DNA of 59,491 nucleotides, filler included, from Dimargaris cristalligena (taxonomy: Eukaryota): NCBI GenBank assembly GCA_003614675.1. It is 6 parts of 6 records of this genome, joined end to end, with 100 filler letters (N's around TTAATTAATTAA, not from the genome) between each part and the next. Parts side by side here need not be neighbours in the genome. Positions count along the whole stretch, not along the records: positions 1 to 9,877 come from ML003222.1; 5 more parts are not named here. One strand, 5' to 3'. The notes under the pieces were generated by a model that worked only from the letters and a program-made list of their open reading frames with translations, made no database searches and was not told the DNA's origin. This document shows, piece after piece, positions 1 through 59,491 of the stretch. How positions within the stretch are numbered: position 1 is the first letter of the stretch; the number at the start of each line of letters is the position of its first letter. Both the position numbers and the translations under genes were made by a program.

Positions 1-96
1 AGGGGTAGGGGCTCATTCACTCATCAGGGGTGTACTTCTGATAAGTGCAAAAAATAGATAAAAAAATAAAGGTAGGTAAAAATGTGGTAAGTTTAC

Positions 97-290
97 CACA
101 CCCCCTTGTACTAGCTAGTAAGTGTGCTTACTGCACTTTCCTTGCATATACCTGTACTTATCCTTTATTGGTTAGTACTATGCCTCATCCTAATACTAGT
201 AGCCCACTTGGCTGAGTCTAAGCCCCACCTACCATTAGAATCCTATCCTCAGGACTCTTGATAGACTAAGAGTGGTTAACCCAGGGGACA
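97..290 (+). mobile_element. Solo-LTR family 1, copy A (3' fragment only)
   Basis: Aligns by eye to the last ~190 bp of the copies at 3786-4368, 4583-5142 and 20616-21201 (e.g. CTAAGCCCCACCTACCATTAGAA, CCTATCCTCAGGACTCTTGAT). Ends ...CCAGGGGACA at 290. No CpG. Confidence 0.8.
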
Positions 291-800
291 GACTTCATAG
301 CAAAAAACCCCTTAGAGTGCCCCATTTGTCACAAAAAATTCAAGTACCATTCCAAGTGTAAACAGCATTTCACAAAACACACTGGTGAGAAACCCTATAT
401 CTGTAATAAATGTAATGAGTCATTTCAATATAGTTCAAGGTTGTTTAAACATATAACATTGGAACACCCTCAGAGTACCCCTGCCAGTGCCAACAGTGGT
501 CAGGAATTAGGTAAACCATCTCATTATAATGTTGGCTTAAATTGGCACATTGTCGATTTGAAATCACATAAGGCCAAATTGAAATCGAAACTGAAATTAC
601 CCAAGCTTAAAAGACCCTTTGTCTGTAACATTTGCATTCAGATATTCTATCACCATGGAGACTTCCAATGCCATTTAAAAACTCACACCAAGGGGAAGCT
701 CTTTACTTGTCCTACATGCAAAAAATCATTCTCTTGCAGCTTTACCCTTAAGCGCCACACTAATACACTTCACCCACAAAACCCCATCACCATCGACTGA
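291..800 (+). pseudogene. C2H2 zinc-finger gene (4 fingers), 5'-truncated by LTR, probable pseudogene
   Basis: Open frame from 291 reads DFIAKNPLECPICHKKFKYHSKCKQHFTKHTGEKPYICNKCNESFQYSSRLFKHITLEH, then RPFVCNIC...HLKTH and FTCPTC...HTNTLH, with a canonical TGEKPY linker. No ATG; the frame abuts the LTR end at 290 and has an in-frame TAA at 267-269. Confidence 0.75.
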
Positions 801-2548
801 TATACCAATAAATTATATTTGTCACAATGATTGGTCACCCCTGTGCCACAGCCAAGAGTACATTGGTTTCCAAGGAGGGCTGAGTAAAGGTACTAATATG
901 AGACTTGGGTAGTAAGAAGAGGTAATTATTATAGAAGACTGGCAAAGTTCTGACAAAACTGTATAATATTTTGAATGAACTGGTCTGAGCGAAATAAGTG
1001 AAGTGAAACTTTTTTAATGAGTAAAATATATCTGGCCAAAGCTATATTGTCTCATACGGCTCTATCTTGAACCATTCATATGGATATACAGTGCTGGGTG
1101 GCTCCTCCATTACATCAGGTTTAGTAATCTGTGAAATAACCCTGCCTTCCATCTCAGACTGTTTTGACGCCGCAACGGAGGGTCCCCGGCTAACAGGTAT
1201 GGGGATGACAGGGGTCGCAGGTAGGCTGGATTTGGGGGAGCTGGAGCTCAACCTTTACAATAGCCGAGGGCGTAGGAAACAAGAGATCGTGATGTCCAAA
1301 GTGCTCAGAAAAATACTAGCAGAAATAATAAAGGATTTTCTTGAAAATGATATTCTGGAATTATGGCCTCCAATTGGTAGACGACTGCTGTGCTTCCTTC
1401 ACAGGATTATAGTGTCTCTTTTATACAAATTTGAGCACGAAATTAACCCTAAATATTTTACAGAATAGATACAAAGGAAATGTGATGATAAATGGATTCT
1501 TTGGGAATACATCAACGATAATAGAATTGTAGTGTTTTGAGAACAGTAATGATTTTATAAACAACACTGCCAGAATAGACGTTGACAGGATAAATGCAAG
1601 CTTCACATAAAACTCTTGGATTAGTAAGGTGTGGGATTAGATATAAACCGCCGAAAATCAATTATGGGGTTCCAGACGGCACCACAAATACATGGGCGTT
1701 AATGACTGTTAGAGTTGCATCGCGGTTGGGCGTGGTTGGAATAGATGGATAAGATGGAGAGGGTAGATGAACAAGATGGAGAGAGTAGATGATGCAGAAG
1801 GAGGAGAGGCAGTGTGGGCTGATCTATACTTAAACTACATCCTTTGTTAAGCAGAATAATGATTGATTGATCAAGATGAATGTAAATCAACAGGGTTATC
1901 CCACCGGCTCTTTTTTTGACCGGAAGACCACCAGAATTGAACTAATTCGAAAGTAGATGGGAGATATAATTGATGGATTATGAAGAAGGGGGAGAGGGGG
2001 AATATAGTAGGTACCCTGGCCACGAGGCATAGCCAAATGAGAAACGCGAGAGAAACCAATTGGTATTCAGTCCACCGATCTCTTTGATAAGCAGCAACTC
2101 CATTTACTTTACAGTGACTTGGCCCCAATCTTGAATTCTAATCCCCATTATACCACGGAGATCGAGGCATGCTCAGTGGCTAATATTATAAGCGGCTTTC
2201 GTCGGCTGCCTGCGGGGGTTGGACCGTATTTGCCATCCGCAAGGCAGTTCGACTAGAAATAAGGGGAAGGTGAGGAAGGGCGTATGGGCCGACTCCCTCG
2301 ATTCTGCCCAACAATGAGCTGGCTGATTATCACCATAGTATCAATCCCTTTGATATACTACAAGGGCGGAGGCAATAGGAAGACGGGAAGCTGTTGGCGG
2401 TTATTGGGCAACTGGTCATTTACGGTACATCGGGAGGAGTCCCCCGAGACTGTAAGTATGACCCTCTGTGGCACAAGTAGGTTAACATTGCAAAGGAACA
2501 GCAGAGGACCTACCCAGTTCCATCTGGCACTAGGAGGCCGGACAGCCG

Positions 2549-2576
2549 TATAAATACCCCAGACCGCGCCTCATTT
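2549..2576 (+). promoter_or_regulatory. TATA box plus downstream GCCTCATTT element
   Basis: TATAAATA 2549-2556 and GCCTCATTT 2568-2576, followed by a pyrimidine-rich leader; 183 bp upstream of ATG 2732. Confidence 0.55.
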
Positions 2577-2731
2577 CTAATCATCATCCACATTCTTTAC
2601 ACATCACTTGATCTGCACAATTATTACCACATACCGCTATTACCCTGCATTGAGAAATTTTTAGCTCTTCTACCCCGCGTTTTCATTTCATTTCAATTTT
2701 ATTATCCCTCTTTTCCTCCACTACCCCTAAC

Positions 2732-3424
2732 ATGGTTAATTTTAACCAACTGCTTATCCTCATCACCCTAATTGGCACCATCCTTGTGGCCGCTACGCCC
2801 ACACCCCAGCCTCATCCTGCTGTCAGGCAATCATTGGCAAAGGTGGACAAGGGCATCACAGCCAAAGTTCGTGCATCAGCCAGTAAAGTCACCAAAACCG
2901 TAAAGAACAAAATCAGTAACACAGTCTCCGCCATAAAAACTTCAATGATTAATCACAGAAACCGCAAAAACACGAAGGAATTCACCACTCCACCCACATC
3001 TCTCTCGACAAAGGATGAGCTAGCGGCTTCCCAGAATAAAAAACCAGTCGCAACACCCAAGAGACAAGATAGTGTTACACCCAAGCCCCCGAAGAGGACT
3101 GGCACTGCTGCAAGCGCAATCCCACTGAACGAACATGGCGCCAAACCATCTATGCCGGTGAAAAATGACGCAGCCGTAACGAAGGTAAATAAACCTGCAG
3201 TGACTATGGCAGGAAGGGCTGGTCAATTCGCCACTAACACGGTAGGAAAAGTCGGTCAGGCCGCCATGGGTATGGTAAATGCGGGCAGGAATGCCGCAAA
3301 TAATGCCTACAAAGTGGGCGCCGGAGCCGCAAATTCTGTTAAGAACGTGGTTGGTGGTGCCGCAAATTCTGTTAAGAACGCAGTTGGTGGTGCTGTAAAT
3401 GTGGTTAGGAGCAAATTGTGGTAA
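2732..3424 (+). CDS. Secreted, Lys/Ala/Thr-rich orphan protein with 11-residue amphipathic repeats (230 aa)
   Basis: ATG followed by hydrophobic signal peptide (QLLILITLIGTILVAA), upstream TATA box, intact ORF, 33-bp tandem repeat encoding AANSVKN(V/A)VGG. Confidence 0.8.
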   Translation: MVNFNQLLILITLIGTILVAATPTPQPHPAVRQSLAKVDKGITAKVRASASKVTKTVKNKISNTVSAIKTSMINHRNRKNTKEFTTPPTSLSTKDELAASQNKKPVATPKRQDSVTPKPPKRTGTAASAIPLNEHGAKPSMPVKNDAAVTKVNKPAVTMAGRAGQFATNTVGKVGQAAMGMVNAGRNAANNAYKVGAGAANSVKNVVGGAANSVKNAVGGAVNVVRSKLW

Positions 3425-3785
3425 AACCGCCGACCCCATAAAGAGAAGGTCCCAGGAATCCCTTATTTCTTGACAGCAGCTCGACCAATCTAGCAATGAC
3501 CATTTCGCGGGTATTCATTTAATAAGCCGTGCTAGGGGTCAGTATACTCCAATGCATCTACTGTGTCTATTTTCCAGCTTTATTATATTCTGCTTCTTAA
3601 TATACCCGTCTCATTAGAATGCATCTAATCATAGGCATCTTATATATTTATGTATCCCTGTGAGTCCGCAATTCATCACTTGAACCTTAGAATCACTCAT
3701 GTCTGTTCCCACCTGGTGACTGCTTTACCAATAAATTGACCTATATGTATTAAAAGATAGTCAATTTTTTTGTTTATGGGTTATG

Positions 3786-4368
3786 TGTTACCTAGGTCAA
3801 CCACCCTTAGTCCATCAAGAGTCCTGAGGATAGGCTTCTAATGATAGGTGGGGCTTAGACTCAGCCAAATGGGCTACTAGCATCAGGTACAGGTGTGGTA
3901 CTAACTAATAAAGGTGAAGTGTAGGATATAGGCAAGGGATGTGCAGTGGGCATACTTACTAGTTAGTACAAGGGGGAGTGAGCATATATAGAGTTTATTG
4001 GGGTAAATTAGGGGGTAAGAATAAGCTAAGGAATCTAACCAGCACTAATGGGGCCTGGTTATATATACACAGGGACAACTCTAGAGGGAGATCCCAAGGA
4101 AAGGATACTACTAAGACTAAGGTATAGATAAATGGGCTGACTGGATAGTCACAGGTATACAGAAGACTGAAGGTAACTGGAAGAGTCTTTTGATCAGCAC
4201 TTGAGTAGTTAGTGTAAAAAAGCAGAGTCTGAAAGGGGAAGGGTTATATGATAGATGATAATCCCACAGCACTGAGGGTGACTATGGGAAGGTTAATATA
4301 GTGCTATAAGGCCTAATATGGTCAGATGCCTAAGCTGGAAGGATTAAGATGGATTAGATGGTCTGACA
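3786..4368 (-). mobile_element. Solo-LTR family 1, copy B (full length, 583 bp)
   Basis: On the minus strand begins TGTCAGACCATCTAATCC and ends ...CCTAGGTAACA (TG...CA). Contains a TATATATAA box and AATAAA. Homologous over its length to 4583-5142 and 20616-21201. No clear target-site duplication. Confidence 0.8.
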
Positions 4369-4582
4369 TAGAGCTTAACCTAGTTAATATTTTTTCCCTA
4401 CTTATCTTTATATCTTCAGTTATATCTCACTTTTTCTCCTGCCCTACCCAACCTACTCAGTTTTAATATAATTTACAATACCATATAGCTAGGTTAAAGT
4501 TTACCCATATACTTAGAATGACTGTGATTAGTAGGGTTCTTCACAATCAAGACATGCTATTTTATTACTTTTTGTAGTAATG

Positions 4583-5142
4583 TGTTAGACCATCTAATCC
4601 TCCTTAATCTAGATACCTTAGTATCCATCCTTATTAGGCCTTATAGCACTATATTAACCTTCCTATGGTCACCCCTGGTACTATAGGATCATCCTATATT
4701 GTATAACCCTTCCCCTTTTGGACTCCACCCTTTTGCACTAACTACTCAAGTACTAATCCAAAGTCTCTTCCAGTTACCCTCAGAGTCTTCTGGATACTTA
4801 TAGCCATCTGGTTGGCCTAATTATCTATTGTATAGTCTTAGTAGTATTATCCCCTTGGGACCTCCCTCTGGAGTTGTCCCCATATATATTTAACTAGGCC
4901 CCATTAGGACTGGTTAGACTCCTTTGCTTATTCTTACCCCTCAGTTTACCCCAATAAACTCTATATATGCTCACTCCCCTTTGTACCAACTAGTAAGTGT
5001 ACCCACTGCATGTCCCTTGCACATCATCATATTTAGCTTTTATTAGTTAGTACCCATGCCCCATACCTGATGCTAGTAGCCTGCTTGGCTGAGCCCAAGC
5101 CTCACCTACTATTAGAAGCCTATCCTCAGGACTCTTAATGGA
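4583..5142 (+). mobile_element. Solo-LTR family 1, copy C (lacks the last ~25 bp)
   Basis: Starts TGTTAGACCATCTAATCC; reverse-complement homologue of 3786-4368; similarity stops after GGACTCTTAATGGA. Confidence 0.8.
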
Positions 5143-6950
5143 TGTAGAAAATGAATTACTAAAACCTTATATTATGTTTAGTACCAGTTGCCTCTTCCAT
5201 AGCCTCAGATAGGTTAATATATTCTACCTTAGCAGTAGATGTAATTACCAATGGTTGTTTCTTAGGTAGATAAGATACAAGACCACCAGGTAGGAGAACT
5301 AGATAGCTACTAGTTGATTTTATATTAATAATATCATTGAAAGAATCACTATTACAGAAGCCAGTTAAACCTGCATTGTTTTCCGTGAAAGGAATTGTAT
5401 GACCTTAGGTATCCCTGAGGGTGTAACATGAAATTATGATGGCAGTAAGCCAGTGAGGAATAGTAAGCTTAGTATTAGAAGAACTGGTTTTGTAGGCAGG
5501 TTGTTTAATATTAGGTCTAGTACAGTTATACAAATATGGTGGAAATTTTAATTATCTTTAGCAGTGCACTGTCATTGAGAGAGTCAGTGGCTTTAAAATG
5601 CCTATTGGGTTACCAACTTTTATATTTATCAGCAATAAGGACCTTGATTCCGTTAGATTGATGTATTTTCTTAGAACCAAAGCCAGCTGGGATGGCTTGT
5701 TTTGGTAAAGGTTTACATATAGCTAACATATTTTCTATAAAATGAATATATATATATAAAGTTTATCATTGGGATATCCTGAATAAATTAATACTCTAGC
5801 CAGTGTGCTTATAAGCCTATTGGCTACTTGCTGTCCTCAAACAGTCCGTCATTGGATGACCATCAACCATTTCTCTTTCCGCATATGGGCCTCTGCATCG
5901 TGTTCTTCAAATGTAGGCCAGAGCAACCCCGCCGACACACCCTTCAATACAAAGATAATAGTTGCTTAGTTGTAGAAATTGATTCGTGAGCATACATTCG
6001 GATTAAATCTCGGAATTGATAGGAATCACATAAACCATGTCCCGATGATGAAAGCAGGGGTGCGTAATATAGGTCAAGGCGAACTTTATCAGCTCATGAT
6101 AACTGGACCTAACCAGTTTACTTGTATGGCTGATGAATAATCTTTCGTTTACTGCCCGCGGACCTTCTCCCCAGGGACTGGAGGAATGACATGGGTGAAA
6201 TTCGGCCCAGCTGTATAAGGTTTTAAATAATAAGCGTATGGGATAATGTATGGGAGATTTATTTTTAACCAGTAATATTTGCTTCATCTAATGGATTTTT
6301 CGTTATACAGCTCGGTTGAACCTCTCCCACATTGAGTTTGAGTTTGTCGTAATAATGGTGTGATCAAGGGTGGTTTTGGTACAATATATCGACCGATACG
6401 TTAAGGGATGCAACCCTTCCATACCAATGGACAGTGTGATATGCTGACAAACGCAATTGGGCAAGGATATCCTCAATTAGTAATCCATGGTGGATTAAAT
6501 TAATACACCGGCTCAAATTATTCCCACATTATATGGTCTACCAACTGTGACAGTTGTGAATATCTTGGGTGAAGACAGCTCTCTGGCTAAGCCGGCTTAG
6601 TGTATTTCGCTTTCTATAAAAGCCCCGCCCAAGTCACCTCCTTCTGTCCCAAACTATCCTACTAGCTTATTCAGCCATTGCCCAACTCTGCATATATTTG
6701 ACCCCCGTTTTATAGAACCTCAAACAGTGACTGTGGGCAGTTTCTTTCCTACCTTCTTTCTACCTTCCCTGTTCACCATTCGACAGCCTCTGAGAAGCTT
6801 TAAGTAGTCCCACTTGGTCTCCTCTTGCCACAATACTTCAGTGCCTGCCACTCCGCTCCAAGAAAGTATTACCTCCCTCATTCCCGTTCTCAACACCAGC
6901 TCTCCCTCTTTCTCTCTTGTTATTTTTTAGAACTCGTACCGTCTCTGACC

Positions 6951-8508
6951 ATGCCTCTAGCCAACACTGCCGAATCCACAGGGAAGTCTGAGGTTGGTGT
7001 TGGTGCCCCAGCGCCTCATAGCCATAATGTCCAAGCTGCGACCGCTGACCCTCGTACATACGTCCAACTTCAGAACCCACCCTCAGGAACTGCCATTAAG
7101 CCTACCCAGGGCGCAATTGACCAGGGCTTTGCTGTCATGGGCAAGGACGGCGATAACCTGCCCAAGCTCTTTACCCCTCTCCAATTAGGTGGGCTCACTC
7201 TGCGCAATCGTATCATGGTATCACCAATGTAAGTTCTGCTATACGTGGACTCTATTAAAGCTCGCCTGGAGGTTATATTGCTTCAGCTCGGTGCCACCAT
7301 TTGACTATCAGGGACCACACCATTACTGGAGACTCTGGAACCCTGAACAATATGGCAAGTACTCGTCAGTTGAAATCCCACCTTCAATGATTTTAATAAG
7401 CTAACTATTATTTTGGATCCATGCTCCCGCTTTCTATTATGCCTATAGGTGCCAATATTCCTGCGAGGATGGCTTTGTCACTGACTGGCACCTTGTTCAT
7501 CTAGGTGGCTTTGCTGTTCGCGGCCCTAGCTTGATCATGACTGAGGCAACTGCTGTTCTTCCCAATGGCCGTATCAGTCCCTACTGCGCCGGTCTTTGGA
7601 AAGATGAGCATATTGTCCCTTGGCAGCGCATTGTCCAGTTCGCTCACTCACAAGGTACTCCCATGGGCATCCAACTAGCGCACGCCGGTCGAAAGGCTTC
7701 CACTTTCCCCATTTTCTTCCCGGATGCCCGGGAAGCTGCCCAACCTCAACAAGGGGGTTGGACCGACGGAACCGGTAGTAGTGATGATACAGTGTGGGGA
7801 CCCTCGGATGATCCCTGGGGACCGGAGGGATACCCCCAGCCCCATACTATGACCTTAAACCAGATCCAGGAAGTCAAGCGGGCCTTCCGGGATGCTGCAG
7901 TGCGGGCCGATAAGGCCGGTTTTGACCTGATTGAGATCCATGCAGCCCACGGATATTTGCTCAATTCGTTCCTATCCCCACTTTCCAACCACCGCACCGA
8001 CCAATACGGGGGTAGTTTTGAAAACCGTATTCGTCTGCTGCTGGAAACGATCGAGGAAGTACGGTCTGTGTGGTCCAATGAGAAACCCTTGTTGGTGCGT
8101 GTGTCCGCCACCGACTGGGTGGAAGGTGAGGGCTGGGATAGCAAGCAAACCGTTCAACTGGCCCAACACTTGGCTGAAATCGATTCCGTGGACCTACTCG
8201 ACATTTCCACTGGTGGTAATTCCTCGCGCCAGAAAATCCCTGCTGCACCCCTCTTCCAGGTCCCCTTTTCGGCCCAGGTCAAAAAAACGGTGCCCACTTC
8301 CAAACTACTGACCGGTACTGTAGGTCTTATTACCAAGGGCCAGGAGGCGGAGGACATTCTGCAGAAGGAAGAGGCGGATTTAATCATCCTGGCCCGGCCG
8401 TTCCTGCGGGACCCCGGCTGGGTCTTGAAGGCCGCCCAGGAATTGGGAGTGTACGTTAAGTGGCCCCAGCAATACGAGCGGGCCCGTCCCAAGCTCCACC
8501 GTCTGTAA
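6951..8508 (+). CDS. NADH:flavin oxidoreductase / Old Yellow Enzyme, YqjM/NamA-like; exons 6951-7228 and 7449-8508
   Basis: Motifs KLFTPLQLGGLTLRNRIMVSPM|CQYS, GIQLAHAGRKAS, IEIHAAHGYLLNSFLSPLSNHRTDQYGGSFENR, LARPFLRDP. Intron GTAAGT 7229 ... GCTAAC ... TAG 7448 restores SPMCQYS. Confidence 0.93.
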
Positions 8509-9640
8509 TATTTGGCTTCTACTCAATTTACAAGTTTTACCCTGGTTTTTTTTTACACAGGCCGATCTTTTTGGAAACTGAATAATATATGAGCGATATA
8601 TAAATATTATCTAGATGCCAATCTAGCACCTATCCCTGGTTAAAATTGGCAATATATAATATTCGGTAGTTTTATCCTCTTATTATCGCTAAGGAATGCG
8701 GTAATAAATATGGGTGTGATGATACAAAACATTGCCCTTTAAACTAATTCAGTACCTCGTTGAACTGGAGTTACTCACATATTAGGCCGAGCTCCACTCT
8801 AAACTACCCCCCTAGAGTTGATCAAGCTGCTAGTTATTAAATAGTGGCGAACATAAATATGTGTCAAATACAGCAAAAAATACGAGCACCTCACATCATA
8901 CTGCTGTTCCTGCAATTAAAGGAGTGTAGGTAATACATATCTCCAGTCGCATGGTTTCCTGTGTAGACGGGCAATATGGATGGCACTGTTTTCTTATAAA
9001 AACATCTAATCGCCAATGTGCACCAGAGAAAATAGTGACAGGAAATCACATCGCTGTACGTTCCTGCAAGAATCGCTCGCCCATTCAACAAACCAATGCG
9101 ATAGGCAAATAGTACGATAATTATGTCGTGGTTCGCTAAATAATAGTAAAAATAGGAAAATCTAGGAAAATAGATGCCTTTGAAAATAAGTTGCAAGAAA
9201 AAATCGGTTGTGGTATATCTACCGCCTTGATTTAAAATGCCTTCAATTAGTCTAAGAATGTGAAAACGCAATGCTCGTCCAATTAAGGGGTAATGTGAAA
9301 CCTCCTGGGGGTTGCAAATATTTATCGTATTAGTTAAACATCATAATATATGGCTGTTGTGATATAGCCAAATGGCTATAGTAGTATTTGACATTGTCCT
9401 ATTTATTTTTACTCTTTTAATTGAAAACCACCATCCATATTTAGGTGATTAGTCAAAGAATTGGCACTGCTAGCCTAAGTTTTCCCTTTTTATAGATGTT
9501 ATTATCATACAACGTTTATATATTTATTGTTGATTGGATCATTTCCCCGAGTATTACATTTATACCCTTGTTGTACTCTTTCAACAAGTATTAGCTATTC
9601 CCTTAAACCTATTATAAGTTCATTTATATCTTTTATATCT

Positions 9641-9877
9641 TTGTTTTGGTTATACCAACGGGTATAACTTTAGCCCTAACCAATTATTAGTTTGAGTATC
9701 TTTTTAATGCTGCTGTTTTTGTTATACCAATGGGTATAATTATTTTCATCTATCCAATTATTATTTTGAAGATCCCTTTGTCACTATTGTTTTGATAATA
9801 CCAACAAATGGTTTACCATATATAACCAATGATATAATTCAAAGACCCTTGTCTTTCCTTTTGTTTTGGTTATACAT
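9641..9877. repeat. Degenerate tandem array, period 72-74 bp, each unit starting TGTTTT(G/T)GTTATACC with a hairpin; runs off the contig end
   Basis: GTTATACC-AACG-GGTATAAC at 9649-9668; GTTATACC-AATG-GGTATAAT at 9721-9740; degenerate unit near 9794-9817; truncated unit at 9861-9877. Confidence 0.65.
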
Positions 9878-9977
9878 NNNNNNNNNNNNNNNNNNNNNNN
9901 NNNNNNNNNNNNNNNNNNNNNTTAATTAATTAANNNNNNNNNNNNNNNNNNNNNNNNNNNNNNNNNNNNNNNNNNNN
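9878..9977. other. Artificial contig linker
   Basis: 44 N + TTAATTAATTAA (stops in all six frames) + 44 N. Confidence 0.98.
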
Positions 9978-10083
9978 ATGTACCGGTTTGCACCGTATCC
10001 CGTTAGATCTGCGAAGTTAAGTTGGTATCAGCTAATTTAGTACTAAGGTGGGTGACCACTTGGGAATAGTTAGTGCTATAACT
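9978..10083 (+). rRNA. 5S rRNA gene, 5' end (~12 nt) cut off by the contig start
   Basis: Conserved 5S motifs GCACCGTATCCCGT-AGATCTGCGAAGTTAAG and TTAGTACTAAGGTGGGTGACCACTTGGGAATAGTTAGTGCT. Helices pair (TACCGG/TTGGTA; AAGGTGG-GTGA-CCACTT). Followed by a T5 run. Confidence 0.9.
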
Positions 10084-10087
10084 TTTT
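10083..10087 (+). terminator. RNA polymerase III oligo-T terminator of the 5S gene
   Basis: TTTTT immediately after the 5S 3' end (...GTGCTATAAC). Confidence 0.7.
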
Positions 10088-10385
10088 GGCGCTTCCGCCC
10101 CTCATTCTTCCGTTTCCGTGGCCTCGAAGCCCCTTGGGCGGTGAAGCGAAGGGCCGCCAACCACTAACGCGGGGGTAAGTCTTCCCTTTCTATTATCGCC
10201 TAACTAGCTTAAACCTCCATTTCCAAATTTCTACTATTGAATCGCCTCTATATTCGTGTTTTCTCCATGGCCCATTCGTTTACTTTTACTATTTCTTGAT
10301 TCAACCATTCTTTACTTTTTCTTTCTTTCTCTCTCGCCCATTTCAATTACATTTACGCGTTTTCTGAGAGTACACCTTATCCACC

Positions 10386-11294
10386 ATGGCCTTCGTAACT
10401 CAGCGACTCGATAGGCCATCGTCCTACAAGGATCACCAATACCAGGTAAATCCTCTTTAGCCCGATCCCTGCGAATGCTCTCGCATATACCCGTGAGCTC
10501 GACATTTCCAATTCGGAAGCCGACATCCCTAGTTATACTCCATCCCATCATGGACGCGCCCAAGATGTTCATTTCGATTTTAGACTAACGCGGACGTTAC
10601 GCCCTTGTTATTATTGCTAACCTCTACCTTCGTACGTAATCGACCACAGGGCAACAAAGACCAGTTCAGCAAAGACCTTGACTTTACTACCACTCTGTAC
10701 GTTGGTAATTTATCCTTTTACACAACCGAGGAGCAAATCTACGAAATCTTCTCCAAGTGCGGCGAAATTAAGCGTATCATCATGGGACTGGATCGGAATA
10801 AGAAAACCCCCTGCGGGTTTTGCTTCGTAGAGTAAGTTTGTCCCCTATTTAATATACCCAATATACGGCCCGATGGTTTTGTGTAAGACTGGGACCCATT
10901 ACGTGAAACTCAACCTGAATTAAACTATGCCCCATCTAATACTCTCATGTGTATCACCATTATTCGTGGCTTAAACAGATACTACCGCCGTGATGATACT
11001 TTAGATTGTATGCGATACATCAACGGTACCCGGCTGGATGATCGTATAGTGCGTACCGACTTGGACCCTGGCTTCCGTGAAGGCCGGCAATTTGGCCGTG
11101 GCCGAAGTGGCGGTCAGGTACGTGACGAATACCGACAGGAGTATGATCCCGGCCGTGGTGGCTGGGGCCATATTCGGGCCAAGCAAGAGGAACAGCGCCG
11201 ACAGGACATTGACGAAAACTACGTACCAATCGCCAATATCCCCGAAGGCGCTTCGATTGACCAGTCCATGCAGGTTCAAGGTATGCCATTTTAA
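10386..11294 (+). CDS. CBC2: Nuclear cap-binding protein subunit 2 (CBP20); exons 10386-10445, 10650-10831, 10979-11294
   Basis: [26 protein letters not shown]...[35 protein letters not shown]...[11 protein letters not shown]...[26 protein letters not shown] introns with correct phases; GCTAAC branch site in intron 1. Confidence 0.95.
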
Positions 11295-11881
11295 TTTTTT
11301 GAGAGTTTGTATTTTTATTGGGTGTTATTATCCCGCGCCAGGCTATTTTGTTTGGAAGACTGTATTGATAGGGTCGACCCTTCCTACATGCTGGTGTATT
11401 TTACTAACTACTACGATTTCCCCAACCAATTTTTTGACGATTGTCCTATTAGAGCAAGAACAACCATCGGCGAATATGGATATTGCCGTGAGCGAAGAGA
11501 TTCCCCAGTGAAATTAAGCGACCCCTTTTCCACTATAACGCTCTGTATATCATCCGTATATCACCTTCACCCACTCACACCCCTCCAGCTCCGTCTTTTT
11601 TTTATCTCTGCCTCAGCTATTTCTAGCCATAAAGGCGCTGCTTAGTGTTTTCAACGTGAATATTGCCCACCCCCCACAGTTTCAATCATATGCTTAAATT
11701 CAAATAAATGGTACAACTCAATGGTTGATTGGTATCCGATGGGTAGGCACTAAACATATGGCATTTATTAGACAAAGACGAACACACAGTCTCCGCTAGA
11801 GAAAAAATTGAATGGGTTAGTTTTACCCTTACACCATGTGGATGTGCTGGGTAAAGTGAGAGACCCATGTCTATCTATTTT

Positions 11882-13693
11882 TTACGCCACGGAAATAGAT
11901 GCGGGGACTGGCACTTCCCGGTGACGGCCGTCTAGTTCAATATTGGGCTTCGGGTTATTCGCGAGGTACCGAGCCAACATTTGGTTGAGGGGCAAGATGG
12001 ATTCGAAGTCGAGTTTAATCGCCACCAAATGATCGCCCCCAAGGGCCACGAAGTCGGTGGTTAGAATGGGGTAAATTGCCTGATCATCCAGGGGTTCCCA
12101 TACACCTGTAGCTGACCGAACCTCGATTTTACCCAGGTACTTTTGCCAAAAATTGAATTCGATCCGGATCCCGGCGAACTGGACGAAACAGTTGGATTTG
12201 ACGTTATCCACGGGGTTAACTTGGGTCACGGCCGCGATCATAATATTGCGCAGGTCGGCCCCGGGTAGTTCGAGACGGACCAGACTATTGGCGTTGGGGA
12301 AAACCATCAGGACGTGGCCGAGATTCACCGGACCGTGGGTCAGACCCGAGCGCATCACGTCACTGTTGATAAGGGCAATATAGGGCCGGGCGTTGCGCGA
12401 AGGAGAAAGAGAAGAAGACGGATCGTCCCGGGCGCTGTACAGCATGGCTTCGGTGACTAAATTACCGAGCCGACATTCACCCACCTTGCAGTCCATTTGC
12501 GGCATGTCCACGTTCAGTTCAGCCAGGTACTGGTTGGCCAACGTATCAATGGGCCTCCGGATGTGGCGGATAAAGTCCTGCATGGCCTGGTCCGGGGTGA
12601 TGTTTTGGGTCATGTGGATGGACTGGCCGCTCAGCCAGTTGATGGCCCCTGAGTCGGAGTCGAGGGTTAGGTCCAGGTAGCCCACGTATTCGCCGAACTT
12701 CTTGGTCTGGACTACATACACGGGGTGGCCCAACCGGTCGTAGACCGTGGTCGGGTAGGGACCGCGGGCCTGGGGTTGATCGGGGTCGTTGGCCAAGTAG
12801 GTGTGACTGTGGCCACCGAAGATAATCTGCAGACCCTGGGTGGACTGGGCGATAAGTTGGTCAATGCGGTATCCGCTGTGACTGATGGCCACGATGGTCT
12901 TGACTCCCACAGACTGGAGATAATCAATCTGTTTCTGGACGGCCACGACGGGATCCGTAATCGTAATCGAACTTAGGCCCTCCCCGAGCGATAGGGATTT
13001 GATATTGGTGGTGGTAAAACCCACCACCCCCAGATTATACTTCTTGATAATCACGTAGGGGTACACTAAGTCGTGTAGGGGCGATTCCGGGGGGAACTCA
13101 ATGTTGGAACAAACAACGGGGAAATCCAGTTGGTTGAAAAAAGCGGCCAGAGCGTCGATGCCATTGTCAAACTCGTGGTTGCCGATGGTCATGAAGGAAT
13201 AGGCCAGCACGTTCATAATGTGGGCCGTCGCAAGACCGGTGTAATAATTATGGATGAGGTGGCCCTGGAAGGCGTCCCCGGCATCCACCAACAATGTATC
13301 AGGATGGCCCGCGCGAAGCATATCCACAATGGTGCGACGCCGGGCGGCGCCCCCGAAACAGGCCTGGGCCGAGCGGTCAAAGTCGGTACAATCGGCTCCC
13401 ACGTAATTGAATTCGTCTTCGTGCGCGTGAATGTCGTTGGTGATAATAATCCGCAGCTTTACGCCCTCTTGGTAGATATCCTGGTACGCCGTTTGGTGTA
13501 GGTTGTGGAAGCGAACGGGGCCCGATAGCTCCCCGGAATGCGCATTGTCGCTGTCGTAAATGAAGTTCTGGTAGGGTCCCATGGGTGCGATTAGACCCGG
13601 CATCATGCCCGTGGCTTTGGCATGAACCGCCATCTCCGGTCCGCGCGTGGCGAGGAGCACCATAATGGAACTAATAACATATCCCTGTCGCAT
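11882..13693 (-). CDS. Secreted 5'-nucleotidase/apyrase family metallophosphoesterase (603 aa), paralog 1
   Basis: Signal-like N-terminus; metal motifs TNDIHAH, DAGDAFQG, GNHEFD, SHSG, GGHSH; C-terminal 5'-nucleotidase domain (ECRLGNLVTEAM, IALINS). Confidence 0.9.
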   Translation of the reverse strand: MRQGYVISSIMVLLATRGPEMAVHAKATGMMPGLIAPMGPYQNFIYDSDNAHSGELSGPVRFHNLHQTAYQDIYQEGVKLRIIITNDIHAHEDEFNYVGADCTDFDRSAQACFGGAARRRTIVDMLRAGHPDTLLVDAGDAFQGHLIHNYYTGLATAHIMNVLAYSFMTIGNHEFDNGIDALAAFFNQLDFPVVCSNIEFPPESPLHDLVYPYVIIKKYNLGVVGFTTTNIKSLSLGEGLSSITITDPVVAVQKQIDYLQSVGVKTIVAISHSGYRIDQLIAQSTQGLQIIFGGHSHTYLANDPDQPQARGPYPTTVYDRLGHPVYVVQTKKFGEYVGYLDLTLDSDSGAINWLSGQSIHMTQNITPDQAMQDFIRHIRRPIDTLANQYLAELNVDMPQMDCKVGECRLGNLVTEAMLYSARDDPSSSLSPSRNARPYIALINSDVMRSGLTHGPVNLGHVLMVFPNANSLVRLELPGADLRNIMIAAVTQVNPVDNVKSNCFVQFAGIRIEFNFWQKYLGKIEVRSATGVWEPLDDQAIYPILTTDFVALGGDHLVAIKLDFESILPLNQMLARYLANNPKPNIELDGRHREVPVPASISVA

Positions 13694-16600
13694 TCTTGGA
13701 ATTAATTAATGGAGGGGGGGGGGAGTGGGGGAGAATAAAACTGACCGAAAAATGTCGAGAAGTGGTACAGCAAATTATAAGAGAAACGATGATGAATAGA
13801 CGGGAATATCGGAAGTAATTATTAACGAAGACCTCGATTTGACCGAGGTTTAGTGACTTGCGAAAATCTCTAAAATACCCGGTAGTCTGCGGTTAGAATT
13901 GGTCTAGCTTTCGGTTAATTTCGGGTAGAAACGATACTCTAGATTACCCAATGGCTAGGGAAAAGCTATAAAATAAAAAAACGATTGAATACAATTAACC
14001 CAGTACACTTGTTCAACTCAAATGATAAGCATGTAAATAAAGATCTAAATTAACTTGGTAGTAATATTGGGTGTTCCCGTTAAGGAAGTCGAATCAAGGG
14101 TTCGGCGGGGATAGTGTCCCATTTATAGTTGAGGAATCGCTGTGGACAGGGGGGGAGAAGGTGGCCGACGGACTATAATACAGTTAGGGCATTACCCAAT
14201 GATGGTGCAGGGTTTGTCAGACGACTGTTCGATACTACTATCTCTTCTTTTCTTTTTTTCATAAAGAAGACGAGAATGTCGTATACAGAGATGATACGTG
14301 CATTGGCGGGCTAAAATGGTGGAAAAGGAGAGAAAAGGACATGATCTATACTTTCCCCAACCCCGCCGGCTGCCCTTTACATATATCCTCCTCCCCCGTT
14401 TCTTATGGCCGCCTGAATGATTGGCTCGTCGGGAGTTTTTGTACTCCCGTCACCTGGTCACCTTCCTCTTGCATGTACAAGCACGATAGGGAGGTGTCCT
14501 TTTCACCCCCCCCCTCCATACCCTACCCCTATAACCCGTCCAGCTATGTCCATGCATTGCCAACCCTTCCTGTCCCCCCCTCAAGTACCCCGGCCTAATC
14601 CCTGAGGATTAGCTAGATCCCCCTGCAGTGGCTGGCAGGTTAATAAAGCAGACCTTTAGTTTGGTAGAGATGACCAGGCTACTAGATCAATGGGAAAGTA
14701 GACCAGTCTGGGCGTGGGTGGTCAAAGGAATGAGGCTTAAACTTGTGTATAATGGTCGCAGGAAGAGTGGAGTAGGCGGTTGTTTGGCTATCGCAAATGT
14801 CGCATAAAGTCCTCCAATGGCTTATTAGGGGCTTTGGGGCAAAAGGAAATATAAGTTCACCCCATATTCCCCTCTATTGGCCAGAACTCCCTTGTACAGT
14901 TTTTGAAACACAGGTAACACACCCTTCATTTCGCCTGTAAGCGCCCTCTGCTGGATAAGCTGGTGTTCAAAATATACGATCAGCTGCACAGATTTTAAAA
15001 ATAAATCATTGGAATTGCTAGGTGAGCAAGGGAGAAAGAGATATATAATAAGAGGAGTGAAAGGAAGAAAAATAGTCAGAGCTATCCTCCCACACTCCTC
15101 GCCTTTTTTGTGGCGTACCACCCAACCCTTTACATTGCCATGTACGACCCACCCGGACAGGGCAAGGCGGAGCAGGTGCCGTGTCCCTGTCCCTGCCTCT
15201 TTCCTAGGAACGAGTGCCATTTTTCGATCAATACATTTAAAATGGAGGAGGGGAGGGCAGTGTCATAAAAAGTAAATGAATAACGGACGTCTTCCATATT
15301 CGGTATAGGAATATCCGACACTCATAATTACCCATTTAATTGATTGAAAACGACGATTCGCGCTGTGGGGTCTACTATATACGTAAGAGTCACGGAATTG
15401 TAATATATATATATTTTTGGCTGTACATTTGTGAAGGAATTCAATAAGCACCTATCCCCAATGCATCCTTCCGCCCATACTAGCAAACTGGCCTCTACCG
15501 CCCCTCCAATCGTAGAAGTCGTACGATGGGTTGCACGGAGCGAGAGTAATCACCTCCGAAAAAAAGTCCACGGGACTTGTCCACGATTGGTAAAGCCTCT
15601 GCTGCTGACTATTTCGATATGGCCCAGGTTCAATAAGTCCGAACCATTGGTCGCCTAATAGAGGGAGACCCTGCACTCTTTAGCTAGACTAGGCAAAGAG
15701 CAGGAGAATGGCGAGGAGTACACCACTGGTGTGGCCGTCGTGACCTGAAACGCGTGGCCAGCGAATGGCTGGCTGATCGGCACTAACGGAAAGGGTCACA
15801 AAGCAGGTGTATAGACGAGTTTAGACGAACCAATTATCCGCTGCGGGATGGTTGGACCGGCGGAGTCTCGTACTCAGCCGATACCGTCCTATTCCCCTAT
15901 CAAAAAAATAGGTGGTATATACTTGAATGAAGCGGTTAAAGCAAAAAAAAAGGGGGGAATGAAGTAAATAATCAAAACCGGTGGCCCACGAGTCCGCTGT
16001 TTCATGGATGAGACCAAAAGCATTAAAGAGTCGTATGGATCGATGAGAGAAGGGGAATTAGAGAGGGTTATTAAGCCGAACTCTTCGACGTATGGGTAGC
16101 ACAGTACCGCCTCTAATGAATTCCACTAGGCATATCGTTTATCCAGCCACGGCCATCTGTTCATGCCCATGATCCGAGTGCCATAGGTTTTCCTAAAAAA
16201 TATACACATCACAATAGATCATCACAACCAGCATCCGGCATGATATCCAAAACCCACATATAAGTACATTCCCGTTGGAAGACATCCCCGCCGGGTACTA
16301 TAGCCTACTATGGTTGCCCATTTACTACTATTAGGTCAATGAAATTTCACTTCCGGAACTTGGGATTAGTCCGCTTACACTCAAAAATAGCTAAATCCCC
16401 CAACCCGCTTATAAAGTTTTTGGAACTAGGCAGCTGACAAGTTCGTAATTTTCCCAACACCTTCCAACACCCTTGAAATGTCGCGGCCTGTACGACCGGT
16501 GAAATACCCTTGGCTTGCGATGATGAGTCCTAGTCATGGGTGCTAGGGGTCTACAATGCCGCCGCCCCTTACCTACCTACCCATGGAACGGTTACTCGGC

Positions 16601-17717
16601 TAGGGCTATCTTTCCAGTTAATTGTATTAGTGGGAACCACCTCAGACGACTAGTTCAATACTAGCTGAGTAGAGCCAAAAGGCATCGAATGGTTTAACTT
16701 AACCGAATGAAGAACAAAACGCCATGATTTCTACACGAGACTAATTAATCCAATCATTTACAGCTCTTTGGAATAGCCTGGCCCATGTGGACATAGTCAG
16801 ACTGGTTTGATCGAAGCACCCACATGCCCAACGCCATTACATCATGATAACCCGACCGACCACCCGACCCATTTTGCCCAAAGGACAGAGTCCCTCCTCC
16901 AGATTGACCTGTTTTGGAGGCGGTGATCGCTATAAATTAAGCCATCGGCGTCATATTGGGACCACAGACAAAGTCCATGGGAAGTCACATTAGAGCCAAT
17001 GTCCCTTCCACATTCATATGGGCAGTCCATTAAGCCTAATTAGACGATGGATGGGAAGCAGGGAGGGGGGCACCTGTCCAACCTACTTAACCAAAATAGA
17101 ACAAAATTATAGTTAGTCGTCTGATTCACCAGTGTATTTGGATCAACCGCCGAACTTCATAAGCCTAATAAGGCTATATGTATGTATGTGTGTGTGTCTA
17201 AGGATGCATTTTCCTGGATAGCCCTGCCGATTTGTTTAGTAAGCATAGGCAATCCCGGACTGCTGTTTCCCCTCAAATTAGGCAGGCATCTTTGATGATC
17301 GGGACCAGTTGCCTTCAAAAACAGCCAGAGATCCCAGTCCTATTAAAAGACTATCAATTAGTAGGTATGGCTTTAAAAGTAGGGTCCGGCCTAATTTAAT
17401 GTATTTATCAATTAAATTGAATGGCCAGTGTGTATAAAATCCCCTTCGGGGTAAAATCTAATCGTCCAAAAATTAACAAAAAAAAAGATCACCAAAAAAA
17501 TTAGTCTTGTAAAATAATGACTGTAAAAAAAAATCGCGATAAATATGATTGATAAAGAAGGAAAGGTAATTACGTATGAAATGGAACCAAAAAAAATATG
17601 CCCAATTAGGGTCCGACTGGGGTTACTTTAGGTAGCTGACCCCCTCTCTCTCTTTGCATCGATTAACACTGCTAAATATCCGGCTGAATAATACTCCAGC
17701 ATGGATAGTCTAGCCGG

Positions 17718-19541
17718 TTACTCGGGTGGGTCGACAGTGACCATCCGCCCATCGAGCTGGGGGTTTAATTCGGAGCCTTCCAACTGACTATAGAGCAACT
17801 GCACAATATCAGTGATATGCTGGTACTTGGTCAATTTGGGTACCACAACGTGATCGTTGCCCTTGGCCACGTACTCCAAGGTGACCACGGAGTATACCTT
17901 ATCTTCCTGGATCGGAATCCAGCCGGGGTAGGGACTGTCCGAGGAACTAGGGGGGTCGCTCGGACCCGCGCGTACGTAAAGGCGGTGCAGGTATTTGCGC
18001 TCGAAATTGAAGTCCATTTTTAGGCCGGCGAACTGGGCAAAACAAGTGACCCAGACCTGGTCCACGGGACTGCGTTCGCGCACCGAACCGGTGATACTAT
18101 CGAGGATATGGCGGCCGGTCATGTACGCCTGGACTACGGGATCCCGGAAGGGGAAAACGGCCAACAGGTTGGACAGGGTTAGGGGACCCTGACGCAGGCC
18201 TTGGCGCATCCCGTCGCTATTGATGAGCGCGATTTGGGTGGATAAGTGGCGCGTGGCGGCCAACATGGCGTTTGTGACCCAGTTAGCAAGCTGGCATTCG
18301 CCGCGTTTGCACGGCGCTTGGGGCATATCTAAGGGAACGTGGGCCAGGACAGACCCACCGGCAGCCTGGATGGGCTTATTGAGGTGTTCTACAAAGGCCT
18401 TCATAGCTGCGTCTTCGGGGACGTTGGAGGACAGGTGAATCGGTTGGCCGCTGAGCCACGTAATCTGCCCCAGTTCGGGGTTGAGCGTCAGGTCCAGGAA
18501 ACCCACGTATTCGCCCCACATTTTCGCCTGGACCACGTAAGCGGGCCGGCCGTCGAGGTCATACACGGTGGTGGGAAAAGCGCCCCGGGCGCTGGGGTCG
18601 TCGGGGTCGTTACTCAAGTAGGAATGGCTGTGGCCACCGAAAATAAGCGTAATGCCCCGGGTTTTGCGAATCAGACGCTGTTCGGTTTTGTAGCCGCAGT
18701 GGCTGAGTACGAAAATGGTGGTAATGCCCTGGCCGCGCAGCCGGTCAATCTCGGCTTGGACCGCCGGAACGGGGTCGATAAACTCTACTTGACCGGTCCC
18801 TTGGGAGATGGACTGGGTGTTGACTGTGGTGATGCCCAAAATAGCGATATTGTACTGTTCCAGAATCAAACTGCGCTTCACAATACGGTACAGCTCGGGT
18901 TCGCCGGCGAGGTTCAGGTTGGTACATACCACGGGGATTTTAAGCTGCTTGTAGAACTTCACCAAGTGGTCCACCTTATCGTCGAATTCGTGGTTGCCAA
19001 TCGTGACGGCCGTATACCCCAGGATTTGCATAATCGGGATGGATGCATTACCCCGGTAGTAGTTGTAGAATGGGTCGCCCTGGAAGATATCGCCGCTGTC
19101 GAATTTCAGGACATTGGGATGACCCCGCTCCAATAAGTCGAAGATGTATTTGCGGCGAGCCGCTCCGCCCCGACACTCTTCCCGTTGCACGTCGGTGTAA
19201 CTGCAGTGGGCCCCAACCGGATTGAAGGGCATCTCGTGGGAGTGGATATCGTTGGTAAATATGAGCCGGAGTTCAATGTCGCTGGTTGGTTTCGGGGTAT
19301 ACCGGCCACCGTGTTGATGGTGGAATTGGGTACCGGCCCGGAGGCCAGACTCACTGGAAGCGTGGAAATCGTATTGCAGCTGGTGGTGGTGGGGGAGGGA
19401 CTGGGGCTGGGGCTGGAGGAAGTCCGTACTCCGCTTGATTAGACTGGATGTAAGGAAGTCCGACTGGGCCACGCCGTTGACTAGCAGGGGGAACCCAGCG
19501 CCGAGCAGACCGCAAAGCAAAATTCCTACTTTGGAAAACAT
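17718..19541 (-). CDS. Secreted 5'-nucleotidase/apyrase family metallophosphoesterase (607 aa), paralog 2
   Basis: Signal peptide, LIKR dibasic site, motifs TNDIHSH, DSGDIFQG, GNHEFD, SHCG, GGHSH; collinear with paralog 1. Confidence 0.9.
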   Translation of the reverse strand: MFSKVGILLCGLLGAGFPLLVNGVAQSDFLTSSLIKRSTDFLQPQPQSLPHHHQLQYDFHASSESGLRAGTQFHHQHGGRYTPKPTSDIELRLIFTNDIHSHEMPFNPVGAHCSYTDVQREECRGGAARRKYIFDLLERGHPNVLKFDSGDIFQGDPFYNYYRGNASIPIMQILGYTAVTIGNHEFDDKVDHLVKFYKQLKIPVVCTNLNLAGEPELYRIVKRSLILEQYNIAILGITTVNTQSISQGTGQVEFIDPVPAVQAEIDRLRGQGITTIFVLSHCGYKTEQRLIRKTRGITLIFGGHSHSYLSNDPDDPSARGAFPTTVYDLDGRPAYVVQAKMWGEYVGFLDLTLNPELGQITWLSGQPIHLSSNVPEDAAMKAFVEHLNKPIQAAGGSVLAHVPLDMPQAPCKRGECQLANWVTNAMLAATRHLSTQIALINSDGMRQGLRQGPLTLSNLLAVFPFRDPVVQAYMTGRHILDSITGSVRERSPVDQVWVTCFAQFAGLKMDFNFERKYLHRLYVRAGPSDPPSSSDSPYPGWIPIQEDKVYSVVTLEYVAKGNDHVVVPKLTKYQHITDIVQLLYSQLEGSELNPQLDGRMVTVDPPE

Positions 19542-19851
19542 GGTCGGCTGATGGTGATTCCGTTATATATATATAAACACTGGGTATCGCCAGTGACGGA
19601 TAACTGGTCGTAAATAAGGGAGTTTGATGTGCTCGGGTGCCAGAGCTGTCCAGCTAGATTGGGGTCCGGAAATAGGGTTGTATTGCTTAAGGTTCGCTGC
19701 ACTCGTTCGACTTGGTCCAGTAGAGCCGAGATTACGGGCTGGAACGGAAGGGAAGTGAAGAAAAAAATACAGTACGGGATATACCGATAAAGTAGGGGTA
19801 GGGGTATTAGGGCCGGAGATGGCCTTTGTTACAAGGTGGAACCAACGGTCT

Positions 19852-19951
19852 NNNNNNNNNNNNNNNNNNNNNNNNNNNNNNNNNNNNNNNNNNNNTTAAT
19901 TAATTAANNNNNNNNNNNNNNNNNNNNNNNNNNNNNNNNNNNNNNNNNNNN
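19852..19951. other. Artificial contig linker
   Basis: 44 N + TTAATTAATTAA + 44 N. Confidence 0.98.
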
Positions 19952-20368
19952 TCCCCCCTTCCTCCTTGAACCAACCATACCACCGGGAATATAAGCCTCA
20001 TAGGGCTAGGCTCTGACTTAAGCAGGACTGGTGCGGCCATTACATACTTTGAATAAAAGGACATGGCACTTGTGCGACTTAGGAGTGGTGCCTGGGGCTT
20101 CGTGGTTGAACAATTTCTAGGGCGTGCCTCACATGAGGGCCGGGAGCCTGCTATTAAGCCCGTCACTGGTAGTTAGTGTCTATATCCACTTGAATGGGGC
20201 CACTGACTGTTATTGACATGCAGTTTGTTTCATTTTCCAGGTTAGTGCTGGATAAATTTTTGTGGGCTGTACATCCCAACTACCTCAGTAATAGACAGGA
20301 CTGCAAAAAGCCCCCTAAGTATTGCTTAACACTAGTTTAATATCCAACATTTATTTGGATACCTGCTC
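19952..20368 (+). repeat. Repeat family 2, left copy at the contig-3 start (inverted relative to 29386-29807)
   Basis: 19952-20102 is identical to the reverse complement of the last 151 bp of the contig; similarity continues inward with many C>T/G>A differences. Confidence 0.88.
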
Positions 20369-20615
20369 ATGTGTCAGATATATGGTACCCATCATATTGC
20401 AATAGTCCACCCAGCTAATAACAGGGTTAGTATAACACGTAGCAGAATGGGAAGATGCACCCTCATTGGTTATTTTCAGAACTAATGGTCCCTACCTCCC
20501 ATAGTTCTGGGTAGTTTCTATATTATTACTATGTTATAAACCATTTATACTCTATCCCATTTGATTCCTATTATTACATAATATTATAAAACCATTATTT
20601 ACTAGGATTTACCTT

Positions 20616-21201
20616 TGTCAGACCATCTAATCCACCTTAATCCAGCTGGCTTAGATGTCCAACCATATTAGGCCTTATAGCACCATATTAACTTTACCAT
20701 GGTCCTCCCTGGTACTATGGGAGTATCCTATATTAAATAACCCTTTCCCTACTAGACTCCATCTCTTCATATTAATTACTTAAGTACTAATCTAAAGACT
20801 CTTCCAGTTACAATTAGAGTCTTCTAGATACCTATGGCCATTCAGTTAGCCTAATTATCTATACCTTAGTCTTAGTAGTATCCTTCCTTTTGGACCCCCC
20901 TCTAGGGTTATCCCTATATATATATAACTAGGCCCCATTAGGACCAGTTAGATGCTTCAACTTATTCTTATCCCTTAGTTTATCCCAATAGATTCTATAT
21001 ATACTCACTCCCCCTTGTATTAACTAGTAAGTGTGCTTATGGCAGGTCCCTTACCTATCCCCACTACTTAGCCTTTTTTGGTTAGTACCATACCCCATAC
21101 CTAATGCTAGTAACCTGCTTAGCTAAGCCTAAGCCCCACCTACTATTGGAAGCCTATCCTTGGTACTCTTGATGGACCAAAAGTAGTTAACCTGGGTGAT
21201 A
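20616..21201 (+). mobile_element. Solo-LTR family 1, copy D (full length, 586 bp)
   Basis: Begins TGTCAGACCATCTAATCC and ends ...CCTGGGTGATA (terminal CA apparently mutated to TA); full-length homology to copies B and C. Confidence 0.8.
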
Positions 21202-22993
21202 AGCCATATAGGATATCTAAATGTAATATAGTAGTCAGTATGATATGGGTTATAAATCCAAATGCTGTATACTGAGACATGGATCTACCATTATCTAGTC
21301 AGAGTAAGTGCACTGTATCCGAATTTTCTCTAAGAACCAATACAGCTATAATAGTATACTGCACTCAACAAAAGCATAGATCATCTATAACATCATATGA
21401 ATTCTGTCAACTTGCTTATTGCACACCATAATTTGGGTGTTCATGGCTACCCCCTGACCCCGTTTGTACCCTACACTGGGCTTTATTACTACTTAGTGCA
21501 CTTCCCATGGCAATAACTAATGCCACAATGGTCAACTATTTCATCCTACCACCATCAAAGGGGATTAATCACCCAGAACCAGAGTGGTCAACTGACCCCC
21601 CACAGCAAGTGTACACTGCCAAGTGGAGAGCAAACAGTAATAAACCTTACTATCAATACCAGTATACCCGGATAATAAAATAAGGAATAGCCCATGTTAT
21701 CACAGGTCTGTTATGTTCTAATAAAATAATCTTATATATCACAAAAAAAACCCCACACCCAACTCGGTACACCTAAATACATTGGCCCCCCTCGACCCAA
21801 ATGCAACTATCCCAGCTGAAACCCGATGCAATCCTTCATTGTGCCTTAAATTTGACCCAATGCTTTTTCTGGATACTACCAGATGCCTTATGATGATTTC
21901 ATGACTATTCTTGGACAACGCTTCAGTAGTATCCCCACACAGGAAAACTCGCCCAGGCAATAGCCTGCTATTCCATAGTATATTTCTGCATGGTATATCC
22001 CAATAAATTATTATGTTCAATTCCGGCTAGTTCAAGATACTCCTATTCCCATATAGATATCATTTTTGCTTTCCCCTTTTGATAGGCACCATTCACGCTA
22101 ACTTCCGATCTTGTATTCTCAGGATACCTATCTACGTGGGCCTTGATTCGGCATTAGAATGGCTAACCACTTCATCGATACTGGCAAGTACATTTCTCTA
22201 TCATTCTACTGGGCTCTATCCTGTTCAGATATGTTATAACTATATCTATCATTTTTATGAGAATCCAGGTCTCTTCATTATATTGTTAGCCGCTTAAGTA
22301 CTATCAATATCTAGCCTCATTATACTGGCTGGTCTTTGGTCATTAATTTTTTACTATGTTGATATAGAGTATTTGACCGGTTGCCACTCGGGCTACCTAA
22401 TACGGATGCAATGACAAAACTGGTTTTGATTTCCCGTACCAATTTCATACCTGAAATACTAAGCGCAAGAGCTAATATTGAACACCCTTGAATTATTTGC
22501 AACTACTTCAAGGACAGTTATTGCATTTTCAAATAGTCGTTTTCCTAGCGAGTTACATCATATTGACATTTATTAATTGCCAACGACAAAAATTATAAAA
22601 ATTAAAGTAGAACTACGAAAACAAAGAGCCAGTAATAGGAGGAATAAAAAATCATGAAAATGGTAAATAAATATCTCGATATAAACATAAGAGTAATATA
22701 ATCATTATTGTTCGGGTACTTGAATGTACTATATTTTGTTAACCAAAATGCGCATTAGAGTATGCGTGAAGAATGCCTATTAGTCTATAGGCTCATTAGA
22801 CGCCCACCAATGGTTATAGTTTAACTTGGGGCTATAAACGTATTCCGGGTATCTGTGCCATTATTTTCATTTGATTGAAACTAATAAGTGGGCAATGTAA
22901 CTTTTAGATCGATAGGTGTGTATCTGTTAAGATATCTGTGCTGCACACTATGATTTAGTTTTACGCCAATGATATCGCCTAAGCCACTGGGCT

Positions 22994-23968
22994 TCAAGCC
23001 GAAGAGGCACACGGGACTGTGGTTGAAGTCGGAGTTACAGTGGGGGTGACGGTGGGAGTAACGGTGGGTGTAGTAGTGCAGGGAACTTTGGTTGAAGTCG
23101 GGGTTACGGTAGGGGCCACGGTGGGCGTTGTAATGTAGGGAACATTGGTTGACGTCGAAATTTTCGTGGAAGTAGTGGTAGGCTTATCATCGTCGCAGGG
23201 GGTTTTGGTAGCTGACGGCTTGGAGGTCTTGGTGGACTTGTCGTCATCGCAGGGGGTAGTTTTCGAAGGCTTATGGCTCGTGGTGTGGTCGGGGCGAGGG
23301 GTTTTTGTAGGCTTGTCGTCGTCGCAGGGAGCCTTGGTGCTCGACGGCTTGGGGGTCTTTGTAGGCTTGTCATCATCACAGGGAGTGGTCTTCGAAGGCT
23401 TATGGCTCGTGGTGTGGTCGGGGCGAGGGGTCTTCGTGGGTTTATCGTCGTCGCAGGGAGTCTTGGTGCTCGACGGCTTAGGTGTCTTTGTAGGCTTGTC
23501 ATCATCACAGGGAGTGGTCTTCGAAGGCTTATGGCTCGTGGTGTGGTCGGGGCGAGGGGTCTTCGTGGGTTTATCGTCGTCGCAGGGAGTCTTGGTGCTC
23601 GACGGCTTAGGTGTCTTTGTAGGCTTGTCATCATCACAGGGAGTGGTCTTCGAAGGCTTATGGCTCGTGGTGTGGTCGGGGCGAGGGGTCTTCGTGGGTT
23701 TATCATCGTCGCAGGGGGTGGTCTTCGAAGGCTTGTGGCTCGTGGTGTGATGGACGCTGGGGGTCTTGGTGGGCTTGTCGTCGTCGCATGGCTCACTTGG
23801 TTTGGCCGGAGTATGAGTGGGGCGTGGGGTTTGCCGGGAGATGGGATTGCTATTTTCATCACAGTCTTTATCTACTCCACTTCGTCTAATCACGCGGTGT
23901 TCGTTTACGTGGGCCAAGGCGGTGCTCAGGGCCAAAGTGGCGATGGTAATAATGTAGGCAACCTTCAT
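22994..23968 (-). CDS. Secreted Thr/Pro/Lys/Asp-rich tandem-repeat protein (324 aa from MKVAY), mucin/cell-wall-like
   Basis: Signal peptide MKVAYIITIATLALSTALA, HRVIRR dibasic site, 10 PCDDDK repeats, Thr-rich tail; TATA box at 24138-24145. Confidence 0.85.
   Translation of the reverse strand: MKVAYIITIATLALSTALAHVNEHRVIRRSGVDKDCDENSNPISRQTPRPTHTPAKPSEPCDDDKPTKTPSVHHTTSHKPSKTTPCDDDKPTKTPRPDHTTSHKPSKTTPCDDDKPTKTPKPSSTKTPCDDDKPTKTPRPDHTTSHKPSKTTPCDDDKPTKTPKPSSTKTPCDDDKPTKTPRPDHTTSHKPSKTTPCDDDKPTKTPKPSSTKAPCDDDKPTKTPRPDHTTSHKPSKTTPCDDDKSTKTSKPSATKTPCDDDKPTTTSTKISTSTNVPYITTPTVAPTVTPTSTKVPCTTTPTVTPTVTPTVTPTSTTVPCASSA
23175..23793 (-). repeat. Coding minisatellite: alternating 75-bp and 54-bp units forming a 129-bp higher-order repeat
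   Basis: Units encode PCDDDKPTKTPRPDHTTSHKPSKTT (25 aa) and PCDDDKPTKTPKPSSTKT (18 aa); central copies are near-identical at DNA level. Confidence 0.9.
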
Positions 23969-24116
23969 GGTAGTTGATGGTTCTGGGACGGTTGAGTTGG
24001 TTATGGCGTTAAAGAGTATCGAGTCAGTCAATGACTATAATAGCTGAATTATTGAAATAAGCAAGGCGTATAGAGAAGTCGGTTGAATAGACATTAAGTT
24101 GGCTGAATGATAAAAT

Positions 24117-24145
24117 AAATGAGGCTGGAGGCAGCTATATTTATA
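24117..24145 (-). promoter_or_regulatory. TATA box plus downstream GCCTCATTT element
   Basis: Minus strand TATAAATA-TAGCTGCCTCCA-GCCTCATTT; 177 bp upstream of ATG 23968. Confidence 0.55.
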
Positions 24146-27118
24146 ACCGATAAAAAAAGCGTAGTACCCCAACTCGCAGATTATTTAAAGCTGAATCAAA
24201 TGACTTCGAATTCAACCGTTGTTCCCTTTTATGTTCATTTTTGATACCTCCACAATACTGATGCAAAATACCACAGTAGAGGACATGACAATCCCATTGG
24301 AGTAATCCTGGACCTTCAACCTAAATTAGAGGGATTAGCCCCCGCCTTGCAACTGAACAGATTTATAAGATGTGCAGGGTATATCGTTTGACTGAGGGCA
24401 AGGGATGATTGCGACGATTAGTTGCCCTGAAATCATCATGGATAGTTTTGTATCCTTACTTTATTAAAAGCCATGCATTCCAAACCAGAATCAACGAGGC
24501 CTGAAAATACATATACATAGTTGAATTCGCGAGTATATAGATGTCTACCAAGTAACCAATGTCCCATTACAATAGCTAGCCATGCGGAATTGTGAAGTGA
24601 TGGGATGGCTTTGGCCGTGGTATGCTAGTCAATTAGAATCGATCCCCGGTTAAATATACCGGTTGGCCGCTGCGGTATTGTTAGATTTAAAGCAGTATTC
24701 GTAATTGTAAAAACTGCCTGTATTTACAGCTAAAGAATTCATTTAAAATCGAATACACCTTCGCTAGCAACAACCAAAATCACCCCAAGCAACTTCTGTG
24801 TATTCGCTTATTCTTCCTCACTGCTTCCTTGAAGTTATTACTCCTAAAAATAGTGAGCTGATCCTGATGATCAGTCGGACCTGATAATCAGTCGATCATG
24901 TGGAACACCCAGAACTGCTGTTGAGTGTAAGAAACTGGTCCAGTGTACGTTGATACACCTACGCTTTAGCAATTTTTACCAGCGTTACAATCAGCTCCAT
25001 CGTCTCGAAATGCCCTATTTACGCAGGTTTTGGTTAACCGTAAATCTCTGTAGAGTACAAGGTCACGAAACCATGCCTCTATTTTGTCATTTTAAACGAC
25101 TATTAATAGTTTGGAAATATCATGATTGACACTTTCCGTATTTCCAAATAGGGGCAAATTTGGCAAGCCTGCAATTAACCTAATAGTAAGCCATATTTGG
25201 GCTTGAACTTATGTGTTGGATTTTCAGATGAAACAAGGGATGCAAACGAACCCCGCGAGATAACGAGGCCGTGGCCACATCGGTGGTCAGTTGATTTTTG
25301 CTTACTATTTTGGGTAGATATTTCTTAGATGGCACCTCATATCGAATGACAAGTGGACCAAGGAAGTGTATGCTTCCCATAATAGATACCCTACTGGGGA
25401 ATACAGTTCGTTTGATTATTTACTTTCGGAAAAGTCCAAAGTAAAGCAAAGAGATAGACTGATTATAGTGGGTATCTTGTCTAATAGTTAGTCGAATGGT
25501 TTGTTGTCAAAGTCGGATAGAGTATGCTTAAGTTGGAGCGAACAATGCCGAAACCAAATTACTATTGAGTGATGGGCAGGTGAAATGAGTTAGGTAAGGA
25601 TGGCAGGCCCGCAGCTTCATCAATCGGACCCACCTGGTAAAAGGCAAATACCGCATTACAAATAGCACAGTGGGTGGATCCTAGCATTTCGGTATTCCAC
25701 ACACGAAAATACATGTCCAGCTCTTGGACCAACCAAACAAGTTGAGAACTATGTCGTAAAATCCTAAGGAGCGACACCTAGTTTTGCAAAAAATGATCCG
25801 GGCAGATCGCGGTTAATTCTGACGGCCTATATAATAAAGTATACTATGGGAATTGGAAGTCGCCCATGTCTCAAGAATTGTACATGGGAGCGTTTAACCC
25901 ATTTCTACCTTGTAATGTTTCGTGAATCTCTCTATTAATAAAATCAACCCTGTCACCATTCCCTTACGATCAACGCCTCGAACTGCTCTCCTTTTAACCA
26001 GCATCTAATTTTAGAATGTGACAATCCTAGCTGCTAGTGTGGCGAATGCCTTCATTTACTGTGGTTGCTTCGGCTGATAGCCCTTCATTAGCATTCGGGT
26101 AAACTTTGACAAGTCAGAGCATACCTTTGTAATGGTATTCCTATGGGATCGTGTCAGATTCAACTGGCCGTTTGAATTCCTGGAATGTGCCATGGATATT
26201 AAGGGTGCGACTGTTACACCATAAGCGAGCATCGTTCGTTTCAAGATTCACAACCCAGCTAATCAGTACTAGATAGTACAGATTATCAGAGCAGACAGTG
26301 TACATGAGGTCCTGCTATAATTAGACGGTCTTATTAAAGAGGCTTAATCCCGATTTCAATTTACCCACACATCGTTGAAATGGAAGTCACGAGCAACATC
26401 TAGGACTTTTTTCGGCCGAATTTCTCTCGTCATCAACCCGCGTACACTAAATTTTAAATTGTAAAGGATTTTCAGTTGACCTGAGTTGAACACTTATAGT
26501 ATATCCCGCTGAAGTAGCGTCTCGAACTTGCATATCCTTAACGGGTTATGGATCAATAATGCAGTCAACCACTCCAGCTGGATTTGCCGAAAGGGTATTG
26601 CTAGCCCCCGCTGATTAGATTCGTGGGTCGGGTGGAGGAGCTATAGGTAGCAGAGCATTTAGGTATTCCAATTAGTGGGTAGGGTAATGGATAAAAAGTC
26701 GAATGCTAAATAATATTTATCAATAAAACCAATAGTGGACATAGTTGGTCAGATATAGGATACAGTGATACGACTAGTGGTATAATTAAATGAAGGTGGA
26801 CGGCTTTTAAGAGAGGGAGGGGGGTGAGTAAATGACATGGCCGATTCGAACCAAAAGACAATATATAATAAGACAGCAGAGTGAAAGGCCAACTCGGGTT
26901 GAGACCGAAGTGGCGAACCTATTGAGTAGCTAGATTATAGGGAATAGTGATTTCATCAAGTAATGTAAAGGGGGGGGGTAGGGGACTCGACTCGGGGGGC
27001 GCGCAATTAACAAGTTGTAAACGATCGACGTGTGGGAGAACTGTATGGAGGCGAGGAAGGGGTTGGAGGGGATTCTGATAAATGAGGAGGTCTGGTTAAG
27101 AAACTGTATAGGAATTAG

Positions 27119-28821
27119 TCATCCCAGGAGCTGGTTGATGCGGATTTGTTGAATTTTAGTACGAAGTAAGGGGATTCGTTGGCCGCCTGGAGCTGTTGGA
27201 ATAGTTTAAGTGGTTTTTCCTCAAGCTGCAGCCGATGCTCTAATGGGTGAATAGTAAGACATACAACGGATACCCGATGGCAAACGCGTTAATGCAATGC
27301 CCATATACAGATTAGTGATTTGTTCACCAGAAACGCTTTTTTCACTTCTTAGCACAAAAAGGGGGGCGCGTGAAATACAAGTACAGAAATCGCAATACTA
27401 AGGATCAATGGACAAGGGCCTGCCTCGCCGGAAGGTGAACTGGGCAGTCGATTGTCAAAGTGGAAGAATACAGCCACTGTAACGGTACTGCCAAGCCAGA
27501 TTATCCGATTATGGACCTATTTTTAAAAAGGATATGTATATACAAGATCGACGAAAAGCGGTCGCGGATATGAGAGTAAAATAATAGGGGGGTACTCACC
27601 TGAAGTACCAAAAACAATGCATAGGTTATAGTTACGCCAATCGTCAGTGATGTTGTACTTTTTGAGAGCGTGGGGCAGGATCTTGTGACAGGGGTCGTGG
27701 ATTGAAATCCGGAAGGTCTTATACGACTCGTGCTCCCGGTGGATGCCCTTGTCTCCAAACACCCGAATGACGCTGTCCCCATTGGGTTCGAGGGGCGTTG
27801 TGCCCGGCGGTGTGGCGATTTTTTCAATGGAGCGGTGCTTTGACCGCCCACTGCCACCCACACTCCCACTTCCGCCGGTTACACTACAGGGCGTGCTGGC
27901 ACCTCCCAGTCCGCTTGTCCGACTGGGGTCTATACCCTGGAGTGAGCCCGAGCGCTTCAACATTGATATGTCCTGGTAGGTGTGGGCTTTGTAATTAAAG
28001 TATTCGGACGGAGATGAAGGGGAAGCGGGTATGGTACTTCCACTGGCGCCACTAATGCTGCCACTGCCCACGCCCCCCGGTCCCAACGAAACGGCGGTCA
28101 TGGGCGACAGATTGCTGGCGCTGGAGTTGCCGAATCCACTGGGGGCATGGAGTGAGACGGCCGACTGGGAGTAGCTACCGTTAAGGGTCCCGAGGCCCCC
28201 GTGCGGTTTAGGTGAACCCAGAACTTTCGTTAGAATGGGAGCGGGCCGTTTACTTGAGACAGCTAGTCCGCCAGCGGTGGGAGTCCCGTTGCTGGGGGCT
28301 TTGGGCCCCGAACTTCCGGGACCGGGGCCGGCTAAAGGGTGACCGCCCCAGTAGTGACTCGGGTGGCCGGGGTGAGCACTGGTGGGTGGCCGCACGTCGT
28401 CGCGGAGTCGGGTGAATTCATGATTGAGGCGACCGACCTCGCGAACGAGTTTAGTGACCTCTCGTTGGAGATGGGTGATCATCAGTTCCTGCTCCTCCAG
28501 TAAATTCTCGACTTGGTTGAGTACACCCCCCTCCGCAGGGTCATCCAGGGCCAGGCCCCCGTTCTCAATGTCGGGGGGGACATAATCCTCGGTGGTGATG
28601 GGGACGCGGTGCTGCAGCTTAAGTTGGTAAATGGCCTTGAGTATGACCAGGCGCTTACCGAGCGAGTCGATGGACAGGTCCCGCAGGGCTTCATGATGGA
28701 GATGCAACAACACTTCACCGGTGATTTGGTTGTCCCGGATTTGTTTTTCATAGGCCTGGAAGCCGAGGCTGCAAAACCACGAGTAGACCTTATTGACATC
28801 CCATTGGGTCAGGGATTCCAT
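27119..28821 (-). CDS. STE50: MAPK adaptor Ste50 (N-terminal SAM, C-terminal Ras-association domain); exons 28821-27600 and 27239-27119
   Basis: SAM: WDVNKVYSWFCSLGFQAYEKQIRDNQITGEVLLHL...LSIDSLGKRLVILKAI. RA: YKTFRISIHDPCHKILPHALKKYNITDDWRNYNLCIVFG|EHRLQLEEKPLKLFQQL...PYFVLK after removing a GTGAGT...TAG intron (27599-27240). Confidence 0.88.
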
Positions 28822-29385
28822 GGCGAAGCGATAGGCGCGTGGCTGGGTAAGTGGCGGGGTAATGAGGCGAAGAAGAAGGGGGTAGAGCAAAAATAGTAGC
28901 AGTAAAGTGTTGAAAAGCAGTGGCGAAAGGAGTCAACGAGGAGCGGAGACCAAATAGACTTTGTGACAGGGGAAGGAGCGGATGTGGCAAAAATAGGAGG
29001 GGGAGGCCAGGTCTTTTGGAACCGACACAATGGGAAGCCGTTTGAAGATGGTAGAGAGCCAGTATGGATACAGGCAGTTGGCAGAAACACCAGCGAAAAT
29101 TCGCGTAAGGAGGAAGGAAGTGGTGGGGGGCCTGAGAACGGGGTAGGAGTGTGGGAGGATATAGTTTAGGGGGATTTAAGGTTAGGCAAAACGTAGTGAA
29201 AAAGAAGCATATGAGACAAGGCACCGCAGGCGCGTTGGAATAGGGAGGTCATTATATACAATAGGGTTTCTATGGTAAAGGCAGCGGTGTCTTAATAAAG
29301 GTCAAAGAACCCAGTGCATCGCGGCGGTAATTACAAGGGTGCATTGTGGGGTACACTAACATCTATTCTTAGATCTGTGCAGTGC

Positions 29386-29807
29386 GGGCAGGCATTCAAG
29401 TGTGTGGTATAATAAACTAGTGGAAAGTGACACCTGGGGGGCTTTTTGCAGCCCAGTCTTGTACCGGGGCGGTTGGGCTGTACAGCTCATCAAAATTCAC
29501 TCGGCACCAACCTAGACAATAGATCAAACTGCGCGTAAATAATAACCAGTAGTCAATGGTCCAACTTGAGTGAATGTAGGCATCTCACTGCCGACGACGG
29601 ATTTAATAGCAGGCTCCCGGCCTCATGCGAGGCACGCCCTAGAAATTATTCAACCGCGAAGCCCCAGGCACCACTCCTAAGTCGCACAAGTGCCATGTCC
29701 TTTTATTCAAAGTATGTAATGGCCGCACCAGTCCTGCTTAAGTCAGAGCCTAGCCCTATGAGGCTTATATTCCCGGTGGTATGGTTGGTTCAAGGAGGAA
29801 GGGGGGA
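29386..29807 (-). repeat. Repeat family 2, right copy at the contig-3 end (CpG-retaining copy)
   Basis: Reverse complement of 19952-20368; keeps CG dinucleotides that the left copy has lost. Confidence 0.88.
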
Positions 29808-29907
29808 NNNNNNNNNNNNNNNNNNNNNNNNNNNNNNNNNNNNNNNNNNNNTTAATTAATTAANNNNNNNNNNNNNNNNNNNNNNNNNNNNNNNNNNNNN
29901 NNNNNNN
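29808..29907. other. Artificial contig linker
   Basis: 44 N + TTAATTAATTAA + 44 N. Confidence 0.98.
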
Positions 29908-30223
29908 ATTCTTTAGGGGTGGAGACCACACTGTCCAGCCGCACCTTAGGATTCACAACTAAGGTTGCCTCTGTTAATATCAATAGGTCTCATTATAGTA
30001 TTTTTGCCCTCTATCATCCCTTATATATATATCGATTAGCCGATAACTACTCGTTTCTTTAATTTATTAAACCACCTATTTTTTAAAAAAAATAGCTTGC
30101 CTCTATAACTGATATTCTATCTACATATAGCCTGCCTTTGCTTAGTTAACCGGTCCTTTGCGGTATATACAGTGTAAGGCCAGGATAGGGTCAGTCTTGC
30201 TGAGCCACTGCTCCGTCCGCAAT

Positions 30224-31009
30224 CTAATCAGACAAAAGTAAAGCCGCCGTAAAAACCGCCGCTACTCCCAGGGCCACGGTGCCTGCCGTCGAATGCCGAT
30301 ACTGAGGTTCAGTGCCGTTCCCCTCATCGTCGCCGTGACTAGTGATTTCGCGAATAATGACATCGGCGCACTGGTAAAGAGGGGCCACTGTGTATCCATC
30401 CAAACCTTTAAATCCCGGTCGGGCGTGGAGGGTTCCGGCCAGTGCGATATCGATGGTGGTGTCGGCATGGGGGTCATCGTCAGTGGAGCTGACTTTGGGG
30501 TCCTCCAGGCGCTCAACGTATTTCGACCAGTACTGCGGGTCGCCAGCGGTGGGATAGAATACCGCCTGCATGGTTCCCCGTTTGTCCAGACAGTTCATGC
30601 GGGTGAAGTCGACGTTAATGAGGGCGTGATCCATTCGAGAAGTGACCATTTTTTCGGCCAGTGGCCACCACTCCTGGGAGCTTTCACCATTGGGGTCTAC
30701 GCATTCATTAGCCTCGTCCGGCCGGAAGTTGAGGACCACCGATCCACTCTGGCCCTCGTTTACCCGAACGAGGATCTTATCTTTAAGTTGGACGTCGTGG
30801 TAGGCTTGTCCTGGGGAGGCATACCCACCGCAGGGGGCTTTGGTCGATTGGATAAATAGATTGCCGTGACCGCGGGACGGGGGTACCACCAAGGTGAAGT
30901 TGTCATTTGCCGATACACCGCATGTATACGCTATACTTAGTACCGCCGAGACCAGTAAAATCACCGTTGGGTACGCTTGAAACCCCAACAGAGCCAAGGG
31001 GTGAATCAT
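30224..31009 (-). CDS. Secreted, probably GPI-anchored protein with BIM1/X325-like (LPMO-fold) domain
   Basis: Hydrophobic N-terminus, then NFTLVVPPSRG...APCGG and C-terminal LYQCADV, matching the HFxLxxPxxRG...PCGG...YQCAD pattern I recall for BIM1-like proteins. Hydrophobic C-terminal tail GTVALGVAAVFTAALLL. Confidence 0.65.
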   Translation of the reverse strand: MIHPLALLGFQAYPTVILLVSAVLSIAYTCGVSANDNFTLVVPPSRGHGNLFIQSTKAPCGGYASPGQAYHDVQLKDKILVRVNEGQSGSVVLNFRPDEANECVDPNGESSQEWWPLAEKMVTSRMDHALINVDFTRMNCLDKRGTMQAVFYPTAGDPQYWSKYVERLEDPKVSSTDDDPHADTTIDIALAGTLHARPGFKGLDGYTVAPLYQCADVIIREITSHGDDEGNGTEPQYRHSTAGTVALGVAAVFTAALLLSD

Positions 31010-32719
31010 CCGAAGTGTAGTTGCTATCGCTTCAAAAAAATAATAAGTGGTTAAAAATAAAATACCCGCCTTAGATGGGTGGGGTGTTATTCATCGAGAG
31101 GATTGTGGGTTTGTTTAAAGTGGGCGAAGAACAGCGCAGCCGAAATATCGCAATGAAATCTATAGGAAAGGGACGCTAAAGCAACTAGAATAATCAATAA
31201 TGCTCAAGTTAAGTTTAACTAGACTTATAAAAATATAACACATGTCCCAAATTAAAGTAACAGGAGAATAAACCGGGAAAACAATATTGGGAGTCCCGTA
31301 GTTGGGCTTTATACCGGCAGGGCCTAGTTATTAATTGATTAGCTCTGCAGTCCGCCCTGTTCTCTCAGCAGTAATAACGGGCTTCCGAGTTCACTGCGTT
31401 GGGGTCCTCCCTGACATGAAAAATACAACGATAAGCCCCCCTGACTCTCCATTCCCGCAAACTCGCCTTGGATGCAAGGCCCTGCTGCCCTACAGAGGCT
31501 TTTTTTCAGGGAGAGGGGGCCATATGTTTCCAAATATCGTGCAACGCTAGCGACGAGCGCCTGTTAGCCTCAAATGGATTGTTGCATTAGAGTTGTACGA
31601 TGCTGTATTGTGGCCTGCCTTGTATGCGAAATGGTGCTTCCATTGTGGTACTAAAGAGCGTATGATCTTTGGACTTCACCCCTGCTTTGGATTTGGCGTG
31701 GTGTAGGTTGGTCTCGGTGAAGCTAGGTACGCCGTATTACCTCGAGATTTTTTCTTTTGCCCGTATTGTCTTCGCCGTTCTTTGTCGCCGTGCCATTTAC
31801 TTGATTTAACCTTGGAAACTTAATCGTATATCCAACATGCATATCTGTCGAAGGTCAAAATATAATAGTTGACCAGCGCTTTAGCGCAGTCTACAGGTAT
31901 TATTCCTGGTGGGGATTATGAAGGTGGTTCATAGCTTTTGGACTGTTTAGGCAGTGTAATCAGTTAAAGACCGGCGGGGCCAGACTGAAGGTCAGTTAAA
32001 CTGAACGTATTGGTTCTGTATTAAAATGGGCCGATTTGAGCACCGCGGTGAGTTCCACCCGTCTACTTGATTATCTTTGATAAATTCAAGGCAACTGCTG
32101 TACGGTATTTGAATAATCGGAATTTGCTGAGGTTACTTTAGGACAGTTTGTATTAGCTGCCGCTCCCAATAGTCCCTGTTAGTCTGAGTCTAAGTATGGT
32201 TGTTTAGCCCCACCAACTTGGCCAACAAAAAAATGCAACTGCCGTCAGGACAGCTGAATCCGTATCTTTATTGTTTGAGGGCCAATTTTCATCCCCAGTA
32301 AACTAATTAAGAGAGGTTAGCTCGGTGCCTTCACATCTCTCAGATATTTTTTTGGCCCTGGGCAGTATTGTAAACTAGTGTGGTGCCCCAGCCATACCTT
32401 ATTAATACAATGGCAATTGGGCATAGCGGAACGCACCTCCTGCCTTGGCTTGAGGTTAGAGGAGCCGTTCCCGCAAACCATACTTTCAATACCCAGGAGT
32501 GCAGTCGATCATGCGCTCTTTGGATGGATTCAATGGCGGAACCTTCTGAGCTAGGTTCAAAAAAACCAGAAGTGCTCCTTACTTACTGATTAGGTAAATG
32601 GTTGCCCCCTCTATATATTTTTTAAGAAACGTAAATTCCCTAACACCCCCAATCGAGGGATTCGCCGATTCTTACTGATCCGACTTATTGGTAAACGCCC
32701 AAGCGAACGATCCTGTAGC

Positions 32720-35587
32720 ATGCGTCCGGTGGTTCTCACCCTCGGGACGCACTCGTCGTTCTGGGGCCGGCCATTAACAAGCGGCTCCTTTCGAGGCTGC
32801 CTTCGCCCCCGGACTACCACCGCCTCCCGATTCGTTTCTTATAAATACTTAGACCAACGCTTACGCTTTTGGGAGGCCGAGCGCCGCCGTCAGAACGCTT
32901 TGGAAATCCCAGCCGATTCACCCCACATCGAGATTACCTGTCAGCCTTGGGGGATAGTCCAGTCCGGTAAAGCCGGTGTCACCACCCCCCAACACCTAAC
33001 TAGCTCCCTGCCTAAATCGGTGAGTCGACGGGCTTTGGTGGCCCGTAAGGACGGTGATCAACTATGGGATATGAATCGCCCTCTACCCGAATCCACGCAA
33101 CTCGAGTATTTTGCTTGGAGCGGCCAAATGTCCCCTGATAACGTCCCCTCGGCATCGTTGGAACCGGCAAAGGAAGCAGGCATGTCCAATCAACCGAATG
33201 CGGATGTCGGACAAGGTGTATTTTGGCATACATCGGCCCATCTACTCGGGGCGACGGTGGAGCTTCTCTACGGGGACCGGGCCCTCTTATGCAACGGCCC
33301 CGCCCTCCCGGGTAAAGGGTTTTACTACGATTTTTTATTGCTTAAATCCGCCCAAGTTCTTTCCGCCGTAGCCCCCAATTATCTGACCACTGCCGCTGCT
33401 GATCCCAAATTGTCCCTGAACCCGACCCCTGCGGATATTCAAACCCGCACCAACCATCTCTTTAGCGAGCCCAATAATTACCATTTTTTAGACCAGCCTG
33501 ACCGGGATCAACTGGAGACTACCCTTCGCAACATGTTGGCTACCCCAATGTCCATCGAACGCATGGTAGTGTCCCGCGCCCTCGCCTTCCAAATCTTCGC
33601 ATATAATCCATTCAAATGCCACTATATTACCCGCATCCCGGACGACCACTCCGTTTCATTATACAAATGCGGCTCGTTCATTGATCTATGCCAAGGCCCA
33701 CACCTGAAATCCACGGACCCAATCCGATTGATTCAGGTTACTAAAATGACCGGCGCTCATTGGATGCCTGCTCGCCCATCCCCTCCTCCTTCTGGTCTGG
33801 ACCCGGTCGATTCCCCAACCCCTGTGGATATTCCCACCAACATCCCGTTTCTCAACCGGGTCTATGGGATTTCCTTTCCCAACGCGGAGCAGCACGATAA
33901 ATGGCAGCATAGCCAGGAGCTGGCCCTGCAGCGGGACCACCGCGCCATTGGCAAAGCCCAGCACCTGTTTTCGTTTGATACAAAGCTCAGTCCCGGATCC
34001 GTATTCTTGCTACCCCACGGGACTCGGATTGCTCAACGGATTTTCACCATGCTGCGGGCCCATTACCGCCAGTTCGGGTTCGATGAGGTCATGACCCCTC
34101 TGATATACAAGAAAGAGCTCTGGGAAACGTCAGGCCACTGGCAGAACTATGCGGATGACATGTTTATTGTGACCGACCGGAAACAACTCCGACAATTGTC
34201 CACGCAGGCCGAACCGGAAGTGGCAGCCCCCAAAACTGACCTAGATAAAACAAATGATCACACAGTTCAGGGCGAGCTTAATTTACTTGACCCGACCTAC
34301 CGGCCGTCCTGTTGTGGCGATGAGGCTCATGCCCCCGCAGATCCGGACATTTTTGGCTTGAAACCCATGAATTGCCCCGGGCATTGCTTAATATTTGCTG
34401 AGCGGCCACGATCTCACAACGAATTGCCATTGCGACTGGCCGATTTTAGCCCTCTACACCGGTAAGTACACCAATGCCATGTTATTTTTTGAGATGTCGC
34501 CGGTACTTGGATATAAGTCAATTACAGATCTTTCGTAATTTTAAATTACAAGAGATTACATACTGAACTGCCAGAATTTGTACTAATACCTGTATGTATA
34601 TACACACTTACATATATATATATATATATTTACCCAACCAGCAATGAAGCGAGTGGTGCGCTGGCTGGCCTGACCCGGGTTCGCAAATTTCACCAAGATG
34701 ATGGCCATATCTTTTGCACCCCCGAGCAAGTCTTTGCCGAAATTTCCCAATGCCTTTCTTTTATGGACCGCATCTATGGCCTGTTTCGATTCCAGGACTA
34801 CGAGCTAACTCTTTCCACCCGGCCCGAGTCCAACTATATGGGGTCGATTGAAGACTGGAGTCGGGCCGAGGCTGCCCTAACGGAGGCTCTGAACAAGACC
34901 GGTCGCCCCTGGACCCTTAAACCTGGCGACGGGGCCTTCTACGGACCCAAAATTGATATTATGGTCCGGGATGCCCTGGATCGAACCCATCAAACGGCCA
35001 CCATCCAACTGGATTTCCAGCTGCCCCAGCGGTTCCAACTTCGCTATATGGGGGCTGACGGTGCCCTCCACAGCCCCGTCATTATCCACCGGGCTATCCT
35101 AGGATCTCTGGAGCGCATGCTGGCCATCCTCATCGAACACTACGCCGGAAAATGGCCCTTCTGGCTCAGTCCCCGCCAGGCCAAAATCGTGCCGGTGAAC
35201 CACACCAAATTTTTTGCCTACGCCCATCAGGTCCAGCGTTGGCTAGCCCACCCAGCCCAATACTACCGGGAACAATGGGAGCAGCAGAGCCGGAACGAAG
35301 AGGGCCTTACGAATGAATCTAGTTCGGCGGCCAAGCGGGCGGCGCCGTGGGACACCCTGGCCGAGGACTTTTACTTTGTGGATTTGGATTCCTCTAAAGT
35401 CCATTCCATGGGCAAAACTATTCGGGAGGCTCAGCTGGCGCAATATAATTTTATCCTGGTAGTGGGCGAAAAGGAGGTTGATACACAAACTGTGAATGTT
35501 CGTACGCGGTCGGGTGAGATGCTGGGTACTTTGACCATTCCCGAAGTTATTCAACTATTCCGTACTGCCCAGGCCCAATTCGGATAG
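32720..35587 (+). CDS. MST1: Mitochondrial threonyl-tRNA synthetase with N-terminal TGS-like and editing domains; exons 32720-34461 and 34642-35587
   Basis: Arg/Ser-rich presequence; [93 protein letters not shown] across a GTAAGT...CAG intron; [21 protein letters not shown]. Confidence 0.93.
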
Positions 35588-38500
35588 TTTGGGGACCCCC
35601 AAGTGGGATCGCCTTGCTTTGATTTTGGCCCCCAAATACATCGAACTGTTCTTAGCATGTTGCTTCAGCCCCAACTATATGGATTCCGACCGTACTTGGT
35701 GTATGTAAAAAAACTGTTTCTTTTGGGAACCCGAAGCAAACGCCGTATAGTTACTGGTATGCATCGAGGTAGCGGCCTATTTTGAAATTTGCACCAGGAT
35801 AAGCTAAGTGGCATGCGTCTATATTGCCCCAGTCAAAGAGAAGAAAATAAAGGCACAGTAGTTATTTAAGTGGTTGCGAATGAACCAATGGCCTAAGGAG
35901 CTCCGATATATTATAGTATCCCCACACCAGGAAATGTAGTCTACAGTGAAGGAGATTGCTAGAAATCGGCGGTAGCCGGGGTTGAAATTATCGGAATTTA
36001 AAAAAAAACAGCATAGTCAAACTGATGATTGGGGTATATCATAGTATCAAATAACCTCGCAAAAGTATGTATAATAGTAGTGTTCTACTCCGTAGGCGAG
36101 CAAGGCGGGAGTTGAACCAGGTACCTATCTATTAGTTGTTAAACAGCGCCCCACAAATATTGTAATAAGAAATGCCAAGCAATAGTTGCGATATAGTCAT
36201 TAGGAAATTGGTATACTGTGGTTATTATATATATTGGCTAAGCTGAGAAACAGATGCAGACAATTCCAAGGGTCACGGGCAACGAGGCGAACACTGGAGG
36301 GTGTTTCAGGATTCTAGTGGGGTAGAACAAAGATATCGGCCTAATAGCCCACCTACTACTAGGATATGGCAGACAGTGCGATAAAAGGTCGATACTAATA
36401 GCTTAATATAGTGACGGGAGGATAAGATAATTATAGAAAAGTAAGGAAGCAGTTGTTTGCTGGTAAAAATACAACAGGACTAAACATAAATGATAGAAGG
36501 ACATCTGGTTCTACCATATGCATTAGTGGGTTGTGGATTACTGTAACTAATGTGAAGAGGCTGAGTAAATGTGGTTCGCGACCACGAACTAAGTGCCGAA
36601 AAATCGCTATGGTTTCATACGTGCGGAAATTCTGGGAGATTGCACTGGGAATATAGTAAATTGGCGTTGGAATATGAGTGCGGAATCGGCTGTATCGTCG
36701 TAATGAATATTTTAATGGAGGTCCGTTATAGTATTCATACAAAAAATAGGCCTGAACCTTTTAAATATGGCTAAGCATAGCGAATATGTCTAAGCTTGTT
36801 TCAAAGCAATATATGACTCTGCATTAGCATTTTGGGCTGCAAGGATGCTACCGACCACATGTCTGTGCTTTATGCTTAATAGTCATGTATTAAATATACA
36901 GTGAAAACAGGGTTAAATTTCAAGTGAAGTGGGTGGTTTCGAACAATAAATGGATAACTTGACAAACCCGAAGAACTCCAAGATGTTGAATTGGAGCAAA
37001 GGAAACTTGAATAGTCGAGTTGAACGAGGAGTCAGGGAAATGTGCCGGATGGGGTTCACCCTATGGGCGAAATGGTTAAGTAATATAATGAGCAGAGCTA
37101 CCTGTTCACACCCTGTGCTAATCGAAAATAGGATTCGCCAAACTAACAGGGTAACCCAACTTTAGACTGCTATTTTCCATCGTCGAAAATCGGATTAAAT
37201 GATGGTGGTCCGTTGTTTCTGTTTTTGTGACCATCACCTCTTGCTAAACCGTCAAAAGTAGCCTCTTGTCATACTGCAACCATGGGGAGAAATCGACCCT
37301 ATTAGCGACGTCGAGATCACCTGATTCTCCCAGCATAATTGCAACGTCCAAAGGACGAGGAACGGTTATCGGCCTTATTATTACATTGATTTGCCCAAGG
37401 TATAAAATAGATATTGATTTACATCACCCGGCAAACCTTATGTCTTATTAAAATACTATTTTAAACCTTATATCTAAATTCTACATACCTAAATCATCCT
37501 CCCACTCGAAACCCTACACGGTTGTCATGGCAGGTCCTAGTCCTACTCGACCTGATCGTAACAATACTGAATGATGGCCCCCCTCTCTCTAAACCCGCCC
37601 AATCCTCCATTGATTCGCCCTTTCCCTATAGCCCACACTACACAGCTTATACAGTCATTTTCCCTCCGACCGCAAGTCCCCCTCATACGAAGCCAAAATG
37701 ATGGTCGAAAACTTGGCATTGATTTCAATTTTGGGCAATCTTATTATAAAGAGGTATTATAAAGTAGGCGGCAATCATTAGGATGCAAGACAAAGAGAAT
37801 AAAGACCTCTATTATATTGCAACCGAGGGAGATCGCCATCACCCACCGGCAGGAGGCCGATCCTCCCCACAGTACCCCTCACCCGAGTGAGGAATAACCA
37901 CTGGATGAGGACATGGACTACCCGCTGGAAGAGGGCGCCTCTACCCCAACAGCACTAGAACAACACCTCATCTCGGAGGGATAAAACAGACTGTCTGGAG
38001 CGGCCGACTATTTACACTTTGTCTTCGAAATAAATACTTATACATTGATTATATATCTTCAACTATTGCCCTACTCGGCGCGCTACTATTTTCCTGTTCT
38101 CCTCGGCCTAATCTGGTTACAATCTGAAGGATTAGCAAAGGGCTATGGATGCCCGTTTAAAAGTCATCGGGGTGCAATTAGTAGCGGCCAGCGAGAGTTT
38201 ATAGTTGAGCCTAGTCACAGACGTAACAGGGCGCATGATCCTCGGCTGACTCCCTCCAACATGCCAAGGCGGTATTTAATTTAGTTTAATTTTAGCACAG
38301 CTCATTATTGATTGCCAATCGGGCGGACCAATAATCATGCAGTCCGAAAGATTTCCGCGAAGATGTCTTTGTTCATCCGCCCCCAGCGGCTCCGTAGTAC
38401 CGAAACTACCCTGCCTTGACCAATCTCACCGAGGTGGGCGAAATATAGGCGACTCAAATTCACCAAACCATGATGTACCACTCTGTGTTTTCCGATACTG

Positions 38501-38676
38501 CGCAAGTGGAGTATGTTAGTAGTTTGAAAACTATCGCGCTCGCCCGGGGCAGTCTGGGGCACCGCCATTGAAAGTAGGCTGGTCAACCTGAGGAATGCTC
38601 ACTTGACTTATTCCAAAGTATTCGCCGCATCTCCTCTCGGCTAAATTAAACCAGCATTCTCCCTAAAACTTTACAA

Positions 38677-38703
38677 TATAAATAAATGCTCGACTGGCCT
38701 CTT
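38677..38703 (+). promoter_or_regulatory. TATA box plus downstream GCCTCTT element
   Basis: TATAAATA-AATGCTCGACTG-GCCTCTT; 173 bp upstream of ATG 38850. Confidence 0.5.
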
Positions 38704-38849
38704 AACGTACCCATCATATACTCCATCATTTCATCTTCACTATCCTGTCATTCACATTGCACCACTACAATCCCTCGGCACTGGCCATATTTCACTCACC
38801 ATCTCTAGCTGATTATTCCACCCACGCTTACATCTCTGCCTTTCTCACC

Positions 38850-39398
38850 ATGAAATTCACCAACACTGTGTTTACTCTGGCTACCATCTCCGTCTACGCC
38901 CAAGCCATCGCATCCAGCATCCCCACTACTGCCATCGTCTCCCCCATCGGCCCATTTACCCGCCGTTCGACCCTATCTTATGACACCAATCATCAACTAG
39001 TCCGCCGAGCCCAGCAGGGTGGAGCCACCACCGCCAAAAATCCCGGCGGCAAATCTTTCCAACAATCGAGTAAAGCCAATCAAGATGCCTTCAAGGTATC
39101 TCTTGGAAGCAAACTGCTGGCTGGTCAAAAAAGTCGGCAAAATCAAGCATCTGCCGCGAAACCAGCAGTTACCGAAAAGAAAACCCCGGCACCGTCGAAG
39201 ATTCCCGTCCCCGTCAAGAAGTCCGCAGCCCCTTCGACTACCCCCCCTCCCCCTTCCGCGAAGCAACCGGTAAATAGGTCTACCGCCGCAGGGATGGGTA
39301 GTAAGCCAACCGAGCCCAAGCCCAAGCCCAAGCCCAACACCGGCACCAAACCCTTATTTGTCAATGCCGGATATCCTGGAACGGCAAACAAGGTCTGA
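38850..39398 (+). CDS. Small secreted Lys/Pro-rich orphan protein (182 aa from MKFTN)
   Basis: Signal peptide MKFTNTVFTLATISVYAQA, dibasic sites FTRR and HQLVRR, basic low-complexity mature region, upstream TATA. Confidence 0.8.
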   Translation: MKFTNTVFTLATISVYAQAIASSIPTTAIVSPIGPFTRRSTLSYDTNHQLVRRAQQGGATTAKNPGGKSFQQSSKANQDAFKVSLGSKLLAGQKSRQNQASAAKPAVTEKKTPAPSKIPVPVKKSAAPSTTPPPPSAKQPVNRSTAAGMGSKPTEPKPKPKPNTGTKPLFVNAGYPGTANKV

Positions 39399-39749
39399 TA
39401 GTTGAGCCATCCTCCTCACTAAAAGGCGTTGCCCAGGCGAAATACCGGGACTAGCTCCACACCTCTATGTGTTGAACCACATTACCTTCCAATTGAATTA
39501 TTCCTGTAGCCTGACTTTACTATTTCGACAAATAGGCTGAGTTGTATGTCAACCCATTCATCTACAAATCATTATAAATAAACTACAACTGTTTTCATAA
39601 ACCTAGTGATAGTGCAGTTAGCCTACTGTCTTTCTAGAGCTGTAAAACGGAAACTCGATTAGTGGCCAAGTCACACACACACATATATATATATATATGG
39701 GTGAAATTCAAGCCAGCTATATATAGTTTTACATGATTTGTGTATGGGA

Positions 39750-39849
39750 NNNNNNNNNNNNNNNNNNNNNNNNNNNNNNNNNNNNNNNNNNNNTTAATTA
39801 ATTAANNNNNNNNNNNNNNNNNNNNNNNNNNNNNNNNNNNNNNNNNNNN
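39750..39849. other. Artificial contig linker
   Basis: 44 N + TTAATTAATTAA + 44 N. Confidence 0.98.
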
Positions 39850-39913
39850 TAGAGGAAGGTCCTGAGGAAAAGATACCACTAAATTAAGGTATGGATAAAT
39901 AGGGTCTTTTAGT

Positions 39914-41932
39914 ATGGGGCTTCACACTGCATCGAATTACCACAACGGAGGTGAAGAGTCCGATTTTTTCGATTCCAATGACGAAGACGCCTTCGACGGG
40001 TACATGGAAGATGTCCAGTCGTCCCCACCCCCGGCCACCTCCACCTCCCACACCACTAGCCAGCCCCCCCGGGAAGATCACTCCACCTCCCAGGGCAAGC
40101 CGGAGACCAGCCAGGGAGCTATTCAGTACGACGATTACGCATACAGTGATGACGACCAATTAGACGACGAGGACGAAGACGACGACCTCGTGGGGGACGA
40201 CGAAATGGAGAACCCCGGTCTCTTCACTGCCATCCACCGACCCGGCGACAAATCCCCTTCCCAAGTGGATTTCGTTGTCCGCACCCCCGCCGACCTCGTC
40301 CGCATTCAACGGCAAGAGGCCGCGGAGATTTGCAATGTCTTTGGCATGTCCATGGCCCACGCCACCATGATGCTACGCACCATGCGCTGGAACCGGGAGA
40401 AACTGATTGAGCGCTACATTGATGATGCCGAGCGGGTCCTGCGGGACGCGGGCATTGCGGATATCGAAACCGATGCGGCCCGTCCGGTGCGCCCGGAAAT
40501 CCTAAAGTATTTCGCCGCTCGCCAGGGCACATGGCCCGTCCCTAGCCCTTCGCCAACCACCCCCTCGCCCCCAGGAACTTCCCACGCTGCTGGTAAATCA
40601 CTCACCCCTACCTCCTTACGACCACCCGCGATGACGGCTACTGCTACTGCTACCACCACCACTACTACTTTTGCTGCTGCCGCCGCCGGGGGACGGGACG
40701 GTGAAGGGGTCCAGTTCATCCCCTACGAGGCCCTGTCTCTCGAAGCCAAGGCGAAGCGCGCCAAGACGGTGCTCCCGTTACGGCATCAGCTTTGCGAAAT
40801 CTGTTTTAGTAACGAACCGAACGTGCCCATGTACGCACTTGCCTGTGACCACGCCTTCTGTGTGGAATGCTACAACGAATACCTGTCGCATAAGATCCAG
40901 GATGAAGGCCTATCGGCCCGGATACAGTGCCCCGGCACGCGCTGCCCGAACGTGGTGGACGAACCGTCCGTGGAGATGTTAGCCCACCCGGTGGACTATG
41001 TCAAATTCCAGCGCCTCCTGCTCCGCTCGTTCGTGGACGAGAACCAGGTGATGAAGTGGTGCCCCGCCCCGGGCTGCGAATACGCCGTCGAATGCCACAC
41101 CCCGCAATCGGCCCTGGACTCCACGGTGCCCACGGTGAAGTGCCGCTGCGGCCACGAGTTCTGTTTCGGCTGCGGCTACGCCAACCATCAGCCCTGCATC
41201 TGTAACCTCACGCAACTGTGGCTCAGGAAGTGCATGGACGACTCCGAAACGTCCACCTGGATTTCGGTCAATACCAAAGAATGCAGCCGGTGTCGGTCGA
41301 TTATCGAAAAGAACGGCGGCTGTAACCACATGACCTGCCGGAAATGTTCCTACGAATTCTGTTGGGTCTGTATGGGCCCCTGGGCCGAGCATGGCCGCAC
41401 GTGGTACCACTGCAACCGGTACGGCGAACAAAGTAGCCAGGCCGCCCGTGATTCCCAGGAAAAATCCCGGTCGTCGCTTAAACGGTACCTCCACTACTAT
41501 AACCGTTACGCCAACCACGAACAAAGTGCCCGACTTGACCACCAACTGTACCTCAAAACCGAGAAACGGATGGAAAGCATGCAGCAGAAATCGGATCTCT
41601 CGTGGATTGAAGTCCAGTTCCTCCGGGATGCCGTGGACACCTTGGTCGAATGCCGCATGACCCTCAAATGGACCTACGCCCTCGCGTTTTATTTGGAACC
41701 GGGTAACTTGACCACCCTGTTCGAAGATAACCAGTGCGATTTGGAAATGGCCACCGAACAACTGAGTGGCCTGCTCGAACGGCCTTTGGAACGTAAATCC
41801 ATCCCCGCGCTGCGTCAGCAAATCCTCGATAAAACGGCCTATGTCGCATCGCGGCGCCAGATCTTGCTCGATGATACGGCGGAGGGGTTGGCGGATGGCC
41901 GTTGGCGGTTTAACATGTCCCTCATCAACTAG
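39914..41932 (+). CDS. ARI1: Ariadne-family RBR E3 ubiquitin ligase (ARIH1/Hel1-like), 672 aa
   Basis: Acidic N-terminus; RING1 CEIC...CDHAFCVEC...CPGTRC; IBR KWCPAPGC...CRCGHEFCFGC...HQPCIC; RING2 NTKECSRCRSIIEKNGGCNHMTCRKCSYEFCWVC; Ariadne domain LKRYLHYYNRYANHEQS. Confidence 0.95.
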   Translation: MGLHTASNYHNGGEESDFFDSNDEDAFDGYMEDVQSSPPPATSTSHTTSQPPREDHSTSQGKPETSQGAIQYDDYAYSDDDQLDDEDEDDDLVGDDEMENPGLFTAIHRPGDKSPSQVDFVVRTPADLVRIQRQEAAEICNVFGMSMAHATMMLRTMRWNREKLIERYIDDAERVLRDAGIADIETDAARPVRPEILKYFAARQGTWPVPSPSPTTPSPPGTSHAAGKSLTPTSLRPPAMTATATATTTTTTFAAAAAGGRDGEGVQFIPYEALSLEAKAKRAKTVLPLRHQLCEICFSNEPNVPMYALACDHAFCVECYNEYLSHKIQDEGLSARIQCPGTRCPNVVDEPSVEMLAHPVDYVKFQRLLLRSFVDENQVMKWCPAPGCEYAVECHTPQSALDSTVPTVKCRCGHEFCFGCGYANHQPCICNLTQLWLRKCMDDSETSTWISVNTKECSRCRSIIEKNGGCNHMTCRKCSYEFCWVCMGPWAEHGRTWYHCNRYGEQSSQAARDSQEKSRSSLKRYLHYYNRYANHEQSARLDHQLYLKTEKRMESMQQKSDLSWIEVQFLRDAVDTLVECRMTLKWTYALAFYLEPGNLTTLFEDNQCDLEMATEQLSGLLERPLERKSIPALRQQILDKTAYVASRRQILLDDTAEGLADGRWRFNMSLIN

Positions 41933-42517
41933 AATCGGATGTATAATTGCCATGCTTACCATTTTCGTATTTCCAATTCTATTATCATTATTTCGCTCGG
42001 GGTGGTAGTAGTATTGGGGACGTCGGTTTCGTTCACTGATTCATATGGGGGGGGGGATGCACGGGTGATAGAGGGATAGGGAGATGGGAGTAAAGCGGCA
42101 GTGCTATCTAGGAATGACGGGAGAGGAGGGGTGAAAGGTTACAGGGGTAGTAGAAGGAATGATAAAATACAATATTAAACGGAGAATGGAGAGAGAGGGT
42201 CGAGGTAGAGCTACTGTAGACTAACGCGATATGGGGGAAGAATGAGACAATAGTGTGAGATAATAAAGGTATTGAATGAGAAACGGCCTGGGCAATAAGA
42301 AGAGTATATAATGAGGCAGGAAGAGCAACGCAAGGGCGTGAAAGGGCCAAGTATATAAATGTACGTGTATTTGCGCAGCACAGGATAATGAAAGAAAGGC
42401 CCACCTAGCAAGCAGGGTGAGTAATCTATATATATTGGGTGTGGCAGATACTATGAGGGGTATTTTCCTCTGCCCCCCTCCCCGTTCTTCGACACTTACT
42501 CGGCTCCATGCCGCATA

Positions 42518-43024
42518 GTGACTCGGTGGCTTAATTGGGTTATACCGCAATCCCCCCCCCCTGCTGCCTATGGAGCCGGTTCAAAATCTCGAAAGAAGGA
42601 CACGCAAAAGAGAAAAACTCCGTTCAAGCGACTTCATCTCCCGTCCAAAGGTGGAGTGAAACATCTCCTCCGCCTTGGAGAATATTCACCTATTCCCGAT
42701 GGCAACATACCATCATTAATCAGTCATACACATAGTATACCCCCGCGTTCAACCAACTATTCAACGGGCCGTATTTACTATAACCGCCATGCAAAAGATG
42801 GTGCTGTGAATGGCCCGCTGACTTCCATGGCCCAGTTGCCCGACAAACCTCGGACCCCTTTCCAAAAACCAAGCGGGCGATCCCCCAGTGATTCGGAAAG
42901 TAAATCCAGGGGTGGTCCCTCTTCGAACTTCATGCTACAAAATACTTCATGGCATTCTATCCAATATGGGGCATATGAGGCCCCCCGTCGTTTAGCCTTT
43001 AATCAATCCCGAATGAATTATTAG
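42518..43024 (+). CDS. Possible hypothetical Ser/Pro/Lys-rich ORF
   Basis: 168-codon open frame with protein-like low-complexity composition, but no ATG at its start and no in-frame upstream exon found. Confidence 0.2.
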   Translation: MTRWLNWVIPQSPPPAAYGAGSKSRKKDTQKRKTPFKRLHLPSKGGVKHLLRLGEYSPIPDGNIPSLISHTHSIPPRSTNYSTGRIYYNRHAKDGAVNGPLTSMAQLPDKPRTPFQKPSGRSPSDSESKSRGGPSSNFMLQNTSWHSIQYGAYEAPRRLAFNQSRMNY

Positions 43025-43528
43025 TTGGACGGAGTGCAAAAGGCGACCTTGCAAATACTCGGGCAAAGGCCCCGATTGCACATCAATTAACATCAACCGA
43101 TAGCAGAAAACCCGAAATCATCCCGTTAAGAAATTGAAGATATGGGGAATATGCAATGACATGGTTAAGGATAGTAAATAAGTAACAGATGTGAATAAAT
43201 AAGAATAATTTAATAGTAAGCAATAAAGCCCGGCCAACGCGACAAATCCATGGACTTATAGTATAACTGGGTCCCGGCCCGATCTTGCATTAAAAACAAA
43301 CAATCATAAAAGGCCTAGGTTCGCCGCCTACAACGGCCAAGTTAACCTAAACCAAGACAGCCCGAGTATAAAAGAACACGCGCATTCGCTGCACAACCAT
43401 GATGGCCAGTGAAATATAAGCCAAGCCGTAGCCCGTATAGATCCGAAAGAGGGAGCGGTATAGAGGTGGGTGGGGGGTACACCACCATCCTGATATATAC
43501 CTTCGTTCCTCTACTACTATGTCCCTCA

Positions 43529-46454
43529 TCAGGTACGTGCCTCCACTTTCCGACTGGGCGGACTGGCCACTCTACATGACCGTTTCCCCGACGGGGGACT
43601 GATCCCCGCGCCCGATAATTTCCGTCGGGAATGATGGGTATTCGACGTCGGTCGGGGTGGGGTCCGCTGGAAAGGGTCAATGAGTGGCAGCTTAGTGATG
43701 GTCGTCGGGGTTAGAACCGCGGTGTCAAATTTATCCGCATCGTCAGAAGCGGTGGAAGTAGACGCCGGCATCGGTAAATTATAAAAAGAGAGGTCGCGGG
43801 CCAAAAGGGACAACTGCCGATTCAGCGATGGGCCACCACCGCCCATTAAGCCATTTCCGGTATGGTCGTCACCCATACCACCAATACCAGAACCATGCCG
43901 TTTCAGAGCAGCAGCGCCGCCACCCCGGTCACTGGAGGCGGAGTTCATGGACAAGAGACCACCCGATCCACTGGCCTGGGAAAGGGACTCCTCCGAGGAG
44001 GTGACTGTTTCCTGGGAATAAGTGAGAGAGGGACAGTCATCCGTCAAATCAATAAAAGAGGGGTTGGCAGTAAGGGTATTGGTGCTGGTGCTGCTTCTAC
44101 TACTGGAGGTGGCTCTCCTAAAGAAGGGGCTCTTGAGTCCCGTGACCACTTTAGTACTAGACGCTGCCGCTACGTTCACTGTTGATAAGACAACTGTCGG
44201 TGGGGATGGATGGGGCCGGCTGTTGAATAGTTGCCAGGTGTTCTTGGTTGCTAAAGGGCGGGGCAGTAAATAGTGCAATTGCACGATAATGATATGTTCA
44301 ATAAAGAAAAAGACAGGGCATTAATTACAGGAAAATTATCCAAATGCATGGAGGGGGAGAAATAGTTCCATAAACGGAGTGATTGGAAAATGATATAGTC
44401 TGTAATAATAATCCTACATGGTGTCGTCTGGGACATTGCCTGGAGCAGCGTAGGTTGGTTGGCAGGCCGGCTAGTTGGTGTTGCCGCTGGAGTCGCCTTC
44501 GTAAGTGTAGACGGAGTACCAGGGCCTCGGGGTTTCAGCTTCATCCAAGAAGTACATGGATAAGATACGTACAAATAATAAGAGAGGCGAAAGTCCAGCA
44601 GACAGATAGGGTCGGGTTAGTTTAGGAGTCGGAATTTATCCGCAATAACCCACGAGCTGCAGCTGATTAGGGGGTGATGACGGCTTGTTGATGCGTAATA
44701 AACTTACCACCGTGGGACTAAGGGAGTCGCGGGGGATGATGGGCAATATAGGTTCGGGTTTAGCGCTGTTGAATGGGGTGTGGTCGACGGGGTGGATGTG
44801 GCCATCTGCAATACCGGTGGCGAGTTCCTTGCTCAGTGCGCTGTTGTCGAGGGGGGTGTGTCCCAATAGGCAATTCGTAGGCAAAATGTAAAATTTAAGA
44901 AAATACAAGCGGCAGGGGCTTGGGGTTAGATTTCCCGAGTCGACGAAAGGTAAAGGACCGCAATAGAGCAAAAGAAAAATCTAGCACGGCCCAATAATAG
45001 TTACACTTACGCGCCGATAAAATGTAGGCCCTGTTCATCCAGCCCATTCGGTATCGGATTCAAGGGTTTTACCACCCGGTCGAAGGGGTCAAACACCCGT
45101 TGGTGCAAAAACGTCCGATCCGCACGCTGAAATTCGGCCTCGTACCCCGGCGGCACCTGATATTTGCCCTCGAGCCGCAACGTCTGCAACACCCGCTCTG
45201 CCGTGACGTGTTTCTTGAGCAACTGGTACGCCGTCTTCAGGCCAATGCGTGGAATCGACGGCAAATAATCACACCCCGATAGGATACACATGTGGCGGAA
45301 CGTCTGGTCCGACCACTGGGCCATTTGCAGACCTTGTACGTGCCGGAAATTAGCGCGGCGGATTTCGACCCCGTTGCCTTGCTGGTCCAGTTTGAAAATG
45401 ACGCGCTGGCAGCCAAAAACGAGCAAATCGGAATCTTCCGTAATGACGGCATCCACGAGTCCGATTTTCTCGAGGTAGTAGAGTTGGGCGTCGGCTTCAT
45501 AAGGCGCTACAATATAGTCGACCTTCTCACGCCGGAGGCGCTCAATGAGCTGCAGGGCCAGCTCGGGGGTAATGTCAACACAACGCTGGAAGAGCTCAGT
45601 GGCCTCCCGGCGGCTTCCCCGGTGGTACAATTGGAGCGCCTGGGCCTGGGCCTTTTCCCGCTTGGCATAGCGGTCGTCTTCGGTGTATTGCTTAGAGGGC
45701 AGGGGACCGCCGTCGAATACGAGAAGGGGCTTGATATTATGGTGTTTCATGAGGTTGACAAATTGCATGCAGTATTGTACAAATCTGGGAGCAGATAAGG
45801 CCAGGGGAGGTGAGGTAGGATAGAATTGGGTATAATAGGGTGAGGCTATTAGTGTGAGTGTGTGGGGGAGGGCTAAGTATGGTACCTATTAGTCGAACGA
45901 CGTTAAACTGGTTGCTTAATGCAAATAAATTAAATAACCAAGAAAATGGCCCGAATTCCACCAGCTGGCGAGATGGGATGTGATGGAAATTATCGTCACG
46001 GCGGGAGATAAAAATTGACGCAATGTCCTACGATCAGCAGGACTGATGATGATTATTATTAAATGACTATGCCCCAGAATGGCATCACTCTTAATTGAAA
46101 ATTGTCTTTACTTTAAGTCCACGATCACTTGCTTAAATCAGCGTCACCAAAGCGGAAAATCCAACTAGAAGTAACCTCCAAATGTATATGTATATATATA
46201 TATATATAGATATATCGACATATGACCATAATGTATTATTTTTCTTCCAAATCAATAAATAATTATTTTTTCTTAAAAAAAAAAAAGACTTACCGGTCAG
46301 TAGGTTTGTTGAGCCCAATTTCCGTGGCACAGCCAAAAGCACCCTTATGGAGCCAGACGTAGGCGTCGATGGCCACACAGCAGCCGGACAGGTCGCTTAG
46401 GTGAACCGGCTGCTGGATAGACTTGAGGAGCGGCAATAGTTGGCTGATCCCCAT
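43529..46454 (-). CDS. EXO1: Exonuclease 1 (XPG/Rad2 family); predicted exons 46454-46294, 45784-45011, 44840-44708, 44538-44418, 44250-43529
   Basis: MGISQLLPLLK...VAIDAYVWLHKGAFGC; LLVFDGGPLPSK; YIVAPYEADAQL; ITEDSDLLVFG; MCILSGCDYLPSI; TFLHQRVFDP. All four GT-AG junctions keep frame; the 3' exons are less certain. Confidence 0.9.
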
Positions 46455-48033
46455 TCTCAAATTCGGCTTAGGCTTAGATGTAGCGGGGTGGGCCGGGGGG
46501 TGTGTAGAGGGGGATTCCAAGGGCAGACTAAGTTAGGGACGGTCCCAATAAGTAGAATAAATAACGGAACCGGAGGACATTCAATAACCCTGCCAAGGCA
46601 ATGGGCGAAGGGTTTCGAAATCGCCGGAGCGGATTGGCCGTCGAATGCTATATAACCTTCAAGGGGATAAGAGCAATGGAGTCTAATAGGGAGAGTGCAG
46701 TCCGATAAAGTATATATAAATAGGTAAATAAATATGAAGTACTATCCAGCCGGCAAGTGGTAAAAGGATTGAAGGAACCAGGTCGGAGTTTGAGGGCTTA
46801 GCTAGACCAAGCCAAGGGACATAAATGTGGCATTATTATACCTGGAAATCCAGCCTAAAAAAAGGGCCTAGCATGGGTTCATAGGGTGCGGACCGTATTT
46901 CAAGTGGCTAGATGTGGGTTGAAAACCCCTTCGCCTTTTCCCCCCTACATTAGTTTCCCTAGTGGGCTATATATTGACCAATCCCAGTCATGGCTTCTCC
47001 CCTCCCCTTCCAGTTGACAATAGTAGTAGTAGTAGCAATAGTGGAGGGACCCATACCCAATGAACCCACGACTTGCGCATGTCGATAATCTAAACACTTC
47101 ACAGCAGCTCCTTTTGTTTATGTTTTGCTAATGCCTACCATAAAGTGACTGCGCCATGGCCCCCCTACTGAGCCCAACCACCTAGGTGCGTATATCATCA
47201 GTATCACCATCGATTGGCCTGGACTGGAAGTACCAGATTTTGCATCAAGTCCACCGACCGCAGTGACCACGCTATATTGGTACCCTAATATGGCCCAACA
47301 CACTTGCCTAAATACCTTGGCATATTCTGCCCAATATGTCTACTAATTACAGTGATTGTAAATAGTCGGCGGTACGATTGGTTTTATCAAAACGCGTTTA
47401 TTCGGAAACTCCACTAAGAACCAGGGCACAGTAAGTCGCACTTAAGTATCCGCATAGACAGCACAACTCCTCACGCCAATTCAAATACAGATAAGCCGAC
47501 ATGGACTACAAGACAGAGAGATTCGCAATCACAACCGAGTGCAGTATAACACTAAAAGCAAATAGCGTGTTCATTCCAATACTTAATTAATCCGGTTGTA
47601 ACAAAGCAGGGGAGCTAGAAAAAAATATCCCTGCCACAACCCAAACACAGAAATTTAAATGAAATTAAACCAAACATTTCAAGGTCAGATATCGATGAAA
47701 AAATTAAAATATAAATTCTGGAAGGCAAATGAGAGAATTCAGCGATAGAGAGATTAGTATATATGTACAACTGTAAAGCAATAACCAAGCAATTTGTCAA
47801 GGTTAACCATGAAATAAAAACAATAATCGTATTTCAAATAGATCCGTCTGTAGAAATAACTCAAGGGTAAAAGCAAATTTCCAAAATAATAATAATAATA
47901 ATAATATGATATTCCCCTTTAAACGAAAACAAGATGAAAATTCGGTAATGAGCTATTGTGAAGAAACAAGGGGGAGAGGGTTCCAACATTTGCAAAATCG
48001 CTCGTTTTTATATAATGAGTAAATGCGTGGGGT

Positions 48034-49647
48034 TTAACTCGACGCCATGCGGTAAATGTTGACAGGCTGGTGGCCAACCGACCCATTGGACGTGGCGACC
48101 GGTGTCGGATGAGCCCCGAAAATCGAATGCGCCCCATAAGCTGGAGTACTCGCCATGGGATTGCCGAAAGCCTGAGCAAAAGGGTTTAAGTTGGCAAATG
48201 GATCCGGCTGATTCCCGTTCGAGGCATTAAGCGAGACGGGGGCAGAGGGCGGTCCCAACGCGCCACCATTCATGGGTACGGGCGAAGGGCGAAAGTGGGA
48301 CGGTGACTGGGTTAATTGTTGTCGCTGCTGGTGGTATGAGTGTTGGGATGGCTGTAATTGAGGATACGCTGGATTACTGCCATTCATCAATCCAATAAAT
48401 GAATGAGGAGAGGATGGGGTCGGCGGCGTAGGTCCATTATCTTTAAAGGGCATCATATGGGTGTTGTTACCATTCGAATTAAACGGCGGGAACAGCGGCG
48501 ACGGCTGGGTCTGGCTCACAGTATGTGCCCGTGGTGAGAGGTGACCTTGGCTGGAGGCCGGTGTGGGGTGGGTGTGGTGGCTAAAGAATGGGTTGGTGGG
48601 GGTAGTGGCTGTGGATGAATAGCTCGGATGGGTCTGAGTTACTGGCATAGTGAAGTTGCGGGTAGGTGCGGGGGGGTTGGTTAGACCCAGGGATAAGGGG
48701 GCTATAGCGCTATTGCTATGGGCCGTGGGGGTAGTCACCATACCACTATATGATTGGATGGAGTGGCCCGAGGTAGGAGGAAGGGACATGGGTTGGCGGG
48801 CAGCCAGTTGCATCCAAGGATCAACAGTCGGCCCGGAAGAACCAGGGCCCTGGGTAAAGCTATTCGGGGCAGTCATTGTATTTGACCGGCTCAACGATGT
48901 GGAATTGGGCGGTTGGCCTCCCGTAAAGGGGTTAGACATAGCCGGGGCGGTGGTGTATGATGCTGTCGGAGTCGGATGGGGTGCCGCACGGGACACCATG
49001 GAAGCCATCCCCAACTGCCCATTGTGCGCACTGTGTCCACCACCCATGGCCGTAGGTATCAGAGGGGCTGCTAATCCACCGGATTGGCTAAAGGCCATAC
49101 TAACGGATGGGACTGGACCGGCGGGAATCAGCAATTGTTGGGCAGGAAGGGCCTCTGCAGAGGGCATGGTACTGGCGCGAGTCGGTGGAAACCCAAGTGC
49201 ATCCATTTGAGTAAAGAAGGGGTTACTGGCGGATAAAGAAGCCAGCGGAGCAGCCGCGGTGGAGGTCATGGTCACGGTGGGGCTCGAATTTAGAGGCCGG
49301 CGACTGGTAATTTGAACTTGGCCGAGCTGGCGGGTCACTTCCACTACAGGGGTAAGTTGGGGGTTAGGGACCGTGGGTACGGCCAGCTTGGGTTCTTTAA
49401 GAGAGGGCATGCTTCGGACTCGATTCAGCGAAGGACCACCGGGTCGGGGGAGCGGTTTTGTGGCGGCGGATGGGGCTAGAGTCGACCCATTATGGTAGGC
49501 CCGATCCTCAGTGACGGAAGAAAGGGTGGCGGAGGAATCACCCGAAGTACGGCTTTCAATGGAGGGCCGGGATCGGTGATGGGTTGAGTTGGGGGCAGCC
49601 AGTCGTGGGGATAAAATGGCTGTCGCAGCGGGCTTGATGGGAGCAGC
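48034..49647 (-). CDS. Terminal exon of a 5'-truncated gene; Pro/Ser/Thr-rich tail with NPF/DPF/DPW motifs (endocytic adaptor-like)
   Basis: Frame is open from a CAG acceptor at 49650-49648 to the stop at 48034; motifs SNPFF, SNPFT, TNPFF, DPW, DPFANLNPF. Upstream exons lie beyond the contig end. Confidence 0.7.
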   Translation of the reverse strand, partial: AAPIKPAATAILSPRLAAPNSTHHRSRPSIESRTSGDSSATLSSVTEDRAYHNGSTLAPSAATKPLPRPGGPSLNRVRSMPSLKEPKLAVPTVPNPQLTPVVEVTRQLGQVQITSRRPLNSSPTVTMTSTAAAPLASLSASNPFFTQMDALGFPPTRASTMPSAEALPAQQLLIPAGPVPSVSMAFSQSGGLAAPLIPTAMGGGHSAHNGQLGMASMVSRAAPHPTPTASYTTAPAMSNPFTGGQPPNSTSLSRSNTMTAPNSFTQGPGSSGPTVDPWMQLAARQPMSLPPTSGHSIQSYSGMVTTPTAHSNSAIAPLSLGLTNPPAPTRNFTMPVTQTHPSYSSTATTPTNPFFSHHTHPTPASSQGHLSPRAHTVSQTQPSPLFPPFNSNGNNTHMMPFKDNGPTPPTPSSPHSFIGLMNGSNPAYPQLQPSQHSYHQQRQQLTQSPSHFRPSPVPMNGGALGPPSAPVSLNASNGNQPDPFANLNPFAQAFGNPMASTPAYGAHSIFGAHPTPVATSNGSVGHQPVNIYRMASS

Positions 49648-49680
49648 CTGGATAAATGGGGGGGGGGGGGGTAGTGATAA

Positions 49681-49780
49681 NNNNNNNNNNNNNNNNNNNN
49701 NNNNNNNNNNNNNNNNNNNNNNNNTTAATTAATTAANNNNNNNNNNNNNNNNNNNNNNNNNNNNNNNNNNNNNNNNNNNN
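49681..49780. other. Artificial contig linker
   Basis: 44 N + TTAATTAATTAA + 44 N. Confidence 0.98.
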
Positions 49781-49926
49781 CAAAACTCTCAGGTGGCGAC
49801 TTAGTGGCCAGCCAAGAGACGGATAAATAAAGGTGCACTAACTGTAACAATCCACCGGATTGGCCCCCTATTTAATACAATTTATGATGTGGACATTTAT
49901 TGGTAGGAGTATGTAGCAAAAAAATG
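49781..49926 (+). repeat. Repeat family 3, left copy at the contig-6 start (inverted relative to 59345-59491)
   Basis: AAAACTCTCAGGTGGCGACTTAGTGGCCAGCCAA...GGATAAATAAAGGTGCACTAACTGTAACAATCCACCGGATTGGCCCC matches the reverse complement of the window end. Confidence 0.88.
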
Positions 49927-50252
49927 GATGTCGAAATGCAACACAGCTGTATGAAATTAAGACTGGGGTGGGAATTGTCAAATGGGCATGAATTGAGCGG
50001 AAAATCGGAAAGAAATTGGTAAATGGTGTCATAAATGTGTCGTAAAGGTCGTGAGTAGAGCTGTCATAGTTGATGATTTATTTTTTAAAAAAATGTAGCA
50101 GTATAAACATAATGGCGCATGTATATGTATATGTATTTGTTTGGGTATAGGTATAACTCGGGCAAAGAACCACCTCATCCCTAAAATTTGGGTGGATAAT
50201 GGACAGGGCGTCGATCTACTAACCGGGGAAGATTTCAAGATGAGAGGCGAAT

Positions 50253-53200
50253 CTAAACACTCTGCAGGGACGCATTACTTTCTCGCCTACGTAATTCGGC
50301 CCGCTGTTCGCGGTTTTTAGTGAGCATACGAGGCAAGGGGTTATAAATATGCCAACCCATCTCATATTCGTTCCAGTCAACGCGGTAACTATCGAATTTG
50401 GCCGGATCAGCCGGGTTAGAGGTAAAATCCGCAGTCGGCGCGGTTGTAGACGCGGTTTTGGTATCCGACGGAGGGGTAATGGTCGGCCGGGGCACGTTGG
50501 TATCAATGTGCGGGGGCTTTGAGCCGATTGAGGTAGCGGTCGCCGGCAGCTTTCCATCGCGGGCAGTCAGCGGTCGAGACCCTACGTGGTGGTTTGGCAG
50601 TGAAGGGGTGTCACTGTAAGCGGCAGTGGGAGTCGGTTGGGCCGAGGCTGATCGGGTAGCCTGGGCATCCCCACCATTCGTATATAATGCAACGCCAGGT
50701 TTGGAGGCTGCTCGAGGTGTCCGACTATTGACCACCGAGGTAGTAATGGAGGAGTTACTATGCTCCCTTGGTGACTGTTGGTTTCCGTTAAGGATACGAA
50801 CTGAATTCGGGTCCACCCAATGAAGGGTCGATTGGGCCACCGAGGAAGCGGATGGGGCGGGTGTGACCCCATGAGTGGTACTTTCGCTCTTGGCCGGTGG
50901 TGATTGCTGCTGCTGGCGCTGATTCTGCGATAGGCAGGGGGGTGGCGACTGAGCCTGAGCCTGCGCCTCGGCCGGAACCGACTCAAACGCCACTACGGTG
51001 GTCATATCAAGGAAAGGAGGGACAGTTTGGATGCCCAAGACCATTAATTCATGTTCTAGCTCGGCACTGACGGTTGTTCGAATTTGTAAAGTATGGTGGA
51101 ATGGGCGCGGTAGCCACATTGGGTGGGTATACGAAGGGACTGAGGCAGGGCCAGGGGATGGGTTGGACACAGAATTCCCTGGGCGTTGATTCTTAGAGGA
51201 AGAAGCAGTAAAATCAACCGCTTCCCCTGGGGTTACGGATAGCTGGGTCGTAGCGAGGACCTGCTTATCTAGACCGGGAAGAAACTGGGCGGCTAGCTGC
51301 GAGTGCCATTGGTTAACCAGGCGTGTTAATGGGGTATTTTCTGCGGCAGAGTTAGCGACATCACTGTCGGGATTGGCATAACTGGGGGCATTCGATTCAT
51401 CACTGACAGCGGGGTAACTAGAGGTTGGCTGGTGAGAGCCGGAAATGGTATGGGGCCATAGGAGAGGGGAGTTCACTGACGACCCGTTGTATATCGAGCC
51501 TAAATGTGATGTTTGGTAGCTATAAGGGGGGTGGACCATCATCGAGGAATCTGAGGCAGGCAGATGGGCAAATCCAGTCTTGGGCACAGGTACCACCGAC
51601 TGCCCCCTATGTCCATTAGAGGTGAGATGGGGACTGGCGGCTTGGCGTACTGATTGGTGTGGGGACGAGGGGCCTGAATAAAAACCAGCAATGGTGGTAT
51701 GGGCCTGCGACCAGCTACCTCCCGGAGTTGGGGAACCGCCAGGGGTAGGAGTACACCCGCCAAAATGGTCTGACTGATGGGTAGATGTACCATTCACATT
51801 GTAGTACCGTTGGTCGCGGGGGAGTGTAGAATGGCTGCTGGCCCGAGACGTATGCGAATATTGTGGGTGATCATTTGGTTGATGCTGGTGATGATGATGA
51901 TGCTGCTGCTGCTGGGGCGGGTGCTGGTCAGTGTGTGGGTGGTGTTGATTGCGTCCATGGTGAGATGGATTGGGGTATTGGCCATGCTGATGGTTAAGAA
52001 GTTCCGGGTGGGAATGGGGGTGTATGTCCTGGCCAGAAGCATGGCTGGCTGTAGATCGGCGTCGTGACGACGAAGGGGTGGACGCGGGTGAATATGAGGG
52101 GGATGAGGAATTCCCCTGGGGTGATTCGGCTAATTGATACCGCGTTTGGTAAAGGGGGGTACCACCGTGACTGGGCTGATGCGGAGCCGCGGCAGAGTCC
52201 GACGAACTGGTGGAAGAAAATACACTGTGAGGCGAGGAGGTCCGCCAGGGAGATGTGGGGCGGCGGTCGGATACCGGCCGTTCTACTGCACCCTGCTGTT
52301 CGGAATTGGCTTGGGAAGGGGGGGTGGAAGGATAGCTTTGCTGGGATGCCAAATACGCGTTGTCGCAAAGGAAATGCGAGTGGTACTGAGGATTGTGTGC
52401 TGGGGAGGAGGACTCCTGCAACCCACCAAAATGGGGAGCGGACGATGGATGTTGATGGCGCAGCTGATGGTTATGGTTAAGGTTATGGTCGGTGTGCTGC
52501 TGATGCAGATGTCTTTGCCGTTCTTGGTTAAATTGCTCCTCTTGACGATACCATTGGCTCTTTTGATACTCATTATCCGAGTGATGTTTGGGGGCCGACT
52601 CGCGAGGGGGAGTGGGGTGTAAATCATGTGCAGCCTGCGATGTAGTCGCTAATCTATTTCGGCTTTCGTGAGATGAAGAATGCACCTGGAGAGACTGGCC
52701 AGGCCACTGTTCGTGTTGGGCGAAGATGGCAGTGGGGGTGAAATCCGGTTGCCAAGGCGAGGCTTGGTAATTGGGTGGGTAGGCTTGAGGAAGAAGTGGG
52801 GTGGCTCTATTCAGTTGAAATGGAGAGGGTGGTTCAGCAGGCGCAAGAGCCTGGGGGGCTGCAGACTGGCCTTGGTGCGGGTAATGCCAGTGGGATTCAC
52901 CGGGGGCAGAAGGCCGGGCCTGGTCCACAGTAATGTAGTCAAAAGTCGAGCGATAAGCCGGCTTACCTAGATTATCCGATGGTACCAGGTCCTCAAGGGC
53001 CGAGTGGGGAGAGGCTCGGTCAGTTTGGTCGGAATAGAAGGGATTCGTGTTACCCTTTGTATCGAAGGCCGGTGAATTGGCTTTATTGGACCATTCCCAT
53101 TGGTAGTCCCACCATTTTTCGTAAAAAGCTCGCCAATCGGCCCTTTCGCTCGGTCCCAGACAAATCGACCCGTCGGAAAACCGGCGGCACCTCCAGGGCT

Positions 53201-53855
53201 TTCCGTGCCCAATGAAATGAACTACCCGCACCCGATCGCCGAACCGCTGAAAAGCAGGGGCATAACTGTACCCGGCCGACGCCGTAAAGTTGTCGGCGAA
53301 AGCCAGCCGCTGCTCAGGTCCTGCGGTGGACCAGTTACTGAAATGGTCGTTCAATAAGCCCTGGTCTCCGCCGTCAAAGCTGCCCTCCTGCTCGGCCCGG
53401 GACCGCAGGGAAGCCCAAGTACGTTGGTCAGGGGTACATACCATGACGCCCGAATTAAAACAGTCGGGCCAACCAATATCCGGGGCGGCGGCAAAAGGAC
53501 CCTTGGTGGCGAATAAGTCGTCCAGGTTCCGTAGGACCAGGGTATCGGCATCGAGGAATACGATTTTGCTGTATTCGGTAAGGCGCCATAGTTCGAATTT
53601 GGTCCATGTCACCCCCAAGTCGGGTCGCCCGAGCAATTTAAGGTTGGTGTGGTCGCCAGAGTCGAAAGGGGATACGGGAACGACCCGGTCAAAAGAGGTG
53701 TAGAGTATGTCCGTGGCGGCTGGAGTCAAGGTGGATGGGGTAATGAGACACACCAGTGGGTAGGATGTACCGGACTGCCGCAGGGAGTGGGCTAGGACGA
53801 CGGCCCCCTGGGCATAGTCGTTGGATGTGACCAAAGTCACATAGGCGTACGACAT
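50253..53855 (-). CDS. GLG1: Glycogenin (GT8) with a very long low-complexity C-terminal extension (1200 aa)
   Basis: AYVTLVTSNDYAQGAVVLAHSLR, LLGRPDLGVTWTKFELWRLTEYSKIVFLDADTLVL, AAAPDIGWPDCFNSGV, SFDGGDQGLLN, YSYAPAF, VVHFIGHGKPW. Confidence 0.92.
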   Translation of the reverse strand: MSYAYVTLVTSNDYAQGAVVLAHSLRQSGTSYPLVCLITPSTLTPAATDILYTSFDRVVPVSPFDSGDHTNLKLLGRPDLGVTWTKFELWRLTEYSKIVFLDADTLVLRNLDDLFATKGPFAAAPDIGWPDCFNSGVMVCTPDQRTWASLRSRAEQEGSFDGGDQGLLNDHFSNWSTAGPEQRLAFADNFTASAGYSYAPAFQRFGDRVRVVHFIGHGKPWRCRRFSDGSICLGPSERADWRAFYEKWWDYQWEWSNKANSPAFDTKGNTNPFYSDQTDRASPHSALEDLVPSDNLGKPAYRSTFDYITVDQARPSAPGESHWHYPHQGQSAAPQALAPAEPPSPFQLNRATPLLPQAYPPNYQASPWQPDFTPTAIFAQHEQWPGQSLQVHSSSHESRNRLATTSQAAHDLHPTPPRESAPKHHSDNEYQKSQWYRQEEQFNQERQRHLHQQHTDHNLNHNHQLRHQHPSSAPHFGGLQESSSPAHNPQYHSHFLCDNAYLASQQSYPSTPPSQANSEQQGAVERPVSDRRPTSPWRTSSPHSVFSSTSSSDSAAAPHQPSHGGTPLYQTRYQLAESPQGNSSSPSYSPASTPSSSRRRSTASHASGQDIHPHSHPELLNHQHGQYPNPSHHGRNQHHPHTDQHPPQQQQHHHHHQHQPNDHPQYSHTSRASSHSTLPRDQRYYNVNGTSTHQSDHFGGCTPTPGGSPTPGGSWSQAHTTIAGFYSGPSSPHQSVRQAASPHLTSNGHRGQSVVPVPKTGFAHLPASDSSMMVHPPYSYQTSHLGSIYNGSSVNSPLLWPHTISGSHQPTSSYPAVSDESNAPSYANPDSDVANSAAENTPLTRLVNQWHSQLAAQFLPGLDKQVLATTQLSVTPGEAVDFTASSSKNQRPGNSVSNPSPGPASVPSYTHPMWLPRPFHHTLQIRTTVSAELEHELMVLGIQTVPPFLDMTTVVAFESVPAEAQAQAQSPPPCLSQNQRQQQQSPPAKSESTTHGVTPAPSASSVAQSTLHWVDPNSVRILNGNQQSPREHSNSSITTSVVNSRTPRAASKPGVALYTNGGDAQATRSASAQPTPTAAYSDTPSLPNHHVGSRPLTARDGKLPATATSIGSKPPHIDTNVPRPTITPPSDTKTASTTAPTADFTSNPADPAKFDSYRVDWNEYEMGWHIYNPLPRMLTKNREQRAELRRRESNASLQSV

Positions 53856-56800
53856 GGGTGGTGGTATAGTCGAAATGGGGATGGGCCAAGAGCGGAAAAG
53901 TACAGTAGTTAGTTAGTTTACGGAATGCGGTGAACTTAGAAATAAACAACGGCTGAGGGATGTAGCAAACGCGGAACCCGGGCGAACTGGTGTTCTGAGA
54001 CTGCTACTGTGGTGGTAGATAAGCCAATAAAAATAAGGGTCCTTAACGATAAGAGAGAGGGGAAAACATTTAGGTTGACCAACCAACACGTAATAACCGT
54101 CGGCGGGTAAGAAGGGTGTGTCGGGATGGGTTAACTTGGATTGCATTGGGTCAGGCTGGGCTGGGCTGGGCTGGATATGTGGAAATTCTACTGATGAATA
54201 CGACCGACCCAGCGGAACCCACCAAGGTTATTGATACACGCCGAATTCAACAGAAAATAATGATGTGCGTGTGAGAGTAACCTGGGGAAAAGCTATGGCG
54301 AACGAGGATGACCACATACAATGAACCATTTAGTCGCCGGGCCATTGATGGAGAGAAGAGTGGCACAATTGATGAGAGAACGAGGTGGATATGGCGTACA
54401 GAGCCCATTCTGTAGGTACGTCTCTTTAGCTGCCGATTCGGCAAACAAGCGAGAGACTGCAGGCGAACTGCATTCAGGACTGCATCAAGAAAAAATTGGG
54501 TAATTAAAATTCCACCTCGCTTTCCCCCTTGCCCGCTAGAGGCGGCCTGGCCATTGACTTGAAGTAAAGGAGAGAGGGAAAGGCGGTATAATAATGACCA
54601 CGATTATTGCAACATGATGTAGCTGATATTATATTCAATAATACCAGAGAAGTCCGTGCGTTGTTGGGCGACTTGACCAGCTTAGCTTATATCTGTGTTA
54701 CCTACCACCACGTTCAGTATTTGGAGTAGGCTGAATTCCAGATGATGTAAGTAAGACTTCTCTCCTGGTTTTATTTTTACTGAGGATTAGCGTATCCTTG
54801 GTCTCGTTTTTGAAGAGGGCGTGGCGTGTTTCGGGAAGCGGAAACAGCCTAGAGTAATAAGCAATATACAAAAGAACAGTAGATATCAAGGAAGTTAAGG
54901 ATAGAAGTGGAAGAATTGGTGTAATCTAAGTAAGAAAGAAGCTGGGCATCAAAAATAAGCCATTGGGAAAATATAAATAGAGCAGCACCCCAGTCTCCCG
55001 TTTCAGCCCGTTTATATGCGGCCTATCCATAGTTTGATCCACCCGTAGGGTTTGGATTAACAGGGCAGGCCAGCACAACAACCGAGAAGAGAGGGTACGG
55101 TAGAACTACTAAAAGTATATGCGCATAGACTGGCTGGGGGGACTATTCGTCCGATGAGCCATAGACGTTGACAGCCCGTGACCAGTAAACTGAGGGTTGA
55201 ATAGAAGTGCCTTCGTAGGAGAGCCGAGGGGAAATTAAGTACGTACATATCGGATTTTGACGGGAATTACTTCGGAGACGAGTCCGACTCTCTAACTACC
55301 CGCGCATTCTATTTCGTTAAAGTGTGCAGATTCGACCACAGTAGTAGCCCTGTGTTAGGAGGATATACACCCCCGCTCAATAGCCAGTAGTGGTGCATGC
55401 GGATCCGCTGCTGCTTCTGGATTAAAAGAATGGTGCATAGTTCTTTCATTTTCTGTATGAATTATACAGTTGGCTACCTTCACTAACAAAGTAGACGACC
55501 TGCTTATGTTATTTGCCCCATCAAACAGCGGTATGGATGAAGGGAAGCCAGCCAAAATAGCCATATGCTCCAAATGCCATGGGCAAACGCTTCGGCATTC
55601 TCCTGAGTTCCACTCCCATTAATTCATAGGCCTTTCTCTCAGCATTTCGGTCTAAAGTCGAATTCGGAGGTATTATATGTGCCACTGTTATTTGATGGCA
55701 GTACTTCCACGGGGCCCTGCGAATCCACCATAGTATAATGTGGGAATCCCATTCAATCCACCAATGTGCCAGAGATTGGGATTGGAGTGGCTTTAAACAA
55801 TGTTACACGTCACTCTCCGTCGATGACATTCGCCACCACTTTCGGTTCTTCAGTATTCGTCTAATTGATCTTGCAATTCTCCCCCTCCCTTTTTTTTCAC
55901 CCCCCTCCCAAATTCCTCTAGAACCCGCTCTTCTTTTATTGCTGGGGCTAGAATCCACTGCAATGCACCTCTTAGGCGAGACATACCTCATTGATCTACA
56001 TTTCCTTCACAAAATTATGAGCCTTGGGATCATCGTCAGCCATTCACGATACATGTATGTCTGTGGAAGTGTGCCAACCAATTCGAATACCCATGCCCCC
56101 CATTCTTCTCGACTACACGCCCTCATATTGCCCCATAGATCAGTTAATGACAAGCAAAACGCTAAGTTCTGGTACATCAATTCGGCCACGGACATCGTCA
56201 TGCATTGAGAATTCCCGTACCCTACAGATATGGCAGGGCATTAACATTGAAAGGAACGTCTCTCCCCCCCCCCTCACCACCATTCCTCCCAGCCACTTAC
56301 CATCGCGTAGTTGGCGGATAGGTCATTTGTTTAGGTCAGGCGTTATATATTATTCAACCTGGCCAAATATTCCCAACGGATCCACCCCTCCAAAAACGCT
56401 CATATTAATCTTCCCGAGTGGTTAACTGTGGAATACGAGCCCGCATTTCGGTGTACAGTGGACTGTGGCCCACCGGCGATCCTTTACTTGCAAATGACTA
56501 CCTTCCCCCCCCCCCTATCCAGAGGGGGTTCTTAGCCAGAATACGGCAAATACCCAATGTATCTGGCGGCTGGGTTAAGCAGGTTGGATAGCAACAAGCA
56601 CCAGAGTGACTTCGAGTGGGCCAAAGGGAATCAGCATCCTACTTTCTCATAACATGTGTCGCTGACGGGCCAACGGACTGTGGTGGGAGTATAATGAAAC
56701 GTCCGGACCTTGGCCAAAAGCAAATGTTGTCTAACGTCGACCCAAACAATTGTGCTACTTCCACCGACAACAAACGGTAAAGCTAGCAGATCAAGGGTCG

Positions 56801-57681
56801 TTGAAATGGAATAGCCAGTAAAGTCCTTGATAACATCCTTCCCCCAACTTCACCCGTGCTCTGTTCCCCCTGCGTATTGACCCAGTGTCTTTATGATTGG
56901 GGTTAAAGCATTTGGCATAGGGTTTCCATTCGTTTGCCATCGGTTTAGCTCGGATAATCAAAATCGCGTAGAAGCTATCCGAACGGACCAGGAGGAAGGG
57001 GTGGCTAACTATGCGACCATCGCGCCCATCTGCCTTCGGGTAAAACTCAGTCTTGGAGTAACGATTCGTTGCCCAGTCATAATTAGGGCCAACCGTGGAA
57101 CTGAGAATCACTTCGATCATACTACTGCCATTTGGCCGGATCTCACGGGACTATGAGACCCGAATATGAATAAGGTTTTGTAGCCATAATTGGTTTGTAT
57201 CCAGGACTGTCCCGATAGATCTCAAACCTTACACAACTCCATCAGGCTGTCGACTTGACGAGTGAAATTAGATAGCAATATACCGCCACCCGTGCCAGGA
57301 CCCCCCCCCCCCTGCGGTATGCAACCCAGCTGTTTAACTAGACCCTATTTGTTCTGCAGTGTTTTAAAGCCAGCGGCCTTGCCGGTTCAAACTCCCCCCC
57401 AATATCTCCATTTGCATGTACGGCAGCTGCAATCCATACATAGAGCACTCCCCCCTCTCCCCCCCAGCCTCCCTCTCAGCTGCCCAATACTTAATATAAA
57501 TTTGACCCAATTCCGCCCGATTTTTCGTTACCCTTTCCTCCTTACTTATTACCGGTCTTTACTATTACCGCCATCGATTTCATAGTTCTTTCTGTACCCC
57601 CTGATCGAACCATCCTTAAATCTATATTCATTGGTATCCACATATTCCTATACTCTAGCCCTTCCCTAATTCAGCTTCCCC

Positions 57682-58578
57682 ATGCCTCCCTTAGCTTCCC
57701 GTCCTCGTTCGCCAATCTACACTCGTATTGCTCGCAACCAGCCTTACCTTTTCTCTGAACGACTCGGACCCGCTTTACTTTCTACGTATATATTACACAA
57801 CACTTCCGCATCCTACAAACACCTAACCTCGCCGGAGCTTCGTAATATTATGAATGAAACTCAAAGCTTGATGCGCGAGTTGGAAGTCGAGTACCTAGCT
57901 CGTACTCACCTCCTTCACCCAGTTCATAGTTCACCTCCCCGGCGATACCCCCGGCCCATGTCTAGGGTCGACTCCCCGAGTCCGCGTATCCATAGTTCCC
58001 CTCGCCCGGCCATGTCCTGTGATTTCCCCCTTATCCACGTACCTCCCCCCAGCATGGGTACCCTTGTCCTTACCCCCACCCGCACTTCATCTATCCACAC
58101 ACCGTCCCTTTCGTCGGCCTCAAGCCTTTCATTTACAATTAGGCAGCCAGCGAGCTCCATCCCTTCCATATATACTCGCCTATCCCCAAGCTCGACCATA
58201 CCTAGCTCCGCTGACTTTACCGACTGGGGGGGTAACGGCTCCGTGAATAAAGGTCCGTACTGGCCCCCATCACCCAGCTCGTTAGGGGCCGCCTCCTCGG
58301 AGTTATCACTGTGGCCGCCTGGCCCATACAGAACCCAGAGTAAAGACGCCTACATTGGCACCATTCTACTCGAAAAGGACGATGCCGGCCTGTTTCGGAG
58401 TAGTAACCCCACTGCCGCATCGCTTCTGTCCGACTCCGCCAGAGAGCCTAAAGCCCCACCTCCTCCCCCTTCACCAAATGCCGAATGGCAAAGCCAACCC
58501 CCTAAACCACGAGTCCAACCCGCCAAGTGGCTATTCCGTCGAGTGAAGAAGATTTTCCGACGCCTAACCAAGACTTAG
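57682..58578 (+). CDS. Hypothetical Pro/Ser-rich protein (298 aa)
   Basis: ATG after a pyrimidine-rich leader with TATAAAT ~190 bp upstream; predicted helical N-terminal block and basic C-terminus (WLFRRVKKIFRRL); no family recognised. Confidence 0.6.
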   Translation: MPPLASRPRSPIYTRIARNQPYLFSERLGPALLSTYILHNTSASYKHLTSPELRNIMNETQSLMRELEVEYLARTHLLHPVHSSPPRRYPRPMSRVDSPSPRIHSSPRPAMSCDFPLIHVPPPSMGTLVLTPTRTSSIHTPSLSSASSLSFTIRQPASSIPSIYTRLSPSSTIPSSADFTDWGGNGSVNKGPYWPPSPSSLGAASSELSLWPPGPYRTQSKDAYIGTILLEKDDAGLFRSSNPTAASLLSDSAREPKAPPPPPSPNAEWQSQPPKPRVQPAKWLFRRVKKIFRRLTKT

Positions 58579-59344
58579 ATAGAACTGCTCACTCACATTG
58601 TCCACCCGCCCATTTGTTATTTTATTTATTGTTGATTTACTATTTAATCGATAGACGTCGAAAAAGTAATTGCTATCTTGATACACGTTGCAATTTCAAT
58701 TATTCGTATGTTTTCCCTGCACTCTCCCCCCCCCCTCGCCTTACCCCGTTTTTCAAGCCCAACTCACCATTCCTTCCCAAACCACACCATCTGTACTTCA
58801 ATTCATTCCTGACTAGTGTCGCATGCCCTCCACTGATTTCTGCGTTCCTATTGCATTTACCGTTTCGTCATTCTATCTGTAATTGGCCCTGCCTTATTGG
58901 CGAACCCTTAACCCGAAATAATTTTATAATCGTCCACTACCCACCTTTTAGTGGCTAATATGTAGTTGACATACAATGCTATTTAAAGTGAGCCTAAAAA
59001 CCAAATAAATGTATAAAAAAATGATTTAAAGTCTGGGAGGAATCCTAACACAGCATTGGCCCATATTCACATGAGTCTTCAAACATAGAAATAGGATAGG
59101 TTCAACTGGGCTGTGTATCGAAAAATTCTCTGGATGAGGCAGATATTACTAGTTATAAAAGAACCGCCTGCCGATTTTCTCATACCAATATGAATGAAAA
59201 CTTTATATAGTTGGTCCGAATTCCACACAGATTATTTCCTAAAGAGCAGCGCGACGACAACAATATCGATATAATAGCTAGACCTCGGGATAGCATACAC
59301 ATATCACCTTTAGTTGTAACATATTAGGTTCTGTCGAGCCCACT

Positions 59345-59491
59345 ATTTTTTTGCTACATATCCCTCCTACCAATGAATGTTCACCTCATACACTATATTA
59401 AACAGGGGCCAATCCGGTGGATTGTTACAGTTAGTGCACCTTTATTTATCCGTCTTTTGGCTGGCCACTAAGTCGCCACCTGAGAGTTTTT
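59345..59491 (-). repeat. Repeat family 3, right copy at the contig-6 end
   Basis: Reverse complement of 49781-49926; near-identical over the outer ~90 bp, more diverged inward. Confidence 0.88.

Follow-up and report, generated by a model that had tools for sequence, protein, structure and literature searches.

CpG loss and excess change of CpA/TpG to TpA in old LTR-like repeat copies of Dimargaris cristalligena: a putative footprint of regional cytosine methylation

RIP-like mutational defence is, to our knowledge, currently regarded as an ascomycete-only process, apart from a TpCpG variant in relatives of the rusts and smuts, and early-diverging fungi reportedly make little use of 5mC. Neurospora-type RIP, which depends on RID and is known from Pezizomycotina, changes C to T on both strands of repeats with a preference for CpA, TpA being gained, CpA/TpG lost and short repeats spared; a length threshold and an identity limit of 80% are quoted for it in PMC3318451, and DNMT4/RID has been reported as confined to Pezizomycotina. 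In Zymoseptoria tritici, according to Moeller et al. 2021 (PMC8016269), Dim2 promotes mitotic C>T change at the CA sites of methylated TEs, with no requirement for the sexual cycle; CA/TG is lowered and TA raised, and CG is not mutated at high rates. For Pucciniomycotina, Horns et al. 2012 (PMC3318451) infer a RIP-like, context-specific C>T hypermutation of non-ascomycete TEs from alignments to a consensus, the target being strictly TpCpG, and methylation stands there as an alternative. Plain 5mCpG decay of methylated transposons, finally, removes CpG from TE copies and their shores, raises CA/TG in the flanks and leaves genes intact, and CG methylation of TEs has been found in Rhizophagus irregularis (PMC8647823) and also in basidiomycetes. 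The locus described here resembles each of these systems in part, and the reading that we prefer, with a probability of roughly 0.55, is that of a domain of cytosine methylation with old transposon copies at its centre, in which CpG decay is complete and CpA decay is confined to the body of the element.

The window analysed is a stretch of 59,491 nucleotides, filler included, composed of six contigs of about 9.8 kb each. The initial annotation took the host to be a non-ascomycete fungus, and this is borne out by an Ariadne-type ORF that shares 98% identity with a protein labelled Dimargaris cristalligena and by a mitochondrial ThrRS exon whose best match is from Dimargaritales; judging by these matches, the host is D. 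cristalligena or very closely related to it (Zoopagomycota, Dimargaritales). The window contains copies of an LTR-like repeat of about 600 bp, with termini TGTCAG...GTAACA (family-wide 3' end ...GGTAACA) and a pairwise identity of 78-79%, which occur as solo copies. The span 3786-5142 is a head-to-head pair of them (B and C):

97-285, plus strand: copy A of the LTR-like repeat, the 3' 189 nt only, near the contig start; no CpG.
3790-4389, minus strand: copy B, complete at about 600 nt and free of CpG.
4390-4582, no strand: CpG-free spacer of 193 nt that separates the facing 5' ends of B and C.
4583-5142, plus strand: copy C, short of the element's final 25 nt; no CpG.
20596-21197, plus strand: copy D, the TpA-richest copy.
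39850-39903, minus strand: fragment of 54 nt where the fifth contig begins, with 81.8% blastn identity across 55 nt.

Copy A is 84.7% identical to B and 79.5% to C (blastn), and B matches C at 459 of 586 and D at 463 of 587 positions. The 25 nt missing from copy C, including one CpG, are carried by the contig that holds this locus in run X5, and the nearest CpG after the 54-nt fragment is at 39933. The family is multi-copy: in three runs, single places of the LTR are covered by as many as 93-104 contigs. No internal coding region was found among 24 stop-to-stop ORFs of at least 180 aa (14 of them scanned against Pfam), no matching target-site duplications were seen by eye around B and D, and an 18-nt stretch conserved in B, C and D had 0 matches in a metagenome scan.

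CpG has disappeared from long stretches in and around these copies. The spacing of successive CGs confirmed the two CpG-free stretches recognised initially by eye (3669-5383 and 20440-21319): gaps between neighbouring CGs extend over 1717 nt (3667 to 5384), 882 nt (20438 to 21320) and 554 nt (0 to 554). In the corresponding CpG-free runs of 1716, 881 and 553 nt, 55, 25 and 18 CpGs would be expected at the background O/E of 0.85, and the chance of finding none is 1e-24, 2e-11 and 1e-8, respectively. CpG O/E is 0.85 in the remainder of the window and about 0.6-1.3 in genic 500-nt windows; the depletion is limited to the TE copies and adjoining DNA, and genes are unaffected. Three domains were delimited:

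1-553, no strand: CpG-free domain round A; its flank 286-554 has CA+TG O/E 1.46 and TA 0.79.
3668-5383, no strand: CpG-free domain round B and C, with 0 CpG against 55 expected, including the single-copy flank 5143-5383.
20162-21319, no strand: CpG-poor domain round D, with 1 CpG in 1158 nt (O/E 0.03).

The CpG-free flank 5143-5383 is covered by a single contig, at single-copy depth, in runs X1, X4 and X5. In the flanks 286-554 and 3667-3789, CpG O/E is 0-0.28, CA+TG 1.46-1.47 and TA 0.78-0.79, a composition that we read as the classic footprint of 5mCpG decay. In addition, at 17 sites within the LTR some copies carry CA and others TG, as expected from independent decay of an ancestral CpG.

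The regional nature of the CpG loss is evident from a second repeat family, and two further repeats served as controls:

19952-20380, plus strand: second-repeat copy adjoining LTR copy D, its inner part stripped of CpGs.
29380-29807, minus strand: second-repeat partner, far from any LTR copy; 14 CpG kept, inner part O/E 0.74.
6189-6328, no strand: MITE-like control, multi-copy, with terminal inverted repeats and CpG O/E 0.91.
23178-23693, no strand: tandem-array control, four 129-nt units, CpG-rich, O/E 1.08.

The two second-repeat copies are identical over the outer 150 nt and 77% alike in the inner part. Comparison of the copy beside D with its partner yielded five CG>CA, four CG>TG and one CG>TA changes and 0 in reverse, all 10 compared CpGs being gone from the D-side copy; CA/TG>TA changes numbered 8 against 4 in reverse, which is not significant, and the CpA effect described below is therefore demonstrated in one repeat family only, with four copies. 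The initial annotation had proposed a repeat-targeted system, and in the sense of one triggered by homology it is not supported here: the CpG loss reaches single-copy flanks and a neighbouring copy of another repeat, whereas the multi-copy MITE-like element and the tandem array retain their CpGs, and a published kingdom-wide k-mer screen classes the species as 'no_rip'. Within the tandem array, 6 of 15 CpA-type, 5 of 19 CpG-type and 8 of 34 CpC+CpT sites are polymorphic and 14 CpGs are invariant, and context-specific hypermutation is absent from its four 129-nt units. A pair of 5'-nucleotidase paralogues (11882-13705 and 17718-19562) was considered as a duplicated non-TE control and rejected as too old, at 43% protein identity. 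The MITE-like element appears to be young, and it is missing from its 6189-6328 locus in run X5.

Inside the LTR copies, the swaps quoted in the initial annotation (CCTAAT/CCTGAT, GCCCAC/GCCTGC, CTCAGG/CTTGGT and, at one site, CCCAGG/CCTAGG/CCTGGG) are present as given. In an alignment of about 590 columns and four copies, with 3-4 copies aligned per site, the variation at 61 dinucleotide sites is limited to CA, TG and TA: 26 are TA/TG, 18 CA/TA, nine show all three and eight are CA/TG. The ratio of C/T polymorphic sites to invariant C is 46/10 in the CpA-type context, compared with 13/39 for CpC and 17/51 for CpT. Assuming C>T change, CpA was thus altered more often than CpC/CpT, as had been suspected (46 of 56 against 30 of 120 sites polymorphic; Fisher p = 7e-13), and on the basis of these columns and copies the context excess is far beyond chance. 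Both strands are affected, with polymorphic/invariant counts of 20/8 for C/T with a 3' A and 26/2 for G/A with a 5' T, and the 18 CA/TA sites do not differ from the 26 TG/TA sites (p = 0.29). The CpG loss and the CpA/TpG-to-TpA excess among repeat copies are accordingly both real, and strand-symmetric.

The composition of the copies was also distinctive, with TA O/E 1.54 and CA+TG 0.82 for the pooled LTR against 0.98 and 1.00 for the rest of the window. TA O/E is 1.67 in copy A, 1.46 in B, 1.56 in C and 1.64 in D, with CA+TG at 0.97, 0.89 and 0.68 in the latter three, and D has TA at 33 of the 61 variable YR sites. When 285 windows were ranked by the ratio of TA to CA+TG O/E, the LTR windows took ranks 1-3. 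Among invariant dinucleotides, CA+TG number 10 against 35 for AC+GT, which have the same base make-up. The composite RIP index is 0.46-1.34 in the LTR copies and above zero in 63 of the 285 windows overall, and the Neurospora-calibrated RIP indices were rejected as a marker, being not specific here. Across the family, 12 of the 22 LTR transition places listed are CpA-type and two CpG-type, a tally of the transition rows in the LTR among 40 listed of 666 variable places, which are a selection made by the software; allele shares are mostly intermediate.

An alternative is that only the CpG methylation decay is special, and that the CA/TG/TA swaps arose in four old copies through ordinary transition rates that depend on context, from a TA-rich ancestral element or from a subfamily structure among master elements. 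In a direction-free test the excess is only about two-fold (46/142, 32%, against 30/195, 15%; p = 3e-4), and majority polarisation is symmetric, with C>T plus G>A against T>C plus A>G at 20/24 in B, 18/15 in C, 29/15 in D and 6/4 in A. Given this near-equality, the direction of change rests on composition and on the asymmetry between B and D, not on an outgroup, and if all polymorphism is assumed to be T>C, the rates are alike across contexts (46/132, 13/41 and 17/64). In the tandem array, too, polymorphism is highest for the CpA type (6/15, with 8/34 for CpC+CpT; not significant), subfamilies might be the source of the intermediate allele shares across the family, and the analysis is limited to about 590 columns. 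On the other hand, our own calculation predicts for CpG decay alone a ratio of TA-only sites to CA+TG mixtures of about 0.2, whereas 44 to 17 was observed, and 10 invariant CA/TG face 35 AC/GT of equal base make-up; in TA O/E the copies, at 1.46-1.67, stand at the extreme of the window. Furthermore, copy D has TA where B has CA or TG at 27 sites and the reverse holds at 11 (p = 0.014), an asymmetry specific to YR sites, as the differences between B and D at CpC/CpT are even (17 against 13). The LTR copies thus depart from plain 5mCpG decay in a TpA excess and a CA/TG deficit that decay itself does not produce, and we consider decay at CpG alone to be decidedly unlikely.

A second alternative is a RIP-like, homology-dependent hypermutation outside Ascomycota, in which duplicates above a length threshold would be recognised, perhaps in a phase that is sexual or precedes meiosis, and a deaminating enzyme, resembling a methyltransferase and at most distantly related to RID, would change the cytosines of CpG and CpA to T. 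In its favour, CpA and CpG are the preferred contexts on both strands, TpA gain and CA/TG depletion reach their maximum within the repeat unit, in two unique flanks only CpG decay is seen, and the 140-nt MITE-like element escapes, as short repeats do in Neurospora. The contrast between B and D (27 against 11, with 13 against 17 at the control sites) would suit episodic hits of copy-specific intensity, and the copy identity of 78-79% is near the 80% limit. However, CpG, rather than CpA, is the most depleted context here, and its loss tracks position and not homology, since only one of the two second-repeat copies is affected, the one adjoining the LTR, and the unique flanks are CpG-free. A duplication trigger that hits all copies and spares unique DNA is contradicted for the CpG part, and the tandem array is untouched. 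Nor are transversions rare (37 biallelic columns with transversions against 135 with transitions), the copies being simply old, and a GC content of 0.39-0.44 lacks the extreme AT-richness of RIPped DNA. In five Zoopagomycota rows of a supplement table of methyltransferases, whose species do not include D. cristalligena, DNMT4/RID is entered as 'ND' throughout. Moreover, the 2025 kingdom-wide k-mer screen of Badet and Croll found no RIP in D. cristalligena, four k-mers being enriched in the non-coding DNA of this species but not a single one in its repeats; it considered only scaffolds above 50 kb and applied 2-fold thresholds. Such a system is therefore unlikely. A narrower form of it, a RID-independent C>T hypermutation on CpR (CpG and CpA) restricted to the repeat body in Dimargaris, would imply that the screen missed the signal because this is at the dinucleotide level and the assembly is fragmented, and we regard it as rather unlikely.

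The methylation-domain reading that we favour would run as follows. Old LTR-like copies may lie in small domains of cytosine methylation, comprising the element and roughly 100-450 nt on either side, in which methylated CpG would turn into TpG/CpA until none is left, in the element, in the unique flanks and in any other sequence inside the domain. Within the body of the element, CpA (TpG on the other strand) would in addition undergo C-to-T change about 5-6 times more readily than CpC/CpT, and about half of the CpA/TpG sites per copy would now be TpA. This extra CpA>TpA step is needed because CA+TG is not raised inside the LTRs (0.82), and its confinement to the body is blurred by three flanks (5143-5384, 20438-20595 and 21198-21320) that are TA-rich themselves. 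The likeliest cause of the CpA change would be non-CG methylation, or a mutator linked to a DNMT1/Dim2-class methyltransferase acting on the transposon body, a homology-sensing RIP of the Neurospora type being less likely. Dim2-class enzymes have been reported from early-diverging fungi, and the five Zoopagomycota rows cited above give DNMT1 in four, Dim2 in two and DNMT5 in none. The likeness to the Zymoseptoria Dim2 system is known here from the sequence pattern, namely C>T at CA in TEs with lower CA/TG and higher TA; as far as its published description goes, that mutator spares CG, whereas here CG is the most lost, and so two processes must be assumed. The Pucciniomycotina case is similar as a context-specific C>T process in the TEs of non-ascomycetes, and differs, according to the text cited, in its strict TpCpG target, as CpG in general and CpA are affected here and no CpG is left from which to read the 5' base. 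Cytosine methylation, whose presence, enzymes and timing we infer from sequence decay alone, would account for most of the pattern, and 5mC deamination at CG together with a Dim2-like mutagenesis at CA appears to fit the data at least as well as a RIP-like system.

In agreement with the novelty that the initial annotation had supposed for an early-diverging fungus, our literature searches turned up no description of a comparable signature from Zoopagomycota. Decay of CpG and CpA in a highly repeated element family of a Dimargaritales mycoparasite indicates that transposons in Zoopagomycota undergo mutational erosion directed at cytosines, and the LTR family offers concrete loci for deciding between non-CG methylation (Dim2-class) and a homology-sensing process. 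If the CpR-hypermutation reading were true, a RIP-like defence would predate Dikarya or have arisen a further time; if methylation decay alone were at work, the result would modestly extend a known process to a further taxon.

Two further explanations concern the origin of the differences. Editing during retrotransposition, by a cytidine deaminase on the cDNA or by adenosine deamination of the RNA (UA>UG), could have been fixed in new copies; the element is LTR-like (TGT...ACA ends, about 600 nt, solo copies), and UA is a known context of adenosine editing. Editing is, however, strand-specific, and the two strands are equal here (18 against 26, p = 0.29; 20/8 and 26/2); it also gives no account of the missing CpGs in the unique flanks and the adjacent repeat, and is highly improbable. 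False differences from collapsed repeats or chimeric contig ends might be suspected in a fragmented assembly in which two contigs have near-identical inverted ends (I1, 98%; I17, 99%) and the second-repeat pair is identical over its outer 150 nt and 77% alike inside. Yet the unique parts of contig 1 show 0 other letters in two runs and 2-5 differences in a third run from another study, and an assembly or amplification artefact would neither erase all CpG over 1.7 kb nor show context specificity; we consider it exceedingly improbable. Between run X5 and the window, unique DNA has seven differences (one CpA-type, two CpG-type, three other transitions and one transversion), too few for use as a control, and run X6 (organism B) covers repeats alone, in 9 of 30 bins, with no match to the unique DNA. 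With regard to the ends of the element, the similarity between copies B and D continues for about 25 nt upstream of TGTCAG.

The six pieces of the window, with lengths descending from 9,877 to 9,711 nt and joined by linkers (N44-TTAATTAATTAA-N44; 9878-9977, 19852-19951, 29808-29907, 39750-39849 and 49681-49780), come from a fragmented assembly as separate contigs; the window is not a single locus, and distances between features on different pieces are meaningless. The genes are eukaryotic, with introns, and their products include an old-yellow-enzyme type oxidoreductase, two 5'-nucleotidases, a SAM/RA-domain protein, a mitochondrial-type ThrRS, an Ariadne E3 ligase, an XPG/EXO1 N-terminus and a GT8 protein. 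The ThrRS exon was most similar to Dimargaris xerosporica (63%) and Tieghemiomyces (60%), with Mucoromycota behind, and the Ariadne ORF was 98% identical to an NCBI protein named Dimargaris cristalligena, so the DNA comes from D. cristalligena itself or from a very near relative. The initial annotation was thus right in suspecting a non-ascomycete, early-diverging fungus; D. cristalligena belongs to the Dimargaritales (Zoopagomycota, Kickxellomycotina) and is described in the literature as a mycoparasite.

Three stretches (3668-5383, 20439-21319 and 1-553) contain no CG, where 55, 25 and 18 CpGs, respectively, would be expected from base composition and a background CpG observed/expected ratio (O/E) of 0.85. 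The absence of CpG around LTR copies, first noted by eye, is therefore real, and the stretches centre on copies of one LTR-like repeat:

97-285, + strand: copy A, a 3' fragment
3790-4389, - strand: copy B
4583-5142, + strand: copy C
20596-21197, + strand: copy D
39850-39903: a 54-nt piece of the repeat

Copies B and C face each other head to head across 193 nt and together make up the span (3786-5142) for which RIP-like hypermutation had been claimed. The unit of ~600 nt (TGTCAG...GGTAACA) looks like a solo LTR, and 34-44 loose contig ends in two sequencing runs have its 3' end GGTAACA as their consensus. As no internal retroelement gene was found among the window's 24 stop-to-stop ORFs of ≥180 aa, no target duplication was seen by eye and the likeness of B and D continues ~25 nt upstream of TGTCAG, we name the repeat "LTR-like" only. 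Copy C stops 25 nt short of the repeat's 3' end (5136-5142), where a contig of run X5 carries 25 extra letters matching the family 3' end, one CpG among them; isolates thus differ here by a small deletion or insertion, and CpG loss is not total in every isolate.

Copies B, C and D diverge from one another equally (459/586, 463/587 and 459/588 identical positions), with 87-98 transitions versus 26-42 transversions per copy pair and, over the whole alignment, 135 transition and 37 transversion columns among the biallelic ones. With no CG remaining in the alignment, 61 dinucleotide sites vary solely within {CA, TG, TA}: 26 as TA/TG, 18 as CA/TA, 9 as CA/TA/TG and 8 as CA/TG. Sites with CA in one copy and TG in another, of which there are 17, are expected when an ancestral CpG decays independently in each; the 44 sites of TA versus CA or TG need an extra step beyond CpG decay. 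Counting C/T (or G/A) columns by their invariant neighbour gave a marked excess at CpA.

Context of C/T (or G/A) columns among the LTR-like copies
CpA-type: 46 polymorphic, 10 invariant C
CpC: 13 polymorphic, 39 invariant C
CpT: 17 polymorphic, 51 invariant C
Neighbour itself A/G-polymorphic: 34 polymorphic, 0 invariant C

This excess is significant both by Fisher's test assuming C>T (p = 7e-13) and in a direction-free form (46/142 pyrimidine-A sites versus 30/195, p = 3e-4). All the CA/TG/TA swaps cited in the initial annotation were found in the sequence, and the initial observation is confirmed, with strong statistical support within these copies. The two strands behave alike (C/T with a 3' A, 20 vs 8; G/A with a 5' T, 26 vs 2), which rules out strand-specific RNA or cDNA editing; editing or artefact in general retains little probability.

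Polarisation was performed without an outgroup, by majority among three or four copies, and gave C>T plus G>A versus T>C plus A>G counts of 20/24 in B, 18/15 in C, 29/15 in D and 6/4 in A. Such near-symmetry is expected when about half of each copy's CpA sites are mutated and is not proof; under an all-T>C assumption the same counts would make the contexts appear similar. The direction CpA>TpA is supported by four other observations. The pooled LTR-like copies have a TA O/E of 1.54 and a CA+TG O/E of 0.82, against 0.98 and 1.00 elsewhere in the window; only 10 CA/TG are invariant versus 35 AC/GT; the LTR windows occupy ranks 1-3 of 285 in the TA/(CA+TG) ratio; and at 27 sites a TA in D stands opposite CA/TG in B, with 11 in reverse (p = 0.014), whereas the two copies are even at CpC/CpT (17 vs 13).

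Outside the repeat body, flanks 286-554 and 3667-3789 (CpG O/E 0 and 0.28, CA+TG 1.46-1.47, TA 0.78-0.79) show a pattern of pure CpG>TpG/CpA decay; three other LTR flanks are TA-rich, and flank 5143-5383, single-copy by contig cover, has no CpG. A GC-maximised reconstruction of the repeat is gene-like (GC 0.53, 18 CpG). CpG decay as the sole special process, with ordinary context bias or ancestry supplying the remainder, is improbable.

A second repeat family separates position from homology. Its inverted copies form both ends of the third contig (19952-20143 vs 29616-29807; 98% over 293 nt including linker). They match fully over the outer 150 nt, which probably reflects assembly collapse; identity falls to ~77% further in (216/282 positions in alignment columns 140-432, which include the diverged inner part). 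The copy adjoining LTR-like copy D (19952-20380, + strand) has CA 5, TG 4 and TA 1 times opposite a CG of the distant copy (29380-29807, - strand), which keeps 14 CpG, and the reverse occurs 0 times; CA/TG>TA changes number 8 versus 4 in reverse, which is not significant. CpG loss therefore tracks position, not homology, and this counts against a true homology-dependent RIP-like system, which, despite the CpA excess among the LTR-like copies, we consider unlikely, as we do a genuinely new RIP-like system. The repeat-targeted system first proposed is only partly supported: the CpA excess is real in the LTR-like family, with more than one candidate cause, and the CpG part is best explained as regional methylation decay.

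The remaining repeats differ in their CpG content. The MITE-like element at 6189-6328 (140 nt; imperfect terminal inverted repeats of ~26 nt, ACAT on each side) has very high summed contig depth and keeps 4 CpG (O/E 0.91); an X5 contig joins 6188 straight to 6329, so the insertion is present in some isolates only and is young. The AT-rich repeat at a contig end (9337-9877; GC 0.29), with internal copies of a ~20-nt TTATACCAAYGGGTATAA-like motif and high summed contig depth, has a CpG O/E of 0.27 and CA+TG of 1.15. The tandem array at 23049-23822 (four good 129-nt units, 109-123/129 identical, CpG O/E 1.08) is G-rich on the + strand, has long ORFs running through it on both strands and is probably a repetitive coding region. 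Its units differ in 21 transition and 3 transversion columns, and no hypermutable context was found among these four units (polymorphic sites CpA 6/15, CpG 5/19 and CpC+CpT 8/34; 14 invariant CpG). Another contig has near-identical inverted ends (49782-49867 vs 59405-59490, 99% over 86 nt); in this and the third contig such ends look like a collapsed high-copy repeat added to both ends or young repeat copies. The two 5'-nucleotidase/metallophosphoesterase genes (11882-13705 and 17718-19562, - strand) are tandem paralogues and an old duplication; with 43% protein identity they were too diverged to serve as a duplicated non-TE control.

The regional, homology-independent loss of every CpG and the gain of CA/TG in flanks point to methylated CpG that would have deaminated in small domains resembling heterochromatin, seeded by old copies of transposons. 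CpA>TpA erosion is demonstrated in the LTR body only, where it would need methylation outside CG, a mutator linked to a methyltransferase and acting on the element, or else a RIP-like process. We favour such methylation domains with a Dim2-like CpA component at a probability of roughly 0.55, the methylation, enzymes and timing being inferred. In Zymoseptoria tritici, Dim2 is reported to promote mitotic C>T mutation of methylated TEs, specifically at CA, which shifts CA/TG and TA frequencies (PMC8016269), and Dim2-class enzymes have been described in early-diverging fungi. Five Zoopagomycota rows in the supplement of Funabiki et al., a table without D. cristalligena, give DNMT1 in 4/5, Dim2 in 2/5 and DNMT4/RID and DNMT5 in 0/5. 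RIP with CpA preference is documented in Pezizomycotina and a TpCpG variant to Pucciniomycotina (PMC3318451), and RIP signatures are stated to be absent from Gigaspora and Mucoromycotina (PMC8647823). Badet and Croll (2025) report repeat-enriched mutation signatures in Ascomycota only, and their supplement gives D. cristalligena the label 'no_rip': 4 k-mers were enriched in its non-coding DNA and 0 in repeats. Their screen used scaffolds >50 kb and a two-fold threshold for k-mers; short LTR relics with a TA O/E of 1.5, in an assembly with an N50 near 24 kb, would fall short of these limits. In the literature searched, neither RIP-like signatures nor CpG/CpA decay were reported from Zoopagomycota or Dimargaris. 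We file the case as putative erosion of transposons by methylation-linked C>T change, here in Zoopagomycota and with a component at CpA.

Five sequencing runs (two studies) contain 81-92% of the words sampled from contig 1, and a sixth, from another organism, contains 18%. Comparing contigs of four runs over 4450-9877, the summed contig depth of the LTR part was 100-500x that of the single-copy flank, summed depth not being a copy number, and the number of contigs differing from the reference at a single place reached 93 (X1), 82 (X4) and 104 (X5); the family is clearly large. Among the variable places listed (40 of 666, selected by software), 22 were LTR transition places, 12 of CpA-type and 2 of CpG-type. 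These two types mostly had intermediate allele shares (0.15-0.95), and 5/8 of the CpC/CpT places listed had shares near 0 or 1, which fits recurrent CpA mutation across many copies, although subfamilies could mimic it. Run X6, from the different organism, contains the repeat family and none of the unique DNA of contig 1, so it offers no orthologous comparison; over 4583-5142 it has the family at ~80-90% likeness, including tandem and inverted arrangements. The family is therefore shared with a relative, or run X6 contains a related fungus.

An ORF with C2H2 zinc-finger motifs (270-800) begins within the end of copy A. Its region has no CpG to 554 and is then CpG-poor (O/E 0.28) to 1000, and this C2H2 gene may lie partly within a CpG-depleted domain.
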